This document shows, in pieces, positions 1-53,618 of a stretch of 53,618 nucleotides of DNA. The notes beneath the pieces are model-generated. The model did not search any database and was not told the origin of the DNA. It saw nothing but the letters and a program-made list of their open reading frames with translations. The number at the start of each line of letters is the position of its first letter. Positions within the stretch are counted from its first letter, which is position 1. The stretch lies in NCBI GenBank assembly GCA_945920825.1, contig CAMEKD010000001.1, positions 1 through 53,618 on the forward strand, in the 5' to 3' direction. A program made the position numbers and the translations under genes. The stretch comes from an uncultured Anaeroplasma sp. GTDB lineage: Bacteria; Bacillota_I; Bacilli_A; Acholeplasmatales; Anaeroplasmataceae.

Positions 1-77
1 CATATTTTGGTTTCAAATTGACTTTTACATGTCTGAATAATATAATTATATTATTATGTTTTAAGGGGGTAAAATCC

Positions 78-3002
78 ATGTTAAGACTAGGCTTAGATGT
101 AGGTTCTACTACAATTAAATGTGTTGTTTTAGATGAAAAGGACAATATCATTTATAAAGATTACAAAAGACATTATTCCCATATTAAGGATAATATCATT
201 GAAAAGCTTACAGAATTAAAACAAAATAAAATCATTGGTGATGAGGTAATGCTTGCTATATCCGGTTCTGCAGGAATGGGTATGGCAGAGGGTGCAAATA
301 TCCCCTTTGTCCAAGAGGTTTACGCAACTAGAATTGCAGCAAATAAGCTAATTCCTGGTACCGATTGTATCATCGAGCTTGGTGGGGAGGATGCAAAAAT
401 TCTTTTCCTAACGGATGGTATGGAGGTTAGAATGAATGGCTCCTGTGCTGGTGGTACTGGTGCATTCATTGACCAAATGGCTACACTATTAAATGTCGAT
501 ATCACAGAAATTAATGGGCTTGCTATGAATCATCAAAAGCTTTATTCTATCGCATCAAGATGTGGTGTTTTTGCAAAATCGGATATTCAGCCCCTATTAA
601 ATCAGGGTGCATCAAAATCGGATATTGCAGCCTCCATTTTCTATGCTGTAGTGAACCAAACCATTGGTGGATTGGCACAGGGTAGAGAAATTGAGGGGAA
701 GGTTGCCTATTTAGGTGGACCATTAACCTTTTTATCTGAGCTTAAGGAAGCTTTTGATAAAACATTAAATACCAAAGGTATTTGTCCTGAAAATTCCTTA
801 TATTATGTATCTATGGGAGCAGCATTTTGTGCTAAAAAACCTATCCATATAAATGATGCGTTAAAGAGATTAGTTGAATTCTCAAATAAAGCAACCTATG
901 CTTATAATTCTCCTCTTTTTGAAAATGAAGAGGAATATAATAAATTCTTAGAACGACATAATAAAGCAAGAGTGGAGACTCTTCCTTTAGAAAATTATAC
1001 TGGAAACCTATATTTAGGTATCGATTCTGGTTCTACTACTTTAAAATTTGTATTGGTCGATGAGGATGGAAATATAAGATTTGAATCCTATCAACCAAAT
1101 AAGGGGAATCCTGTATCCGTAATCAAGGATATATTTACAAATCTATATGAAAAATATCCAAATATACATATTAAAGCAAGTGCTTCTACCGGATATGGAG
1201 AGGATTTAGCTAAGAATGCATTTAAGCTTGATGGTGGTCTAGTAGAAACTATGGCCCACTATATAGCTGCTAAAAAATTCATGCCTAATGTCGATTTTAT
1301 TATCGATATTGGAGGACAGGATATTAAATGCTTTAAAATTGAGCATAATACGATCTCAAATATATTCTTAAATGAGGCTTGCTCCTCAGGATGTGGATCC
1401 TTCCTTCAAACATTTGCAAATGCATTAGGCTATAATATTGCAGATTTTGCAAAATTAGGCCTTATGGCTAAAAAGCCTGTAGACTTAGGGTCTAGATGTA
1501 CTGTTTTTATGAATTCCTCTGTCAAGCAAGCACAAAAGGATGGTGCCTCCATCGATAATATTTCAGCGGGCTTATCTATTTCTGTTGTAAAGAATGCCTT
1601 ATATAAGGTTATTCGTGCAACCAGCAAGGAATCTTTAGGTGAGCATATTGTTGTACAGGGTGGTACATTCTTAAATAAAGCTGTACTTAGAGCCTTTGAA
1701 AGAGAATTAGATTTAGAGGTTGTATGCCCAAATATAGCCGGCTTAATGGGTGCTTATGGTGCAGCATTATATGCAAAAGGATTAAATGTTTTAAATACTT
1801 CTACTATTACCAAAGAAGAATTATTTGCCTTTAAGCATGAGGTTAGAAACCTTCAATGCCAAGGATGTAATAATCACTGTCTTCTTACGATTAATGCTTT
1901 TAGAAATAACCCGAATAAATTTATTTCTGGTAATAAATGTGAAAAGCCTTTAGGAATAAAGGCTTCAAGAAAGGGTAAAAATATCTATGAGCTAAATAGA
2001 GAAATTCTATCTAGCCTAAAGCCAAAGGAAAACGCAAGGCGTGGTACAATTGCAATTCCTTTAGTATTAAATATGTATGAATTATTACCATTCTTCCATA
2101 CCTTCTTTACAGAATTAGATTTTAAAGTAATACATTCAGGATTCTCTAGTGAAAAGCTATATTCTAAGGGACAGCATACCATTCCATCGGATACGGTATG
2201 CTATCCTGCAAAGTTGGTTCATGGTCATATTGAAAAGCTTATTGATGAAGGAAATGATACCATCTTCTATCCTTGTCAATCCTATAATATTGATGAAGGC
2301 TTAGGCGATAATCATTACAATTGTCCAATTGTTGCCTATTATCCACAAAACATTGAAAATAATGTAGGTAAGATTAAAGATATTCATTTCATCGATGATT
2401 TTATTGCATTAGATGATAAGGAAATGTTTAAGGTTAAAATGAAAGAAATTTTAGATAAGCATTTCAAAAAGCTAAAGATTACGAAAAAGGAAATCTCTAT
2501 CGCAACAGATAAAGCCTATAAGGCTTATAATGATTATTTAACTAAAATAAGATCTACTGCTGTTGAATATATTACAGAAGCAAGATCTATAGGTGCAGAA
2601 ATCATTGTTTTAGCCGGAAGACCATATCACCAAGACCCACAGGTAAATCATGGAATTGATAAGCTTATTGCTGGAATGGGTGCTTATGTTGTATCTGAGG
2701 AATCTATATCTCATTTGACAAAAAAATTTAAGGTTGGTGTATTAAATCAATGGACCTACCATTCAAGATTATATTCTGCTGCAAAATATTGCACTCACGA
2801 GGATGATATGAATTTAGTTCAGCTTGTATCCTTCGGATGTGGTGTTGATGCAGTTACTACAGATGAATGTAAGGCAATACTTGAGGCAAAGGGTAAGATT
2901 TATACGCAAATCAAGATTGATGAGATCACAAATTTAGGTGCAGTAAAAATTAGACTAAGAAGCTTATTTGAGGCTTTGAAGCAAGAAAGGAAGAAAAGAT
3001 AA
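78..3002 (+). CDS. 2-hydroxyacyl-CoA dehydratase activator-type protein (two BadF/BcrA ASKHA ATPase domains plus DUF2229-like C-terminus)
   Basis: Two repeats of GxDxGSTT, (E/D)xGGxDxK and CxxGxG motifs. ATG at 78 follows the AGGGGG RBS and is preferred over TTG at 18. Confidence 0.85.
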   Translation: MLRLGLDVGSTTIKCVVLDEKDNIIYKDYKRHYSHIKDNIIEKLTELKQNKIIGDEVMLAISGSAGMGMAEGANIPFVQEVYATRIAANKLIPGTDCIIELGGEDAKILFLTDGMEVRMNGSCAGGTGAFIDQMATLLNVDITEINGLAMNHQKLYSIASRCGVFAKSDIQPLLNQGASKSDIAASIFYAVVNQTIGGLAQGREIEGKVAYLGGPLTFLSELKEAFDKTLNTKGICPENSLYYVSMGAAFCAKKPIHINDALKRLVEFSNKATYAYNSPLFENEEEYNKFLERHNKARVETLPLENYTGNLYLGIDSGSTTLKFVLVDEDGNIRFESYQPNKGNPVSVIKDIFTNLYEKYPNIHIKASASTGYGEDLAKNAFKLDGGLVETMAHYIAAKKFMPNVDFIIDIGGQDIKCFKIEHNTISNIFLNEACSSGCGSFLQTFANALGYNIADFAKLGLMAKKPVDLGSRCTVFMNSSVKQAQKDGASIDNISAGLSISVVKNALYKVIRATSKESLGEHIVVQGGTFLNKAVLRAFERELDLEVVCPNIAGLMGAYGAALYAKGLNVLNTSTITKEELFAFKHEVRNLQCQGCNNHCLLTINAFRNNPNKFISGNKCEKPLGIKASRKGKNIYELNREILSSLKPKENARRGTIAIPLVLNMYELLPFFHTFFTELDFKVIHSGFSSEKLYSKGQHTIPSDTVCYPAKLVHGHIEKLIDEGNDTIFYPCQSYNIDEGLGDNHYNCPIVAYYPQNIENNVGKIKDIHFIDDFIALDDKEMFKVKMKEILDKHFKKLKITKKEISIATDKAYKAYNDYLTKIRSTAVEYITEARSIGAEIIVLAGRPYHQDPQVNHGIDKLIAGMGAYVVSEESISHLTKKFKVGVLNQWTYHSRLYSAAKYCTHEDDMNLVQLVSFGCGVDAVTTDECKAILEAKGKIYTQIKIDEITNLGAVKIRLRSLFEALKQERKKR

Positions 3003-4285
3003 TGGAATCTATGGAAGAAAAAGAAATTGAATATCCTAAATTCAAGGAATCTATGGTTAAAACCCATACAATTTTAATTCCGAATATGCTTCCCATCCAT
3101 ATGTCTTTGTTTGAACAGGTGCTTCTTCAATCTGGCTACAAGGTTGAAATTATGAGAAATGAAGGACCTGAGGTTGTTAGCGAGGGATTAAAATACGTTC
3201 ATAATGATACCTGCTACCCTGCCTTACTCGTTATTGGTCAGTTTATTGATAATTTAAATCATAGGAATGATTTAGATAAGGTTGTATGCCTAATCACACA
3301 AACCGGTGGTGGATGTAGAGCATCCAATTATCTACATTTATTAAGAAAAGCCTTAATTAAGGCAGGCTATGGATATATTCCTGTAGTTTCTTTGAATATG
3401 AGTAATCTAGAAAAGGATTCAGGATTTAAATATACACCAAAGCTAATTTTCAAATTAGCTGCAGCCTTAACCTATGGCGATTTAATTATGTATTTAAATA
3501 ATAAATGTAGAACCTATGAAATAAAAAAGGGTGAAACAGAAAGACTAACAAAACATTGGGTTAAGGAATTATCGAATCAATTCGCAAAAGGTAAGGGTAC
3601 AAGCTATAATGCTCAAAAAAAGAATTGCTACGCCATCGCTAAATCCTATGATCAACTTGATTTAGATTTATCTCATAAAAAGCCAAAGGTAGGAATTGTA
3701 GGCGAAATCTACATCAAATATGCGGCCTTAGGTAATAATCATTTAGAGGACTTCTTAGTAAGCCAGGATGCAGAGGCAATGGTTCCTGGTTTATATGGAT
3801 TTATGCTATACTGCTTTTGGAATAATATTTATGATACAGAAATCTATGGCAGATGGAAAAAGAAAGCTTTAATCACAAAATTCCTACTTTGGTTTATGCA
3901 AAGAAGAGAAAAGATTATGATTAAATCCATGGAAAAAACCAAATTCACTCCAATGAAGCTATTTAGAGAAACAAAGGAAATGAGTGAGGGGGTCATTCAC
4001 CATGGCACTAAGATGGGTGAAGGCTGGTTACTTACTGCAGAAATGATGGAGCTTCAAGAAATTGGCTATGAAAATATCATTTGTGCACAGCCCTTTGGCT
4101 GTCTTCCGAACCATATTTGTGGTAAGGGTGTAATGAAAAAAATTAAATCCTTGCATCCAGATGCAAATATTGTTGCTATTGACTATGACCCTAGTGCTAC
4201 AAAGGTCAACCAAGAAAATCGTATTAAGCTAATGCTTGAGATTGCAAAAGAAAGAATTAAGGATGATGAAAAGGCGGAGCTTTAA
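3002..4285 (+). CDS. 2-hydroxyacyl-CoA dehydratase-associated subunit
   Basis: Motifs NDTCYPA, TGGGCRASNY, QPFGCLPNH and NQENRIKLM. Start overlaps the upstream stop (TAATG). Confidence 0.8.
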   Translation: MESMEEKEIEYPKFKESMVKTHTILIPNMLPIHMSLFEQVLLQSGYKVEIMRNEGPEVVSEGLKYVHNDTCYPALLVIGQFIDNLNHRNDLDKVVCLITQTGGGCRASNYLHLLRKALIKAGYGYIPVVSLNMSNLEKDSGFKYTPKLIFKLAAALTYGDLIMYLNNKCRTYEIKKGETERLTKHWVKELSNQFAKGKGTSYNAQKKNCYAIAKSYDQLDLDLSHKKPKVGIVGEIYIKYAALGNNHLEDFLVSQDAEAMVPGLYGFMLYCFWNNIYDTEIYGRWKKKALITKFLLWFMQRREKIMIKSMEKTKFTPMKLFRETKEMSEGVIHHGTKMGEGWLLTAEMMELQEIGYENIICAQPFGCLPNHICGKGVMKKIKSLHPDANIVAIDYDPSATKVNQENRIKLMLEIAKERIKDDEKAEL

Positions 4286-4300
4286 AAGTCCCGCCTTTTT
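4269..4300. terminator. Probable bidirectional intrinsic terminator
   Basis: AAAAGGCGG...CCGCCTTTT hairpin with A/T tails between convergent genes. Confidence 0.7.
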
Positions 4301-4361
4301 ACTTATTTTTACCGCTATTTTTCCTTCATATAGGTTATTACTACATTACAAAAAATACAAA

Positions 4362-5834
4362 TTAACCAAAAACTTTATTATATAAATCTAATCCATATGC
4401 TGTTTTTTCAGGCATTCCCTTTAAAATTCTATAGGATCTAGATCCATCCTCTTTTCTTTCTGCAACTAAGAATTCAACCTTCTTATCCAAAAAATATTTA
4501 GATGCAAAGGTATATAAATGAGATACAGAGAAAACCTCGTGGGAGTGAGAAATCAATGCATCGACAATTTGGTTATTAATCTCAGAGCCCTCACGCTCAT
4601 TTGTAGATGAGAAGGATTCATTAAATAGAATTAGTGAATATTTATCTATATGATCTATAATTTCACTAATTCTCTTAAGCTCCTCATCTAGCTTACCACT
4701 TTTAATCTTCTTATCCTCTTCCTTTTTAAAGTGTGTATAAATACCACTTCTTATTGGGAATTTAAATTCCTTAGCTGGAACGAGCATTCCAGCTTGGCCC
4801 ATCAAGGTTGCCTGGCCGAAGCTTCTTAGGAAGGTTGTCTTACCTCCACTATTCGCACCAGTAATAATATGTAGATGAATATCTTGGGCTATATTGGAAT
4901 TTGAGGTTACCTCTCTTTTCTTTTTCGATACTAAGGCTAAATCGTATAATTCTTCCCATTCTCTATCATAGGAATTCATTTCTAATACATTTGGAATAGA
5001 ATATGGCATATGAGCTAAGTTCAATTCGTAAGCCAAATTTAGATTACCAACATAAAAGGCAAGCTCACTCATAAGCATATTGAAATAGCCATCGAGATGG
5101 TTATCAGCAATAGCTAAAGCATTGGCTGCATGTACAAGCGCTAGATTCTTTCTATTTTCCAAATCCTTTTTTGCAACGTTATCATCCTCTTTAACCTTAT
5201 AGATTGGAGCTCTACTAAATAAAGTGGATTTATATTTCTTTTCATTTTCTACATGCCTTAGGGTATAATTAATACCATTTAAATGTGCACCTAGGGTTGC
5301 AGAAATCAAATAATCATCTCGGTTATTTAATTCCTTAACTAAGGCATCTACCTTAGCTAAATATTCATTGGATAATTCTTCCTTTAAATCATTAAATAAA
5401 TTGATAAAGCCTATCGATTTAAATTTATTACTATGCTTATCTGCAATTTCTCTTAAGCCCTTTAGGCCTTCAATAAAATAGGATAGATGATCCAGTGCGG
5501 ATACATAAGTATTCGATAAGGAACCAGAGCCTGAACCAAACCAATATTTTTTTATTTTATTTAATGTATCTACACAAATTTGATATAAATCTCTAACAAT
5601 TTCAGGATTATCCAAGGAATCCTTTAAAACCTCCTGGCGATACTTGATTTCATCTAAATCAAGTAATGGGCTTGCAAGAGATTTCTTTAAAACGTTATGA
5701 ATTAATGCATCCGAATCCGATGCATATTTTAAAACAGATTCTATTTCTAAATCATCTAATGTAACTATAGAATTATACATTCCATTATCATCTAAAACAA
5801 AATTCTTATCCTTAAACATTAAATATGCTTTCAT
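4362..5834 (-). CDS. MutS-family protein (ATPase domain V, no mismatch-recognition domain)
   Basis: ITGANSGGKTTFLRS Walker A, SGKLDEEL, LFNESFSSTNEREG, SHL, and C-terminal TAYGLDL. Confidence 0.85.
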   Translation of the reverse strand: MKAYLMFKDKNFVLDDNGMYNSIVTLDDLEIESVLKYASDSDALIHNVLKKSLASPLLDLDEIKYRQEVLKDSLDNPEIVRDLYQICVDTLNKIKKYWFGSGSGSLSNTYVSALDHLSYFIEGLKGLREIADKHSNKFKSIGFINLFNDLKEELSNEYLAKVDALVKELNNRDDYLISATLGAHLNGINYTLRHVENEKKYKSTLFSRAPIYKVKEDDNVAKKDLENRKNLALVHAANALAIADNHLDGYFNMLMSELAFYVGNLNLAYELNLAHMPYSIPNVLEMNSYDREWEELYDLALVSKKKREVTSNSNIAQDIHLHIITGANSGGKTTFLRSFGQATLMGQAGMLVPAKEFKFPIRSGIYTHFKKEEDKKIKSGKLDEELKRISEIIDHIDKYSLILFNESFSSTNEREGSEINNQIVDALISHSHEVFSVSHLYTFASKYFLDKKVEFLVAERKEDGSRSYRILKGMPEKTAYGLDLYNKVFG

Positions 5835-7384
5835 TTGGCAAGCCTCCTCTCTAAGTCTTCCTTAGATAGTCCATACTTCTTCGCTATATCCATCGCAAAG
5901 GCTCTACCATCTGGGGCTTTCCTTACAATTTTAAAGGTTCTTGTGTGATCCTCTTCTCCCATAACCTCAGTCATTAGGCTTACCTCGTGGCTACTTAGGG
6001 TTGCAAGCTCATCTAAGAAGGTAACCACAATCGCGATAGCACCTAAATCCTCTAAATACTTCATCATGTGAACCCCTAGCTTTACTGCATCCTCTACTGT
6101 AGTTGAGGCAAAGATTTCGTTAATTAAAATAACACTATCCTTTGTTGCAGAGCTTTTTAGCTCATATAATCTTTCAAGCTCATCCTCAAGCTTACCATTT
6201 AAGGTTTCAATGGATTCTTCAACCTCAAAATGCGTCAATACCTGATCAATTAAATAGATACATGCATCACTTCCAGGAATATCTAAGCCTAAGGAGGCTA
6301 AATAATGAGCCTGACCAAAGGCTCTAGCGAAGGTGGTTTTACCACCTTGGTTTGGACCTGTAATAACCAAAATATGCTCAGGAGAATCTAATCTTATACT
6401 ATTAGGTACAACATGACCAGATAAATTAAATGCCAGCATACAATCATAAAAATCATTGATATACATATGACCTTTATCTAAGGTAACCTTAGGAATTGTA
6501 AAGCTCATGCCGTTATTTCTTATCATTTCTGTGATTTCATACCAGGATAAATAGAACTGAATTTCCTTAGAAAATCTTAATAATACCTTATTATCAAAAT
6601 CCTTAAATTCTGTACAGAATTTTTCAAGCTCTTTAAATTCCTCATGATAAACCTTAGCCATCATAGCCATAATATTATTTTCCATATTGACATTATATGC
6701 CTCAGGCTTTAGCTTTGGTAATGGTTTACCCTTTCCTTCCTGATGAAATTTATCAAATAAAGCTGTAATCTCATCCGTTAAGCATTTTTCATCGTTGTAT
6801 TTAAAAAGGCTAATCGAGGTTCCCTTAATATATAAATTGTATTGAATTTTATTAAATATTTCCTTAACTCTTGTAACCTCATTCTTTAACCTTATAAAGA
6901 ATGGATCTTTTGCATATTCACTTATATATTCCTTAAATGAAACTAATCCCTTCGATTCAATTTGCATAGAATCAAGCTTTAAAATTAAATCATCTATAGC
7001 ACATACATATACATAGGCTGATTCTAATAGCTCTCCTCGAACCAAATAATTCTTTTCCTTTTCTAGTCTTTTTGGAAGTCCTCCTCTAATATTATCCATC
7101 TTTCTTTTTAAATATCCTGTTTTTAAAGAAAAAGTGGTAAATAAAGCACGAACATCCTCCTTAAGTAAATCCTTTAAAATGGATTGTCTATAAGAAATAA
7201 CCTCTAAATTCTTTAAAGGAGTATAGAAAAAGCCTTTTAAATCATATTCATATTTTTCTTGAAATATATAACCAAAAAGCTGATCTAAATGTAGATCCTT
7301 TAAGCTTTTAGGGGCTATTTCATTTACCTTTTCTTCTAATTCTATAGAAGGAAACAAACAGCTATAAAATTCCATAGGCATCAC
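5831..7384 (-). CDS. MutS-family protein (ATPase domain V), partner of the adjacent paralog
   Basis: ITGPNQGGKTTFARA, GKLEDEL, INEIFASTT, AFAMDIAKKYGL. ATGA overlap with the next gene. Confidence 0.85.
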   Translation of the reverse strand: MMPMEFYSCLFPSIELEEKVNEIAPKSLKDLHLDQLFGYIFQEKYEYDLKGFFYTPLKNLEVISYRQSILKDLLKEDVRALFTTFSLKTGYLKRKMDNIRGGLPKRLEKEKNYLVRGELLESAYVYVCAIDDLILKLDSMQIESKGLVSFKEYISEYAKDPFFIRLKNEVTRVKEIFNKIQYNLYIKGTSISLFKYNDEKCLTDEITALFDKFHQEGKGKPLPKLKPEAYNVNMENNIMAMMAKVYHEEFKELEKFCTEFKDFDNKVLLRFSKEIQFYLSWYEITEMIRNNGMSFTIPKVTLDKGHMYINDFYDCMLAFNLSGHVVPNSIRLDSPEHILVITGPNQGGKTTFARAFGQAHYLASLGLDIPGSDACIYLIDQVLTHFEVEESIETLNGKLEDELERLYELKSSATKDSVILINEIFASTTVEDAVKLGVHMMKYLEDLGAIAIVVTFLDELATLSSHEVSLMTEVMGEEDHTRTFKIVRKAPDGRAFAMDIAKKYGLSKEDLERRLAK

Positions 7385-8037
7385 CTTTCAATTTGAATTG
7401 GTTTTTCAACAACTAAGCCTGGCTTACCATTTTTAATTGCCTTAACTAAAAATACATTTGAATACTTTTTTTCCTTATCAAAAACAAATTTAATAATCTT
7501 AGGAATTAAGTGCTTACGTCTTAATTCCATTAAGACCTCATCTAATCTTTGGGACAAAAACAAGAAATAAAGTGTACCATTATCCTTTAAATTTCTTTCA
7601 ATAGAATCCACTAATAGCTTTAGAGTTAATTCTCCTTCATGCTTAGCGATTGCTTTAAAATTATTTAAGCCCTTATTATCCTCTTTTGTTTTGAAATAAG
7701 GAGGGTTACATATAATTACATCGACTGGATCATTTTTATAAGTAATAATATCTCCACAAATAATTTCTGCATTCTCAATATGATTTAATTCCATATTTCT
7801 TTTAGCTAAGGCAACACCCTCAGGGTTTATTTCAAGACCAATTAATTTCTTTGGGTGAAATAAATTAGCATAGAGTAATAGTGCACCCTGATTTGTTCCC
7901 ATATCTAATACAGTATCATTTCTATAAATGTTTAAGAATTCACCTAAAACATAAGTATCTGTATTAATTCTTAGCATTGTATCATCCTGATATAGTTCAA
8001 TTTCTGGATGATTGGGTAAATAATCCTTTGTAATCAT
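7381..8037 (-). CDS. tRNA1(Val) A37 N6-methyltransferase family protein (paralog)
   Basis: LDMGTNQG SAM motif, CNPPYF and AIAKHE. ATG 8037 follows the GAGGA RBS. Confidence 0.8.
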   Translation of the reverse strand: MITKDYLPNHPEIELYQDDTMLRINTDTYVLGEFLNIYRNDTVLDMGTNQGALLLYANLFHPKKLIGLEINPEGVALAKRNMELNHIENAEIICGDIITYKNDPVDVIICNPPYFKTKEDNKGLNNFKAIAKHEGELTLKLLVDSIERNLKDNGTLYFLFLSQRLDEVLMELRRKHLIPKIIKFVFDKEKKYSNVFLVKAIKNGKPGLVVEKPIQIER

Positions 8038-8445
8038 AACATCCTCTTTTAAAGCAGTATTCCTTAATATAATTTTAAGGCATAATGTCTTTTTTTTCAA
8101 ACAATATAGAAAAAAGCAATAGATTTAATCTCTTCCTGATTCATAATATTATGAATACCCGCTAGTAATTTTTCATTACTATCAAAACTAGTTTTTGAAG
8201 TACAACAAGCATAATATACATCTGCATTACTTTTCTTTACTATTTTTATAATTACGATTCTTCTTGATAAACAAATTGTCCATCATAACTATTACTCCAA
8301 TGAGAGGCATTTTCCCCATAACCCCTCGAACGTTCCTACGTATACATTTTATATAAAAATTTTAAGCTTAATAAATTAAAAAATCTTAGATTTTATTCTA
8401 AGACTTAATTAATATTTTAAAGAAACTATTAATACTCCATAAAAA

Positions 8446-8763
8446 TCATAATATGTTAATATAATTCATCATGCCATATAATATTCTTATTATTTTCACT
8501 TCTTTATTAGCATGATCAACTTCGCAAAAAGCAATATATTTATCTACTAAAATCTTCCTAATACTCTTATTGCTAATATACTCGTTGTCTAATAGTGGCG
8601 AACTATCCGGAAACATTGAAATAGTTTCAAATTTATCACTAAACTTATTTAATAATTTTACTGCGGCATCCTTATTCACTAAATCATCTATAATATAATT
8701 ATAAATATTTTCTAAATCCTCTTGAGCGTATTTTTCAATGATGATTTTATACTTATTATTCAT
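8446..8763 (-). CDS. Type II toxin, RelE/ParE family
   Basis: AQEDLENIYNYI, IRKILVDKYIAF and IIRILYG. Overlaps the antitoxin stop. Confidence 0.85.
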   Translation of the reverse strand: MNNKYKIIIEKYAQEDLENIYNYIIDDLVNKDAAVKLLNKFSDKFETISMFPDSSPLLDNEYISNKSIRKILVDKYIAFCEVDHANKEVKIIRILYGMMNYINIL

Positions 8764-9022
8764 TATCAACTAATCCTTTAATAAAAGAATTTAACTCTAC
8801 TGCTCCTTCACTTCTTTTAGGGTCATTAAGAGCTTCATTAAGTAAGATTGCAGTTTGAATTTTTGCAATTGTTTTTTCATATAATTCAACACTCATAAGG
8901 ACCATGTCACTATATCCATTTTTTGTAATGACGATAGGTGTATCACTTTCCTTACAAGTTTTAGAAATATTAGCTGTATTTTTCAATTCATTAATAGGTA
9001 ATATTTTAGGTAAAATTTGCAT
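8756..9022 (-). CDS. Type II antitoxin, Phd/YefM family
   Basis: ILPINELKN and PIVITKNGYSDMVLMSVELYE. GGAGG RBS before ATG 9022. Confidence 0.85.
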   Translation of the reverse strand: MQILPKILPINELKNTANISKTCKESDTPIVITKNGYSDMVLMSVELYEKTIAKIQTAILLNEALNDPKRSEGAVELNSFIKGLVDNE

Positions 9023-9053
9023 AAAATTTCCTCCGTAAGTCATTATATTCTTT

Positions 9054-9075
9054 TTATGGTATAATTATACCATAA
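9054..9075. promoter_or_regulatory. Perfect 22-bp palindrome over an extended -10 box; likely TA autoregulatory operator
   Basis: TTATGGTATAATTATACCATAA is self-complementary and contains TGnTATAAT on both strands, just upstream of the antitoxin. Confidence 0.65.
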
Positions 9076-9094
9076 TTATTTCCTTTATTCAATA

Positions 9095-9142
9095 TTATTG
9101 AAAGATTATCCAATGATTTTATTGAAAGATTATCCAATGATT
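9095..9142 (+). repeat. 24-bp tandem duplication at the truncation point of the DUF1016 pseudogene
   Basis: TTATTGAAAGATTATCCAATGATT x2. Confidence 0.85.
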
Positions 9143-9919
9143 TAAAAGATTATGGCAAGGGATATTCAATAACAAATTTGAAGTATATGTCTCGTTTAAC
9201 AAGTGAATTTAATCCTTTTGAATTTAGTCAGCAACCTGCTGGCCAAATACCATGGTTTTCACTAATTGAAATTGTGCAAAAATCGAAATCTCATGAAGAA
9301 ATGTTGTGGTATATTAAAGAGACTCATAAAAATGGTTGGTCAAGAAGCATGGTGTTAAATCAAATAGCTATGAAGGCCTATGAATAAGCTTAATAAATCC
9401 TACAACTACTGAAGTAATTCCTTCTAAGGATTTAACTAATGAATTATTTAAGGATACCTATGTATTTGATTTTTTAGATAAAGAAAAAATAAAAACAGAG
9501 AAAGATCTAAAAAATCAAATGATAGATAATATTATTAAGTTTTTACAAGAATTAGGCCCTGGTTTCACCTTAGCAGGTAAGGAATATAAATGAACAACTC
9601 CTGCAGGTAAAGATTTCTATATTGATTTATTGATGTATCATACAAAGATACATGCTTATGTAGTAATTGAAGTCAAGATAGTGAATTTGATCCTAGAGAT
9701 ATAGGACAATTGGTGTTTTATGTCAATGCAATAGATGATCTTGAAAAAATCGATGGTGATAATGATACTATAGGATTACTACTATGTAAGGATAGAGATA
9801 AATATGTTGCTGAAACTACATTAAAGAAGAATCATTTATCACTAGGTATATCTAAATATAAGCTAATAGAGGAATTGCCGGAATATTTAGAAAGAAAACT
9901 AAAAGAAATAAAGGGATGA
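9095..9919 (+). pseudogene. YhcG/DUF1016 PD-(D/E)XK nuclease-like pseudogene
   Basis: Fragments FIERLSNDLKDYGKGYS, QIPW, WYIKETHKNGWSRSMV, FKDTYVFDFL, FLQELGPGF, FYIDLLMYH and TIGLLLCK. Internal TAA (9385), TGA (9591), frameshifts and no 5' end. Confidence 0.8.
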
Positions 9920-9945
9920 CGAAATCATCCCAAATACTTCAAAAA

Positions 9946-10476
9946 TTATATATCAAATCTATTATCACCTTTAATTAAATCTACAAGCTCTGTAAATTTA
10001 ACTGCAAAATCTAGCATATCCTCACTAGATAATTCTAGCTTCTCGGTCATTTCATCATGAATATATTTTGCTGTAAAATAACCAACGGTTGTTCCATTTT
10101 TAATAGCAATAAATGTTGGCGATGGAATTCTTGGCATCATTGTGTTTTCTACAACAGTATCGCTTTGAATTCCAGTTTTTTCTGCAATATTAAAATATTC
10201 CATTCTATGATCTAGGCTTGTACCAGTTCTTAAATCCCCCTGGCGCCCTAGCTCATTTTCATATTTTAAATCAAAATTATAGATTACCTCTAGTCCTTTT
10301 TTCTTTGCTAGAGTATTTGCGTAAGGGACTATAATTTGAGCATTTTTACACCAAGCACCACCAAGTAATACAATACCTGTTTCAAGGTGCTCAAACATAT
10401 TCATAAATTCATCATATGTTATTTCTTTAAAGACGTTATCTCCATCTAAATTTGTATATTCTTCACTGTAAACCAT
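9946..10476 (-). CDS. Thioredoxin-like fold protein (single Cys, WCKNA)
   Basis: ITYDEF, GIVLLGGAWCKN and PTFIAIKNG pattern. Last gene of the rsmI cluster. Confidence 0.55.
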   Translation of the reverse strand: MVYSEEYTNLDGDNVFKEITYDEFMNMFEHLETGIVLLGGAWCKNAQIIVPYANTLAKKKGLEVIYNFDLKYENELGRQGDLRTGTSLDHRMEYFNIAEKTGIQSDTVVENTMMPRIPSPTFIAIKNGTTVGYFTAKYIHDEMTEKLELSSEDMLDFAVKFTELVDLIKGDNRFDI

Positions 10477-10481
10477 ATATT

Positions 10482-11327
10482 TTACTTCCGATTCTTATAT
10501 TCTAAATAGTCCTTATATAGAGCTCTTCTATCCATATTAAAAAGCTTTGAGGCTTCTTTAATAGCTTCATTTGGCTTGTAGCCTAAATGAATCAATTCAT
10601 CAATTTTTTCAAATGGATTACCATCCATAGAATTGGATTCCTTATAGCCTTCTACAATAAGAACCATTTCTCCTTTTAATCCCTCAATTTTTAATACATC
10701 CTCTATTGTGCCATTAATATATTCCTCAAAGGTTTTGGTCAATTCTCTTGCAAGACAAATATTTCTATTACCAAAAACCTCTAGCATATCCTCTAATGTA
10801 TCCTTTATTCTATGAGGAGCCTCATAGAAAATAATCGTATGTGGGATATATTTTAATTCATTTAATTCAGACACTCTTTTTGTTTTTTTCGAATCTAAAA
10901 AGCCATAGAAGGTATATGGCATAGGAGCAAGACCAGAGGCAATTAAAGCACTAATTCCAGCGGAAGCACCGGGAATGGTTGAGATGGGAAGTCCTCTTTT
11001 TCTCGCTTCTGAAACAACCTTATAGCCAGGATCAGAAATGACAGGTAGGCCTGCATCAGAAATGAGTGCAATATTCATGCCATCTTCTACTTCCTTAACA
11101 ATAGATAAAGTCTTTTCGTCTTGGTTAAATTCATGATAGCTTTCAAGCTTAGTTTCTATATTATAATGCTTTAAAAGAACTATAGAATTTCTTGTATCCT
11201 CTGCATATATTTTATCTACGAGTTTTAGCGTTTCTACAGCACGAAAGGAAAAATCTGATAGATTTCCTATAGGTGTTGCGACAAGATATAGAATGCCTTT
11301 CTTATGATCAAAGCTTCTCGTTCTCAT
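10482..11327 (-). CDS. rsmI: 16S rRNA (cytidine1402-2'-O)-methyltransferase
   Basis: LYLVATPIGNL, AEDTR, SDAGLPVISDPG, FYEAPHR, RELTK. Confidence 0.95.
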   Translation of the reverse strand: MRTRSFDHKKGILYLVATPIGNLSDFSFRAVETLKLVDKIYAEDTRNSIVLLKHYNIETKLESYHEFNQDEKTLSIVKEVEDGMNIALISDAGLPVISDPGYKVVSEARKRGLPISTIPGASAGISALIASGLAPMPYTFYGFLDSKKTKRVSELNELKYIPHTIIFYEAPHRIKDTLEDMLEVFGNRNICLARELTKTFEEYINGTIEDVLKIEGLKGEMVLIVEGYKESNSMDGNPFEKIDELIHLGYKPNEAIKEASKLFNMDRRALYKDYLEYKNRK

Positions 11328-11743
11328 TAGTTTTTAATAATACGAATTGCCTTTTCTCTTAAATCACGCTCTGCGTAAACAATAGAGATTAATTCTCTTC
11401 TCTTTTCTGCACTAATTTCGAATACCTTTTGAATCTTTTCTAGGAATAATAATTCACTTGTATTATATAAATCATCTTCCATAGAAATGGTTACTAAATT
11501 TAAATATACAACATTCCGAACAACTTGATTTGCAGATTGGAAGAAATTAATTGTATTTTCAACTGTATCAGCTAAACGGAAGGAGAATTCATCCTTTACC
11601 GCATCAAGCTCTGCAATCATTTTTGTTAATACTCTTTTTTCTACATCTGTAGGCTCTCCATCGATATCTACCATGTAGATTGCTAAATCCAAGAATTTTA
11701 GCATTTCCTTCTTGTTTAATAAACTTAAAAACATAATACTCAC
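11327..11743 (-). CDS. TerB-like (tellurite resistance B fold) protein
   Basis: MFLSLLN, FLDLA, IDGEPTDVEK, DDLYNTSE and FEIS follow the TerB-like helical pattern. Confidence 0.55.
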   Translation of the reverse strand: MSIMFLSLLNKKEMLKFLDLAIYMVDIDGEPTDVEKRVLTKMIAELDAVKDEFSFRLADTVENTINFFQSANQVVRNVVYLNLVTISMEDDLYNTSELLFLEKIQKVFEISAEKRRELISIVYAERDLREKAIRIIKN

Positions 11744-12474
11744 TCCTTTGTAAAATTATATATTTTTAGAACCTCATCGGTCCAAGTATTATCACTTTTA
11801 TATACGTATAATGGTGCTTCTATCCTTAAGCCATCAGGACTTCCATCCTTGATTCCCTCAATCAATATATGATTGACCTCCATACCCATTTTAGGGTATA
11901 CGAGCCTAAGCCTTTTAGGCTCTATATGATATTTATGAAATAATGCAAAGATTTCAGGAAGTCTTTCTGGTCTATGTACTAGCGCAAGCCTACCTCTTGT
12001 ATTTAATAGGTTTGATGCTTCCCTTATGATATCCTCTAGGGTAGCTAATATTTCATGACGTGCAATAGCCTTACTATCGCTTGGATTGATTTGATGATTT
12101 CCAACCTTAAAGAAGGGTGGATTTACGGTTACACAATCAAATTTCGATTTTCCTATTTTATCTGAAATCCCAATTAAATTATCCTGTATAATTTCTATTT
12201 GATTCTCTAGATGATTTATTTTAACAGAATCTATGGCAAGCTTATAGGAATTTTCTTGTACCTCAACACCTATAATACTAGCCTTCGTTCTTAAGGATAA
12301 ATATAGGGGAATGGGTGCATTACCTGTACATAGATCACATATTCTTTTGCATCTAGCTGTAATCGATACAAAATCGGATAAAAGCATAGAATCTATAGAA
12401 AAATTGAAGGAATCGGTATCTTGATATATTTTTATAAGCTCTCTACCGAGTAACTCATTCAAGACCACTGGCAT
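11740..12474 (-). CDS. tRNA1(Val) (adenine37-N6)-methyltransferase (YabB-like)
   Basis: FSIDSMLL, DLCTGNA, NPPFF, IARHE, VHRPERL. Conserved position after ricT. Confidence 0.9.
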   Translation of the reverse strand: MPVVLNELLGRELIKIYQDTDSFNFSIDSMLLSDFVSITARCKRICDLCTGNAPIPLYLSLRTKASIIGVEVQENSYKLAIDSVKINHLENQIEIIQDNLIGISDKIGKSKFDCVTVNPPFFKVGNHQINPSDSKAIARHEILATLEDIIREASNLLNTRGRLALVHRPERLPEIFALFHKYHIEPKRLRLVYPKMGMEVNHILIEGIKDGSPDGLRIEAPLYVYKSDNTWTDEVLKIYNFTKE

Positions 12475-13318
12475 CAAAATCTTCCTCTATTTCTTTCTTT
12501 TTCTTCTTATCCTTAGATGGAGTAAACTTTACCTCATCAAGCTTAAAATAGCCGAATTTATTATCCTCTCCAATGTATTTTACCTTTAGATTCTTATTTA
12601 ATACATCGCAGGTTAATACCTTAGCCTCACCCTCAGGAGTAATGACGATATCTCCAATATCAGGAGCATCCTTTCTTAATTCTGTATAAAGCTCATTTTC
12701 GTAATTGATACAGCATAATAGCTTTCCACAATTACCACTGATCTTTACTGGGTTTAAGGATAAATTTTGGTTCTTAGCCATTTTTACAGAAACATTATCA
12801 AACTGGGTAATGAAGGTTTGGCAACAAACAATTAATCCACATGGACCAATTCCACCAAAAACCTTAGCGCCATCTCTGCTTCCTACCTGACGAAGCTCAA
12901 TTCTCGTATGGTAGATTTCAGCTAAGTCCTTAACTAATTCACGGAAATCCACTCTTCCTTCGCTTTCAAAATAGATAATAAGCTTCGCTTGATCTAGCGT
13001 ATATTCTGCTTCTAAAACCTTCATTTCAAGATTTTCCTTTTTAGAAAATTCCTTAGTTCTTAAAACGACATCTGGCTCTAGTTCTTTATTTCTTTTATAA
13101 TTTTTTAAATCCTCTTCTGTTGCAATTCTTACAACATCCTTTAGCTCTGGGATTTCCTCATTTGGATCTAACTCAAAGGGATCTCCTACACAGTAGCCCA
13201 TTTCAATACCACGTATGGTATTAACAACTACTGGAGTTTTATCCTTTAAATCTAAATTGGAAACGCCAAAGAAATATCTTTTACCAAGAGGCTTAAATTG
13301 TACCTTGGTTACTTTCAT
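12455..13318 (-). CDS. ricT: RicT/YaaT PSP1-domain regulatory Fe-S protein
   Basis: RVDFRELVKDLA, RIELRQVGSRD, GGIGPCG, KISGNCGKLLCC. Confidence 0.9.
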   Translation of the reverse strand: MKVTKVQFKPLGKRYFFGVSNLDLKDKTPVVVNTIRGIEMGYCVGDPFELDPNEEIPELKDVVRIATEEDLKNYKRNKELEPDVVLRTKEFSKKENLEMKVLEAEYTLDQAKLIIYFESEGRVDFRELVKDLAEIYHTRIELRQVGSRDGAKVFGGIGPCGLIVCCQTFITQFDNVSVKMAKNQNLSLNPVKISGNCGKLLCCINYENELYTELRKDAPDIGDIVITPEGEAKVLTCDVLNKNLKVKYIGEDNKFGYFKLDEVKFTPSKDKKKKKEIEEDFDASGLE

Positions 13319-13374
13319 ATAATCACCATAAACCTTTAATATCATTATATATTATTTTACTAAAATATTTCAAA

Positions 13375-14454
13375 TTAAATGAATTTTAATAATAGAGAAT
13401 GAAATATATTTTTTGGTAAAACATTGTAGCTTAGATTTTTAGATAGAAGCAAGCATTCCTCTAAAGTATCCTCTACCTTTTTTCCATGCTTCTTAGAATA
13501 TTCTATAATCTCTTCCTTAAGAGGAGATAAAGTAGGATTCTCATAATGGAATAGAACATCCTCTAAAAATGTAATCGTAAAGTTTAGCAATATATTCATT
13601 CTTGCTACTTCTTGGAATACATTGACATATTTTGTGAAAAACATAACTGCCATTTTTTCATTTTTGAGCTTAAGCATTTCTAAGAAGATTTCCTTTACTG
13701 CATGATAATCCTTAGATTGTTTTAGAAGCTTTTCAACCTCTAGTTTTAAATTTGCCTCTGTCTTATCATGATTAGATTCATTTAAAGAACTATAGGAATT
13801 ATCCTTCATCAGCTCTTCATTTAAATCCTTATCGATATTAAGTACTAAGCCTAAGGCCTCATCAATATCATTAGTAAGTATGGATGCAAGTCTTGCATCT
13901 ATACTAGATAGCCCCTCATCTTCTAATATTTTAATTTCCTTTTCCTTTGGAATGGATGGGAAATGCTCTAGGATACATCTCGATTGAATCGTATTCACTA
14001 CATTCGGTAATTCCTTCGCTAAAAAGATACCTACGGTAGGTGTTTGATTGATAGGCTCCTCAATGAACTTAAGTAAGCTATTTTGGGCAGAGCTTGTTGC
14101 AGTATCTATACCATCAATAATATAGATTCTTGTGCCCTCAACTAGGCTTGTTTTAGCAAATTCATCCTGCAAATTTGTAATTTGCTCCTTTGAGATTTTA
14201 CTTTTATTTTGTTCTATACCAATATAATCCACATTCATATGATTATTATCTAATATAGTTTTACATACAGGGCAGATTAAATCTCCTCCATTAGGGCAGT
14301 ACAAAAGACAGGCTAAGGCATATGCCATTTCCTTTTTACCCGTACCTTCCTCACCATAAAATAAATACGCATGGGACATACGGTTTTGGCTTTTGGCCAT
14401 TTTTAACATATTAAAGATACCCATTTGATTTTCTACTGCTCTTTTAACGTTCAT
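13375..14454 (-). CDS. holB: DNA polymerase III subunit delta'
   Basis: HAYLFYGEEGTGK, AQNSLLKFIEEP, TIQSRC. Lies between tmk and ricT. Confidence 0.9.
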   Translation of the reverse strand: MNVKRAVENQMGIFNMLKMAKSQNRMSHAYLFYGEEGTGKKEMAYALACLLYCPNGGDLICPVCKTILDNNHMNVDYIGIEQNKSKISKEQITNLQDEFAKTSLVEGTRIYIIDGIDTATSSAQNSLLKFIEEPINQTPTVGIFLAKELPNVVNTIQSRCILEHFPSIPKEKEIKILEDEGLSSIDARLASILTNDIDEALGLVLNIDKDLNEELMKDNSYSSLNESNHDKTEANLKLEVEKLLKQSKDYHAVKEIFLEMLKLKNEKMAVMFFTKYVNVFQEVARMNILLNFTITFLEDVLFHYENPTLSPLKEEIIEYSKKHGKKVEDTLEECLLLSKNLSYNVLPKNIFHSLLLKFI

Positions 14455-14455
14455 A

Positions 14456-15085
14456 TTACACCTTTAATTTTAGATATTCTAAAACTTTATTTATACAATC
14501 CTTTGTAACTTCCTCTAAGGACTGGTTTCCATCAATTCTTACAACTCTATCTGGATACATTTCCATTACCTTATGATAGCCATCATATACTCTTTTATGG
14601 AAATCCATCTCCTCTAAATCTAATCGGTCCTGCTTGTCTCTTCCCGATAATCTTTTAAGTGCAACATCTGGTGTTACATCAATAAAGATAGTTAAATCCG
14701 GTAATTTCTCTAAAGCAAAGCTATTGGCCTTTAATACATTATCCATTCCAATACCTCTAGCATAGCCCTGATAAGCAAGACTAGAATCTAAAAATCTATC
14801 ACATAAAACAATCTTTCCTTCATTTAGGGCTGGTATTACTCTTTCAGATAAATGCTGCATTCTTGCGGCAGCATAAAGTAAGGTTTCTGTTTCCGATGTC
14901 ATTTCCTTATTGTTAATATCTAAAATAATATTTCTAATTTGCTCTGCAATTTTAATTCCGCCGGGCTCTCTTGTTGAAATATACTCTATTCCTAATTCAT
15001 CAAATAAAGCCTTTATAGAATGAATTACTGTAGTCTTTCCACTACATTCTCCACCCTCAAAGGTAATAAAATTCTTAAGATTCAT
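14456..15085 (-). CDS. tmk: Thymidylate kinase
   Basis: FITFEGGECSGKTT, TREPGG, DRFLDSSLAYQG. Confidence 0.95.
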   Translation of the reverse strand: MNLKNFITFEGGECSGKTTVIHSIKALFDELGIEYISTREPGGIKIAEQIRNIILDINNKEMTSETETLLYAAARMQHLSERVIPALNEGKIVLCDRFLDSSLAYQGYARGIGMDNVLKANSFALEKLPDLTIFIDVTPDVALKRLSGRDKQDRLDLEEMDFHKRVYDGYHKVMEMYPDRVVRIDGNQSLEEVTKDCINKVLEYLKLKV

Positions 15086-15197
15086 AATATCACTCCATAT
15101 CAGGTTTTATTATACAATAAAAGTTATTAAATTGAAAGAAAACAGTACTATTTGGTATCCATAAATTATTTGGTTACAAGGTTAAGAACGAAAAATG

Positions 15198-15222
15198 AAA
15201 AAGCTCTATCTTGCGATAGAGC
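15198..15222 (-). terminator. Intrinsic terminator of the pullulanase gene
   Basis: GCTCTATC-ttgc-GATAGAGC stem followed by a U-run on the minus strand. Confidence 0.7.
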
Positions 15223-15242
15223 CTAATCGGGTTCATTAAATT

Positions 15243-18200
15243 TTATGCGCCTCTCTTACGTAGTAAGAAATAGTATACACAGAAGCCTGCAACAGCTAAT
15301 AATGTAATAGAACCAATAATGATTGCAACGATTGCGCCAGCAGGTAATCCACCCTGAGGTGCTGCCTCAAGGAATAATGCGTAAGTGCTGAAGTGGTTTG
15401 TAGTGAATGTAATCTTACCATTTTCATATGTAGCATTTACATCTACCTTTGCACCATTTTCATTAATGTAGTATACCTTAACATTCTGTCCTTCTGGTAC
15501 ATCGTATCTGAAGGATACCTTTGCCTCACCTGTAGAGAACGTAGCACCATCAAGTTCTAAATCTATAACGTAGGATGCACCATCAACCTTTGGAGTAGTC
15601 TTATTTACATAAAGCTTAACATCCTTACCAGCAATTTCGGCTACTGCCTTGTCGCTGAATTCAATCTTAACCTGACCAACAAAGAATGTTGCAGATGAAT
15701 TCTTTTCATTAGCCTTATTGAATGTATCTGTAACTACTGCACCAGCCTTAGCCTCTTCCGTTGAAACATCTGCCTGTGATAAATCAGCCTCGCGGTATGC
15801 AACAATAGTTTGATAATTCTGTAGCTGATAGTTATCCGATAATTCAACGCCAGTGTTTAAAGTATCAAGATATAAGGAATAACCGCTTAAATCAGCAACA
15901 TGATCCTTAGCATCACCTAAGCCATTTACATGGATTACATAGTATTCCATAAGCTTTCCATTTTCCGTACATCTAATCTTATAAGTAATCATAGATGTAT
16001 CTTCAGAAATGAATAGCTTATCCTTGATATCTTTACAAGCTTCAACAGTTGTTTGACCAAATAAGCCTTCCTTTTGCTTTAAAGCAATTAGCTTCTGATA
16101 GTTTTCAAACATATCATAGTTTGTAATCTTTAAAGCGTAATCTAATTCATTTACCTTATAGGATGATTGATATGAGTTCTTATCTCCACCCTTAGTTCTT
16201 AAGAATTCTTCACCAGCTAGCATGAAGGAGATACCCTGAGATGTAAATACTACAGAATTTGCAAGCATTGCCATCTTCTTAGCTAATTCCTTATCTGTAA
16301 TACCAGCCGCAGCAATACGGTCAACTAAAGTGTAATTATCATGGCAAGTTACATAGGTTAATGTCTGCCATGGCTTATTGCATTGTGGTGACTCCTTGAT
16401 GAAGCCTGCAATACCACTTGCAAGCTCCTTAAGCTCATTTGCGTTTAATACAGAGGATTGTTTCTGGAAATAAATCTTACCAGCTACATAACCATCTTCC
16501 TTAGTAACTCTAATGTATTCACCATTCTTCTTAATATAGATTTCTAATCTATCTACTGCCCTTTCAAAGGTATTTTGATCCTTAATTACAGTACACTGAG
16601 AATAAGAAACACCACCAGTTACCCAGCCCTTTGCGCTATCACCAGATAAACCGCCCTTAATTAAGGCATCTCTAATTCTATCATTGAAGCATCCATATTC
16701 TGTATACTTTAAGATATTGGACTGGTATGCAAGTAAGCTTTGATCATAAGCAGGTGTACCACCAGCCCAAGGCTCGCCATATACAACTACATATTCACTT
16801 ACATTCTCATGTAGGTTCTCGCTTAGCTTATTCATTGTTTCGATATCATGTAAGCCCATTAAGTCGAAACGGAATCCACCAAGCTTGTATTCCTTAGCCC
16901 AGAATTCAGTAGAATCAATCATGAATTTACGGAACATTGGCATATTCGATGCAGTTTCATTACCACAGCCAGAACCGTTAGATAGCATACCTGTAGAATT
17001 ATATCTGAAATAATAGTAAGGCATTAATACATCAAAATTAGAGCCTTCTGCAGACATCATGTGGTTATATACAACGTCCATGATAATATTGATACCTGCA
17101 GATGTATAACTCTTAACTAAAGTTTTGAATTCGCGAATCTTCTCATATCCATCATATGGATTTGTAGAATAAGAACCATCTAATGCATTGTAGTTTAATG
17201 GATTGTAGCCCCAGTTAAATGTACGATTAACTTCATCATTATCAGAATCAAAAATAGGAATGAGCTGAACCGCATTAACACCAAGCTCCTTAATGTGATC
17301 GAAGCCTGTCTTAACGGTCTTACCATCAGCAGTGTAAGTTGTTCCCTCTTGATAGAATCCCTTATATGTCTTTGCATAGGCAGGATTTCCACCCCATGTA
17401 GATGAAGATGTTAAATCAGCAATGTGCGTTTCATATACAGTAAGGTTTGTTGGTTCATATTCATTAACCTTAAATGAATCCCAACCAACCTCTTGGTTGA
17501 TTTTATCAAAGTTAACAACCATACCTCTTCTACCGTTAACGCCAGTAGACTTTGCATATGGGTCAACAATTTCTCTATCTGTATACTTATAGTTTGTAAC
17601 TACATAAGTATAGTACTTACCATCTAAATCGCCAGGTACTGTAGCCTCCCAAGTACCCTTTTCTCCACGTTCCATATCGTATTCTGTATATGCATCATTA
17701 CCCTTTTCTTGATCGACAGCAACAGGAGTACCATTATCATATACTCTAAGCTTCATAGAAGTAGATAATGGAGTCCATACACGGAATGTAGTAGATGTTT
17801 CTGAATAAATTGCACCTAACTCACCATCATATGTATAGTTTTCAACGAATGCATCTGTATTATATAAAGATGCCATATTTGCATTCTGTGTTAATGTCTT
17901 CTCATCAGGGAAGTCAACAGTAAGAGTAATAAGATCCTCAAAGCTTGGCATTGCTGTACCTAGCTTATAGGTTGCCTTCTTTAAAATATTATCTACAGAT
18001 GAAACTAAATTTTCATCAGTTAGTGCAGTTGTTGAATCAACAACATCAGCACCATTTCTTGTGATTTTCCAAGTTGTACACTTAGTAGTCAATAAGAATG
18101 ATAAGTAATATACACCGTCAACGAAATCAACGGAGAAATTAGAAATACCATCTGAAATAGCTAAATCACCTGAAGTATAAATGTTAACATCTCCTCCAAC

Positions 18201-18599
18201 TAAATATACGTGATAATATCCTTCAGCATCTAAGTTAAGAACAGCAAAATCTGCATAACGGTCATTTCCGCCAGCGTCCTTGAAATCCCAAGAGCCCTGC
18301 TTCTTAACAATAAATCCAACTGAAGAAACACCCTTAAGGTCCATATCGATTTTTACGAATCTACCGTAGCTATCGGTTTCACTTAAGATGTATTCCTTTC
18401 CATCTCCACCTTTTGGCCAAACCCATAAAGCGTTATATACGGAATAATCCTCATCCGCTCTAGTGTAGTGGAAGACTACACCCTGAGGTTCTTCTCCTTC
18501 GGCATAGACACTCATGAAGCTTCCTCCACTAAGTCCAATTCCTAGGAAAGCCAAAAATGCTAAGACAGACAAGCAAAAAATAGAAAATAATTTTTTCAT
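15243..18599 (-). CDS. pulA: Membrane-anchored type I pullulanase (signal peptide, CBM41-like, CBM48, GH13, C-terminal TM anchor)
   Basis: FNWGYNP, MDVVYNH, GFRFDLMG, YGEPW, YVTCHDN. N-terminal signal sequence and C-terminal TM helix followed by RKR. Confidence 0.9.
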   Translation of the reverse strand: MKKLFSIFCLSVLAFLAFLGIGLSGGSFMSVYAEGEEPQGVVFHYTRADEDYSVYNALWVWPKGGDGKEYILSETDSYGRFVKIDMDLKGVSSVGFIVKKQGSWDFKDAGGNDRYADFAVLNLDAEGYYHVYLVGGDVNIYTSGDLAISDGISNFSVDFVDGVYYLSFLLTTKCTTWKITRNGADVVDSTTALTDENLVSSVDNILKKATYKLGTAMPSFEDLITLTVDFPDEKTLTQNANMASLYNTDAFVENYTYDGELGAIYSETSTTFRVWTPLSTSMKLRVYDNGTPVAVDQEKGNDAYTEYDMERGEKGTWEATVPGDLDGKYYTYVVTNYKYTDREIVDPYAKSTGVNGRRGMVVNFDKINQEVGWDSFKVNEYEPTNLTVYETHIADLTSSSTWGGNPAYAKTYKGFYQEGTTYTADGKTVKTGFDHIKELGVNAVQLIPIFDSDNDEVNRTFNWGYNPLNYNALDGSYSTNPYDGYEKIREFKTLVKSYTSAGINIIMDVVYNHMMSAEGSNFDVLMPYYYFRYNSTGMLSNGSGCGNETASNMPMFRKFMIDSTEFWAKEYKLGGFRFDLMGLHDIETMNKLSENLHENVSEYVVVYGEPWAGGTPAYDQSLLAYQSNILKYTEYGCFNDRIRDALIKGGLSGDSAKGWVTGGVSYSQCTVIKDQNTFERAVDRLEIYIKKNGEYIRVTKEDGYVAGKIYFQKQSSVLNANELKELASGIAGFIKESPQCNKPWQTLTYVTCHDNYTLVDRIAAAGITDKELAKKMAMLANSVVFTSQGISFMLAGEEFLRTKGGDKNSYQSSYKVNELDYALKITNYDMFENYQKLIALKQKEGLFGQTTVEACKDIKDKLFISEDTSMITYKIRCTENGKLMEYYVIHVNGLGDAKDHVADLSGYSLYLDTLNTGVELSDNYQLQNYQTIVAYREADLSQADVSTEEAKAGAVVTDTFNKANEKNSSATFFVGQVKIEFSDKAVAEIAGKDVKLYVNKTTPKVDGASYVIDLELDGATFSTGEAKVSFRYDVPEGQNVKVYYINENGAKVDVNATYENGKITFTTNHFSTYALFLEAAPQGGLPAGAIVAIIIGSITLLAVAGFCVYYFLLRKRGA

Positions 18600-18617
18600 A
18601 TGTCCTCCTTTTTATGT

Positions 18618-18651
18618 ATCGGTTTTTCCGATTTGTGCAAGCGTTTTTGCA
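18618..18651. promoter_or_regulatory. Candidate LacI-family (MalR/CcpA-like) operator upstream of pulA
   Basis: TGCAAGCGTTTTTGCA quasi-palindrome with central CG, plus an ATCGG-N5-CCGAT inverted repeat, just upstream of the RBS. Confidence 0.4.
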
Positions 18652-18689
18652 TATTTAAATTATAACATACATTTTATAGCTAAATAAAG

Positions 18690-18728
18690 AAAAAAAAACG
18701 ATATCTAAAAAATAGTATCGTTTTTTTG
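18690..18728 (-). terminator. Probable terminator of hom
   Basis: A-run-CGATA...TATCG-T-run hairpin. Confidence 0.5.
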
Positions 18729-18746
18729 AAAAAAGTATAGTTTTGC

Positions 18747-19838
18747 CTATGAAATTACTCTTGCATAGAAGCTTGCAGCTAATAATTCTTCATCGCTTAC
18801 TTCTTCTTTAATTACATAAGATCCGTCACTGGCAAAAATGAAATATTTGAATGGATTTCTCTTGTTTTGATTTACCTTTAAATCATTTTGATTTTTATAG
18901 TCGATATAAGCTCTATTCTCTAAAATAGATACTAAATCAGCTACGATTGCTGTGGCGGTAGGAATAGATCCTGCGCCCTTACCATAAAACATTAAATCAC
19001 CATTCGTAGAGCCTGTGAATAATACGGCATTAAATTCATTTTTAACAGCTGCAAATGGGTGGTTTAGTGAAACCATAGTAGGTTCTACTCGAATGAATGC
19101 CTCATTCTCTTCGTTTTTCGATGAGGATGCAACAAATTTTAATGCATAGCCTTCCTTTTTGATACTATCTAGGATGTCCTTATTTACTCCTGTAATACCA
19201 TAATGATAAATATCCTCATTTTTAATATTACCCTTAAATGCCAAAGAAGAAATAATATTAATCTTTCTTACAATATCTAAGCCCTCTAAATCCGCAGTAG
19301 GATTAGCCTCTGCAAAGCCATTTTTCTTTGCTAGGAATAGTGCATCATCAAAGGATAGGTTATCCTCATCCATACGAGTTAAAATATAATTTGTTGTTCC
19401 ATTTAATATTGCAAAAATATCATTAACCTCATTAACCTTTAAATTATCGATTAAGGGTCTAAGAACTGGAATTCCTCCACCTGCAGATGCCTCAAAACAA
19501 AAATAGCAATGATTCTCATGTGCTAAATTAATGAATTCCTCAAGGTGGTTGGATACAACCTCCTTATTTGCAGTAATTACACTTTTCCCCTTTTTTAAGC
19601 TGCGTGTAATGACTTCATATGGAACATCATGTCCTCCTAGTACCTCAATAACACATTGAATTTCATCATCATGGATAATATCTTCTATATTTGTAACTAG
19701 CTTTTCCTTAAGTTGTTCTTTTTTTATTGGTAAATCAAATACCTTTTTAATGGTAACATCATAGGATTTTTCTAATCCTTCTACTAGGGTATATACACCT
19801 CTACCTATAGTACCATATCCAAATAAACCTAATTTCAT
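18747..19838 (-). CDS. hom: Homoserine dehydrogenase (no obvious ACT domain)
   Basis: GYGTIG, VITANK, FEASAGGGIP, ILNGTTNYIL, GKGAG..PTATAIVAD. Confidence 0.92.
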   Translation of the reverse strand: MKLGLFGYGTIGRGVYTLVEGLEKSYDVTIKKVFDLPIKKEQLKEKLVTNIEDIIHDDEIQCVIEVLGGHDVPYEVITRSLKKGKSVITANKEVVSNHLEEFINLAHENHCYFCFEASAGGGIPVLRPLIDNLKVNEVNDIFAILNGTTNYILTRMDEDNLSFDDALFLAKKNGFAEANPTADLEGLDIVRKINIISSLAFKGNIKNEDIYHYGITGVNKDILDSIKKEGYALKFVASSSKNEENEAFIRVEPTMVSLNHPFAAVKNEFNAVLFTGSTNGDLMFYGKGAGSIPTATAIVADLVSILENRAYIDYKNQNDLKVNQNKRNPFKYFIFASDGSYVIKEEVSDEELLAASFYARVIS

Positions 19839-19935
19839 TTCAAAACACCTCTTTTTTAACTTGCTTTAAGTATATCTTTTTTTTATAGTCTTTTCAATAT
19901 GAAATCCTTTACACAAAAACAAATGTATTTACATG

Positions 19936-19966
19936 AAAAACAGATATGGTGTTTGTCCATATCTGT
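19936..19966 (-). terminator. Terminator of the ABC exporter operon
   Basis: ACAGATATGG...CCATATCTGT stem with a U-run on the minus strand. Confidence 0.7.
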
Positions 19967-19973
19967 AGTCCAA

Positions 19974-21881
19974 TTATGTATTTAAACCCTTAAACTGCGT
20001 ATCATATAGCTTTTTATAAACGCCATTATGGCTTAATAATTCGTTATGTGTACCCTCTTCAACCACATGGCCATGATCTAATACCACAATACGATTTGCA
20101 TCCTGAATGGTAGATAATCTGTGAGCAATGATAATAGAGGTTCTATTTTTCATAAGCTTAACCATAGCGTCTTGAATTTTCTTTTCTGTTCTTGTATCTA
20201 CAGATGAGGTTGCCTCATCTAAAATTAAAATTTTCGGATTGGCAAGGACCGCTCTTGCGATGGTTAATAGCTGACGCTGTCCTTGGCTTATGTTGGTTGC
20301 ACCCTCAGTAAGAATGGTCTTCTTCCCCTCTGGTAGCTTTGAGATAAAGGAATCACAATTAGCGAAGGCTAGGGCTTGATCAATCTCTTCATCTGTTGCA
20401 TCCTCTTTAGCATACCTGATATTATTTTCAATAGTATCACTAAATAATACAGGTTCCTGTAATACGATAGAGATTGCACCTCTTAAGTCCTTTTTCGATA
20501 TATCTAGAGAATTCTTACCATCGATCGTAATATCTCCACTATTTGGGTCATAATATCTAAGTAATAAATTTACAATCGTCGTTTTACCTGAACCTGTTGC
20601 ACCTACAAGGGCTACCTTGTGGCCAGCCTCAACATGCATATTGAAATCCTTTAAAACGATTTCTTCTGGATCATACCCGAAATAAATATGCTTAAAATCA
20701 ATTTCGCCACATACATCATCTACCTTAAATTCAGTATTACCCTCAAAGGTTTCAATTTCCTCATCCATTACATTAAATACTCTTTCCGCACCTGCTGCTG
20801 CAGTAATGATGGAGGAATATAGCATGGCAATTTCGTTGATTGGTCTTGTGAATTGCTTACTTGTTGTTAAAAACATGATGACAATACCAATCGTTAGTGC
20901 CTCACCCATAATGGTTCCACCAATTCCATTAAGTAAGAATATAGAACCAAAGATACAAATTAAGAAATAACCAATATTTCCGATAAAATTCATGATCGGG
21001 CCCATAGAGGAGCCTAAAATTTGTGCTTTAATTGCTGTATGTGTAAATTCATCACTTAGCTTTCCAAATTCCTCTATAGCATAGGATTCATGGTTATTGG
21101 TTTTTACAGTTTTAAATCCAGTAACCATTTCTTCTGTTTCTGTATTTAAATTACCTAATACGGATTGCTGCTTCACAAAGAGTGGTCTTGAATATTTCGA
21201 CATGAATTTTGCAAATAATAAGGTTAATATGAGTACAGCAATGGATACAAGTGTTAATAATGGGGAATGCCACAGCATAATGCCTAAGCATCCTAAGATG
21301 GTTAATACACCGCTCACTAAGGATGTAATAGAGGATGATATCGCATTATATACATTATCGATATCATTTGTCATTCTAGATAATAAATCTCCATGGAAAT
21401 GACTATCTAGATAGGATATTGGTAAATATACAATTTTACCAAAGAGATCATTTCTCATTTTTCTTATCGTTTTTGTTGCAATAAATGCACCAAATAGGGA
21501 AGAAAAATACAATAAAACGCAATATGCGACGTAGGTAATTAAGAGTAAGGTGATGGATAAATAGAAGGAATCCATATTTGGTTCTATATTCCATAGTCCT
21601 GTTTCGCTATTATATTCACCTAAGGAATTCGCAACATCCTTAATCAAGATACTCGAATAAAGGTTTAAAGCTGTATATCCAATAACAACAATAAGCAATA
21701 AGATAACTAAAGCCTTTGAATTCATTAAATATTTCACTAATCTTTTTATCGTTGCCTTAGTATTCTTTGGCTTTTCCTTCATTCTTGCATATCTTGCGCC
21801 AGGGCCTTTTCCAACCTCAGGCTTTTTCGTTGAATTCTTTATATTTTCTCGGGAGTTATTTGCTTCTGACATATTATTCAA
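19974..21881 (-). CDS. Heterodimeric ABC exporter, TMD-NBD subunit
   Basis: Six TM helices, GATGSGKT, ISQGQRQ, ILDEATSSVD, IAHRL. Confidence 0.92.
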   Translation of the reverse strand: MNNMSEANNSRENIKNSTKKPEVGKGPGARYARMKEKPKNTKATIKRLVKYLMNSKALVILLLIVVIGYTALNLYSSILIKDVANSLGEYNSETGLWNIEPNMDSFYLSITLLLITYVAYCVLLYFSSLFGAFIATKTIRKMRNDLFGKIVYLPISYLDSHFHGDLLSRMTNDIDNVYNAISSSITSLVSGVLTILGCLGIMLWHSPLLTLVSIAVLILTLLFAKFMSKYSRPLFVKQQSVLGNLNTETEEMVTGFKTVKTNNHESYAIEEFGKLSDEFTHTAIKAQILGSSMGPIMNFIGNIGYFLICIFGSIFLLNGIGGTIMGEALTIGIVIMFLTTSKQFTRPINEIAMLYSSIITAAAGAERVFNVMDEEIETFEGNTEFKVDDVCGEIDFKHIYFGYDPEEIVLKDFNMHVEAGHKVALVGATGSGKTTIVNLLLRYYDPNSGDITIDGKNSLDISKKDLRGAISIVLQEPVLFSDTIENNIRYAKEDATDEEIDQALAFANCDSFISKLPEGKKTILTEGATNISQGQRQLLTIARAVLANPKILILDEATSSVDTRTEKKIQDAMVKLMKNRTSIIIAHRLSTIQDANRIVVLDHGHVVEEGTHNELLSHNGVYKKLYDTQFKGLNT

Positions 21882-23625
21882 CCTCCCTCTTTAATTGTGA
21901 TGAATAGATATCCTTATAAACCAAAGATTTTTCCATAAGCTCCTCATGTGTACCAAAGGATTCTATTTCTCCATTATCTAAAACTAATATCTTATCTGCA
22001 TTTCTTGCGGTAGCAATTCTTTGGGCAACGACAATCTTTGTTACACTCCTTAGCTCATTTTTCATTTCGTTATAAAGCTTTGCCTCTGTAACTAAATCGA
22101 GTGCACTCGTTGAATCATCAAAGATTAATATATCTGGATTTCTAAGTATAGCTCTTGCTATAGATAATCTTTGCTTTTGTCCACCAGATAAGGATGTACC
22201 CTTTTCCGCAACAGGCTCATCATATCCTAAGTCCTTTGATAAAATGAATTCCTCCGCTTGGGCAATTCTTGCAGCCCATTTTACTTGTTCTTTCGTTGCA
22301 TTCATATTACCAAAGAGAATATTTTCTTCTATTGTTCCTGCAAATAGTTCTGCCTTTTGCAAGCATATGGCAACCATTTTATGTAATTCTTCCTTTTTAT
22401 ATTCCTTAACATTATGGCCAGAAACCATAATGGCACCATCGGTTGTATCATAAAACCTTACAATCAAATTCACTAAGGAGGATTTACCGCATCCTGTAGA
22501 TCCTACAATAGCGATTGTTTCACCCTTATTAATTTTAAAACTTAAATCATTTAATACGTTCGTTTCAGCCAAAGGATATCCAAAGGAAACATGATCAAAT
22601 ACTATAGTTCCTCTATCACTATCTTTAACGTCAGATATCGTTAATTCTCCATCAAGAATCTCGACCTTTGCATCTAATACCTCATTAATACGAGATGCAG
22701 ATGCATAGGCTCTTGCGATAACCGTAAATGTCATACCTAAGAAGATTAGGGACGAACAAATCATAGAAATATAGGTTACCGCCTGGGTGATTTGACCAAC
22801 CATGAGTTCAGGCGCAATATCCTTTTTAAAAGCATCAATAATTGCTGTACCACCCAAATAATAAATAATAATTTGTCCAACATAAACGATTAGATTTAAT
22901 AATGGAGATATAAATGCAGTGACCTTAGATACAAATAATAATTTATCTGTATAATCATTATTTACGTTATAGAAACGATTATATTCATATTCTTCCTTAG
23001 AAAATGCCTTAACCACTCTAGAACCAGTTACATTTTCAAGTACGACACCATTTACCTTATCTAATCTTTCCTGAATTTGCTTAAATACAGGGAATACAAA
23101 GCGCATGAAGATGAGCATTAATATAATCTCTATAGGTAATACTATAGCAAGTACTATACCAAATCTTAATGAGATGGAAAGAGTAAATATAATACCTAAA
23201 ACAAAGAAAGATCCTGCTCTTATTAATCCTCTTAAGCACGTAGCAATCATATTTTGTATTTGAGTAATATCATTTGTAATTCTTGTAACTAGAGAACCTG
23301 TTTTAAATTTATCCGATTGATTTAAGGATAATTCCATAATCTTAGAAAATACTGTCTTTCTTAAATCATTCCCAAATTTATAGCAGCTTAAATTCGTAAA
23401 TACATTCGAAAGCATACCACCGGCTACACCAAGAATTAATACACCAATCATGATTAAGCCATATTTAATTACATTTTCCATAGAACCTATAGAAATACCA
23501 TAGTCTACCATTTGCTGCATGTACATGGTTAAGACCATATCCATTCCTACCTCGATAATCATAAATAATGGCGCTAATATAGCAATATACCAATATTTCT
23601 TCATATATCTTAATAGCCTAAGCAT
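21874..23625 (-). CDS. Heterodimeric ABC exporter, TMD-NBD subunit (degenerate site)
   Basis: GSTGCGKS, LSGGQKQR. IFDDSTSALD and VAQR are the degenerate Walker B and H-loop. Confidence 0.92.
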   Translation of the reverse strand: MLRLLRYMKKYWYIAILAPLFMIIEVGMDMVLTMYMQQMVDYGISIGSMENVIKYGLIMIGVLILGVAGGMLSNVFTNLSCYKFGNDLRKTVFSKIMELSLNQSDKFKTGSLVTRITNDITQIQNMIATCLRGLIRAGSFFVLGIIFTLSISLRFGIVLAIVLPIEIILMLIFMRFVFPVFKQIQERLDKVNGVVLENVTGSRVVKAFSKEEYEYNRFYNVNNDYTDKLLFVSKVTAFISPLLNLIVYVGQIIIYYLGGTAIIDAFKKDIAPELMVGQITQAVTYISMICSSLIFLGMTFTVIARAYASASRINEVLDAKVEILDGELTISDVKDSDRGTIVFDHVSFGYPLAETNVLNDLSFKINKGETIAIVGSTGCGKSSLVNLIVRFYDTTDGAIMVSGHNVKEYKKEELHKMVAICLQKAELFAGTIEENILFGNMNATKEQVKWAARIAQAEEFILSKDLGYDEPVAEKGTSLSGGQKQRLSIARAILRNPDILIFDDSTSALDLVTEAKLYNEMKNELRSVTKIVVAQRIATARNADKILVLDNGEIESFGTHEELMEKSLVYKDIYSSQLKREVE

Positions 23626-23673
23626 AAAATCACTTCCTTCTTAAAAATACCATAGTCCCCTATGGTATTCTAT

Positions 23674-24780
23674 TTAATCACTATAATTCAAATCTAAATG
23701 AATACTGACATTATAGCCTTCAAATATTTCTTTTGTTTTATTTTCTATATTTGTTATAAATTTTCCCTTATCCGTTACGGTAAAATCAACTAAAACGTCA
23801 AAGGAAATAAATTTCTTTTCATGATCAATAAAAAATCCATGGCATCCTAATGCCCCTTCAAAGGATTTAACAACACCTTGAATTTGCTCATATTTATCCG
23901 TCTCATTATCATCGATTGCGTATATACCTACAGTTAATAAAACATGATATCTTTCGATAATTAGGCTTTGTATTTGCATAGATAAAATATGGATTTCTTC
24001 TGCATTCATCGATGAATCAATTTCTACATGAATCGAGCCCATTGCTTGATCTGGACCATAATTATGTAATACTAAATCGTATGCACCTCTTACACCCTTA
24101 ATGGAGTTTACATCCCTTTTGATTGCCTTAGTAATGGCTGCATCAGGTCTTGCCCCCATGACATGCGATACTGCCTCAAGAAGCATTTCAATACCTGCCT
24201 TAATGATGAATAAGGATATAAGTGCACCAATCCATCCATCAATATTCACCTGCCAAATCAAAGACACTCCAATAGAAATTAATGTGGCGATAGAAATGAA
24301 AGAATCCATTAGAGCGTCTGTACCAGAGGCAACTAAGGATTCAGAATTATATTTCTTACCTCTTCTTCTTGTAAATAGTCCTAAGGCAATTTTTACAACG
24401 ATTGCAGAGTCTACAACAACTGCAGTTACCCAAGAGAACTCAATGTCTATAGGGTGAATAATCTTTTCTACTGCCTCATAACATGAGGCTACACCTGTTG
24501 CTAAAATAATGGCTGCAATAATTATAGTGGAAAAATATTCAATTCTTCCAAAGCCATAAGGATGCTTTTCCGTTGGCTTTTTCTTAGATAATTTAATTCC
24601 AATAATTGTAATAACGCTAGAGATTGCATCACTTAAATTATTAATAGCATCTAATACTACAGACACTGCTCCCGCAATTAAGCCAACAATAGCCTTGCCT
24701 GTTGCAAGGCCTATATTTGCTAAAATGCCAATAATACCCGTTTGGGTAATTTTCTTTTCTCTTTCCTTTAGATCATTCAT
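23674..24780 (-). CDS. Cation diffusion facilitator (CDF/FieF family) transporter
   Basis: DAINNLSD, HPYGFGRIEY, DALMD, HNYGP. Confidence 0.9.
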   Translation of the reverse strand: MNDLKEREKKITQTGIIGILANIGLATGKAIVGLIAGAVSVVLDAINNLSDAISSVITIIGIKLSKKKPTEKHPYGFGRIEYFSTIIIAAIILATGVASCYEAVEKIIHPIDIEFSWVTAVVVDSAIVVKIALGLFTRRRGKKYNSESLVASGTDALMDSFISIATLISIGVSLIWQVNIDGWIGALISLFIIKAGIEMLLEAVSHVMGARPDAAITKAIKRDVNSIKGVRGAYDLVLHNYGPDQAMGSIHVEIDSSMNAEEIHILSMQIQSLIIERYHVLLTVGIYAIDDNETDKYEQIQGVVKSFEGALGCHGFFIDHEKKFISFDVLVDFTVTDKGKFITNIENKTKEIFEGYNVSIHLDLNYSD

Positions 24781-25020
24781 AATCTAACCCCCTCGTATAA
24801 AGAAAATACTAGTAAGTAGAAACATCTTACTAGCCTCTAGTAAATGTGTTCTTTTAATTAATCCAGAAAGGATGATTCCTAATATAGAACAAAACGAAAA
24901 CATTCCAATAATCATAAACATTAGGAATGTAGGATTAAATTCATTATAGAATTTATTTTCTATTCATGAGGTTTCATTCCCTTACCTATTATATAAAAAA
25001 ATGGGTCTTAGAAAAAGAGA

Positions 25021-25054
25021 AAAAAAGGAATTCCTCAAACGAATTCCTATTTTT
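25021..25054 (-). terminator. Intrinsic terminator closing the polymerase module
   Basis: AGGAATTC-N7-GAATTCCT stem with a U-run, right after the sigma stop. Confidence 0.7.
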
Positions 25055-25058
25055 GAAT

Positions 25059-26078
25059 TTACCTATTGTATGCAAGAAGCATTTTTACAAGATCTTTATT
25101 CCTTTTTAGCTTTGCAAGTGCCTTAGCTTCAATTTGTCTTACTCTTTCTCTTGTCACCTTAACACTACCTAAGGAGGCAATCTCTTCTAATGTTTTTGGA
25201 GTATTTCCATTAAGACCAAATCTATGAATAATCACAAGCTTTTCTCTTTCTGTTAATATTTGATCTAATATATCATTCATATCCCTTTTTAGTGCATTTT
25301 CTATGGAATATTCCAGTGGGGATTTTATATTGTTATCCGGTATAAAATCTCCTAAGGTTGAATCCTCCTCATCACCAACGATAGTATCCATAGATACTGT
25401 ATCATTTTTATAAGAATCCAATTTTAATATTTTTTCTTTACTAAAGCCTGTTTGATTTGCCATTTCCTCTATAGTTGCTTCCATACCGTTATCCTTAAAA
25501 TATTGGTTTCTAGCTTTTCTAAGCCTTCTTATATCCTCACCTATATGAACAGGAAGCCTAATGGTTCTTGTTTGATCAGCTATCGCTCTTGAAATAGACT
25601 GTCTTATCCACCACGTTGCGTAAGTAGAAAAGCGATACCCCTTGGTGTAATCATATTTCATGGCTGCATGCATAAGGCCCATAGAGCCCTCTTGGACTAA
25701 ATCCATAAAATCTATATTATCTAAATAATAATGCTTTGCAATAGATACAACTAATCTTAAATTACTAGATACGATCTTATCGATAGCCATATCCCTTTTA
25801 CTTATTTTTTCTTCTAATTCCTTATAATATTCTAAGGAAATATTATCCTTGCTTGTTTTGTCAATTTCATCCTTTTCTTCCTTAGCAATATTCCCTATAG
25901 CTATAGCCTTAGAAAGCTCGATTTCTGCATCAGAATCTAACAAAGGAATTCTACCTATTTCTATTAAATACATTTTTATAGAATCAGAGGCCCCTACCTT
26001 AGCCTCCTCTAAATCTATTAGCTTTTCCTCTTCGACTAAGGCAGGGTTAAATTCTTCTTGATTCATATCCCTATTCAA
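25059..26078 (-). CDS. RNA polymerase sigma-70 factor, RpoD/SigA-like paralog lacking region 1.1
   Basis: DSIKMYLIEIGRIPLL (1.2), NLRLVVSIAK, DLVQEGSMGL, FSTYATWWIRQ (2.3/2.4), VTRERVRQIE (4.2). Not next to dnaG. Confidence 0.9.
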   Translation of the reverse strand: MNRDMNQEEFNPALVEEEKLIDLEEAKVGASDSIKMYLIEIGRIPLLDSDAEIELSKAIAIGNIAKEEKDEIDKTSKDNISLEYYKELEEKISKRDMAIDKIVSSNLRLVVSIAKHYYLDNIDFMDLVQEGSMGLMHAAMKYDYTKGYRFSTYATWWIRQSISRAIADQTRTIRLPVHIGEDIRRLRKARNQYFKDNGMEATIEEMANQTGFSKEKILKLDSYKNDTVSMDTIVGDEEDSTLGDFIPDNNIKSPLEYSIENALKRDMNDILDQILTEREKLVIIHRFGLNGNTPKTLEEIASLGSVKVTRERVRQIEAKALAKLKRNKDLVKMLLAYNR

Positions 26079-26088
26079 TTCGATAATA

Positions 26089-27891
26089 TCACGCTCCCAT
26101 TACATCCATCATATCCTTCTTTGTAAGTACGCCCTTTTTTGCAAGCATATCCGCAAGGATTAGGATTTCCTTCTTTCTTCTTTTAATAATCTTAGTAACT
26201 CTTCTTACTGCCTTATCCAAAATCCTTTCACTTAATTTCTCGTTATGATACTTCTTAAATGGAGATGTTGGAATAGAATTCGCATAATGACATAAAAGTG
26301 GATTCAATCCCTTATCCCCTAAGGTATTCACTAAGGCTGCAGAGGTATGACGGGCCTTTTCTAAATCACTTTGTGCACCTCTATCGAGTCTCTTAAATAA
26401 GATTTTTTCGGCCAAATAGCCACCAATAGATACATCTAAATCGGCTAAAGCTCGATTTAAATCTCCTATGTCTTCCTTTGTAGATAGAACCTTCACTCTA
26501 CCACCTATAATTGAATTCGTTTCGATAGAGGCCTTATAGAAGCTAAAGTATTTGCTTCTTTCCATTACCACTACTGCGTGCCCTACCTCGTGTACGGCAG
26601 TTAAATAGCGGTCAGATTCACTTGGCTCTTCGCTATCCCCATAATATTCCATTTCTCTTTTATTAATTCTATCGATGATATCTTCAATTTCCTCAACTGT
26701 AGGATTTTCTCCATATCTTAAGCGAACCTCATTTGCGATAGCCTTAATATTGACTGCATTTTCACCCTTAGTAATAAATGCTAAATAATCATAATCCTGG
26801 TTTACATTAATACCCGATTTAGCAAAATAATACTTAAGTAGGCTCTTGCGCTCCTTCTCATTTGGGTTTCCAATGCCAATTAAATAATCTAATCTTCCTC
26901 TTCTTAATAGAGGTGGATATAAATCCTCCATATTATTACAAGTTGCGATGACAAAGATATTCTTATTATCTCCACCAAGTCCATCGAGCTCCGTTAATAG
27001 ATTTCTTGTTTCACCTCTAGAGATTAAATCAATCTCATCAATTAAGATAATGGCCATACCCTTTTGACGCCTTGCAAAATTAAACTTCTCTGTGATTTCA
27101 TCCTGTTCACTAGAGTGTGTACCATCAATCTTGATAATGGTTGCATCAGGGAAAAAGGAGGTGAATGCCTTTGCGAATAAGGATTTACCTGTACCCATTG
27201 GACCGTGAAGCAAGAAGGAATGAGGCAGTGAGATTCCCTTAGCCTCTAAGGCTTCCTTATCATCCCACCAGGATTTCACTAATAATAATTCCTTTTTCAC
27301 TAAATCGTAGCCTGCAATATCAGAAAATGTTACAGGCTCTTGGTATGGTATATGCTCAAGTCTTTTCGATTGGAAGGTATAGGATTCCCTAAATTTACCA
27401 TTTTCTTCTTGAATAGTAAAATTATCAAATTCATCCTTTATATAATATTTACTATTTATACCTTCTAATTTCATATCTCTTCCTGAGGATATTAATACCA
27501 TAGTAGGGTTTAAGGAATTAATATATTCAAGTAGCTCATCCTTAATGTCTCTAAAATTATTCATATTATTAATAAAGATATGAATATCCTTCTTTTCACC
27601 AAAGGATGCAACAATATGATTTACTACTCCTTTAATTTCATCGAGCTTATTATAAAAAACAGAGAATGCATTCCCCATATGCTCATTATCATCCTCATCA
27701 TCTTCTTCTAATTCCACATCATCATCCTCATCATCAAGTCCTTTACTGATGTTAATAAAAATACCATTTTTATTTTCTTTAAGAGGTTCAGATTTATTTT
27801 CTTTAATAGATTCAAAGATTTGATGAATTAAGAATACATCACCAACAATTAAGCTTTTCTTATTATTGAATTCTTTTATTAATTCTTCCAT
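26089..27891 (-). CDS. Soluble FtsH-like AAA+ ATPase / M41 zinc peptidase
   Basis: VTFSDIAG, GPMGTGKS, IDEID, LLRRGRLD, HEVGH, GGYLAE, GAQSDLEKA. No N-terminal TM segments. Confidence 0.85.
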   Translation of the reverse strand: MEELIKEFNNKKSLIVGDVFLIHQIFESIKENKSEPLKENKNGIFINISKGLDDEDDDVELEEDDEDDNEHMGNAFSVFYNKLDEIKGVVNHIVASFGEKKDIHIFINNMNNFRDIKDELLEYINSLNPTMVLISSGRDMKLEGINSKYYIKDEFDNFTIQEENGKFRESYTFQSKRLEHIPYQEPVTFSDIAGYDLVKKELLLVKSWWDDKEALEAKGISLPHSFLLHGPMGTGKSLFAKAFTSFFPDATIIKIDGTHSSEQDEITEKFNFARRQKGMAIILIDEIDLISRGETRNLLTELDGLGGDNKNIFVIATCNNMEDLYPPLLRRGRLDYLIGIGNPNEKERKSLLKYYFAKSGINVNQDYDYLAFITKGENAVNIKAIANEVRLRYGENPTVEEIEDIIDRINKREMEYYGDSEEPSESDRYLTAVHEVGHAVVVMERSKYFSFYKASIETNSIIGGRVKVLSTKEDIGDLNRALADLDVSIGGYLAEKILFKRLDRGAQSDLEKARHTSAALVNTLGDKGLNPLLCHYANSIPTSPFKKYHNEKLSERILDKAVRRVTKIIKRRKKEILILADMLAKKGVLTKKDMMDVMGA

Positions 27892-27918
27892 ATATTCTCC
27901 TTTGTAGTAGTTTTACAT

Positions 27919-27950
27919 TATCTATATATATTCAGTTACCCCTTTTGCAA
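27919..27950 (-). promoter_or_regulatory. Putative promoter, module motif copy 2 (TTGCAAAAGG-N11-ATATATAGATA)
   Basis: Lies upstream of the FtsH-like gene RBS. Both boxes and the spacing match the copy at 36240-36271. Confidence 0.6.
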
Positions 27951-27970
27951 CCAAAAGAAAAAGGATTTGT

Positions 27971-30691
27971 TTAGTACAAATCCTCATATTCATCTAGATA
28001 ATCTTCATATGGATTATCATCTAAATAGAATTCATCATCATCAATAGAATCTATAGCATCGCTTGCTTCTAAATCCTGATCGAATAGAGCCATTTTATGG
28101 CCAAATAATGTTATATATTCCTTGTCCTTATCCGTTTTCATCCTTAGGCCTGGTTTTTTATAATCCCTACCTAATAGATCTTTAAATTTAGAGCCTTCCC
28201 TACACATAAAATAATATAAAAGAATCCAAGCATAGGATATATTATTCTTAGAATAATCATCTAGCTTTCTTATAGCCATTCTCGCTCTATTCTTATTATT
28301 GATACACTTTATGACTTCTTTCTCATGTTCATCTAAAATTCTTTGGAAGCCAGCATTCATATTCATGAATACATCCTCCCTCATTTTTAAGCCCTTCTTC
28401 TCTTCTTTGAATTTTGAATCAATTTCTTTCACCAATTCATCTAATTTATCTATAGCCTTTTTATCATGTCCATTATATTTTTTAGGATATGGGGATGAAA
28501 TGAGACTCTCGAAGGTTACTTCCTTTTCCTCACTATTCGTCAGAGGATGATCCAAAAGATATTTCACCATATAATCTAGGCCAACCTCCATACCATTTTT
28601 CATCTTAAGAGAATTCTTCTTTTCACTTTTTTCAAGGCATAATGGCATTTTTGGCCAATTGGATTTCTTTATATCTCCATTCTTATCCTTATATTCGTAG
28701 CAATATTTCTCATTTAAATTAGAAATAATCAAAGAGGTCTCTAATGGATATGGCCTTTTGGCTGAATCAATTTCCATATTAGATAATACGGCTAAAATGC
28801 AAATATCCTTATAGATATCCTCTAATTTAGGGTCATTTTTATTCTTATGAAATGTATCCCAATAAAGACAATTTAAGCAGGTCGCATAATTTACTACTGT
28901 TCCTACCTTATTATTACTAATCTTGCTGTCGGGTTTTGATAGATCAACCCTAAAGCTTTGGATATCCGATTCCTTTATAGGCTCAACTAAATTTACTGGT
29001 ACCTTAAAGCGATTCTCATTTTCTTTTGCTCTTTTATAAAGAATAGGATTATTGGTCATCATGACGGAATCAGAATCAAAATCCATTCCATTTAATCTTT
29101 GTAATATATTATGGTTAATAGAATTTACTACTACAATTTCCTTAGATAAATTGAAATAGTCATCTATGATAGGAAGATTCTTATTCTTTGTAACCCATAA
29201 ATTACCCATAGTAATATGAGGATATCTTATTATAGTTAATGCCTCACCATCACTAAAGCCTTTAGAATAGATTTCTTTATTTAATAATAGGGATTCAGGA
29301 TTATTATAATTAAATGGAGTTATCTTATCTTTTATTAATTTATCTGTATCTGCAAGAGCAATTAAAAATTCATAAGGGTTAGATAATACGGTTGCATATC
29401 TGCCTTCAATTAGAATTCTTCCCTTTTTATATTCCTTTAATAAATTATCCGTTTGGTATCTTCTAAAATCCTTAATTAATGGAGTATAGTAAAGGTCTTG
29501 CTTGCGGTTTAATAAATCCTTTACAATTTGATATTTATAATTTTGGGTCTTTGCATCATCTGAAGGATTCTTCTTATGATTTTGGTTTAAATCATAAGAG
29601 AATACATGAACATCATTTTTAAAGTATTCTCTATACTTTATTGTAGGCTCAAATAAGGATGCAATATCTTCCTTCGTAAGTGCTAGAGTATTTAATAGAG
29701 TATAGGAGCTTTTTACCATATCTCCATCAAAATATTTTGATTTCTTATCAAATTTACAAATACCAAATTCCTCTTCGAAGGTTGGATCAGAAATCCATTT
29801 GTTAAATTGTGCTTCTAGATTATCCTCTTCTGCAAATTTTAAATATTTTAGTGAGGAATAGGTACAAACAAGCTTAATATCTTCTATTCTTTCTGCTAGA
29901 GTAAAGAAGCCCTTTTTCTTTTTTAATCCACCTAAAGTTGCATATTTCTTTAGCCACTTTTGAAGCTTTGTGTTAAAGGCACAGCATTTAAAGAATTTAT
30001 TTCTAAGAAGCATCATAGAATGAGGCTCATCAAGCTGTTTGAAGCAGGATTCATCTAATAATCCTTCTCCATCCCAAATGGTATTTTCAATTTCAACTAC
30101 CTTTTCTTCTACAGTTAAATCACCCTCACCAAAAACGGCATAGCAATCCTCCTTAAAGTTGGATTTCGCATCAGGAATAATTAAAATAGCTTTCTTTGGA
30201 ATTTTTACGGATGCACAAATATTCGATAGGGTTAATGCTTGATAGGATTCAAAGGAAACAGGGTTTTCCATAACCTTTTTATTATCATAGCTTAATCCAG
30301 CTAATGCCCAAGCCTCCATTTTCTCCTTGTATTTTTCTTGAATGAAATAGCAGTTACCTTCTCTTGCAGAGGAGGCGGTTCTTTTATATCTGACGTAATG
30401 AATGCCTTTAATATTAAAACCCTCTTCATAAAGAAGAGCTCTGTTTTTTTCCATACTCCTACTAGAGGAAAAGGATACCTGGACAAGCTCCGTTATGGAG
30501 TCTAGATTTGTATTCTCTTTATCCTTATCTTGGTTAATTTCATATAATAGCCTTCTAGATTCCATAGAATCAGAAAATATGGATCTATGAGAAATAGATT
30601 CTTTGCTTGGATCCTTTAGACCTGAAATATTTCGATTTTGCTTCATAATTTCACTTGCTGATAGATGCCATATATATCTTCCACTTATCAT
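27971..30691 (-). CDS. Single-subunit two-barrel RNA polymerase, YonO-like / eukaryotic RdRP homolog
   Basis: Motifs in the RdRP order: IWDGEG (~aa207), LRNKFFKC, IIRYPH (~489), RLNGMDFDSD (DxDxD, ~537-541), GTVVN, EIDSAK (~642). Confidence 0.8.
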   Translation of the reverse strand: MISGRYIWHLSASEIMKQNRNISGLKDPSKESISHRSIFSDSMESRRLLYEINQDKDKENTNLDSITELVQVSFSSSRSMEKNRALLYEEGFNIKGIHYVRYKRTASSAREGNCYFIQEKYKEKMEAWALAGLSYDNKKVMENPVSFESYQALTLSNICASVKIPKKAILIIPDAKSNFKEDCYAVFGEGDLTVEEKVVEIENTIWDGEGLLDESCFKQLDEPHSMMLLRNKFFKCCAFNTKLQKWLKKYATLGGLKKKKGFFTLAERIEDIKLVCTYSSLKYLKFAEEDNLEAQFNKWISDPTFEEEFGICKFDKKSKYFDGDMVKSSYTLLNTLALTKEDIASLFEPTIKYREYFKNDVHVFSYDLNQNHKKNPSDDAKTQNYKYQIVKDLLNRKQDLYYTPLIKDFRRYQTDNLLKEYKKGRILIEGRYATVLSNPYEFLIALADTDKLIKDKITPFNYNNPESLLLNKEIYSKGFSDGEALTIIRYPHITMGNLWVTKNKNLPIIDDYFNLSKEIVVVNSINHNILQRLNGMDFDSDSVMMTNNPILYKRAKENENRFKVPVNLVEPIKESDIQSFRVDLSKPDSKISNNKVGTVVNYATCLNCLYWDTFHKNKNDPKLEDIYKDICILAVLSNMEIDSAKRPYPLETSLIISNLNEKYCYEYKDKNGDIKKSNWPKMPLCLEKSEKKNSLKMKNGMEVGLDYMVKYLLDHPLTNSEEKEVTFESLISSPYPKKYNGHDKKAIDKLDELVKEIDSKFKEEKKGLKMREDVFMNMNAGFQRILDEHEKEVIKCINNKNRARMAIRKLDDYSKNNISYAWILLYYFMCREGSKFKDLLGRDYKKPGLRMKTDKDKEYITLFGHKMALFDQDLEASDAIDSIDDDEFYLDDNPYEDYLDEYEDLY

Positions 30692-30700
30692 ATAAAACTC

Positions 30701-31861
30701 CTACTTTTTCATAATTGCTACTTTCCCATAAGGTGGTTTTACCTCATCGTTTGTCAAAAGCCAAAGAAGGGGTATATTCCCCTTTTCCTCTTCTTTGGGG
30801 AATGTGGCATAGCCATCCGTTAATATAATTAAATATTTTGGTTTATTTTCCATTTGCATCACATATCGAAATACATTATGGAAGGAAGTGCCTCCACCAC
30901 CCTTTGGTATTATTTTAGTTAAATCTATGGAGCTATCAAATGGAATGGGCTCATAAACCTTTGCATCAAAAAAGCCTATAAGGCCCTTAAGCCTGCCCTC
31001 AAATGCTTGAATCGCACCATTGATTTCGCTATAAACCAATGTAATATCCTCTATCGACATAGAGCCTGAGGTATCTACCATGAATAATACATCCTCTAAA
31101 TTTTCATCCATTTCACTAAAGCTTGGCATAAAGAATTCCGCGTCATATCTTCTATCTGGTGGAGTAAAGGTATAATCATTGATTTCAAATTCAATAAATT
31201 CATTTAAAAGCTCTCTCCAGTTTACTCTAGATTCCTTTAGCTCCTTGACTAATCTTTCTACACCAAATGGAATAGAGCCAACCCCGGGCTTACCATTTTG
31301 GTGTGCTCTATCCTCCATATCCTTAATGGCAATGATTTTCGCATTGACATCATCTTCTCTTTCCTTATCCATTTCCCATTTCGAATGATCATCAAACCCT
31401 AAGGACGGAATTCTGTTTCCGTTTTTCAAAAGCTTTTCATAAACCTCTTCTGCAGTAAATAGATATCCTTCCTTACCTTCAATTTGATGCATAGAGATAT
31501 TCCCATTTACCTTGATAGCATCTAAATTCATTCCCTTAGACTTTAGGATATTGGAATTCACTACAATATCACAAGCGATATTAAATAACTCCTGATTATA
31601 TTTTAAGCCTCTTTTGCAATGCTTTAGGGCTACATGCATAACCTCATGCATTAAAACGAAATCAAGCTCCATGTCGGATAAAGATTCCATAAATTTTGGG
31701 CTAAAGCAAATTTTTTCTCCATCGGTATAGGCTGTATCACAGCCAGGATCTAAGCCAAAGGCCATGTTTTCTAGCATAATACCATAAAATCCATAATTGG
31801 TAAGAATTCTTATTCTAGCAAGTAATAATCTTCTTTGATATTCTTTCATACTAGATTGCAT
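30701..31861 (-). CDS. Zincin-like metallopeptidase plus vWA domain protein (DUF2201-like)
   Basis: TAYTDG, HEVMH, FNIACD..VN, DDHSKW, VNWRELL. MIDAS motifs VDTSGSM, GGGTSF and LTDG. Confidence 0.88.
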   Translation of the reverse strand: MQSSMKEYQRRLLLARIRILTNYGFYGIMLENMAFGLDPGCDTAYTDGEKICFSPKFMESLSDMELDFVLMHEVMHVALKHCKRGLKYNQELFNIACDIVVNSNILKSKGMNLDAIKVNGNISMHQIEGKEGYLFTAEEVYEKLLKNGNRIPSLGFDDHSKWEMDKEREDDVNAKIIAIKDMEDRAHQNGKPGVGSIPFGVERLVKELKESRVNWRELLNEFIEFEINDYTFTPPDRRYDAEFFMPSFSEMDENLEDVLFMVDTSGSMSIEDITLVYSEINGAIQAFEGRLKGLIGFFDAKVYEPIPFDSSIDLTKIIPKGGGGTSFHNVFRYVMQMENKPKYLIILTDGYATFPKEEEKGNIPLLWLLTNDEVKPPYGKVAIMKK

Positions 31862-32963
31862 CTAGGAATCTTCCCTTCTCTCTTAGCCACTTCATAAATT
31901 CAGGGATTTTTAATAGCTTTTGCTTATAATCCTTTTCTAAATATAAATAATCCTTAAGTAATACAATCGAATAATCCGGTGGTAGCATATTTGCATATAA
32001 TATACTATTTCTGATTAAATCTAAATCATCTCTATGATGATATGCATAGGCAACCATAGAGGATTCTAGTGCGTATAATACGTCTGGTTCCTTGGGTACT
32101 TTAGTTTCTTCTCCTTTGAATATTTTTTCAATATTCGGTAATTTCGAATAGACCTTTGTATAGGTTCTAAGCTCAGTTGCAAGACCTTTACCTAAAATAC
32201 CTGCAAGTAAATCGAAGACATCCTTAAAATCATAGGATACCGTATTTAAGATATTCGATGCTAATTCCCAAGATCTTGGTGTTGCAAAAACAATACCATT
32301 ATCCTGGGGATTAAAGGTATTTAAGCAATCGGGCTTAAAGCGCAAAAATCCTAAGATATATTCATGAATTCCTTTAGAGATTGCCCAGTTATGCCATGAG
32401 TCTGGGTCTACAGCTACCTCTAAATGTAATAAACGATTGGCAAGTGCCTTTGGCATTTGGTAGGCAACCGATTTATCGGTTACTCTATTTCCTGCCGCAA
32501 GAACAATACAGTTTTTGGGGAGTTTATGCTCACCAACCATACGGTCTAGGGTAATTTGGTATGCTGCTGCTTGTACGGATTGTGGGGCCGCACTAATCTC
32601 ATCTAAGAATAAAATGTTGATGACATCTTCACTTTCATCCATTTGGAATATTTTAGGCTTTAACCAAACCGCTAGGGTTTTATCCTCGTTTGCGGTTGGA
32701 ATACCTCTTAAATCGATTGGATTAAATAGAATTAATCTTACATCAATTACATTACATCTTTTCTTTAATCCTAATTCTAAATCACAAGCTAAATCATGAA
32801 TGGCTTGGGATTTACCAATACCAGGCTGACCCCAAAGCATTACGGAAGGTAATGCCTTTAGGGGTACATTCTTTTCTATTGCTCTTGCATACATTTTATA
32901 TAATATTTTTCTTACATCCCCTGGGTTTAATACAGGAACATTTCCAATTGTTGTTTTATCCAT
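31851..32963 (-). CDS. MoxR-like (AAA_5) AAA+ ATPase
   Basis: WGQPGIGKS, DLRGIP, LFLDEI, AAGN, ALANRL, TPRSW. Confidence 0.88.
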   Translation of the reverse strand: MDKTTIGNVPVLNPGDVRKILYKMYARAIEKNVPLKALPSVMLWGQPGIGKSQAIHDLACDLELGLKKRCNVIDVRLILFNPIDLRGIPTANEDKTLAVWLKPKIFQMDESEDVINILFLDEISAAPQSVQAAAYQITLDRMVGEHKLPKNCIVLAAGNRVTDKSVAYQMPKALANRLLHLEVAVDPDSWHNWAISKGIHEYILGFLRFKPDCLNTFNPQDNGIVFATPRSWELASNILNTVSYDFKDVFDLLAGILGKGLATELRTYTKVYSKLPNIEKIFKGEETKVPKEPDVLYALESSMVAYAYHHRDDLDLIRNSILYANMLPPDYSIVLLKDYLYLEKDYKQKLLKIPEFMKWLREKGRFLDAI

Positions 32964-35900
32964 TGATGTTTAACTCCTTTTCTATAGCCTTTATTTCTCT
33001 TGCTAAGGACTCTATTGCAGAGGAATAATCTGGTTTCTTTAATACCTCTTCCTCAATCGCAATCTTTCTATTCTTTAAATCTAATAAATTACTATCTGAT
33101 GTATCTAATCTTTCCTTCATAGAATTTAAATAATTATCGATTCTTGGTAATATACCCATTTCTGAATTACCCATAGTTACCATATAGGTACCCTTACCCT
33201 TTAATCTTAGGAATAGATAATTGGCAAGCATATTGTCTGGATAATATACCTTAAATCCTTGGTAATCCATGATATATTCCTCTTCTTCCATATTTAAATG
33301 CTCCATTAAACCAGTCCATAAAATTTTGCGAATTTCTGTTCTTTTTTCAGTAGTATACTCCTGTTTGTTTTCCTCATAGAGGATAACATCCTCTTGTAAA
33401 TTAGAAACACGACTTTCTTGTTCTTCAATTTTTGTAGGTAATTGCATTAATTCTCTTTCAAGTAGAGTAAATCTTGCCTCTGTTCTCTTTTGTAATAGCT
33501 TAAGCTTATTTAATTGATTTGTTTTATCCGCATAATCTTTAAGTCTAGGAGATCCTATAGCTAATGCCTTAACCTCACCATAGCTTAATACAGTATCTGC
33601 GATATCATCCTTAGATCTATCTGTTAATGCATTCGATAATAAATCATTAATAAATCTTTGCTTAGTTTCAAGTAGCTGCCAAGAATATGCATCAAAGGAG
33701 CCTTCTAAGATATATCTATGAATAAAGACCTCTTTATTTTGATTCTTTTGTCTTATAATTCTTCCTTCTCTTTGCTGCATATCCGATGGTCTCCAAGGAA
33801 TCGATAGGTGATGAATCGAATATAGCCTATCCTGTACATTTACACCTGTACCAAGCTTTTCCGTTGAACCGATTAATACTCTTACCTCTCCATCTCTTAC
33901 CCTTTTAAATAGTTTCGTTCTTTTTGCCTCTGTTGTAGCATTATGTATATATTCAATTTCGCTATCCTTAATACCAAATTGAACAAGCAATCTTTTTACC
34001 TCATCATATACATTAAAGCCATCCTTGGGAGTACCAATGTCTGAGAAAACTAATTGAGTGCCCTTGAATGAATTTGTTGTCAAATAATCCTTTAATATGT
34101 TTTGACAGCATGCATATATTTTACCTTTAGTTTCATTCTTATAGGTAACCTCATCAATTAAACGCATATCTAAGGCTGCCTTTCTACCATCGGTTGTAAC
34201 CTTAAGTAGATTATCATCCTTCCTAGATATTCTATGATTTCTTATATCCTCAACTCTTATAGAAATATTAGCTAAATAATCCTTAAAGCCTTGCGTTTTC
34301 TTAATTAATGTATCTGTATATGCATCAAATTTAGGTAGCTCATCGCTATTCTTAGTGTAATAGAAATCACAAACCTCAGATAATATCTGTGTTAATTCAG
34401 GTAAATTATGAAATCTTGAGAACCTGGTATTTACTCTATAGCCTTGGGTATCTAAATCAATCTCAAGCTCCTCGTGAGCTTCAGCAAATTGGCTACTCCA
34501 GTTATCAAAGGTATCAATATCTAATAGCTTTAATTCTGAATTTTGTAAATAGCGCTGTATCGCATAGCAATCCGTAACGGAATTCGTTATTGGAGTACCA
34601 GATGCTAAAATTACGCCACCATCATTTTTGTTTAAATAATCGATAACCTCAAGCATATGCATACATTTCTTAGACCCTTGGGTATTTAAGCCTGCAATTT
34701 CACCCATATGAGATACTAATGGGATATTCTTATAATTATGTGCCTCATCGACAAATAATCTTGTAATACCTAATTTATCGAAGGAAATATCTTCATCACT
34801 ATTCTCTCCTTCCTTAATTAAATCGCTAAGCTTTTCCTCTAAAGATTTTAAATAACGGTCTAAGGTTTTTGTTTGATATTTAGGATCCTTAGCTTCTAGA
34901 TTTAAAACCTCTTGAATTTGCTTTTCCAAATTCAATTTCTTTTCCTCAAAGGATAAGGGTATAGAATCAAAGGAAGAATGAGGAATAATAATAGATTTAT
35001 ATTCGGAATCTCTTATAAGCTCTAATGTTTTTCTTCTATTCTGTGTTGAAAAATCTGTTGACTTTAGGCTTAAGAATTTCGCAGTAGGATATAAATAGGA
35101 ATAGGCCTCTGCCCATTCACCTGTAATGGTATTCGGAACAACAAATAAATTCTTTTTCGATTTAGAGGTTCTAAGTAATTCCTCACCACCCGCAATCATT
35201 TCGTAGGTTTTACCTGCACCTACATTATGTGCAAGATAGGTATTTTTGGTTAAAAGAATTCTTGCGACGGCATTCTTTTGGTAATCAAATAGGGTAACCT
35301 TAGGGTTAATACCCTTAAAATCAATAAAATTGCCATTAAAGATTCTAGATACATTGTAGCCAAATAATGTATTATAGGCTTCTACTAGCTTATCCTTATA
35401 TTCATACCTTTCATCAATCCACTGATGGAATTTTTCTTCCATAGCACGAGCCTTTTCCTGTAAAAGAAGAGTTTCTTCCTTATTTAGGATGTTTACAGTT
35501 TTTAGTTTACCATTATTATCATAATTTCTTTTAATATCATATACCGTTAGCTTTTTACTATTTAATAGTCGTTCTAAAATTTGAGTAACTTTAACTCTAG
35601 AGGTTCCATAGCTTAAATTATAGCGATAGCTCGCTAAATAATCAGGAATCTCCCAAATACCTGTAATGGTATCATGTAAAATCATTTCCTTTGCGGAATC
35701 TGTTTTACCTAAAATAGAACAAATAAAGCTTCTAATGATATCATGAGGAATCCAAGGGGAGGATAGCTTATAATAGATTTGATCGATATCTACACCCTTA
35801 GGTAATATTTTTAAAATGGCATCAATATTATCCTGAAATGCACCATTATAAATTTTATTGGCTTCTTGAGCACTTCTTAATTTTGTTAAAAGATTGCCAG

Positions 35901-36213
35901 ATAGGTATTCCTCACTCGTTAAGAAGCCCTTATAATATACACCCTTAAATAAGGTAGGGTCTTGAAATATAGCCCCTCTTAATCTTTTAATACAATCCTC
36001 TAAGGAAATTCCTGTAATTTTAGATATGTATTCAATATCTACCTTACCTAAATTCTTTAAGGAATATAAAAGACCATCGCCTGCAGATTCTGCATGAACC
36101 TCTTCTATTTTATCCTCATTATCTACCTCGAGAATATCCCAATCTAGTGGTAGGTCAACGGGATTATCGAATTCAACAGTACTATCTTCAATGAATTTTT
36201 TTGTATATTGCAT
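32956..36213 (-). CDS. SNF2-family helicase of the ICE/phage methylase-helicase (DarB-like) type, without a methyltransferase domain
   Basis: EYLSGN, YQKNAV, AHNVGAGKT, VDEAHNYKN, ASGTP, QLVFSD, GTGVNVQ, PWRPSDMQQREGRIIRQ. Confidence 0.85.
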   Translation of the reverse strand: MQYTKKFIEDSTVEFDNPVDLPLDWDILEVDNEDKIEEVHAESAGDGLLYSLKNLGKVDIEYISKITGISLEDCIKRLRGAIFQDPTLFKGVYYKGFLTSEEYLSGNLLTKLRSAQEANKIYNGAFQDNIDAILKILPKGVDIDQIYYKLSSPWIPHDIIRSFICSILGKTDSAKEMILHDTITGIWEIPDYLASYRYNLSYGTSRVKVTQILERLLNSKKLTVYDIKRNYDNNGKLKTVNILNKEETLLLQEKARAMEEKFHQWIDERYEYKDKLVEAYNTLFGYNVSRIFNGNFIDFKGINPKVTLFDYQKNAVARILLTKNTYLAHNVGAGKTYEMIAGGEELLRTSKSKKNLFVVPNTITGEWAEAYSYLYPTAKFLSLKSTDFSTQNRRKTLELIRDSEYKSIIIPHSSFDSIPLSFEEKKLNLEKQIQEVLNLEAKDPKYQTKTLDRYLKSLEEKLSDLIKEGENSDEDISFDKLGITRLFVDEAHNYKNIPLVSHMGEIAGLNTQGSKKCMHMLEVIDYLNKNDGGVILASGTPITNSVTDCYAIQRYLQNSELKLLDIDTFDNWSSQFAEAHEELEIDLDTQGYRVNTRFSRFHNLPELTQILSEVCDFYYTKNSDELPKFDAYTDTLIKKTQGFKDYLANISIRVEDIRNHRISRKDDNLLKVTTDGRKAALDMRLIDEVTYKNETKGKIYACCQNILKDYLTTNSFKGTQLVFSDIGTPKDGFNVYDEVKRLLVQFGIKDSEIEYIHNATTEAKRTKLFKRVRDGEVRVLIGSTEKLGTGVNVQDRLYSIHHLSIPWRPSDMQQREGRIIRQKNQNKEVFIHRYILEGSFDAYSWQLLETKQRFINDLLSNALTDRSKDDIADTVLSYGEVKALAIGSPRLKDYADKTNQLNKLKLLQKRTEARFTLLERELMQLPTKIEEQESRVSNLQEDVILYEENKQEYTTEKRTEIRKILWTGLMEHLNMEEEEYIMDYQGFKVYYPDNMLANYLFLRLKGKGTYMVTMGNSEMGILPRIDNYLNSMKERLDTSDSNLLDLKNRKIAIEEEVLKKPDYSSAIESLAREIKAIEKELNING

Positions 36214-36239
36214 AGAATAACCTCCTTATTCGAAATCAC

Positions 36240-36271
36240 TATCTATATATCGAAATATATTCCTTTTGCAA
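36240..36271 (-). promoter_or_regulatory. Putative promoter, module motif copy 1 (TTGCAAAAGG-N11-ATATATAGATA)
   Basis: Lies upstream of the AAGGAGG RBS of the helicase. Matches the copy at 27919-27950. Confidence 0.6.
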
Positions 36272-36467
36272 GAGAATAATATAGCTTATTTTGACATTAT
36301 TCGTGTCTAAAAGAAAAAAAGTTTTATTTTTTATTATATTCATTATAATAGAATTCATTAATGAATTCTAGAGAAGTGAAATTATTTTAATAATATATTC
36401 TATAACAGGAAAACGTTTTGTTACAGGCTTACAGCCTAAAATGTGCTATACTCGTTATGGTGATACT

Positions 36468-37835
36468 ATGACAAAGGATTTAACATGCGGTAAGCCAAGC
36501 AAAGTGATTTTCACGTTTTGTCTTCCACTTTTCGCATCCGTAATTTTTCAACAATTATATAATATTGCAGATTCCTTGGTTGCAGGAAATTTTATCGAAA
36601 ATGGAGAATCTGCCATAGCCGCGATCGGTAATTCCTATGAGATTACCTTAGTTTATTTAGCGTTTGCCTTTGGCTGTAATATGGGGTGCTCCGTCATTGT
36701 TTCTAGATTCTTTGGGCAAAAGGCAATCAACAAAGCTAAAGCCTCTATTTACACTGCCTTAATTACAACGACCATTACCTGCCTAATCCTGATGGTTTTA
36801 GGATTAACCTTAGGAGAGACGATATTAAGATTAATTAAAACTCCAGAAAACCTACTAGCTGATTCTAAGCTATATTTAGATATTTATACCTACGGCTTAT
36901 TATTTGTATTTATATATAATTTATGTACTGGAATATTTAGCGCCTTTGGCGATTCCAAAACGCCATTCATATTCTTAGCTATTTCTTCTATAGCTAATGT
37001 ATTTATGGATATAGTATTTGTTGTGGAATTTCAAATGGGTATTGCAGGTGTTGCCTGGGCAACCTTCATTTGTCAGGGAATATCTAGCATTCTATCCTTT
37101 GTTATTGTTTTATATAGAATTAAAAAATTAAAGCCATTTGAAAATGAAATAGATACGGTAAAGCCGTTTGATTTTAGACTACTTAAAACCATGCTTATAA
37201 TAGCTATTCCATCGATTTTGCAGCAATCCTTTGTCTCTATAGGGAATATTCTAATTCAATCCGTAATTAATTCCTTTGGGGAATCAACTATGGCTGGGTA
37301 TAGTGCCGTAATTAAGCTGCAAAATTTGGTCGTAACTGGGCTTACTACCCTAAGTAATGGCATTTCAAATTACACTGCACAAAACCTAGGTAGGGGCAAA
37401 ATAGAGCGTATCAGGCCCGGGTTTATATCTGGGCTAAAGCTTACTCTAATTTTAATTATTCCATTTTCCATTATCTATTTCTTCTTTGGTAAATATATTG
37501 TACAAATCTTCTTAAAGGAAGGTACATCAAGTGATGCCATAGAGATTGCGAACAATTTCTTAAGAATCATCGCGCCATTTTATATTTTAGTTGCGACAAA
37601 ACTAATTGCAGATGGTGTAATTCGAGGATATGCCAAAATGGGACTATTCATGACAGATACCTTCTTAGATTTGTTTTTAAGAGTAGGCCTTGCCTTCCTC
37701 TTCCCTTATGTATTCCATTTAGGTTCAAATGGAATATGGCTTTCTTGGCCTATTGGTTGGGGCTTATCGATGGGGCTTGCTGTAATCTTCTATATTTTCG
37801 TTACAAAGGATAAAAATAAAAATCTATATGAGTAG
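36468..37835 (+). CDS. MATE family efflux transporter
   Basis: KDLTCGKP, FQQLYNIADS, GDSKTP, MGIAGVAWAT. About 12 TM helices. Confidence 0.92.
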   Translation: MTKDLTCGKPSKVIFTFCLPLFASVIFQQLYNIADSLVAGNFIENGESAIAAIGNSYEITLVYLAFAFGCNMGCSVIVSRFFGQKAINKAKASIYTALITTTITCLILMVLGLTLGETILRLIKTPENLLADSKLYLDIYTYGLLFVFIYNLCTGIFSAFGDSKTPFIFLAISSIANVFMDIVFVVEFQMGIAGVAWATFICQGISSILSFVIVLYRIKKLKPFENEIDTVKPFDFRLLKTMLIIAIPSILQQSFVSIGNILIQSVINSFGESTMAGYSAVIKLQNLVVTGLTTLSNGISNYTAQNLGRGKIERIRPGFISGLKLTLILIIPFSIIYFFFGKYIVQIFLKEGTSSDAIEIANNFLRIIAPFYILVATKLIADGVIRGYAKMGLFMTDTFLDLFLRVGLAFLFPYVFHLGSNGIWLSWPIGWGLSMGLAVIFYIFVTKDKNKNLYE

Positions 37836-37915
37836 GGGCTGTTAAGAAACTAAAAATCTTAACAGCTTCTTTTTTTCGTCTATTTACGCCAATAACAACT
37901 ACGTTGTTAAGAAAC
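37834..37915 (+). repeat. GGGGCTGTTAAGAAAC hairpin repeat, copy 1 (also positioned to act as the MATE terminator)
   Basis: About 80 bp matching the reverse complement of 40864-40948, including the second box AATAACAACTAYGTTGTTAAGAAAC. Confidence 0.75.
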
Positions 37916-38108
37916 AACCCTCTATATTTCACTGCGGCAATATTAATTGAGACTATATGCTTACGAATAATTTTAGAACAAAAGACTACTTCATTGAAAA
38001 GTAGTCCGCGAATCCCCTAGGGGATTGTTATATTAATTAATAATTGTACAAAATAACTGTACCTTAATTGTTCATTTTTATATTGACTTTAATACTTCCA
38101 TATCATCA

Positions 38109-38441
38109 CCATAAATTGCACCTTTTTGCAATATCTTTTTATCCATAAATTGCACCTTTTTGCATTTATATCGCTTTTTGCACAAAAAACATAAGCAAAT
38201 TACCATAAAATTATATTAGTCCCCATAAAAATAGTCACCATGTAGTCAACGAGATGATAATCATTTTTATAAAAGATACACAAGATATTTCTATTAATTG
38301 CACGTTTTTACAATATAAAACATGTTATTAATTGCACGTTTTTTGATTTTTACAGATTAAGAAATACTTCCCATATTACTTTTTTCAACAATAAAAATGC
38401 AATAATTTAGACCACTTTTTAGACCACTTTTTAGACCACTT
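38109..38441. repeat. Cluster of short direct repeats
   Basis: CCATAAATTGCACCTTTTTGCA x2 (38109, 38143), TATTAATTGCACGTTTTT x2 (38292, 38326), TTTAGACCACTT x3 (~38406-38441). Confidence 0.8.
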
Positions 38442-38470
38442 GGCTATTTATGCTGAATTCAGCATAATTG

Positions 38471-38841
38471 GTAGAAAGATCTGTAAAACCTTTCGTAATC
38501 GCAAAAAAGAATTTCTTATTCTCTAAAACTGAAAATGGAGCACAAGCATCAGGCTTATTATTTTCAACAATCCAAACAGCCAAAGCAAATGGATTATGCA
38601 TAGAATATACCTAGAATATATTTTAAATAACATCGATAAAATTAAAATTGATGATATTTTACCATGGAGTGAAAAGCTTCCTAAAGAACTAAAATTGAAT
38701 TTGAAATAATAAAACAGAGACAAACTCGTATAAAATGTGGGTTTGTCTCTGTTTTTGTTTTATTGGAAGTTATGAAATCTCGCATTAAATGTGAGATTTT
38801 TTCACTTCGTAATCACCTGGAAATCTTTTATGGACACTTTC
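38471..38841 (+). mobile_element. IS66-family transposase (TnpC) 3' remnant
   Basis: VERSVKPFVIAKKNFLFSKTENGAQASGLLFSTIQTAKANGL, frameshift, then YLEYIL...ILPWSEKLP, stop at 38709. Followed by a hairpin and a possible decayed right IR near 38827-38841. Confidence 0.8.
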
Positions 38842-38877
38842 TATCTTAAATGTTATATCTTTTATATTACTCATATC

Positions 38878-40259
38878 TTACTTTATTACCTTCCAATAAC
38901 CGGTTTTGTTAGAACCAACTCTCTCAATAATACTATTTTTTCTTAGGAAAGCTATAATATTATCTATTGAAGTTTTTCCTAAATCACATTTTACCATCAA
39001 TTCTGGTTTAGTAATATTTGTGTTATTTCTTATCTCAGCTAACACTTTTATTTGAGAGATGTTAAGATTCATATCACCCATTTTATCACCCACTTTATCA
39101 CCCACTTTATTGATTCTATTAAATGGGATTGTGACTAATATAGTATCATCGGATATATCAATAGCGTCTTTTCCATACACTTCAATTATTTTAGGTATCC
39201 CTAACCTGTTTTTTCACTTATGTGTAATTGCAAAAATATTTCTGATAATTTTTCATTTACAGGAATTGAATGTCCTTTATAAAAACCATTAATTGTCTGA
39301 AGTGGGGCTAATTCCCCTCTAGATAATATTTCTATTCTATCATTATAAATAGCAATCATAGGTTCATTTAAACCAATCCATCTATTATGTAGGAATGCAT
39401 TTATTACTGCTTCTCTATAGACATCATAATCAAATAGCATGACTTCTTCACGTTCCATTATTCTATTATCTTCTTTGGTCTGTGGAACATTCAATATTTC
39501 TCCATAATTTAATACTTCATATAAAGAATACAATAAGCATTTATAACCAAATTCTTTTACAGAATACATTTTACTTGCTTTTGTTTTACCATCAAATATA
39601 GCGACTCTAATTGGCACATATGAATTATCGGATAGCAATTGAGCCATGATATTATATTTACCATCCTTAGTTAATAGATGAAGATTAGCTTTAAAATTAT
39701 TCTTATTTAAAGTTATTCCCTTAGATGAGTAATAGTTAAATAACTGATTAAATGTTAGATCTTGATATTCAGATTCCTTATTGGTAATTGTTGGAAGGCC
39801 AAATGTTAGAACAGAAAATAGGAAAGCTTCTCTTTGCGGATATTTTTTTAGATTTTCTTTGCTAGATCCTATTCTTATATATCTAATACCATCAAAATCA
39901 GTTGGGACTATCTTAGCTGCTGGTATAGTAAGAACTACAATTCTTTTTCCACCTACTATAGCTTCATCAAAATAAAAAGGAATACTGGGTGATATTTTCC
40001 TAGCTAAATAATGTTGAATAGGTTCTCCATTATTATCAGCATTATAATTAATAACAGTACCTGTAATATTATGCGATCTGTTGTCAATTCCCCAAATCAT
40101 ATAGGCATTAGGCTTACCTAATATAGCAGCACTATTTGAAAGGGCAGAAATATATTGACCCACATCATCAATAACAAACATATTTTCTTCATATTCTACC
40201 CATTCAAGTTCATCATCGTAACTTAAGCATTCATTTAAAATCTTATTTATATCATTCAT
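38878..40259 (-). pseudogene. AlbA_2/Schlafen-like domain plus HATPase_c_4 plus wHTH protein, split by a 1-nt frameshift near 39203
   Basis: ELEWVEYEEN, YISALSN, MIWGID, YIRIGSS, REAVINAFLH, EKTG, then GIPKII..YG, KVGD repeats and ERVGSNKTGYWKV. ATG 40259 follows GGTGA. Confidence 0.8.
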
Positions 40260-40602
40260 TTTTATCACCCACCATATTACGAATATATTACACAATACCA
40301 TGGGTGATAAAGCAATGATTATAAACACAGCATTTAATATATTTACGATTACTAAAAAGTACAATAGTATACCACTTACATAATTTATATATGGTGTCAT
40401 ACAATGTCGAGTGGACTCAAACTGAATCCATTTTTTATCCACCACCAAATGATTTTTAGTGTATAAAGGTGTATCCACCAAAATGATATCGAAGAATTGT
40501 AAAAACCGGACGAAATTGACGTTTTGTACAAAATATCGCGACAAACCGGATAATATGTAACGCCATAGACAAACAAAACGATATTTTTCAGGATTCATTT
40601 GA

Positions 40603-40645
40603 ATCCTAAGCTAGTGTCTTGCGTTCGAATCGATAGGGAACGCCA
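40603..40645 (+). other. Degenerate tRNA-Arg(CCT)-like 3' half, copy 1 (att-like scar)
   Basis: ATCCTAAGC...GTTCGAATCG...GGGAACGCCA. Near-identical to 42742-42784. Confidence 0.5.
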
Positions 40646-40961
40646 TAAAGATATTAAAAGGGGCTGTTAAGAAACCAAAAAGTTTCTAGGAGCTTTCTTT
40701 TGCATAAAATCATTGTTACAATAGAAAAATGTGTTTAATCTTGGCTTTTACTAACTATTTTAAAGTCTTCCTCTCAATAAAACCAAGCGGAGTTTCTTAA
40801 CAATGTGATTGTTAAGCTTTTTTACTAATAAAAATATACAAATTTAGAGCCATTTTTCACTAAGTTTCTTAACAACATAGTTGTTATTTCACAAAATATA
40901 TAGAAAAAGGGTTATTAAGAAATTGTTAGTTTCTTAACAGCCCCTTTTTAGTATTTATGGC
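40642..40961. mobile_element. MITE-like segment bounded by ~33-bp imperfect inverted repeats
   Basis: GCCATAAAGATATTAAAAGGGGCTGTTAAGAAAC (40642) versus the reverse complement of 40929-40961. Internal GTTTCTTAACAA boxes at ~40792 and ~40864. No ORF. Confidence 0.45.
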
Positions 40962-41110
40962 CTTTTGATTTCATATAATTTAAAACTTCAAAATATTCTT
41001 TTAAAGTTTTAAATCAAAGTAATTTCATTTTCTTCATTTGAATGCCTTGAACAAGAGGCTACAGCATATATTTTACATCCTTCTAGAGCCGTTTTTTTAA
41101 TATTATAAGA

Positions 41111-42469
41111 TCAAAGAACTGAAGCCATATAGTATGGCAAATAGATAATTTCTTCTTCTCTTTTTATATCTCCATCATATAAAACATATTGTAACCCAAC
41201 TTTGCTACTAAAACATTTTTTAAATTGCTTTAGCGAAGACAAAGAATACGCCTTAGATGATTTTACTTCAATAGGTATTAATTTATTATCGCGCCTAATT
41301 AAAAAATCTATTTCCATAATAGTTTGTTTCTTTTCTTTATCTGTTTTTTTATAATAATATATGTTGTCCCCATTTTTTCTTAATTCTTGGGCAGTAATAT
41401 TTTCTATTATCATTCCCTCGTTAACATGTAATCTATCTAATAATATTGCCTTGTACAATTCATTGTTTAAATAATCTTGATTCTTATATGCTAATGATAT
41501 TAATAGGCCAGTATCACCCATATAACATTTAAATGCTGGATCAATAGTTGAAAGATTGAATGCAGCACTTGGATCACTAACATTTTCAGCAACATTAACT
41601 GTCATTGACTCAATTAACCAGTTGATAGGACCTTTATATTCTCTTAGTCTGGCATTCGTATCAACATGCGACAAATTATATCTCTTATCATGCTTTGATA
41701 ATTCAGATGGAATATGCCAAAAAACATTTTTGACATATTCTGGGTTTTCTTCTTCTTGTTCATCTATATCTGATTCATATAGATTTAATATTCCTTGTTT
41801 AACGAAATCAACCTCACCATAATCAGAAGTTTTTATATACTTATAGACAGCCTGAGGCATACCACCCACTAGCATATATTCTCTATATGCTCTCATTAAT
41901 GATCTATGAGCAGTTCCTATCGGTTTTAATTTATTATAATGGTCTTTTATTAATTCATAAGAAAACGAATCACCTTTTGCCCATAAAAATTCTTCAAAAT
42001 CCATAGGATATATGTTTAATGCATATTCCTCTGAGGGAATTAGTATTTTCTTAGATTTTTTCTTTATTGTTGCAAGAGACCCGGTTTCAATGTAATCATA
42101 TCTCTTATCTTCTAAAAGAGTTTTTAAGGCTTGTCTAGCTAAAGGAAATAATTGGATTTCATCTAAAATTATTAACGATTCTCTCTCGTATAATTTTTTC
42201 TTATAAAAAACTTGTAAGGTATTAAATAGATTATCTAAATCTTCCAACGAATTGACAAAAAGATTTTTTATTTCATCTGGAGCCTTATCAAATCTTATTA
42301 ATATATATGATTTGTATTTTTCTTTTCCTATCTTTTCTGCGAGTGTTGATTTACCAACACGTCTTGCTCCCTTCAAAAATAAAGCATAATCAGGTGCTCT
42401 TTTTTCTTTCCATTCTAGTATTTTATCATATGCTTTTCTTTTAAATTCAATATCTAATTGCTCATCCAT
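41111..42469 (-). CDS. AAA_14 ATPase with DUF4143 and C-terminal PD-(D/E)XK-like domain
   Basis: FKRKAY, GARRVGKST, ILDEIQ, ETGS, YPMDFEEF, VGGMP, YMGDTG, EIDF..IPIEVKS. ATG 42469 follows GAGGAG. Confidence 0.88.
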   Translation of the reverse strand: MDEQLDIEFKRKAYDKILEWKEKRAPDYALFLKGARRVGKSTLAEKIGKEKYKSYILIRFDKAPDEIKNLFVNSLEDLDNLFNTLQVFYKKKLYERESLIILDEIQLFPLARQALKTLLEDKRYDYIETGSLATIKKKSKKILIPSEEYALNIYPMDFEEFLWAKGDSFSYELIKDHYNKLKPIGTAHRSLMRAYREYMLVGGMPQAVYKYIKTSDYGEVDFVKQGILNLYESDIDEQEEENPEYVKNVFWHIPSELSKHDKRYNLSHVDTNARLREYKGPINWLIESMTVNVAENVSDPSAAFNLSTIDPAFKCYMGDTGLLISLAYKNQDYLNNELYKAILLDRLHVNEGMIIENITAQELRKNGDNIYYYKKTDKEKKQTIMEIDFLIRRDNKLIPIEVKSSKAYSLSSLKQFKKCFSSKVGLQYVLYDGDIKREEEIIYLPYYMASVL

Positions 42470-42480
42470 AACAACTCCTC

Positions 42481-42558
42481 CACATTTGCGAACCTTTTTC
42501 AAACTTATTTTATCACATTTGCGAACTTTTTTCAAACTCATTTTATCACATTTGCGAA
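42481..42558. repeat. 33-bp-period tandem repeat upstream of the DUF4143 ATPase
   Basis: CACATTTGCGAA starts at 42481, 42514 and 42547, with near-identical spacers. Confidence 0.85.
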
Positions 42559-42736
42559 AACAATTTAATTGATATATTTTTTCCATAAAGTTGGAGTTCC
42601 ACTTACTACACCCATTTTCAAACAAATTTTCCACTAATTTTCCACCAAAATGAAATAAAAGATATGGACGTTATACAAAAAGCTATATAATTTGTGGAAG
42701 ACATTTGGCACTATAAAAGCTATTTTATCATTTTTT

Positions 42737-42784
42737 CTTGCATCCTAAGCGAGTGTCATTCGTTCGAAACGATAGGGAACGCCA
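42737..42784 (+). other. Degenerate tRNA-Arg(CCT)-like 3' half, copy 2 (att-like scar)
   Basis: Anticodon arm CTTGC-ATCCTAA-GCGAG pairs fully (one G-U). GTTCGAAA T-loop and a GCCA end. No 5' half. Confidence 0.55.
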
Positions 42785-42796
42785 TAAAGATATTAA

Positions 42797-42838
42797 AAGG
42801 GGCTGTTAAGAAACTAAAAATCTAACAGCCCCTTCTTT
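42797..42838. terminator. GGGGCTGTTAAGAAAC hairpin repeat copy, positioned as terminator of the XRE-like gene
   Basis: AAGGGGCTGTTA...TAACAGCCCCTT stem. Confidence 0.65.
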
Positions 42839-43617
42839 TACTTCTTTATTTCTTCCTTACATAGCTTTTCTAACAATTTTGTTGCCACAAAATCATCCTG
42901 GAAAACTAATTTACCTTGATTATCAATCTTATATGCCTTTTGTACACAAGCACCCTTTTGAATTAATTTTAAGATTAGTTCTGGATTCCATTTTCTAGTA
43001 CCATTAGAAATCTCAAGCAAGATCTTTCTTGCGTTCACAGGCGCATCCTCTAGTAGAGCATATTCTGCAAAGCCATCATCTGTTAAAACATCCGATACAT
43101 AAAGCTTTCCTGCAGCCTTCTTTAAATTATCCCATGTGGTAATTAAATTCTCATTTGCTTCCTTAAATGGAGATTCCTTATATCCACCTAGTGGTGTATA
43201 GCTGGATTTGGATAATACCTCAATATATTTATAATTATTAATAGCTAATACCTGATACGTATTTAATATTTTTTTGCCCTTATCAAAGGCAGATATCATT
43301 GCCTTTGATGGCCTGATATCATTTTCAAGTAGATATTCTTCATATTCGATTAGGGCAATCTCTTGATTGTCCTTAGCCTTTTTCTTTTCGTATAGGAATT
43401 CTAATCTTCTATCTGCAATCATAGTAGGCTTACCTGTCATGACATAATCCATAGATACACCAAATCTTTTACAAATGGCATATACACCCTCGGCATTAGG
43501 CTTTAGTGTACCCTTTTTAATTTGCTTAAGCTCAGCCTCACTACAGTGAAATAATTCCATTGCTTCCTTGTCTTTTAAATTAGCACCTTCTATAATTCTT
43601 ACAAAAACATTCTCCAT
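42838..43617 (-). CDS. Protein with N-terminal XRE/Cro-like helix-turn-helix
   Basis: KEAMELFHCSEAELKQIKKG..KP...ICKRFGVSMDYVMTG. Confidence 0.6.
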   Translation of the reverse strand: MENVFVRIIEGANLKDKEAMELFHCSEAELKQIKKGTLKPNAEGVYAICKRFGVSMDYVMTGKPTMIADRRLEFLYEKKKAKDNQEIALIEYEEYLLENDIRPSKAMISAFDKGKKILNTYQVLAINNYKYIEVLSKSSYTPLGGYKESPFKEANENLITTWDNLKKAAGKLYVSDVLTDDGFAEYALLEDAPVNARKILLEISNGTRKWNPELILKLIQKGACVQKAYKIDNQGKLVFQDDFVATKLLEKLCKEEIKK

Positions 43618-43627
43618 TTCTTATACC

Positions 43628-43860
43628 TCATTCTTTTTTTAAATTCTTTACAAGTTCAAGTCTTAGCAAAGGCTTAGAAAAACAATATCCTTAAATTCAT
43701 AGCGCATTCGTAAGTGAATTTAATTGCTCCTTAGTTTCTACACCCTCTTGAATAATATTATGAACAATTTTTATAAAAGCTTTAATGGTTAGTTCTATCA
43801 ATTGTCTCGTATGGAAATCTGTAATAGATTTCCATAGGATTGATGCATAAAGCTAACTCC
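43628..43860 (-). pseudogene. EAL-domain (c-di-GMP phosphodiesterase) C-terminal remnant
   Basis: Fragments in shifting frames: FPYETIDR, IIQEGVETKEQL and GYCFSKPL, ending TGA at 43628. Confidence 0.65.
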
Positions 43861-43965
43861 TTTAAATCATTTTAGCATACTACAAACTTTTCTTCTATTC
43901 CTTTTAAAGAAAAAATAAACACAAAATTGAAATATGTACCCTACTTCATTTTGTGTTTATCCTAA

Positions 43966-44424
43966 TTAGCTTGTTAAATGATTACTTCCACCACTATAGA
44001 AGGAATATAGCTCTCTTACATCATTATAATCCTCTATAGTAAATCCTGTACCCGACTTAGAGGATTTGGTGTATTCAAACATCTTAAGCTCATTACCAAA
44101 CCTTTCTACAGTGTAGAATTTATTCTCATTTAAAACCTTCATCATCACTATAATTTTAGCATCACTATCCTTTATGCAATCTGGAAGCTCAATATATAAG
44201 AATGCACCAAAGGAATCCTTATAGCTTTTCATATATAGGCTTCTATAGGCTTCTGATATTGTAATTTTAGATAGGAAGGCTATAGCGTCAAAGGTTTTAT
44301 CTAAAAATAGCCTCGCGGTATCCTCATCTTCGATGATATTCGAAGGTATTTCACCACATGTCCAAAGCTTGCTTAATAATGTGTAAAAACAAGCATTAAA
44401 GGTTGCCCCAGGAACGTTTTGCAT
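43966..44424 (-). CDS. Hypothetical protein
   Basis: 152-aa ORF coupled to the upstream gene (TAATG). Hairpin terminator at ~43915-43960. Confidence 0.6.
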   Translation of the reverse strand: MQNVPGATFNACFYTLLSKLWTCGEIPSNIIEDEDTARLFLDKTFDAIAFLSKITISEAYRSLYMKSYKDSFGAFLYIELPDCIKDSDAKIIVMMKVLNENKFYTVERFGNELKMFEYTKSSKSGTGFTIEDYNDVRELYSFYSGGSNHLTS

Positions 44425-44939
44425 TATTTTAGTGCCTCACGCATGAATTTTTGTTTAATTTGATCATATTCGTCAAAGGATATTGCACCCTTATCGTATA
44501 ATTCCTTTGCCTTAAGTAGCTTATCTGCACTAGAAATAAAATCACATGCTTCTGTTTCAACAGGAGCATCACTAAATTCTGCATCAACTACATTACTATC
44601 ATCCTTAGTTAAATACTCTTCAATAATATGATTCATTTTTGTTGCATGATTTAAATCCGATGCACTACCAATGAATCCATATTCTGTAGCTAGCTGAATG
44701 GTTCTTTCGTCTACTTGTGTAAATATAATTTGAAATCTAGCAAAGGATGTTGTACGGAAAAGACCAGTATTTTCTACAACCATATCCTTATATGCAAAAT
44801 TAATTAAAAATTTATTGTTTTCAATATATTCGCATCTTCTTATATCAAATACTCCATCCATTTTTTGTACTTTATCCATTAATTGCTTAAAGTTGTTCTT
44901 TACGTTTAATTGAATTTGTTTTGTTACAACCTGTCCCAT
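44424..44939 (-). CDS. SHOCT-domain protein
   Basis: C-terminal ADKLLKAKELYDKGAISFDEYDQIKQK. GGAGG RBS. Confidence 0.7.
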   Translation of the reverse strand: MGQVVTKQIQLNVKNNFKQLMDKVQKMDGVFDIRRCEYIENNKFLINFAYKDMVVENTGLFRTTSFARFQIIFTQVDERTIQLATEYGFIGSASDLNHATKMNHIIEEYLTKDDSNVVDAEFSDAPVETEACDFISSADKLLKAKELYDKGAISFDEYDQIKQKFMREALK

Positions 44940-45031
44940 AATATTCCTCCAATTCCGTATTAAATTATATCATGACAGGAACAAAAATAAATTAGAATTC
45001 TCTTTTTTTGTAATTACTAGGCTTATTTTTT

Positions 45032-45079
45032 TTAATTTTTCTGTGAAAGCAGGCATACCGTCTCAACGGGAAATTTGAA
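45032..45079 (-). other. rlmD/rumA 3'-end-like fragment (FKFP-VETVCLLSQKN*), probable att scar
   Basis: GTTGAGACGGTATGCCTGCTTTCA encodes VETVCLLS, matching the RlmD/TrmA C-terminal HVETV motif. Sits at the compositional boundary. Confidence 0.55.
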
Positions 45080-45131
45080 ACACACGCAAAAAATAATCAC
45101 ATACTCTTAGTAAAACTACAAGAAGACCATA

Positions 45132-46478
45132 TTAGCGATATATATTAATTATGGAGTAAATTGACTCATTCATTTGAGATAATACAAATACTTTATCTTC
45201 GGATAAAATAACATCATTTCCATTTGGTATTATTACTTTATCATCTCTTAAAATCGCTCCAATAATAATTTCTTTTTTAATATTTTGTTCTTTCAAGGGT
45301 ATTCCTGAAAATTTGAAATTTGATGGAACATCAAAAATAAATGTTTTGAGCATTTCATTTGCAAAAGCATAATAATGACTTCCATCACCCTTTCTACTAA
45401 ATATTTTTTCTAAAATCTTTTGTGATATTATTGCGGATGTAGAAATTGTTAAGCAAAGCATTGTTTTCTTTAAGATTTTTTCATAAGAAGATGTTTTTAC
45501 AATTGATATGTTTTCTGCAACATCATAGCTCTTGGCAATGATTGCTGATAACAAATTCGTTTCGTCATTTCCTGTGGTGCACACAAATGCACTTTTATTT
45601 GATATATCTAGTTTCTCATAAACATCCACATCAGTAGAATCAGCACAAATAACATTAATTCCTTTATATGAATTTAATAAATAATCACATCTTTCAAAAT
45701 CTCTGTCAATCATAGTAATTTTGATTTTTTTATCATTGATTTGTCTTAGAATTTCCTCTCCTAATAGTCCTCCACCTATTATAAATAGAGATTTGATGGG
45801 ATTATGAAATAATTCTAATTTTTCAAACAAACTAACCATCAAGTCATTAGTAGTAAGAATACCAATATAATCTCCTGCATTTAACATAAAGTCTCCTTCA
45901 GGAACAATCAATTTATCATTTCTAATAACACCAATAATTAAAAAGTTAACATCTAACATTGGTTTTATATCTTTTAGCTTTTTCATATTAAAAAAACTGT
46001 CTTTTGTAACAACAAGCTCAGATAATACTAGGCGATTATCGAACAGAAACGAAACCTTTTTTGCAACATTATAAAAAATTTGTGATGCTATTTTTTGAGA
46101 AATAATATGATTTGGAACAATTACATAATCTATTCCAAATTTATTTTTTATGTATTCTCTATCATTGATTAATTCTTCTCGTTCGAGAATAGAAATGACA
46201 AATTTTGCTCCCATATTCTTAGACATCGATGAAGCTAATAAATTAACTTCATCAATAGGAGTTAAGCTAATTACATAATTTGAGCAGTCAACACCCGCTT
46301 GTTGTAGTACTTCGCGTGAAGCGCCACTGCCACAAATACCTGTAACATTATAATTGTCGGTAATATAATCAATTACTTTTTTATCCTTGTCTATTACAAC
46401 AATATCATGCTTTGACTTTTCAAAATAATTAATTAAATATTCTGCTACTCGACTTACTCCAATGATTACAATACGCAT
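45132..46478 (-). CDS. trkA: Trk K+ transport regulatory subunit (two RCK-N/RCK-C pairs)
   Basis: MRIVIIG, DEVNLL, IIGGGLLG, DETNLL, IIPNGND. Confidence 0.85.
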   Translation of the reverse strand: MRIVIIGVSRVAEYLINYFEKSKHDIVVIDKDKKVIDYITDNYNVTGICGSGASREVLQQAGVDCSNYVISLTPIDEVNLLASSMSKNMGAKFVISILEREELINDREYIKNKFGIDYVIVPNHIISQKIASQIFYNVAKKVSFLFDNRLVLSELVVTKDSFFNMKKLKDIKPMLDVNFLIIGVIRNDKLIVPEGDFMLNAGDYIGILTTNDLMVSLFEKLELFHNPIKSLFIIGGGLLGEEILRQINDKKIKITMIDRDFERCDYLLNSYKGINVICADSTDVDVYEKLDISNKSAFVCTTGNDETNLLSAIIAKSYDVAENISIVKTSSYEKILKKTMLCLTISTSAIISQKILEKIFSRKGDGSHYYAFANEMLKTFIFDVPSNFKFSGIPLKEQNIKKEIIIGAILRDDKVIIPNGNDVILSEDKVFVLSQMNESIYSIINIYR

Positions 46479-47768
46479 TTTTCCTCACTATCCCTTCTTA
46501 TTCTAATTGCTTTATGCTTTTCAATATAATGGTATACACGTTTAGTAGTCAAACCTTGAAAAATAACAGTAAATGCAATTGTAAGATATACCGCACTAAA
46601 TAAAATAGTATATTCATTGTTCGCTAAAACACTTTGAGTGCTCAAAACTAGTGCCAATGACAAACCGCCTTTTAATGCAGTCCATGTCATCAAGCTCGAA
46701 TATTCTACCAAATTATAACCATCAGGGGCATTTTTTATTTTCGGTAAGCTTAATGATATAGATACACCACAAAAACGAGAAAATAATGATGCTATAATTG
46801 CTGAAATAAATATAAATAAGAGATTAAATGAAATATCTAATTTAAATAGCATCATTCCAATAAGTACAAACAATACACTGTTTAGTATATTATCTACTAA
46901 TTTCCAAAATGATTCATATATATTTTTTGAATCAGCAAGATAAAAAAAGTTTTGATTTTTATTACGATAATAAGAAAAAATCATCCCACATAATACGGAA
47001 GCAATGCAACCAGAAAAACCAAATAAAGAGCATATTACATATGAAGATGAAACAGCTAATATGCTTATTAGTACATGAGTCGCTGGTTTATGAGATTTTT
47101 TTAATAATAGAATCAAAATAAAGCATATTAAAAATGCAACTACAATTGCGCCTAAAATTTCTTTTATAAGTACAATACCGATATTTGTTCCAATATTTGT
47201 AACAATACTCTTTACAAATGCAAATAGAATAACACCCATACCATCATTAAATAAAGATTCACTTTCCATTATGGTTGTTAGATTTTTTGACATACCAAGC
47301 TTAGATAAAATACCTGTTGCCGCAATTGGATCTGTTGGAGCAATTATACATCCCAGTAAAATACATATCCATATATTAACATTAAACTTAAACAATAATG
47401 AAAACAAATAGAATATCAAACCATATATGAAAGCTGCTATTGCTGTTGAAATAAAAGAAAGAATAGTTATATTTTTTATATTTTTAGTAAACTTATTAAA
47501 TCTAACTCCACTTGCACCCGCAAATAGCATAAAACACAACACACCATCAAGCAGATAGGACTCAAAATTAAAATCTTTCATTGTGGATATAGCATAATCA
47601 ATCCAACCAATATTTGCAAATGAGTCAATGCCTTTTAGAGTTAATGAAAGAATAATTGTAAATATTAGTATTGATATTTCATTTGGAATCTTTATAAATC
47701 TTTCATTAATAATTGAAACAATAACTATTATTAGAATTATGATTGTAAAAAAAAGCTAAGAAAAACAT
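46466..47768 (-). pseudogene. CPA1/NhaP-type cation:proton antiporter with a frameshift in a T8 tract near the 5' end
   Basis: IAPTDPIA, ESESLFNDG, LKGGLSLAL, FQGLT. The RBS-ATG at 47768 is out of frame by 1 nt, and the main frame is open from 47746. Confidence 0.75.
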
Positions 47769-47788
47769 AACCATCCTCCCAAATTGAA

Positions 47789-48472
47789 TTATTCATCTAC
47801 AAAACGATAACCAATTCCTATTTCTGTAATAATGAATCTAGGTTGATTGGTATCATATTCTATCTTTCTCCTTAATGTTGCCATAAATGTTCTTAATGAC
47901 TGATAATCATCATCAGAATCATACCCCCATATTGATTTTTGAATAAATGAATGAGTTAATACTTTTCCTTTGTTTTCAATCAATAATTGTAATAACTTGA
48001 ACTCAATAGGAGTTAAATGTATTTCTTTATCATCTATCAATATTTGATGTTTATTAAAATCAACAAATAAATTATCTAATAAAAATGTTTTATTTGGCTT
48101 GTCCGCCATAGTTGTACTTCTAAATGCAACTCTAATTCTTGCAAGCAATTCTTTAATACTGAATGGTTTAGTTACATAGTCATTTGCACCATTATCTAAC
48201 GCATATACTTTTTCTCTTTCTTGTTCTCTAGCTGATACAATAATTATTGGAACATTAGAAATTTGTCTAATTTGTAATAAAACCTCTTCCCCATCTATAT
48301 CTGGCAATCCCATATCTAATAAAACTAAATCAGGATGAGTAGATAGAAACATAGAAATGCCTTCTATTCCAGTTTTGGCACATATAACTTCATATTCATT
48401 TGTCTGCAAAGATACTCTCATCAATCTAATTATTGCATTATCATCTTCTATTAATAAAATTGTTTTACTCAT
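47789..48472 (-). CDS. OmpR-family response regulator, KdpE-like
   Basis: LLIEDD, LLDMGLPDIDG, ANDYVTKPF, HLTPIEFKLL, TEIGIGYRF. Confidence 0.9.
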   Translation of the reverse strand: MSKTILLIEDDNAIIRLMRVSLQTNEYEVICAKTGIEGISMFLSTHPDLVLLDMGLPDIDGEEVLLQIRQISNVPIIIVSAREQEREKVYALDNGANDYVTKPFSIKELLARIRVAFRSTTMADKPNKTFLLDNLFVDFNKHQILIDDKEIHLTPIEFKLLQLLIENKGKVLTHSFIQKSIWGYDSDDDYQSLRTFMATLRRKIEYDTNQPRFIITEIGIGYRFVDE

Positions 48473-49937
48473 TTTTACCACCTTTATTTGGTATATTAAA
48501 TGTTATTGTTGCCCCACCTAAATCATTATTTATAGCACTTATTTTACCGCCATGTGCTTCAACTATAGCTCTGCAAATTGACAATCCTAATCCATTACTT
48601 GTATGCCTATCCTGCTTAGAGGTAAGAGAATAAAAATCGTCAAATATTTGTTCTTTGTTTTTATTCTTAATACCGCCACCATCATCAATAACATTAAATA
48701 TAACATTTTGCTTTGTAACTTCATATGTAATACTAATTGTTGTATTTTTTTTAGTATGTTTTATTGAATTCTCCACCAAATTAACCAATACTTCAATCAG
48801 TAATTGAGCACTAGTATACACAAAATTTAAAGTTTCAGATTGCATGATGTTAAGTTTTTTATTATTTAAATCATCTTTAACCTTATCATAGACGCTACAA
48901 AGAATATCATCTATAGCTTCTTCTTTTAAATTATCTAATTTTTTATTTTTTTCTAATTTAGATAAATTTAACAAATTAACAACAAATTTATTCAAATCAC
49001 AAGATTTATGATAAATATCTGAAATTAATTCTTTTTTTTCATTATCTTCTATTTTTTCAAAAGAACTAAGTAACAAATCAGATCCACTTTGAATCGAGGT
49101 TAAAGGAGTTTTTAAATCATGAGATAAACATCGCAATAACACATTTTTAAACTTCTCTTTATCCATATCTAATTTTGTTATTGCTTCTCTTTTTATCGCT
49201 GTTTCACGATCTAAAGCAGAAACTAAGTGAATTAAATTCTTTTTAATAAAATCAATTTCTTCATCACTTATATTTTTATCGTTAAAAAGTAAAAGGACTC
49301 CGTAATCGTTTAGTTTTGATTTAATTGGGAAAAACAAATATGGGCTTTCTTTGAAGAAAAAAGTATTTTTTCCAACCAATATATTCTTATCTAAGCAAAA
49401 TTTGATTTCATTTTCAAATTTATCAATTTCTAATTCTTCGCCATAAATGTTTTTATCGATATCAATAATAGTAAATAAATCTCCAAAATTGCCATTAAAA
49501 TATTCAATAATAAATCTAAACATATATGGCTTGTCATGGCTATCTAGTAGTTTTGATGATACTTCATATATTGTTTTTATTTTTTTCTCATTTTTCTTTA
49601 CTGCAATTATTTGATGTTGAAGTTTATTTACTAATCCACCAACAATTAATGTTACAACTATAAAAATTAAAAAGGATACAATATAATTAGGATCATCGAC
49701 AACAAAACTATATTTAGGCTCGGTTTGAAAAAAATTAAAGGATAATACAAAAATCATACTTATAAACATTCCATAAATTAAATTCTTTGTATTAATTTGA
49801 ACAACTAAAATTGAGATAACAAATAATAAAAATAAATTTTCATCCCTTACTCCAATATAATCTAAAACAAGCTGTAATGATATAGTTAAAATAATAACTA
49901 TACTGGTAAATATAATATTTTTTATATGTTTATTCAT
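48465..49937 (-). CDS. KdpD-like sensor histidine kinase (DUF4118 TM, HisKA, HATPase; no N-terminal KdpD/Usp domains)
   Basis: FNFFQTEPKYSF, LSHDLKTPLT, NLVENSIKH, DDGGGI, GLGLSIC. Confidence 0.88.
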   Translation of the reverse strand: MNKHIKNIIFTSIVIILTISLQLVLDYIGVRDENLFLLFVISILVVQINTKNLIYGMFISMIFVLSFNFFQTEPKYSFVVDDPNYIVSFLIFIVVTLIVGGLVNKLQHQIIAVKKNEKKIKTIYEVSSKLLDSHDKPYMFRFIIEYFNGNFGDLFTIIDIDKNIYGEELEIDKFENEIKFCLDKNILVGKNTFFFKESPYLFFPIKSKLNDYGVLLLFNDKNISDEEIDFIKKNLIHLVSALDRETAIKREAITKLDMDKEKFKNVLLRCLSHDLKTPLTSIQSGSDLLLSSFEKIEDNEKKELISDIYHKSCDLNKFVVNLLNLSKLEKNKKLDNLKEEAIDDILCSVYDKVKDDLNNKKLNIMQSETLNFVYTSAQLLIEVLVNLVENSIKHTKKNTTISITYEVTKQNVIFNVIDDGGGIKNKNKEQIFDDFYSLTSKQDRHTSNGLGLSICRAIVEAHGGKISAINNDLGGATITFNIPNKGGKNE

Positions 49938-51399
49938 CTTTTTTTCTCCTAACATCAGATAATATCCTTGAAAAAGAATCAAAAATTACAAATATTTCTA
50001 ATCTTCCGAAAAGCATTCCTAAAATGGAGGTCCATAATATAACCGGATGTGCATTATAACCAATAATACCAACAGATAATCCAACCGTACCAAGCGAAGA
50101 CGCAAACTCAAACATTGACTCTTCTAAACTATAGCCAAATAAGGAAATAACGAAAGAGCCCAAAAGGAAAATAAATACATAAATAACAACATAATTAACA
50201 TTGTTTTTTATTTCTTCTTTTGTAAGTTCAATCTTTTGACCATTTTTTTCTATAAAATGAGATGTCACTGATTTATTAGTAAGCAACCTCTCTTTGCAAT
50301 TATAATATATGCCTTTAAACAAAACAACCATTCTGTATTGCTTAATTGCTCCTGCAGTAGAGCCTAATCCTCCACCAACTAGCATTAAAAAAATCATTGA
50401 AATAATAAAAGCATGAGGTAAACTATTAATCGATGAGACATTTTGAAATCCAGTCGTTGATATACATGACAAAAACTGAAAAATACTTACCTCAATTGAT
50501 TCAAACATACTAGCATAATTATTAAAATATAAAATAAAACTCATGATTGGTAACATAATAATGGAAATGATTAATAAAAATTTAACCTCACAGTGATGCA
50601 TTATTTTTTTAAACTGGCGTTTAAAAATAAATAAATGAATCATAAAATTAGTGCCACCTAATATCATCAAAATCATAGTTACAATATCAATCCCAAGACT
50701 ATGATAATGTAAAATACTATCCACTTGAGTAGAAAAACCACCAGTTGATAAACAAGCTATCGAATGATTTAATGCATCAAACAAATTCATTCCAAAGGAA
50801 TAAAAAGCTAATGTCCCAATAATTATATACCCTAAATAAATAGAAAAAATGAGCCTAGCTGATTTAACTAAATTTGGTAATAATTTATCAGTATGTCCTT
50901 CAGCATTATATAATCTTAATCCATACCTATCAGATAAAGCACATGTAAGAATTAAAACAAGGCCTATTCCTCCTACAAAAAGCATTAAACTACGATAAAA
51001 CAAGAAAATATGAGGACATTCAGAAACATCTACAACAGTTAAACCAGTTGTTGAATAACCACTTGTAGCTTCAAAAACACTTTGAGTAAAGTTATATTTT
51101 CCTGTCAACATAAACGGAATTGAACTAATCAAAATTGTCATAATCCAAATTAAAACTACTAACAGTGAATCTTGATTTTTTAATAGATTATCTTTTTTTA
51201 CACCATTAAAAAAATATATAGTTAAATATCCTATAAGTAAAAAAACAATTCCAGGAATAATAAAACAATATGCATATTTATACTCGTATGGATAAAAAAT
51301 AAGCATTAAAATTGGAAGTAAAATGATACCCCCAATCATAAGCATAAATACGCCTAAATAATATACAATAAGCTTATAACTTTTTAATAATTCTGTCAT
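49930..51399 (-). CDS. trkH: TrkH-family K+ uptake membrane subunit
   Basis: FEATSGYSTTG, LSTGGF, ISTTGF, GSTAGAIK, LGTVGLS, GRLE. Confidence 0.9.
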   Translation of the reverse strand: MTELLKSYKLIVYYLGVFMLMIGGIILLPILMLIFYPYEYKYAYCFIIPGIVFLLIGYLTIYFFNGVKKDNLLKNQDSLLVVLIWIMTILISSIPFMLTGKYNFTQSVFEATSGYSTTGLTVVDVSECPHIFLFYRSLMLFVGGIGLVLILTCALSDRYGLRLYNAEGHTDKLLPNLVKSARLIFSIYLGYIIIGTLAFYSFGMNLFDALNHSIACLSTGGFSTQVDSILHYHSLGIDIVTMILMILGGTNFMIHLFIFKRQFKKIMHHCEVKFLLIISIIMLPIMSFILYFNNYASMFESIEVSIFQFLSCISTTGFQNVSSINSLPHAFIISMIFLMLVGGGLGSTAGAIKQYRMVVLFKGIYYNCKERLLTNKSVTSHFIEKNGQKIELTKEEIKNNVNYVVIYVFIFLLGSFVISLFGYSLEESMFEFASSLGTVGLSVGIIGYNAHPVILWTSILGMLFGRLEIFVIFDSFSRILSDVRRKKDE

Positions 51400-51402
51400 A
51401 TG

Positions 51403-52062
51403 TTACTCCCTTGTTACAAAATCCTTTACTTTCTTCTTATCCTCAAAACTTGATACTACTAATATCTTGTCATTTTTCAATAGCACTGTATTTCCGTTAG
51501 GAATAATCAAACCTGAATACCGATAAATACAACATACAGATGAATTATCGGGAAATTTAATGTCTTTTAAAGCTTTATTACAAATTTTAAATTTTTCTAA
51601 TACTTCAAATTCTGTTACAACAATTTTGTTATTTTCAAATGATAAGGTATTGATCATACTTTCAATTGATAATTCTGATTTTATAGTTTGTCCTAACAAA
51701 TATGTTGAACTAATAACTGAGTCTATTCCTAATTTTTTAAAAATTTCAACATTTTTAGGATTCTCAACTATAGCAATCACTTTTTTTACATTAAAGATCA
51801 TTTTTGCCATTTGGCATGCAATGTAATTCCTTATATCATTAGCGCTAAGCGCAATAAACAAATCAGCATTTGTAGTTTGTGCACATTGTAAATCATACGC
51901 TTTATTACTATTTCCAAAGATAACATCAATATTATTTTTGACACTTAATGTCTTGGCAATTTCCATGTTAGAATTAATTACACTTATTTTATTTTTTTTA
52001 TTTAAAAATAAATTAATAATATAATCAGCTTCCTGGTATCCATCAGCAATAACGATTCTCAT
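51403..52062 (-). CDS. TrkA/KtrA-family RCK protein
   Basis: NYIACQMAK, FKKLGID, IIPNGNT. Confidence 0.85.
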   Translation of the reverse strand: MRIVIADGYQEADYIINLFLNKKNKISVINSNMEIAKTLSVKNNIDVIFGNSNKAYDLQCAQTTNADLFIALSANDIRNYIACQMAKMIFNVKKVIAIVENPKNVEIFKKLGIDSVISSTYLLGQTIKSELSIESMINTLSFENNKIVVTEFEVLEKFKICNKALKDIKFPDNSSVCCIYRYSGLIIPNGNTVLLKNDKILVVSSFEDKKKVKDFVTRE

Positions 52063-52077
52063 TACAATCACCCTCTT

Positions 52078-52482
52078 CTATTTAAGTTTCTCTCTTAATT
52101 TATCTAGCGATAATATGAATGGATAAATAGCATCAATAGATGTATATTGAATTAGTTTCGATTTGTCTGTATCCCATAGTCTAATATAAATGTTTTTTAT
52201 AGATAATAAGAAAAAACACTCATGGGCCAAAAATATATTCACATCATCATCATTTGTGGTTATGATAACTGCTTTTGATGATTTTATATCAATTTGCTCT
52301 AAAAAAGCTAAATCAAGAGCATCACCAACCTGAGTAAAGCCGCAAAAATCATCAAGCTTATTGAATGCCTCAGCCTTTTTATCAATGCAAACAACATCCT
52401 CACCATTACATGATAACTCTTTAGCAATACTTGCTCCTAATTTTCCTATTCCAATAATAAATATTTTTTTTATACTATTCAT
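52078..52482 (-). CDS. Stand-alone TrkA-N (RCK-N) protein
   Basis: IIGIGKLG, VGDALD, DDDVN. Confidence 0.85.
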   Translation of the reverse strand: MNSIKKIFIIGIGKLGASIAKELSCNGEDVVCIDKKAEAFNKLDDFCGFTQVGDALDLAFLEQIDIKSSKAVIITTNDDDVNIFLAHECFFLLSIKNIYIRLWDTDKSKLIQYTSIDAIYPFILSLDKLREKLK

Positions 52483-52678
52483 TTAAATCACCAGCTATAT
52501 CTCTCATAATTTCAACATATTTAATAAAATATTTGCATAAATAATGAATGTGTCCAGTCATTGTATTTCTTATTAATAAAAAATCATCTTCAAATTTAAT
52601 AAAATCTCCTGTTTCACATATTAATCCACTATTTGAATTTAAATAAACTTTTATTACTTTTCCTTCAAAGTCTTTCAT
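52475..52678 (-). CDS. Small hypothetical protein, possibly Sm/Hfq-like beta fold
   Basis: GGAGG RBS and overlap with the next gene. Beta-strand pattern KVYL..G..KFEDDFLLI..YLCKYFI. Confidence 0.55.
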   Translation of the reverse strand: MKDFEGKVIKVYLNSNSGLICETGDFIKFEDDFLLIRNTMTGHIHYLCKYFIKYVEIMRDIAGDLNE

Positions 52679-52750
52679 ACTTATGACCTCCAATTCATAA
52701 TTATTTTAAACTATTACATTGTTAAGATTCTATTACGATTTAACATTCAC

Positions 52751-52772
52751 TATGTTAAGATTATGTTAAGAT
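52751..52772. promoter_or_regulatory. 11-bp tandem direct repeat, candidate OmpR/KdpE-type binding site
   Basis: TATGTTAAGAT x2, plus a third TGTTAAGAT at 52720, upstream of the Trk operon. Confidence 0.55.
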
Positions 52773-52833
52773 ACAAAATAATCATGAGATAAAAAAATGA
52801 TTCCAAAATCAGGTTGTAAGAGAACATAATTGC

Positions 52834-53212
52834 TTTAAAAATGCTATTTGTATTATTGATAGTTTCCATGTTATTCAATGGATTGAAAGAGAATTGAGAA
52901 ATTATATAAACGATTTAAAGAAAAAACATAAAGAAATGGAATCATTAAATAACATTTTCAAAGACTATAAATATACATCAAATTTTGAATATACTAGAAA
53001 TATAATTCTATGGGCTACAAAGAAAAATCTAAGTATATTAGGAGTTCCTAAAATATTACCAAAAACAAACAAAAATAAGAGAAAATAGAAAAAAATTAAA
53101 CTCGCACTATAAAAGAAAAAGACTAATCGTACTCCCCCAACTTTAAGAGATGATTAGTCTTATTTATTTAGTTGTCCCCTAACTTTGTTCCCCAAAGTTT
53201 TCGGAGTTTCCC
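52834..53212 (+). mobile_element. ISL3-family transposase remnant (internally deleted)
   Basis: FKNAICIIDSFHVIQ resembles ISL3 FPNA.I..D.FHV. NFEYTRNIILW resembles the ISL3 C-terminus. Stop at 53088, then a hairpin and a C-rich end. Confidence 0.65.
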
Positions 53213-53618
53213 TCCACTAAAATTTCAGAGAATTAATTAACATAAAATCTTTTCCTTTTACTTTGCTAAATAGCCAAAAATGAAATGGGGTGGCTTCCAT
53301 CTCAACAGTAACTAGATATTCTATAATGTTATAGATTCATTTGTTTCTTCAACGACTGGGTTTAATCTTAATTTTACACTTTTAATAATATGATTATGGC
53401 CAGTTACTGGGAAGGAAAACTTCATTTTAATACTTTTACATAAATTGTTTTACAAAAGGGGACACCATTTTGTTGAAAAAATCAAAAATTTCTTCTTTTA
53501 TAAGTAATTGCTTTATAAAAAAGGGAGGTCGTCATTTAGACAATAAAATGCCAGATTTCATATTCTTAAGCAAAAATTTCAAATGTTTTTCATTAATATT
53601 ATTACAAAAGTATTTCCC

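Follow-up and report, generated by a model that had tools for sequence, protein, structure and literature searches.

The window analysed here, a 53,618-nt stretch of DNA from an uncultured gut Anaeroplasma sp., carries a YonO/RdRP-like RNA polymerase gene together with genes for a DNA translocase, a MoxR-type ATPase, a metallopeptidase, a protease and a sigma factor, and raises the question of whether these six genes make up one system and to what end. The original prediction took them for a self-contained transcription or nucleic-acid-synthesis system centred on the polymerase, possibly with a stress or antiviral role. Its outline of the locus is borne out by the ORF coordinates: six intact, co-oriented ORFs follow one another, from SNF2 to sigma, with overlaps or gaps of -8, -11, 9, 79 and 10 nt. 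They occupy a single 11.4-kb insertion flanked by CDF and MATE transporter genes, the ordinary neighbours anticipated, and the terminator said to close the block corresponds to a hairpin at 25048-25026. Features are given below in the order of transcription.

36293..36308, minus strand: palindromic box AGACACGAATAATGTC replacing the -35 element; candidate site for the host HTH-WYL-WCX regulator
36276..36281, minus strand: -10 hexamer TATTAT, 11 nt past the box
36240..36271, minus strand: candidate promoter with the bipartite motif TTGCAAAAGG-N11-ATATATAGATA, 58 nt upstream of the SNF2 start codon
32956..36213, minus strand: SNF2-family DNA translocase, 1085 aa (SNF2/Helicase_C), equivalent to the helicase half of DarB-like proteins
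31851..32963, minus strand: MoxR-type AAA+ ATPase, 370 aa (AAA_3; PHROG 1297, E 6e-95)
30701..31861, minus strand: zincin (HEVMH) and vWA fusion, 386 aa (PHROG 1314, E 8e-80)
27971..30691, minus strand: YonO/RdRP-like single-chain two-barrel RNA polymerase, 906 aa (from active site, fold and YonO alignment)
27961..27985, minus strand: terminator-like hairpin at the polymerase stop codon, with a similar one in the sister species
27919..27950, minus strand: second copy of the island-private bipartite motif, 59 nt upstream of the protease start codon
26089..27891, minus strand: soluble FtsH-like AAA+/M41 protease, 600 aa (AAA and Peptidase_M41; Walker A/B, HEVGH)
25059..26078, minus strand: RpoD-like sigma-70 paralogue, 339 aa (regions 1.2, 2, 3 and 4, without region 1.1)
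25026..25048, minus strand: intrinsic-terminator-like hairpin closing the island

The hairpin at 27961..27985 divides the six-gene block into two likely units; this hairpin and the two promoter motifs had been overlooked in the earlier description. Comparison of the CDF-MATE interval in relatives revealed an empty site, the two genes lying about 150 bp apart in the congener G027. As anticipated, no capsid, terminase, integrase or relaxase gene was found among the 34 window ORFs scanned, and tblastn searches of the genome with nine mobility-protein queries returned no relaxase homologue and two weak integrase matches on other contigs. No direct repeat of at least 11 bp (att or target-site duplication) was found between the flanks, and no credible circular joint was seen in eight runs, whose data are contigs, showing presence only. 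All six genes are under purifying selection, with dN/dS values (whole or near-whole genes) of 0.11-0.28, as against 0.08-0.14 in the flanks at similar dS; the polymerase, at 0.23-0.28, is among the highest. On these values a decaying pseudo-operon was rejected. The island is imported, chromosomally fixed, stably inherited, intact and selected. Contigs of four RNA-labelled runs overlap parts of all six genes, the longest bovine ones spanning protease and sigma and those of a pig-gut run also spanning the flanks; such contigs can neither show transcription nor rank the genes.

The domain assignments made earlier (SNF2, MoxR AAA+, zincin-vWA, soluble FtsH-like, sigma-70) all hold. The SNF2 protein matches the DarB-like family PHROG 10089 over nearly its whole length (E 3e-222; profile positions 2103-3179 of 4647), and the methylase fused to the helicase in the antirestriction protein DarB is absent from the 1085-aa chain. 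In the 386-aa protein, DUF2201_N and DUF2201 both score above cut-off and the motifs are intact. Of 24 close MoxR loci, 22 have the complete trio of SNF2, MoxR and zincin/vWA genes; nearly all trio loci are without the polymerase.

An AF2 model (pLDDT 80) indicates that the 906-aa protein is made of two double-psi barrels in one chain and is folded like RDR2 and QDE-1. Foldseek matched the model to RDR2 with an E of 2.5e-14; VIA structure comparison gave Z 27.1 for RDR2 (rmsd 6.5, 591 aligned) and Z 24.2 for QDE-1. Eight active-site residues, the criterion set out in the available text of PMC2919709, are invariant across 67 sequences (D207, R230, K235, R489, P491, D537, D539 and D541); their equivalence to those of QDE-1 rests on motif and spacing rather than on a residue-level superposition. 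Alignment to YonO (profile match probability 96.6, 22% over 511 columns) and the fold together uphold the YonO/RdRP-like call. DNA-dependent RNA synthesis has been demonstrated for YonO alone. In a midpoint-rooted tree, the window polymerase sits on a long branch of the non-phage YonO-like clade, within which both relaxase clades are nested, and lies outside these two. The yonJ gene is a neighbour in 76 of 83 phage loci; yonJ, terminase and portal genes are found in none of the 82 non-phage ones. A prophage remnant was rejected given the lack of phage genes and of yonJ, terminase or portal neighbours, and a branch outside the phage clades. A relaxase-element remnant, our first guess, was weakened by the position outside the relaxase clades and by 14 stretches of extended flanks from related islands, where integrase and relaxase queries had no match. 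Among the matches listed, 33 of the 45 GTDB polymerase loci with at least 3 kb downstream are mobilizable-element-like, with the polymerase heading the element. Eight of the 11 other listed loci, as against one of these 33, are islands with AAA+ proteases, an association that shrinks to three independent pairs, split 2 to 1.

The 600-aa protease has no membrane segment (maximum hydropathy 1.02, versus 3.51 in the host FtsH) and scores 149 bits against the FtsH model, whose cut-off is 600. The island sigma is 46% identical to the host RpoD. An extra FtsH-like copy was seen in 16 of 106 family genomes, including all four with a non-phage polymerase; this association is weak because three of those four were in the query alignment.

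The six genes have been observed together only in the lineage of the window. Five of them probably coexist in one clostridial genome; in G214, the trio, a WYL gene, a soluble FtsH and the polymerase probably share one island. A second, independent island in the same genus (G019) consists of polymerase, sigma and soluble FtsH, and the congener's polymerase-adjacent sigma and protease, with 31% and 25% identity to those of the window, are not orthologues. A third polymerase (L049) is adjoined by a sigma-region-4 protein and a soluble FtsH, and WYL genes, GmrSD, kinases and proteasome-like genes adjoin trio and polymerase loci. The block joins modules that travel separately and is not a conserved six-gene system; the modules are best explained as passengers that share regulation and one kind of island, rather than as subunits of one conserved machine. 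The polymerase-centred system originally proposed is not supported: the full set is largely without counterpart elsewhere, the trio is conserved without the polymerase, the polymerase mostly lacks the trio, and the congener's partners are non-orthologous. The setting is neither prophage nor ICE, and related blocks are not confined to such elements.

A peculiarity of the island is the box that takes the place of the -35 element. Of 40 genus genomes, 11 contain the exact pattern, which was defined from these same sites; its 23 occurrences all fall between genes (the reversed control gave two matches). The other 29 genomes lack it, so that it is lineage-limited. A TAnnnT sequence lies at the 11-nt offset in 14 of 22 sites, whereas any other offset between 0 and 29 accounts for at most 4 of 22-23. 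The island's box also precedes dinB-yolD, addB-addA and tnpB, with a variant before the WYL gene; overall, genes downstream of boxes include dinB/umuC-yolD, addB-addA, WYL, yolD-like and tnpB, and several boxes precede genes of no assigned role, or no gene. The box or a variant is found upstream of the WYL gene in G000, G019, G021 and G027, and in the G019 island it precedes the sigma gene. In the host genome, G000 (91.9% complete), a single WYL gene, encoding an HTH-WYL-WCX regulator, was found; LexA was not, nor did a relaxed scan place a box before recA or uvr genes. A similar palindrome lies upstream of 2 of 20 SNF2 genes (both in sister strains) and 2 of 94 non-phage polymerase genes; the box was not found to be a general feature of clostridial trio or polymerase loci. 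The idea that its CG form is island-specific was dropped, this form also preceding addB in G001, as was a GGC-AAA-GCC hairpin promoter (seven one-mismatch matches versus 6.1 expected, none exact). Because host DNA-repair genes have the box as well, the likely trigger of the island is DNA damage or the arrival of invading DNA.

The private bipartite motif is present in two perfect copies, retained in sister strains, and no further site within two mismatches was found in G000. None of 150 shuffles reached the observed 24/32 match, a thin margin given a shuffle maximum of 23; duplication of an ordinary promoter would give an identical picture. The shared promoter motifs lend the island regulatory coherence.

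Our tentative explanation, possible rather than probable, is that the imported island is an anti-invader and stress unit switched on by the host WYL regulator upon exposure of single-stranded DNA. The stress or antiviral idea stays plausible, but not as one machine around the polymerase. Single-stranded DNA, whether it arose through damage or through phage or plasmid replication, would trigger the HTH-WYL-WCX dimer; the dimer would then sit on the box, in the -35 region, and enable transcription of the trio and polymerase genes by host RNA polymerase. The trio would act as one machine: SNF2 would track double-stranded DNA, while vWA and MoxR would grip and unfold DNA-bound proteins for the zincin to cut. 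The extra sigma, with the host core enzyme, may read the private motif ahead of both units and amplify the response; the soluble protease would later degrade this sigma along with further proteins of the response. The polymerase would transcribe DNA despite host shut-off, sharing the induction window with the others without having to form a complex with them.

A doubtful, though not negligible, alternative is that the genes are cargo left behind by a selfish element. In that case the polymerase would once have served the element, as primase or in private transcription, with the box timing mobilisation to DNA damage; mobility genes would since have been lost, the remaining genes acting separately or being kept for unrelated reasons. 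The box also stands before tnpB, so selfish DNA can make use of it for its own purposes. The many mobilizable-element-like loci, the primase role proposed for RdRP-like enzymes of selfish elements in the available part of PMC3417536, the long branch and relatively high dN/dS of the polymerase and the shuffling of modules between genomes also agree with this alternative. It is at odds with a branch outside the nested relaxase clades (under midpoint rooting), the missing att repeat and relaxase homologue, and the purifying selection that persists on all six genes.

Unlikely, too, is a role as DNA-repair accessory, in which the trio would clear stuck or cross-linked proteins, the polymerase prime restart synthesis and the protease end the response, in the manner of the Pup-proteasome after PafBC. 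Removal of proteins stuck or cross-linked on DNA by Wss1/SPRTN with Cdc48 offers an analogy. The box shared with dinB-yolD and addBA would fit, as would the G019 polymerase, whose start lies 53 nt downstream of addA in the same orientation, and an NAD-dependent DNA ligase, found close to the trio at 3 of 17 loci. In the available text of PMC8223512, PafBC is linked to the proteasome. However, the G019 addB has no box upstream, and both the patchy spread (non-phage polymerase in 3 and trio ATPase in 4 of 40 genus genomes) and the defence-type neighbours are more in keeping with conflict than with core repair.

A single alternative transcription machine, built of the YonO-like polymerase with the sigma, translocase, chaperone and protease all at its service, is highly improbable: polymerase, sigma and soluble FtsH do recur together twice in the genus (and sigma-region-4 with FtsH at L049), and the private motif precedes both units, but the partners are not orthologues and their order varies, the trio is nearly always without the polymerase, the sigma keeps an RpoD-like sequence, and RdRP/YonO-type enzymes, according to PMC7824862, have no counterpart of the flap insert through which cellular polymerases bind sigma.

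If the anti-invader reading is extended beyond this locus, gut Clostridia and Acholeplasmatales might harbour a class of ssDNA-triggered islands where an RdRP/YonO-type polymerase, now domesticated and encoded by the cell, works alongside soluble AAA+ proteases (FtsH-like, proteasome-like, MoxR-zincin) and has both a sigma and a promoter private to the island: a WYL-wired emergency circuit for transcription and proteolysis, outlasting phage shut-down of host transcription. We regard this generalisation as a long shot; if true, it would give bacterial relatives of the RNAi polymerase their first cellular, non-phage role. The locus is a compact, bounded, selected chromosomal example of a YonO-like gene with two predicted promoters, so that induction, template and partners are directly testable. 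It also points to mobilizable elements headed by YonO-like polymerases and to a damage regulon resembling those of DriD and PafBC in Acholeplasmatales, LexA not having been found in the host genome. A search of the available literature returned no paper on YonO with integrative mobilizable elements, on DUF2201 with MoxR, on WYL with Acholeplasma and LexA, or on proteasome/WYL/RdRP islands, though work by Iyer and Aravind on the transcription apparatus may describe some of these neighbourhoods.

Comparison with known systems places the island apart from each. The suggested defence check, using PADLOC (2023 copy) and NCBIfam defence models, gave no match over full length or above cut-off; MZA, DISARM and IetAS share single domains with the island (sigma, SNF2 helicase, AAA ATPase), but the matches are partial and far under curated cut-offs and their other genes are absent from the block. 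The MoxR and metallopeptidase-vWA pair of jumbo phages, in the available text of PMC7824862, comprises the same two genes with the same domain fusion and intact motifs; the island pair is cellular, without virion genes, and preceded by the methylase-less SNF2, as in most of the close loci above. The SNF2 protein resembles DarB-like proteins over nearly all of its length but has no methylase and is a fixed partner of MoxR-vWA. YonO of SPbeta, a phage that is itself damage-induced, is also a single-chain two-barrel polymerase with a catalytic triad (PMC5467207, available part), whereas the window enzyme belongs to the non-phage clade and lies beside proteases and a sigma, not yonJ, terminase or portal. 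RdRP-like polymerases of bacterial selfish elements are, as here, chromosomal, sporadic and on mobile or island DNA; in the available portions of PMC3417536 and PMC2919709 their partners are REase/URI nucleases or RNase H, and relaxase-integrase backbones, AAA+ proteases or a damage box are not described alongside them. The closest likeness of the control region is to the DriD and PafBC regulons (PMC13004042 and PMC8223512, as far as available). The DriD site, ATACGAC-N7-GTCGTAT, covers the -35 position and keeps a constant spacing to the -10; both regulons share with the island an HTH-WYL-WCX regulator, a GAC...GTC palindrome so placed, the fixed -10 distance, repair genes in the set and a link to a protease. 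Here, in contrast, the GAC-GTC spacer is 9 instead of 7, the host belongs to the Acholeplasmatales, and the regulon, as predicted from sequence, would control an imported island. In conclusion, the predicted regulatory wiring is what is new at this locus.

On re-reading, the sequence holds the six ORFs, with the gaps and overlaps between them and the terminal hairpin, just as the original prediction describes, and the catalytic motifs are unbroken, in keeping with its view that the ORFs are intact. The locus is real; its interest lies more in giving a polymerase a damage-wired home than in being a six-gene system. The features considered are:

25059-36213, minus strand: the island, six genes for a SNF2 helicase, a MoxR-type ATPase, a zincin-vWA protein, a 906-aa YonO/RdRP-like polymerase, a soluble FtsH-like protease and a sigma-70 factor
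36293-36308: palindrome (the box) upstream of the SNF2 gene
37830-38320: short stretches of non-coding DNA that match several places in other genomes of the genus at 96-99% identity
38711-38755: long hairpin after these stretches; the two features are possibly a small mobile repeat
38878-53618: probably another acquired stretch, of low GC (0.23-0.32), with Schlafen AlbA_2, AAA_14-DUF4143, HTH and Trk/Kdp-type potassium genes

The helicase matches the helicase half of DarB-like PHROG 10089, the MoxR-type ATPase PHROG 1297, and the zincin-vWA protein DUF2201 and PHROG 1314 (together, the trio). The protease is an AAA+ protein with an M41 domain, and the sigma factor has regions 1.2-4. The host's own RpoD and membrane FtsH are encoded on other contigs.

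The start of the island shares 71 nt (75%, E 2e-6; non-coding comparison) with the DNA preceding the sigma gene of an island in a congener, G019. The core of this stretch is the palindrome GACA-N7-TGTC. In the host genome the box is also found upstream of dinB/umuC-yolD, addB-addA and a tnpB-like gene (tnpB genes carry it too), and the one HTH-WYL-WCX gene has a variant of it upstream. The strict pattern, derived from these same sites, occurs five times in the genome as opposed to 0-1 in 10 shuffles. Within the genus, 11 of 40 genomes have the exact box, at 23 sites that all lie between genes (reversed control, 2), and the other 29 lack it; a -10 hexamer follows exactly 11 nt after it at 14 of 22 sites, and several sites have no known downstream gene. 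LexA was not found in the host genome (91.9% complete), nor did a relaxed scan of it find the box before recA or uvr genes; none was found at the clostridial islands. These arrangements (contigs C3, C15, C43 and C109, and the 11 genomes) probably represent a DNA-damage regulon, controlled by the WYL protein and comprising dinB-yolD, addBA and the WYL gene itself. A second, bipartite motif, TTGCAAAAGG-N11-ATATATAGATA, has one copy 58 nt ahead of SNF2 and another 59 nt ahead of the protease gene; it is kept in sister strains and has no other site in the host genome within two mismatches. Its two copies and the hairpin located at the stop codon of the polymerase gene suggest that the island likely forms two transcription units.

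We tentatively propose, with somewhat less than even confidence and inferring every step, that the island responds to ssDNA through the WYL protein. Activated by ssDNA, this regulator would switch the island on; the trio would strip and cut DNA-bound proteins, by analogy with Wss1-Cdc48; the sigma factor would boost island expression via the bipartite motif; the polymerase would supply RNA synthesis independent of the host enzyme; and the protease would end the response, as in the FtsH-sigma32 pair.

No Pfam polymerase family matches the 906-aa protein. The best matches of its predicted structure are RDR2 and QDE-1, the profile of its family can be aligned with SPbeta YonO, and the eight residues listed in an excerpt of PMC2919709 are invariant in 67 homologues, all of which upholds the YonO/RdRP-like identity first assigned to it. 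The family is a large one: 1419 of 7997 candidate proteins belong to it, and there are 1892 clusters at 50%. Loci examined were the best 80 of 200 from GTDB, the best 80 of 309 from metagenomes and 46 viral ones, downstream context being scored in the 45 of 83 genome loci with at least 3 kb downstream. Thirty-three carry a mobilizable-element backbone (some classed by the HTH gene opening it), either MobL relaxase with tyrosine integrases or MobA relaxase with TnpV and a serine recombinase; one is a prophage, and the remaining 11 have no backbone of this kind; among these, L050 has a recombinase. Soluble FtsH-like, PAN-like or proteasome-like genes or the trio occur in 8 of the 11 non-backbone loci versus 1 of the 33. 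In trees made with FastTree (69 rows) and IQ-TREE quick (34 chosen rows), midpoint-rooted where long branches meet, genome loci of all these contexts fall within a single non-phage clade, supported at 100 and 98; both relaxase groups are nested in it, and the window polymerase is a long branch near the G019 enzyme. In independent pairs the protease association comes down to three, split 2 to 1; we therefore take it for a likely ancestral state and do not count it as proof several times over.

YonO-like polymerases head two families of integrative mobilizable elements, of the MobL (L020, L038, L047, L051, L069, L237) and MobA type (L070, L073, L080, L083). In both, the polymerase, a candidate primase, sits in the usual place of a replication gene, with the relaxase and an integrase or serine recombinase behind it. 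Downstream of the polymerase, L013, L021, L031, L044, L053 and L159 (Clostridia, one Acholeplasmatales genome) have two to four proteasome-subunit-like genes, mostly with a PAN-like AAA ATPase and often with kinase, vWA, PP2C and WYL genes; in the protease-type islands L019, L021, L044, L053, L158 and L159 a recurring gene of 90-130 aa, without Pfam match, adjoins the polymerase. L018 has two homologues on opposite strands (about 1000-4000 and 10000-13000; 38% and 19% to the query). An inserted ORF, possibly an intron or homing endonuclease, splits phage-type polymerase genes in L134, L135, L162-L164, L176, L212 and L213.

The CDF and MATE genes that flank the island are adjacent in the congener G027, so that the block represents 11.4 kb inserted into a divergent promoter region; comparison of this interval, as suggested originally, placed the island at the same position in sister strains. 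Its GC content is about that of the genome, and no target-site repeat of at least 11 bp was found at its flanks. Against sister strains, whole or near-whole island genes give dN/dS of 0.11-0.28 (flanks 0.08-0.14, dS similar) and two short gene fragments 0.28 and 0.36. In a sister species (L148, G001:C103) an extra 274-aa ORF lies between CDF and the sigma end of the island. That the island is stranded cargo of a selfish element, a setting in which RdRP-like enzymes do occur (PMC3417536, in excerpt), is a doubtful reading, though one to be taken seriously.

Partial sets occur elsewhere: trio and sigma in G015; polymerase, sigma and soluble FtsH in G019; and, without trio or polymerase, the closest soluble FtsH relative in G027. 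The sigmas of the first two loci are 31% identical to that of the window, which is nearer host RpoD (46%). The G027 island (L146, contig C5) also holds serine recombinase, WYL, Nmad3 and HAD genes; its FtsH has an N-terminal P-loop, which in the window protease seems to have decayed, and a further FtsH-like gene lies 14 kb off. A different palindrome, TGTCC-N8-GGACA, stands upstream of the sigma gene after the trio in G015 (L147, C54), and a similar one before the WYL gene in L146. Of 401 genomes drawn from the order of the genome G211, 16 have the MoxR gene and 13 the polymerase, none having both except G211, chosen as centre; nor, among 201 genomes from the order to which the window belongs, was an overlap found outside the host genome. 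A conserved six-gene architecture is not borne out by these draws. Of the clostridial loci fetched, 15 of 17 have SNF2 directly before MoxR-vWA, as do all 7 close family loci but none of 5 distant ones, and the polymerase is absent from all 29 trio/MoxR-vWA stretches fetched, several on short contigs. Exceptions are L025, with the order polymerase-SNF2-MoxR-vWA, and the clostridial G214, in which each of two contigs breaks off within SNF2, the halves being complementary, so that trio and polymerase would share one island, along with WYL, GmrSD, a second AAA ATPase, soluble FtsH, a PAN-like ATPase and four proteasome-like genes. A role of the island as a repair accessory seems unlikely, and a single dedicated transcription machine, given how rarely trio and polymerase meet, very improbable.

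With the ssDNA-triggered response as our preferred reading, the locus is a damage-wired setting in which this enigmatic polymerase can be tested. Every part of it belongs to a known family. The N4 gp24/gp25 papers reportedly also concern the MoxR-peptidase/vWA pair. In a search with subscription papers and supplements outside its range, no published account was found of the six-gene combination, the relaxase and protease contexts or the box. The accessible portions of earlier work describe YonO as a polymerase family (PMC5467207) and the MoxR-peptidase/vWA pair (PMC7824862; PMC12839542), and, for PafBC, tie a damage regulon of this sort to a protease (PMC8223512). DriD promoters, as given in part of PMC13004042, have the same layout as the island's box and -10 element, here predicted from sequence.

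Follow-up and report, generated by a model that had tools for sequence, protein, structure and literature searches.

A YonO/RdRP-like single-chain RNA polymerase, probably phage-derived, in a putatively damage-controlled gene cassette of an uncultured Anaeroplasma sp.

Introduction

YonO of the Bacillus subtilis prophage SPbeta is a processive transcriptase; it is strictly DNA-dependent, its preference for DNA templates being stricter even than that of E. coli RNA polymerase, and the operon that it transcribes lies downstream of its own gene (PMC5467207). The eight invariant residues of QDE-1 are D709, R738, K743, R962, P964 and D1007/1009/1011 (PMC2919709). The class, chromosomal YonO-like proteins of Firmicutes included, is already in print (available portions of PMC2919709, PMC5467207 and PMC3417536), so that homology alone is unsurprising; the role of the chromosomal proteins was called an enigma (PMC2919709), and transcription of particular sets of genes during stress has been put forward as a speculation (PMC5467207). 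Neighbourhoods of the kind described below may be partly described already in Iyer 2003 and in Iyer and Aravind 2012. The motif of the regulator PafBC is given as tGTCgg-N10-tA-N3-T in the available portion of PMC8635444.

The window, i.e. the whole stretch of DNA analysed here (53,618 nt), was taken from an uncultured Anaeroplasma sp. (GCA_945920825.1, contig CAMEKD010000001.1, positions 1 to 53,618). The locus offers an intact non-phage enzyme, a candidate inducing signal (a palindromic box) and candidate private promoters; its regulatory context is more novel than the homology, and the arrangement of palindrome and −10 hexamer at the operon head is new here.

Results

Polymerase gene and active-site residues

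The polymerase gene (27971..30691, minus strand) is unbroken and encodes 906 aa with zero internal stops; the product is a YonO/RdRP-like RNA polymerase, a single chain with two predicted barrels and an acidic, disordered C-terminal tail. The motifs WDGEG, R230..K235, RYPH, D537/D539/D541 and IDSAK (D642, K645) follow one another along the protein in the order that the first-pass annotation had given for QDE-1/RDR enzymes, and none is missing. The first-barrel residues D207 (of WDGEG), R230 and K235 are encoded at 29987..30073, the second-barrel RxP motif (RYPH; R489, P491) at 29219..29227 and the catalytic loop DFDSD at 29069..29083, all on the minus strand. D207, R230, K235, R489, P491, D537, D539 and D541 are the counterparts of the eight residues of QDE-1, with equal spacing (R–K 5, R–P 2), and all eight (four Asp, two Arg, Lys and Pro) were invariant in an alignment of 63 sequences. 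The three metal-binding Asp claimed earlier were found as D537, D539 and D541, the loop lying exactly at 29083–29069. The Ser said to replace the usual Gly is also there; Gly, on the other hand, is not the usual residue. S540 was invariant (63/63 aligned rows), and among 136 full-length representatives from the profile search this position of DxDxD held Ser in 117 and Gly in 5, 14 giving no motif match; a count of DxDSD in 125/130 labelled rows is biased, the loci having been fetched by a pattern that contains the motif. Ser is thus the family norm, and its reading as a lesion or private oddity was rejected.

Homology and predicted fold

Profile comparison (hhalign) of the polymerase with SPbeta YonO gave a probability of 97 and E 1.1e-10 over 511 columns at 22% identity; PHROG matches were phrog_8308 (E 1.6e-70) and phrog_4291 (E 2.6e-7). 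A structure model (pLDDT 80.7, pTM 0.81) was searched with Foldseek, as had been suggested, and RDR2 and QDE-1 ranked first (E 1e-13 to 1e-9); RDR2 aligned with Z 22.5 over 592 residues (rmsd 6.4), QDE-1 with Z 19.5 over 613 (rmsd 4.3), and the predicted fold also matched the RNA polymerase of the crAss-like phage phi14:2. No YonO structure was among the fold hits, the ranking reflecting which structures have been solved; solved structures searched with the sequence and profile of the polymerase returned nothing meaningful. A two-barrel fold is predicted, the barrels being deduced from whole-model fold matches. Since the YonO profile matched and RDR2 and QDE-1 topped the fold search, the motif resemblance is not due to chance, and profile, fold and conserved residues together confirm the homology to YonO and eukaryotic RdRPs proposed at first.

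The suggested search with the Pfam RdRP family came back empty (PF05183, E 0.01), as did NCBIfam; pipelines would indeed miss this polymerase, as had been foreseen. The PF05183 cut-off was passed by two of three relatives pre-flagged for that family, and PF05183 was found on 24–32% of the members of Atlas neighbours. No PADLOC model matched the polymerase, and Rfam gave zero matches in the window.

Gene cassette and its surroundings

The polymerase gene is the fourth of a six-gene cassette under purifying selection, read from the minus strand in the order SNF2-type helicase, MoxR, vWA-peptidase, polymerase, soluble FtsH-like protease and spare RpoD-like sigma factor. The helicase (32956..36213, 1085 aa) is a stand-alone SNF2/DarB-type module in which no methylase domain was detected; it is followed by a MoxR-type AAA+ ATPase (31851..32963, 370 aa) and a DUF2201 metallopeptidase-vWA protein (30701..31861, 386 aa) that ends 9 nt ahead of the polymerase start. 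An intrinsic-terminator-like hairpin (27961..27985, minus strand) overlaps the polymerase stop codon. With the upstream genes overlapping, the 9-nt gap and the terminator directly behind, the genes from helicase to polymerase are tightly packed and likely form one operon, polymerase last. Beyond the hairpin lie an FtsH-like AAA+/M41 protease (26089..27891, 600 aa, HEVGH, apparently soluble), an accessory RpoD-like sigma factor (25059..26078, 339 aa) that shares 44% identity with a second RpoD-like protein, encoded on contig C9, and a terminator-like hairpin at the cassette end (25026..25048, minus strand).

The cassette is flanked by a cation-efflux gene on the left (23674..24780, minus strand) and a MatE transporter gene on the right (36441..37835, plus strand). 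In a congener (G027) these two adjoin and the cassette is missing at the equivalent site; that genome is ~75% identical, so that the borders can be placed only to the nearest gene. No convincing terminal repeats or att sites were found at the cassette ends, no integrase, relaxase or terminase was matched in the window, and no MobL or TerL family in the host genome. A prophage remnant was rejected: no phage genes were found in window or genome, and the flanks are housekeeping genes. No phage or mobilisable element is detectable around the cassette, which is not mobile by its own means.

Neighbouring islands of the window also encode a PDC-S01-like ATPase and Schlafen/AlbA, both of defence type; those of relatives carry kinase-vWA-PP2C and proteasome-like genes. 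RNA-library contigs (three runs, one pig-gut study) cover much of the cassette and also its flanks, the long pieces listed being ~97–99% alike to the cassette; these are contigs only, they may stem from DNA carry-over, and their depth cannot rank genes. The remaining runs listed had small shares.

Clade, distribution and selection

The profile of the polymerase matched 1,904 clusters at 50% identity, phage members included; among the phage matches listed for tblastn, YonO did not appear. The polymerase belongs to a large non-phage clade with a DxDSD loop and no NCBIfam name, which in the tree is nested among viral-contig enzymes (SH-aLRT 100); terminase was present in 52 of 71 viral loci. This placement suggests that the polymerase is probably phage-derived. 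The branch that leads to its own lineage is long (0.93). From 215 genome hits 80 loci were kept. In a sister clade the polymerase heads integrative mobilisable elements (MobL in 28/79 genome loci) of the order polymerase > HTH_36 > excisionase > MobL > integrases; none of these element genes (HTH_36, excisionase, MobL, integrases) was found in the window. A need for the polymerase in terminator read-through before HTH_36 was considered for such elements and weakened, as elements lacking the polymerase carry a sigma-A promoter of their own and also a terminator-like leader.

The gene is rare (6/307 genomes of the order, one in a prophage-like context) and patchily distributed, and its neighbours change between loci. 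The helicase trio was found beside the polymerase in just two lineages among the loci seen; an FtsH-like protease with HExGH lay within 10 kb of it in five loci of the relaxase-free grade. Against congener G001 the dN/dS of the polymerase was 0.21, 0.25 and 0.31 (519, 508 and 214 codons), above that of most flanking genes (0.04–0.20); such purifying selection fits an active enzyme. The C-terminal third varies sharply between close alleles (47–78% identity in the most divergent), and sharp allelic divergence is a frequent trait of conflict genes.

Promoter box and putative WYL regulon

A palindromic box, GACA-N7-TGTC (36293..36307, minus strand), heads the operon and is a putative binding site for the host HTH-WYL-WCX regulator; a −10-like hexamer, TATTAT (36276..36281, minus strand), lies 11 nt downstream. 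Box and −10 at 11 nt occur at four sites in the host genome (G000), vs 0–2 at each of eight other spacings, and precede the helicase–polymerase operon, addB-addA, dinB and a tnpB-like gene; no box lies immediately ahead of recA. The exact box was found in 11/40 genus genomes (reversed control: 2/40), with TAnnnT at 11 nt in 14 of 23 genus sites. A WYL gene is present in 36/40 of these genomes; the box stands upstream of 7/27 WYL genes (shuffle mean 0.1, maximum 1), the other 20/27 having none. A LexA domain was searched for and none was found. From its sequence, the box/−10 geometry is PafBC/DriD-like. The box is shared with DNA-repair genes, and the polymerase operon is therefore likely switched on by DNA damage.

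A variant of the box with the same spacing was counted at 6/18 loci of non-relaxase type vs 0/52 loci of the MobL clade, the pattern having been derived partly from loci where it was later counted; it also occurs at that spacing in 6/67 viral loci, four of these being one repeated sequence. This lineage alone has the box directly before the operon that includes the polymerase gene; at the five remaining loci with a box, the genes that follow it lie downstream of the polymerase. Control of the polymerase itself by damage may, for this reason, be a local accident of insertion.

35-bp repeat

A 35-bp repeat is found in exactly two copies in the host genome, both in the cassette on the minus strand: one (36237..36271) ends 23 nt before the helicase start codon, the other (27916..27950) 24 nt before that of the protease. 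Both are kept in G001, where a third copy precedes an unrelated gene; in G019, which has polymerase, sigma factor and protease, the repeat is absent at three mismatches. The search covered the genus only. The polymerase possibly transcribes from this repeat as a cassette-private promoter. Its sigma-A-like TTGCAA start, its absence from G019 and the third G001 copy suggest that it may instead be an ordinary promoter of the host or of the accessory sigma factor.

Discussion

Proposed mechanism

The preferred reading, to which a probability of about 0.4 is given, is that of a likely active, likely DNA-dependent polymerase of probable phage origin, whose operon would be switched on by a WYL-type damage activator and which would transcribe a private gene set. 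YonO is strictly DNA-dependent, and terminase-linked phage enzymes surround the clade in the tree; DNA vs RNA as template is therefore not an even bet, and dependence on DNA is likely. Single-stranded DNA, from damage or an invading element, would activate the host HTH-WYL-WCX protein, which would recruit host RNA polymerase to the box/−10 promoter; a single transcript covering helicase, MoxR, vWA-peptidase and polymerase would stop at the terminator. The polymerase would then synthesise RNA on DNA, like YonO. In the least certain step it would start at the 35-bp repeat, driving the protease–sigma operon and, as feedback, its own operon, much as a phage late-gene switch might after domestication. 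Judging from their families, MoxR/vWA and the protease might mature or clear module proteins.

Alternative explanations

The polymerase could instead, once induced by damage and with the SNF2-type ATPase, make RNA regardless of sequence on single-stranded DNA exposed at damaged forks or in incoming phage or plasmid DNA, the product serving as primer, signal or toxic agent like the QDE-1 aberrant RNA of Neurospora. QDE-1 and RDR2 are the closest solved folds, QDE-1 together with QDE-3 makes damage-induced aberrant RNA from ssDNA (available portion of PMC9508822), addBA and dinB have the same box ahead of them, genes of defence type occur in neighbouring islands, and the C-terminal third diverges between close alleles. 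The fold ranking, however, depends on what has been solved, with no YonO structure among the hits; no PADLOC model matched the polymerase, the helicase trio accompanies the polymerase in just two lineages among the loci seen, and no Piwi/Argonaute match was obtained in the host genome (92% complete, 154 contigs). This proposal is considered unlikely, the least so of the four alternatives. A true RNA-dependent RNA polymerase, supplying dsRNA to a bacterial pathway of silencing or RNA amplification, would agree with the fold, the weak profile similarity to eukaryotic RdRPs and the PF05183 assignments among relatives and Atlas neighbours; it is considered highly improbable in view of the strict DNA preference of YonO, descent from phage enzymes beside late genes, and the lack of a Piwi match in the genome and of any Rfam RNA in the window.

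The gene might also be a passenger, still functional or slowly decaying between the vWA and sigma genes with no functional tie to box or neighbours. Its patchy distribution, changing neighbours and long branch would agree with this, as would genome G015, where the helicase-MoxR-vWA-sigma run is present without the polymerase, and the MobL backbone, which occurs with and without it. Against this stand dN/dS well under 1, the retention of every catalytic residue, the tight packing with a terminator directly behind, the recurrent protease and the enrichment of the box in the relaxase-free grade, and the explanation is held to be rather unlikely. Still less probable is a selfish-element primase, as proposed by Iyer and Aravind, which would prime a mobile element's replication or second-strand synthesis and is called plausible in the available portion of PMC3417536. 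The MobL elements of the sister clade, a relative (L056) beside a different relaxase and a serine recombinase, and an AAA_25 protein filling the polymerase slot in three distant MobL elements all favour it; YonO is, however, a processive transcriptase, neither a relaxase nor an integrase was found near the window copy, its grouping with the MobL clade was rejected (p-AU 0.0042), that clade is nested inside the relaxase-free grade, and at least 11 of 34 inspected MobL loci have another gene in the slot.

Significance

If the preferred reading holds, the bacterium would keep a second kind of RNA polymerase for a damage or defence response, and the clade would also supply small, processive polymerases to structural biology and biotechnology. 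A wider conjecture, considered doubtful, is that in some Bacillota a domesticated phage polymerase has become a second chromosomal RNA polymerase within a LexA-independent damage response, a WYL/ssDNA signal leading to transcription from its own promoters or, with an SNF2-type partner, to copying of ssDNA into RNA. Were this true, bacteria would have a counterpart to the opening step of the damage-induced RNA pathway of Neurospora QDE-1, and with it a living model of the recruitment of eukaryotic RdRPs from selfish elements.

Comparison with known systems

Like YonO, the polymerase is a single chain of ~100 kDa with both barrels (here predicted) and the same catalytic residues, and its expression is linked to damage, through mitomycin C induction of the prophage for YonO and, as predicted from the box, here. 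Unlike YonO, it has DxDSD (DFDSD) in place of DxDGD (FDNDGD), lies outside any prophage beside helicase, MoxR-vWA, protease and sigma genes instead of late genes, and is apparently controlled through a host WYL-type box. With QDE-1 (Neurospora) and RDR2 (plants) it shares the fold (Z 18–22.5, ~600 residues aligned) and the eight invariant residues, and QDE-1 also acts on ssDNA after DNA damage (available portion of PMC9508822); identity is, however, 12–14%, PF05183 does not match, no Argonaute was found in the host genome, and RNA-templated activity is judged unlikely. The Thermus phage enzymes P23-45 gp64/P74-26 gp62 and that of crAss-like phi14:2, phage single-chain two-barrel DNA-dependent transcription polymerases, are more distant in fold (Z 15.7 and 11.6) than QDE-1/RDR2.

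The selfish-element RdRP-like enzymes of Iyer and Aravind resemble the polymerase in non-phage bacterial location and sporadic distribution; as described in the available portion of PMC3417536, they lie beside REase, URI nuclease and RNase H genes and are assigned the role of a primase, whereas the present cassette has no such nuclease or mobility gene and bears a damage-type promoter box. The MobL/tyrosine-integrase element of the sister clade is not named in that portion. The control region resembles those of PafBC and DriD, as far as described in the available portions of PMC8635444 and PMC7617703, in a TGTC element at fixed distance from the −10, the lack of a canonical −35, DNA-repair targets (here addB-addA and dinB) and an HTH-WYL-WCX regulator in the genome; it differs from them in the full palindrome GACA-N7-TGTC, a spacing one base shorter than that of PafBC, a Bacilli host, and an RNA polymerase among the putative targets.

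Polymerase ORF, fold and catalytic residues

The YonO-like polymerase ORF (27971-30691, minus strand; 906 aa) was intact, and a check of sequence position placed its DFDSD catalytic loop at 29083-29069 on the same strand, as the first-pass annotation had described. The expectation that automated pipelines would miss the gene was borne out: Pfam gave a single spurious sub-threshold match; NCBIfam and PADLOC gave none. Best match in PHROGs was phrog_8308, a family without name (E 1.6e-70); the PHROGs 'RNA-dependent RNA polymerase' family matched residues 469-548 (E 2.6e-7). The AlphaFold model (pLDDT 80.7, pTM 0.81) was subjected to the fold search proposed earlier as a check, and the eukaryotic RdRPs RDR2 and QDE-1 ranked top (Foldseek, E 1e-13 to 1e-9); VIA scores: RDR2 – Z 22.5, QDE-1 – Z 19.5 (ca. 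600 residues aligned); then Thermus phage gp64/gp62 – 15.7, phi14:2 – 11.6, cellular polymerases – ca. 8.5. The polymerase profile aligned to SPbeta prophage YonO with a probability of 97; because of this alignment and the fold matches to RDR2 and QDE-1, the class is regarded as already known. The protein is almost certainly a two-barrel polymerase.

A search with residues 60-680 gave 1,080 relatives among 8,000 candidates scored. In an alignment of the query and 62 of the 120 relatives listed, D207, R230, K235, R489, P491, D537, D539 and D541 were invariant, and so was S540; the first-pass annotation had read this Ser correctly, and its view of Gly as the usual residue did not hold for the aligned relatives. 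Among 136 profile-search representatives (≥700 aa) the loop residue was Ser in 117 and Gly in 5, the motif pattern being unmatched in 14. Catalytic activity is predicted with good confidence.

Relatives and tree

Genome loci (n = 79) were taken from the best 80 of 215 matches, viral loci numbered 71; terminase was found in 0/79 vs 52/71 and MobL relaxase in 28/79 vs 0/71, respectively (lower bounds, many contigs being short). The common genome order was polymerase, HTH_36, excisionase, MobL/MobP3 relaxase, two tyrosine integrases. An integrative mobilisable element that is widespread in gut Clostridia was seen at L003, L013, L021, L034 and other genome loci. It comprises a YonO-like polymerase, HTH_36, excisionase, Cys-rich VLP, MobL/MobP3 relaxase and two tyrosine integrases in tandem; a terminator directly 3' of the polymerase gene is conserved.

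The tree (LG+G4, quick search, YonO as long-branch outgroup) was built from 60 selected rows, redundancy being trimmed by eye from a 136-row tree. In it, enzymes of viral contigs surrounded a single non-viral clade (SH-aLRT 100); inside this clade, the MobL clade (support 99) lay within a grade whose loci mostly lack a relaxase. The window protein grouped in this grade with L047, L012 and L033 (support 98), its stem being long (0.93); its membership in the MobL clade was rejected (p-AU 0.0042).

Locus L057 carries two unlike RdRP-like genes on opposite strands, one DxDSD and one very divergent DxDGD (GADYDGD, 1015 aa). In prophage-like L162 (G018:C9), a 1073-aa protein shows similarity to the polymerase at the RxP and catalytic loops alone; short matches in phages of Arthrobacter and Gordonia, many of them carrying a helix-turn-helix annotation, are limited likewise. 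Downstream of the polymerase at L004, L019, L041, L042 and L160 lie an AAA+ ATPase and several proteasome-beta-like genes in tandem, in some cases with a kinase-vWA-vWA-PP2C cluster, several behind a TACA-N7-TGTA box variant; this is possibly an undescribed damage-induced protease system.

Cassette and other window features

The cassette (minus strand) reads SNF2/DarB-type helicase, MoxR AAA+, DUF2201 peptidase-vWA, polymerase, terminator, FtsH-like protease, RpoD-like sigma, terminator. Its flanks are a cation-efflux and a MatE gene; in congener G027 ca. 160 bp separate these two, so the ca. 11.6 kb cassette represents either an insertion here or a deletion from G027. Searches of the window for integrase, relaxase and terminase, and of the whole source genome for the MobL and TerL families, gave no match. 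The closest named record among the matches listed (91% identical) is labelled Acholeplasmatales; the polymerase gene occurs in 6/307 genomes of the order, once in a prophage-like context. The parts are modular: helicase-MoxR-vWA-sigma without polymerase in G015; an addBA-like pair, then polymerase-sigma-protease in L158 (the same stretch as L047, counted once); polymerase-helicase-MoxR-vWA in L015.

In congener G001 the sigma terminator and the cation-efflux gene are separated by ca. 525 bp of inserted DNA (L177, G001:C103:9922-10448). A second island (38878-42634), beside MatE and absent at that site in G027, holds a Schlafen/AlbA_2 gene, possibly split since its PHROG match runs on into the next short ORF, and a DUF4143 ATPase (PADLOC PDC-S01). 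At 4362-7384 (minus strand), two genes with a MutS_V domain (490 and 517 aa) stand in tandem.

Putative damage box and 35-bp repeat

The 17-nt stretch before the helicase is identical to that between polymerase and sigma in L158; it is the palindrome GACA-N7-TGTC, with TAnnnT 11 nt downstream. In the source genome this arrangement (≤2 mismatches) occurred at 4 sites, and eight alternative spacings yielded 0-2 sites each; apart from that at the cassette, one site each stands upstream of addB-addA, dinB (Pol IV) and a tnpB-like gene. The exact box was present in 11/40 genus genomes vs 2/40 for the reversed control, and 14/23 exact sites in the genus show the 11-nt geometry. The genome (92% complete) has one HTH-WYL gene, and a LexA domain search of it gave no match. 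In the genus, the box stood upstream of 7/27 WYL genes (shuffle mean 0.1; 3/30 loci left out, two with short flanks, one without alignment). A looser box of the same spacing, its pattern shaped partly on the very loci counted, was found in 6/18 relaxase-free-grade, 0/52 MobL-clade and 6/67 viral loci; one of nine sites was antisense. The box heads the polymerase's own operon only in the window lineage; control of this operon through the putative site is rather likely.

A small candidate LexA-independent damage regulon is marked by GACA-N7-TGTC and a -10 box at 11 nt on source-genome contigs C3, C43, C109 and C15 (L200, L204, L206, L183): addBA, dinB plus a small gene after it, and the tnpB-like gene; a near-site precedes the sole HTH-WYL-WCX gene. 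A TnpB gene behind such a box recurs in G004 (L188), and this nuclease may be domesticated.

The 35-bp repeat lies 23-24 nt upstream of the helicase and protease start codons (exactly two copies in the source genome; kept in G001, absent from G019); that it is the polymerase's own promoter is doubtful. RNA-library contigs of one study span much of the cassette, no demonstration of transcription.

Role of the polymerase

The preferred reading (probability about 0.40) is that a DNA-dependent polymerase of phage descent would be induced alongside repair genes via the WYL-type box and would then transcribe the cassette genes, perhaps starting at the repeat. A DNA template is probable; YonO is a processive, strictly DNA-dependent polymerase for late genes (PMC5467207, excerpt). 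A true RdRP is very improbable. The strongest competitor, though unlikely, would be that the enzyme copies ssDNA without a promoter, for repair or defence; QDE-1 does likewise after damage (PMC9508822, excerpt). A role as primase is improbable; priming was suggested for RdRP-like genes of bacterial selfish elements (PMC3417536, excerpt).

That the polymerase is a passenger is somewhat less likely than ssDNA copying. A reverse scan with the relaxase gave 80 loci; in the 34 with most upstream DNA, the slot held the polymerase in 15 and another gene in at least 11 (AAA_25 protein in 3); the MobL element can do without it. In the window lineage, dN/dS vs G001 was 0.21-0.31 (polymerase), 0.11-0.26 (cassette neighbours, a 46-codon sigma fragment of 0.05 excluded) and 0.04-0.20 (flanking genes); dS was similar throughout, save one divergent 3' allele. 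Alleles of the C-terminal third are mosaic (28000-28700; G001 contigs C119 and C140, L156 and L157), identity falling to 47-70% while adjoining genes keep ca. 90% or higher, which suggests recombination or diversifying selection.

Comparison with known systems

The two-barrel/YonO-like class is known, and the putative damage-box regulation is the new part. In the literature as far as covered, nothing was found on the DxDSD clade, its MobL elements or WYL control of a YonO-like gene; two key papers by Iyer and colleagues may bear on the neighbourhoods, and chromosomal YonO homologues are mentioned, with role not known, in the excerpt of PMC5467207. PafBC has the motif tGTCgg-N10-tA-N3-T and is ssDNA-responsive (PMC8635444, excerpt); DriD resembles PafBC (PMC7617703, excerpt). 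The eight invariant residues of the polymerase correspond to the set given as common to all two-barrel polymerases (PMC2919709, excerpt), and its loop is DFDSD, whereas that of YonO is FDNDGD.
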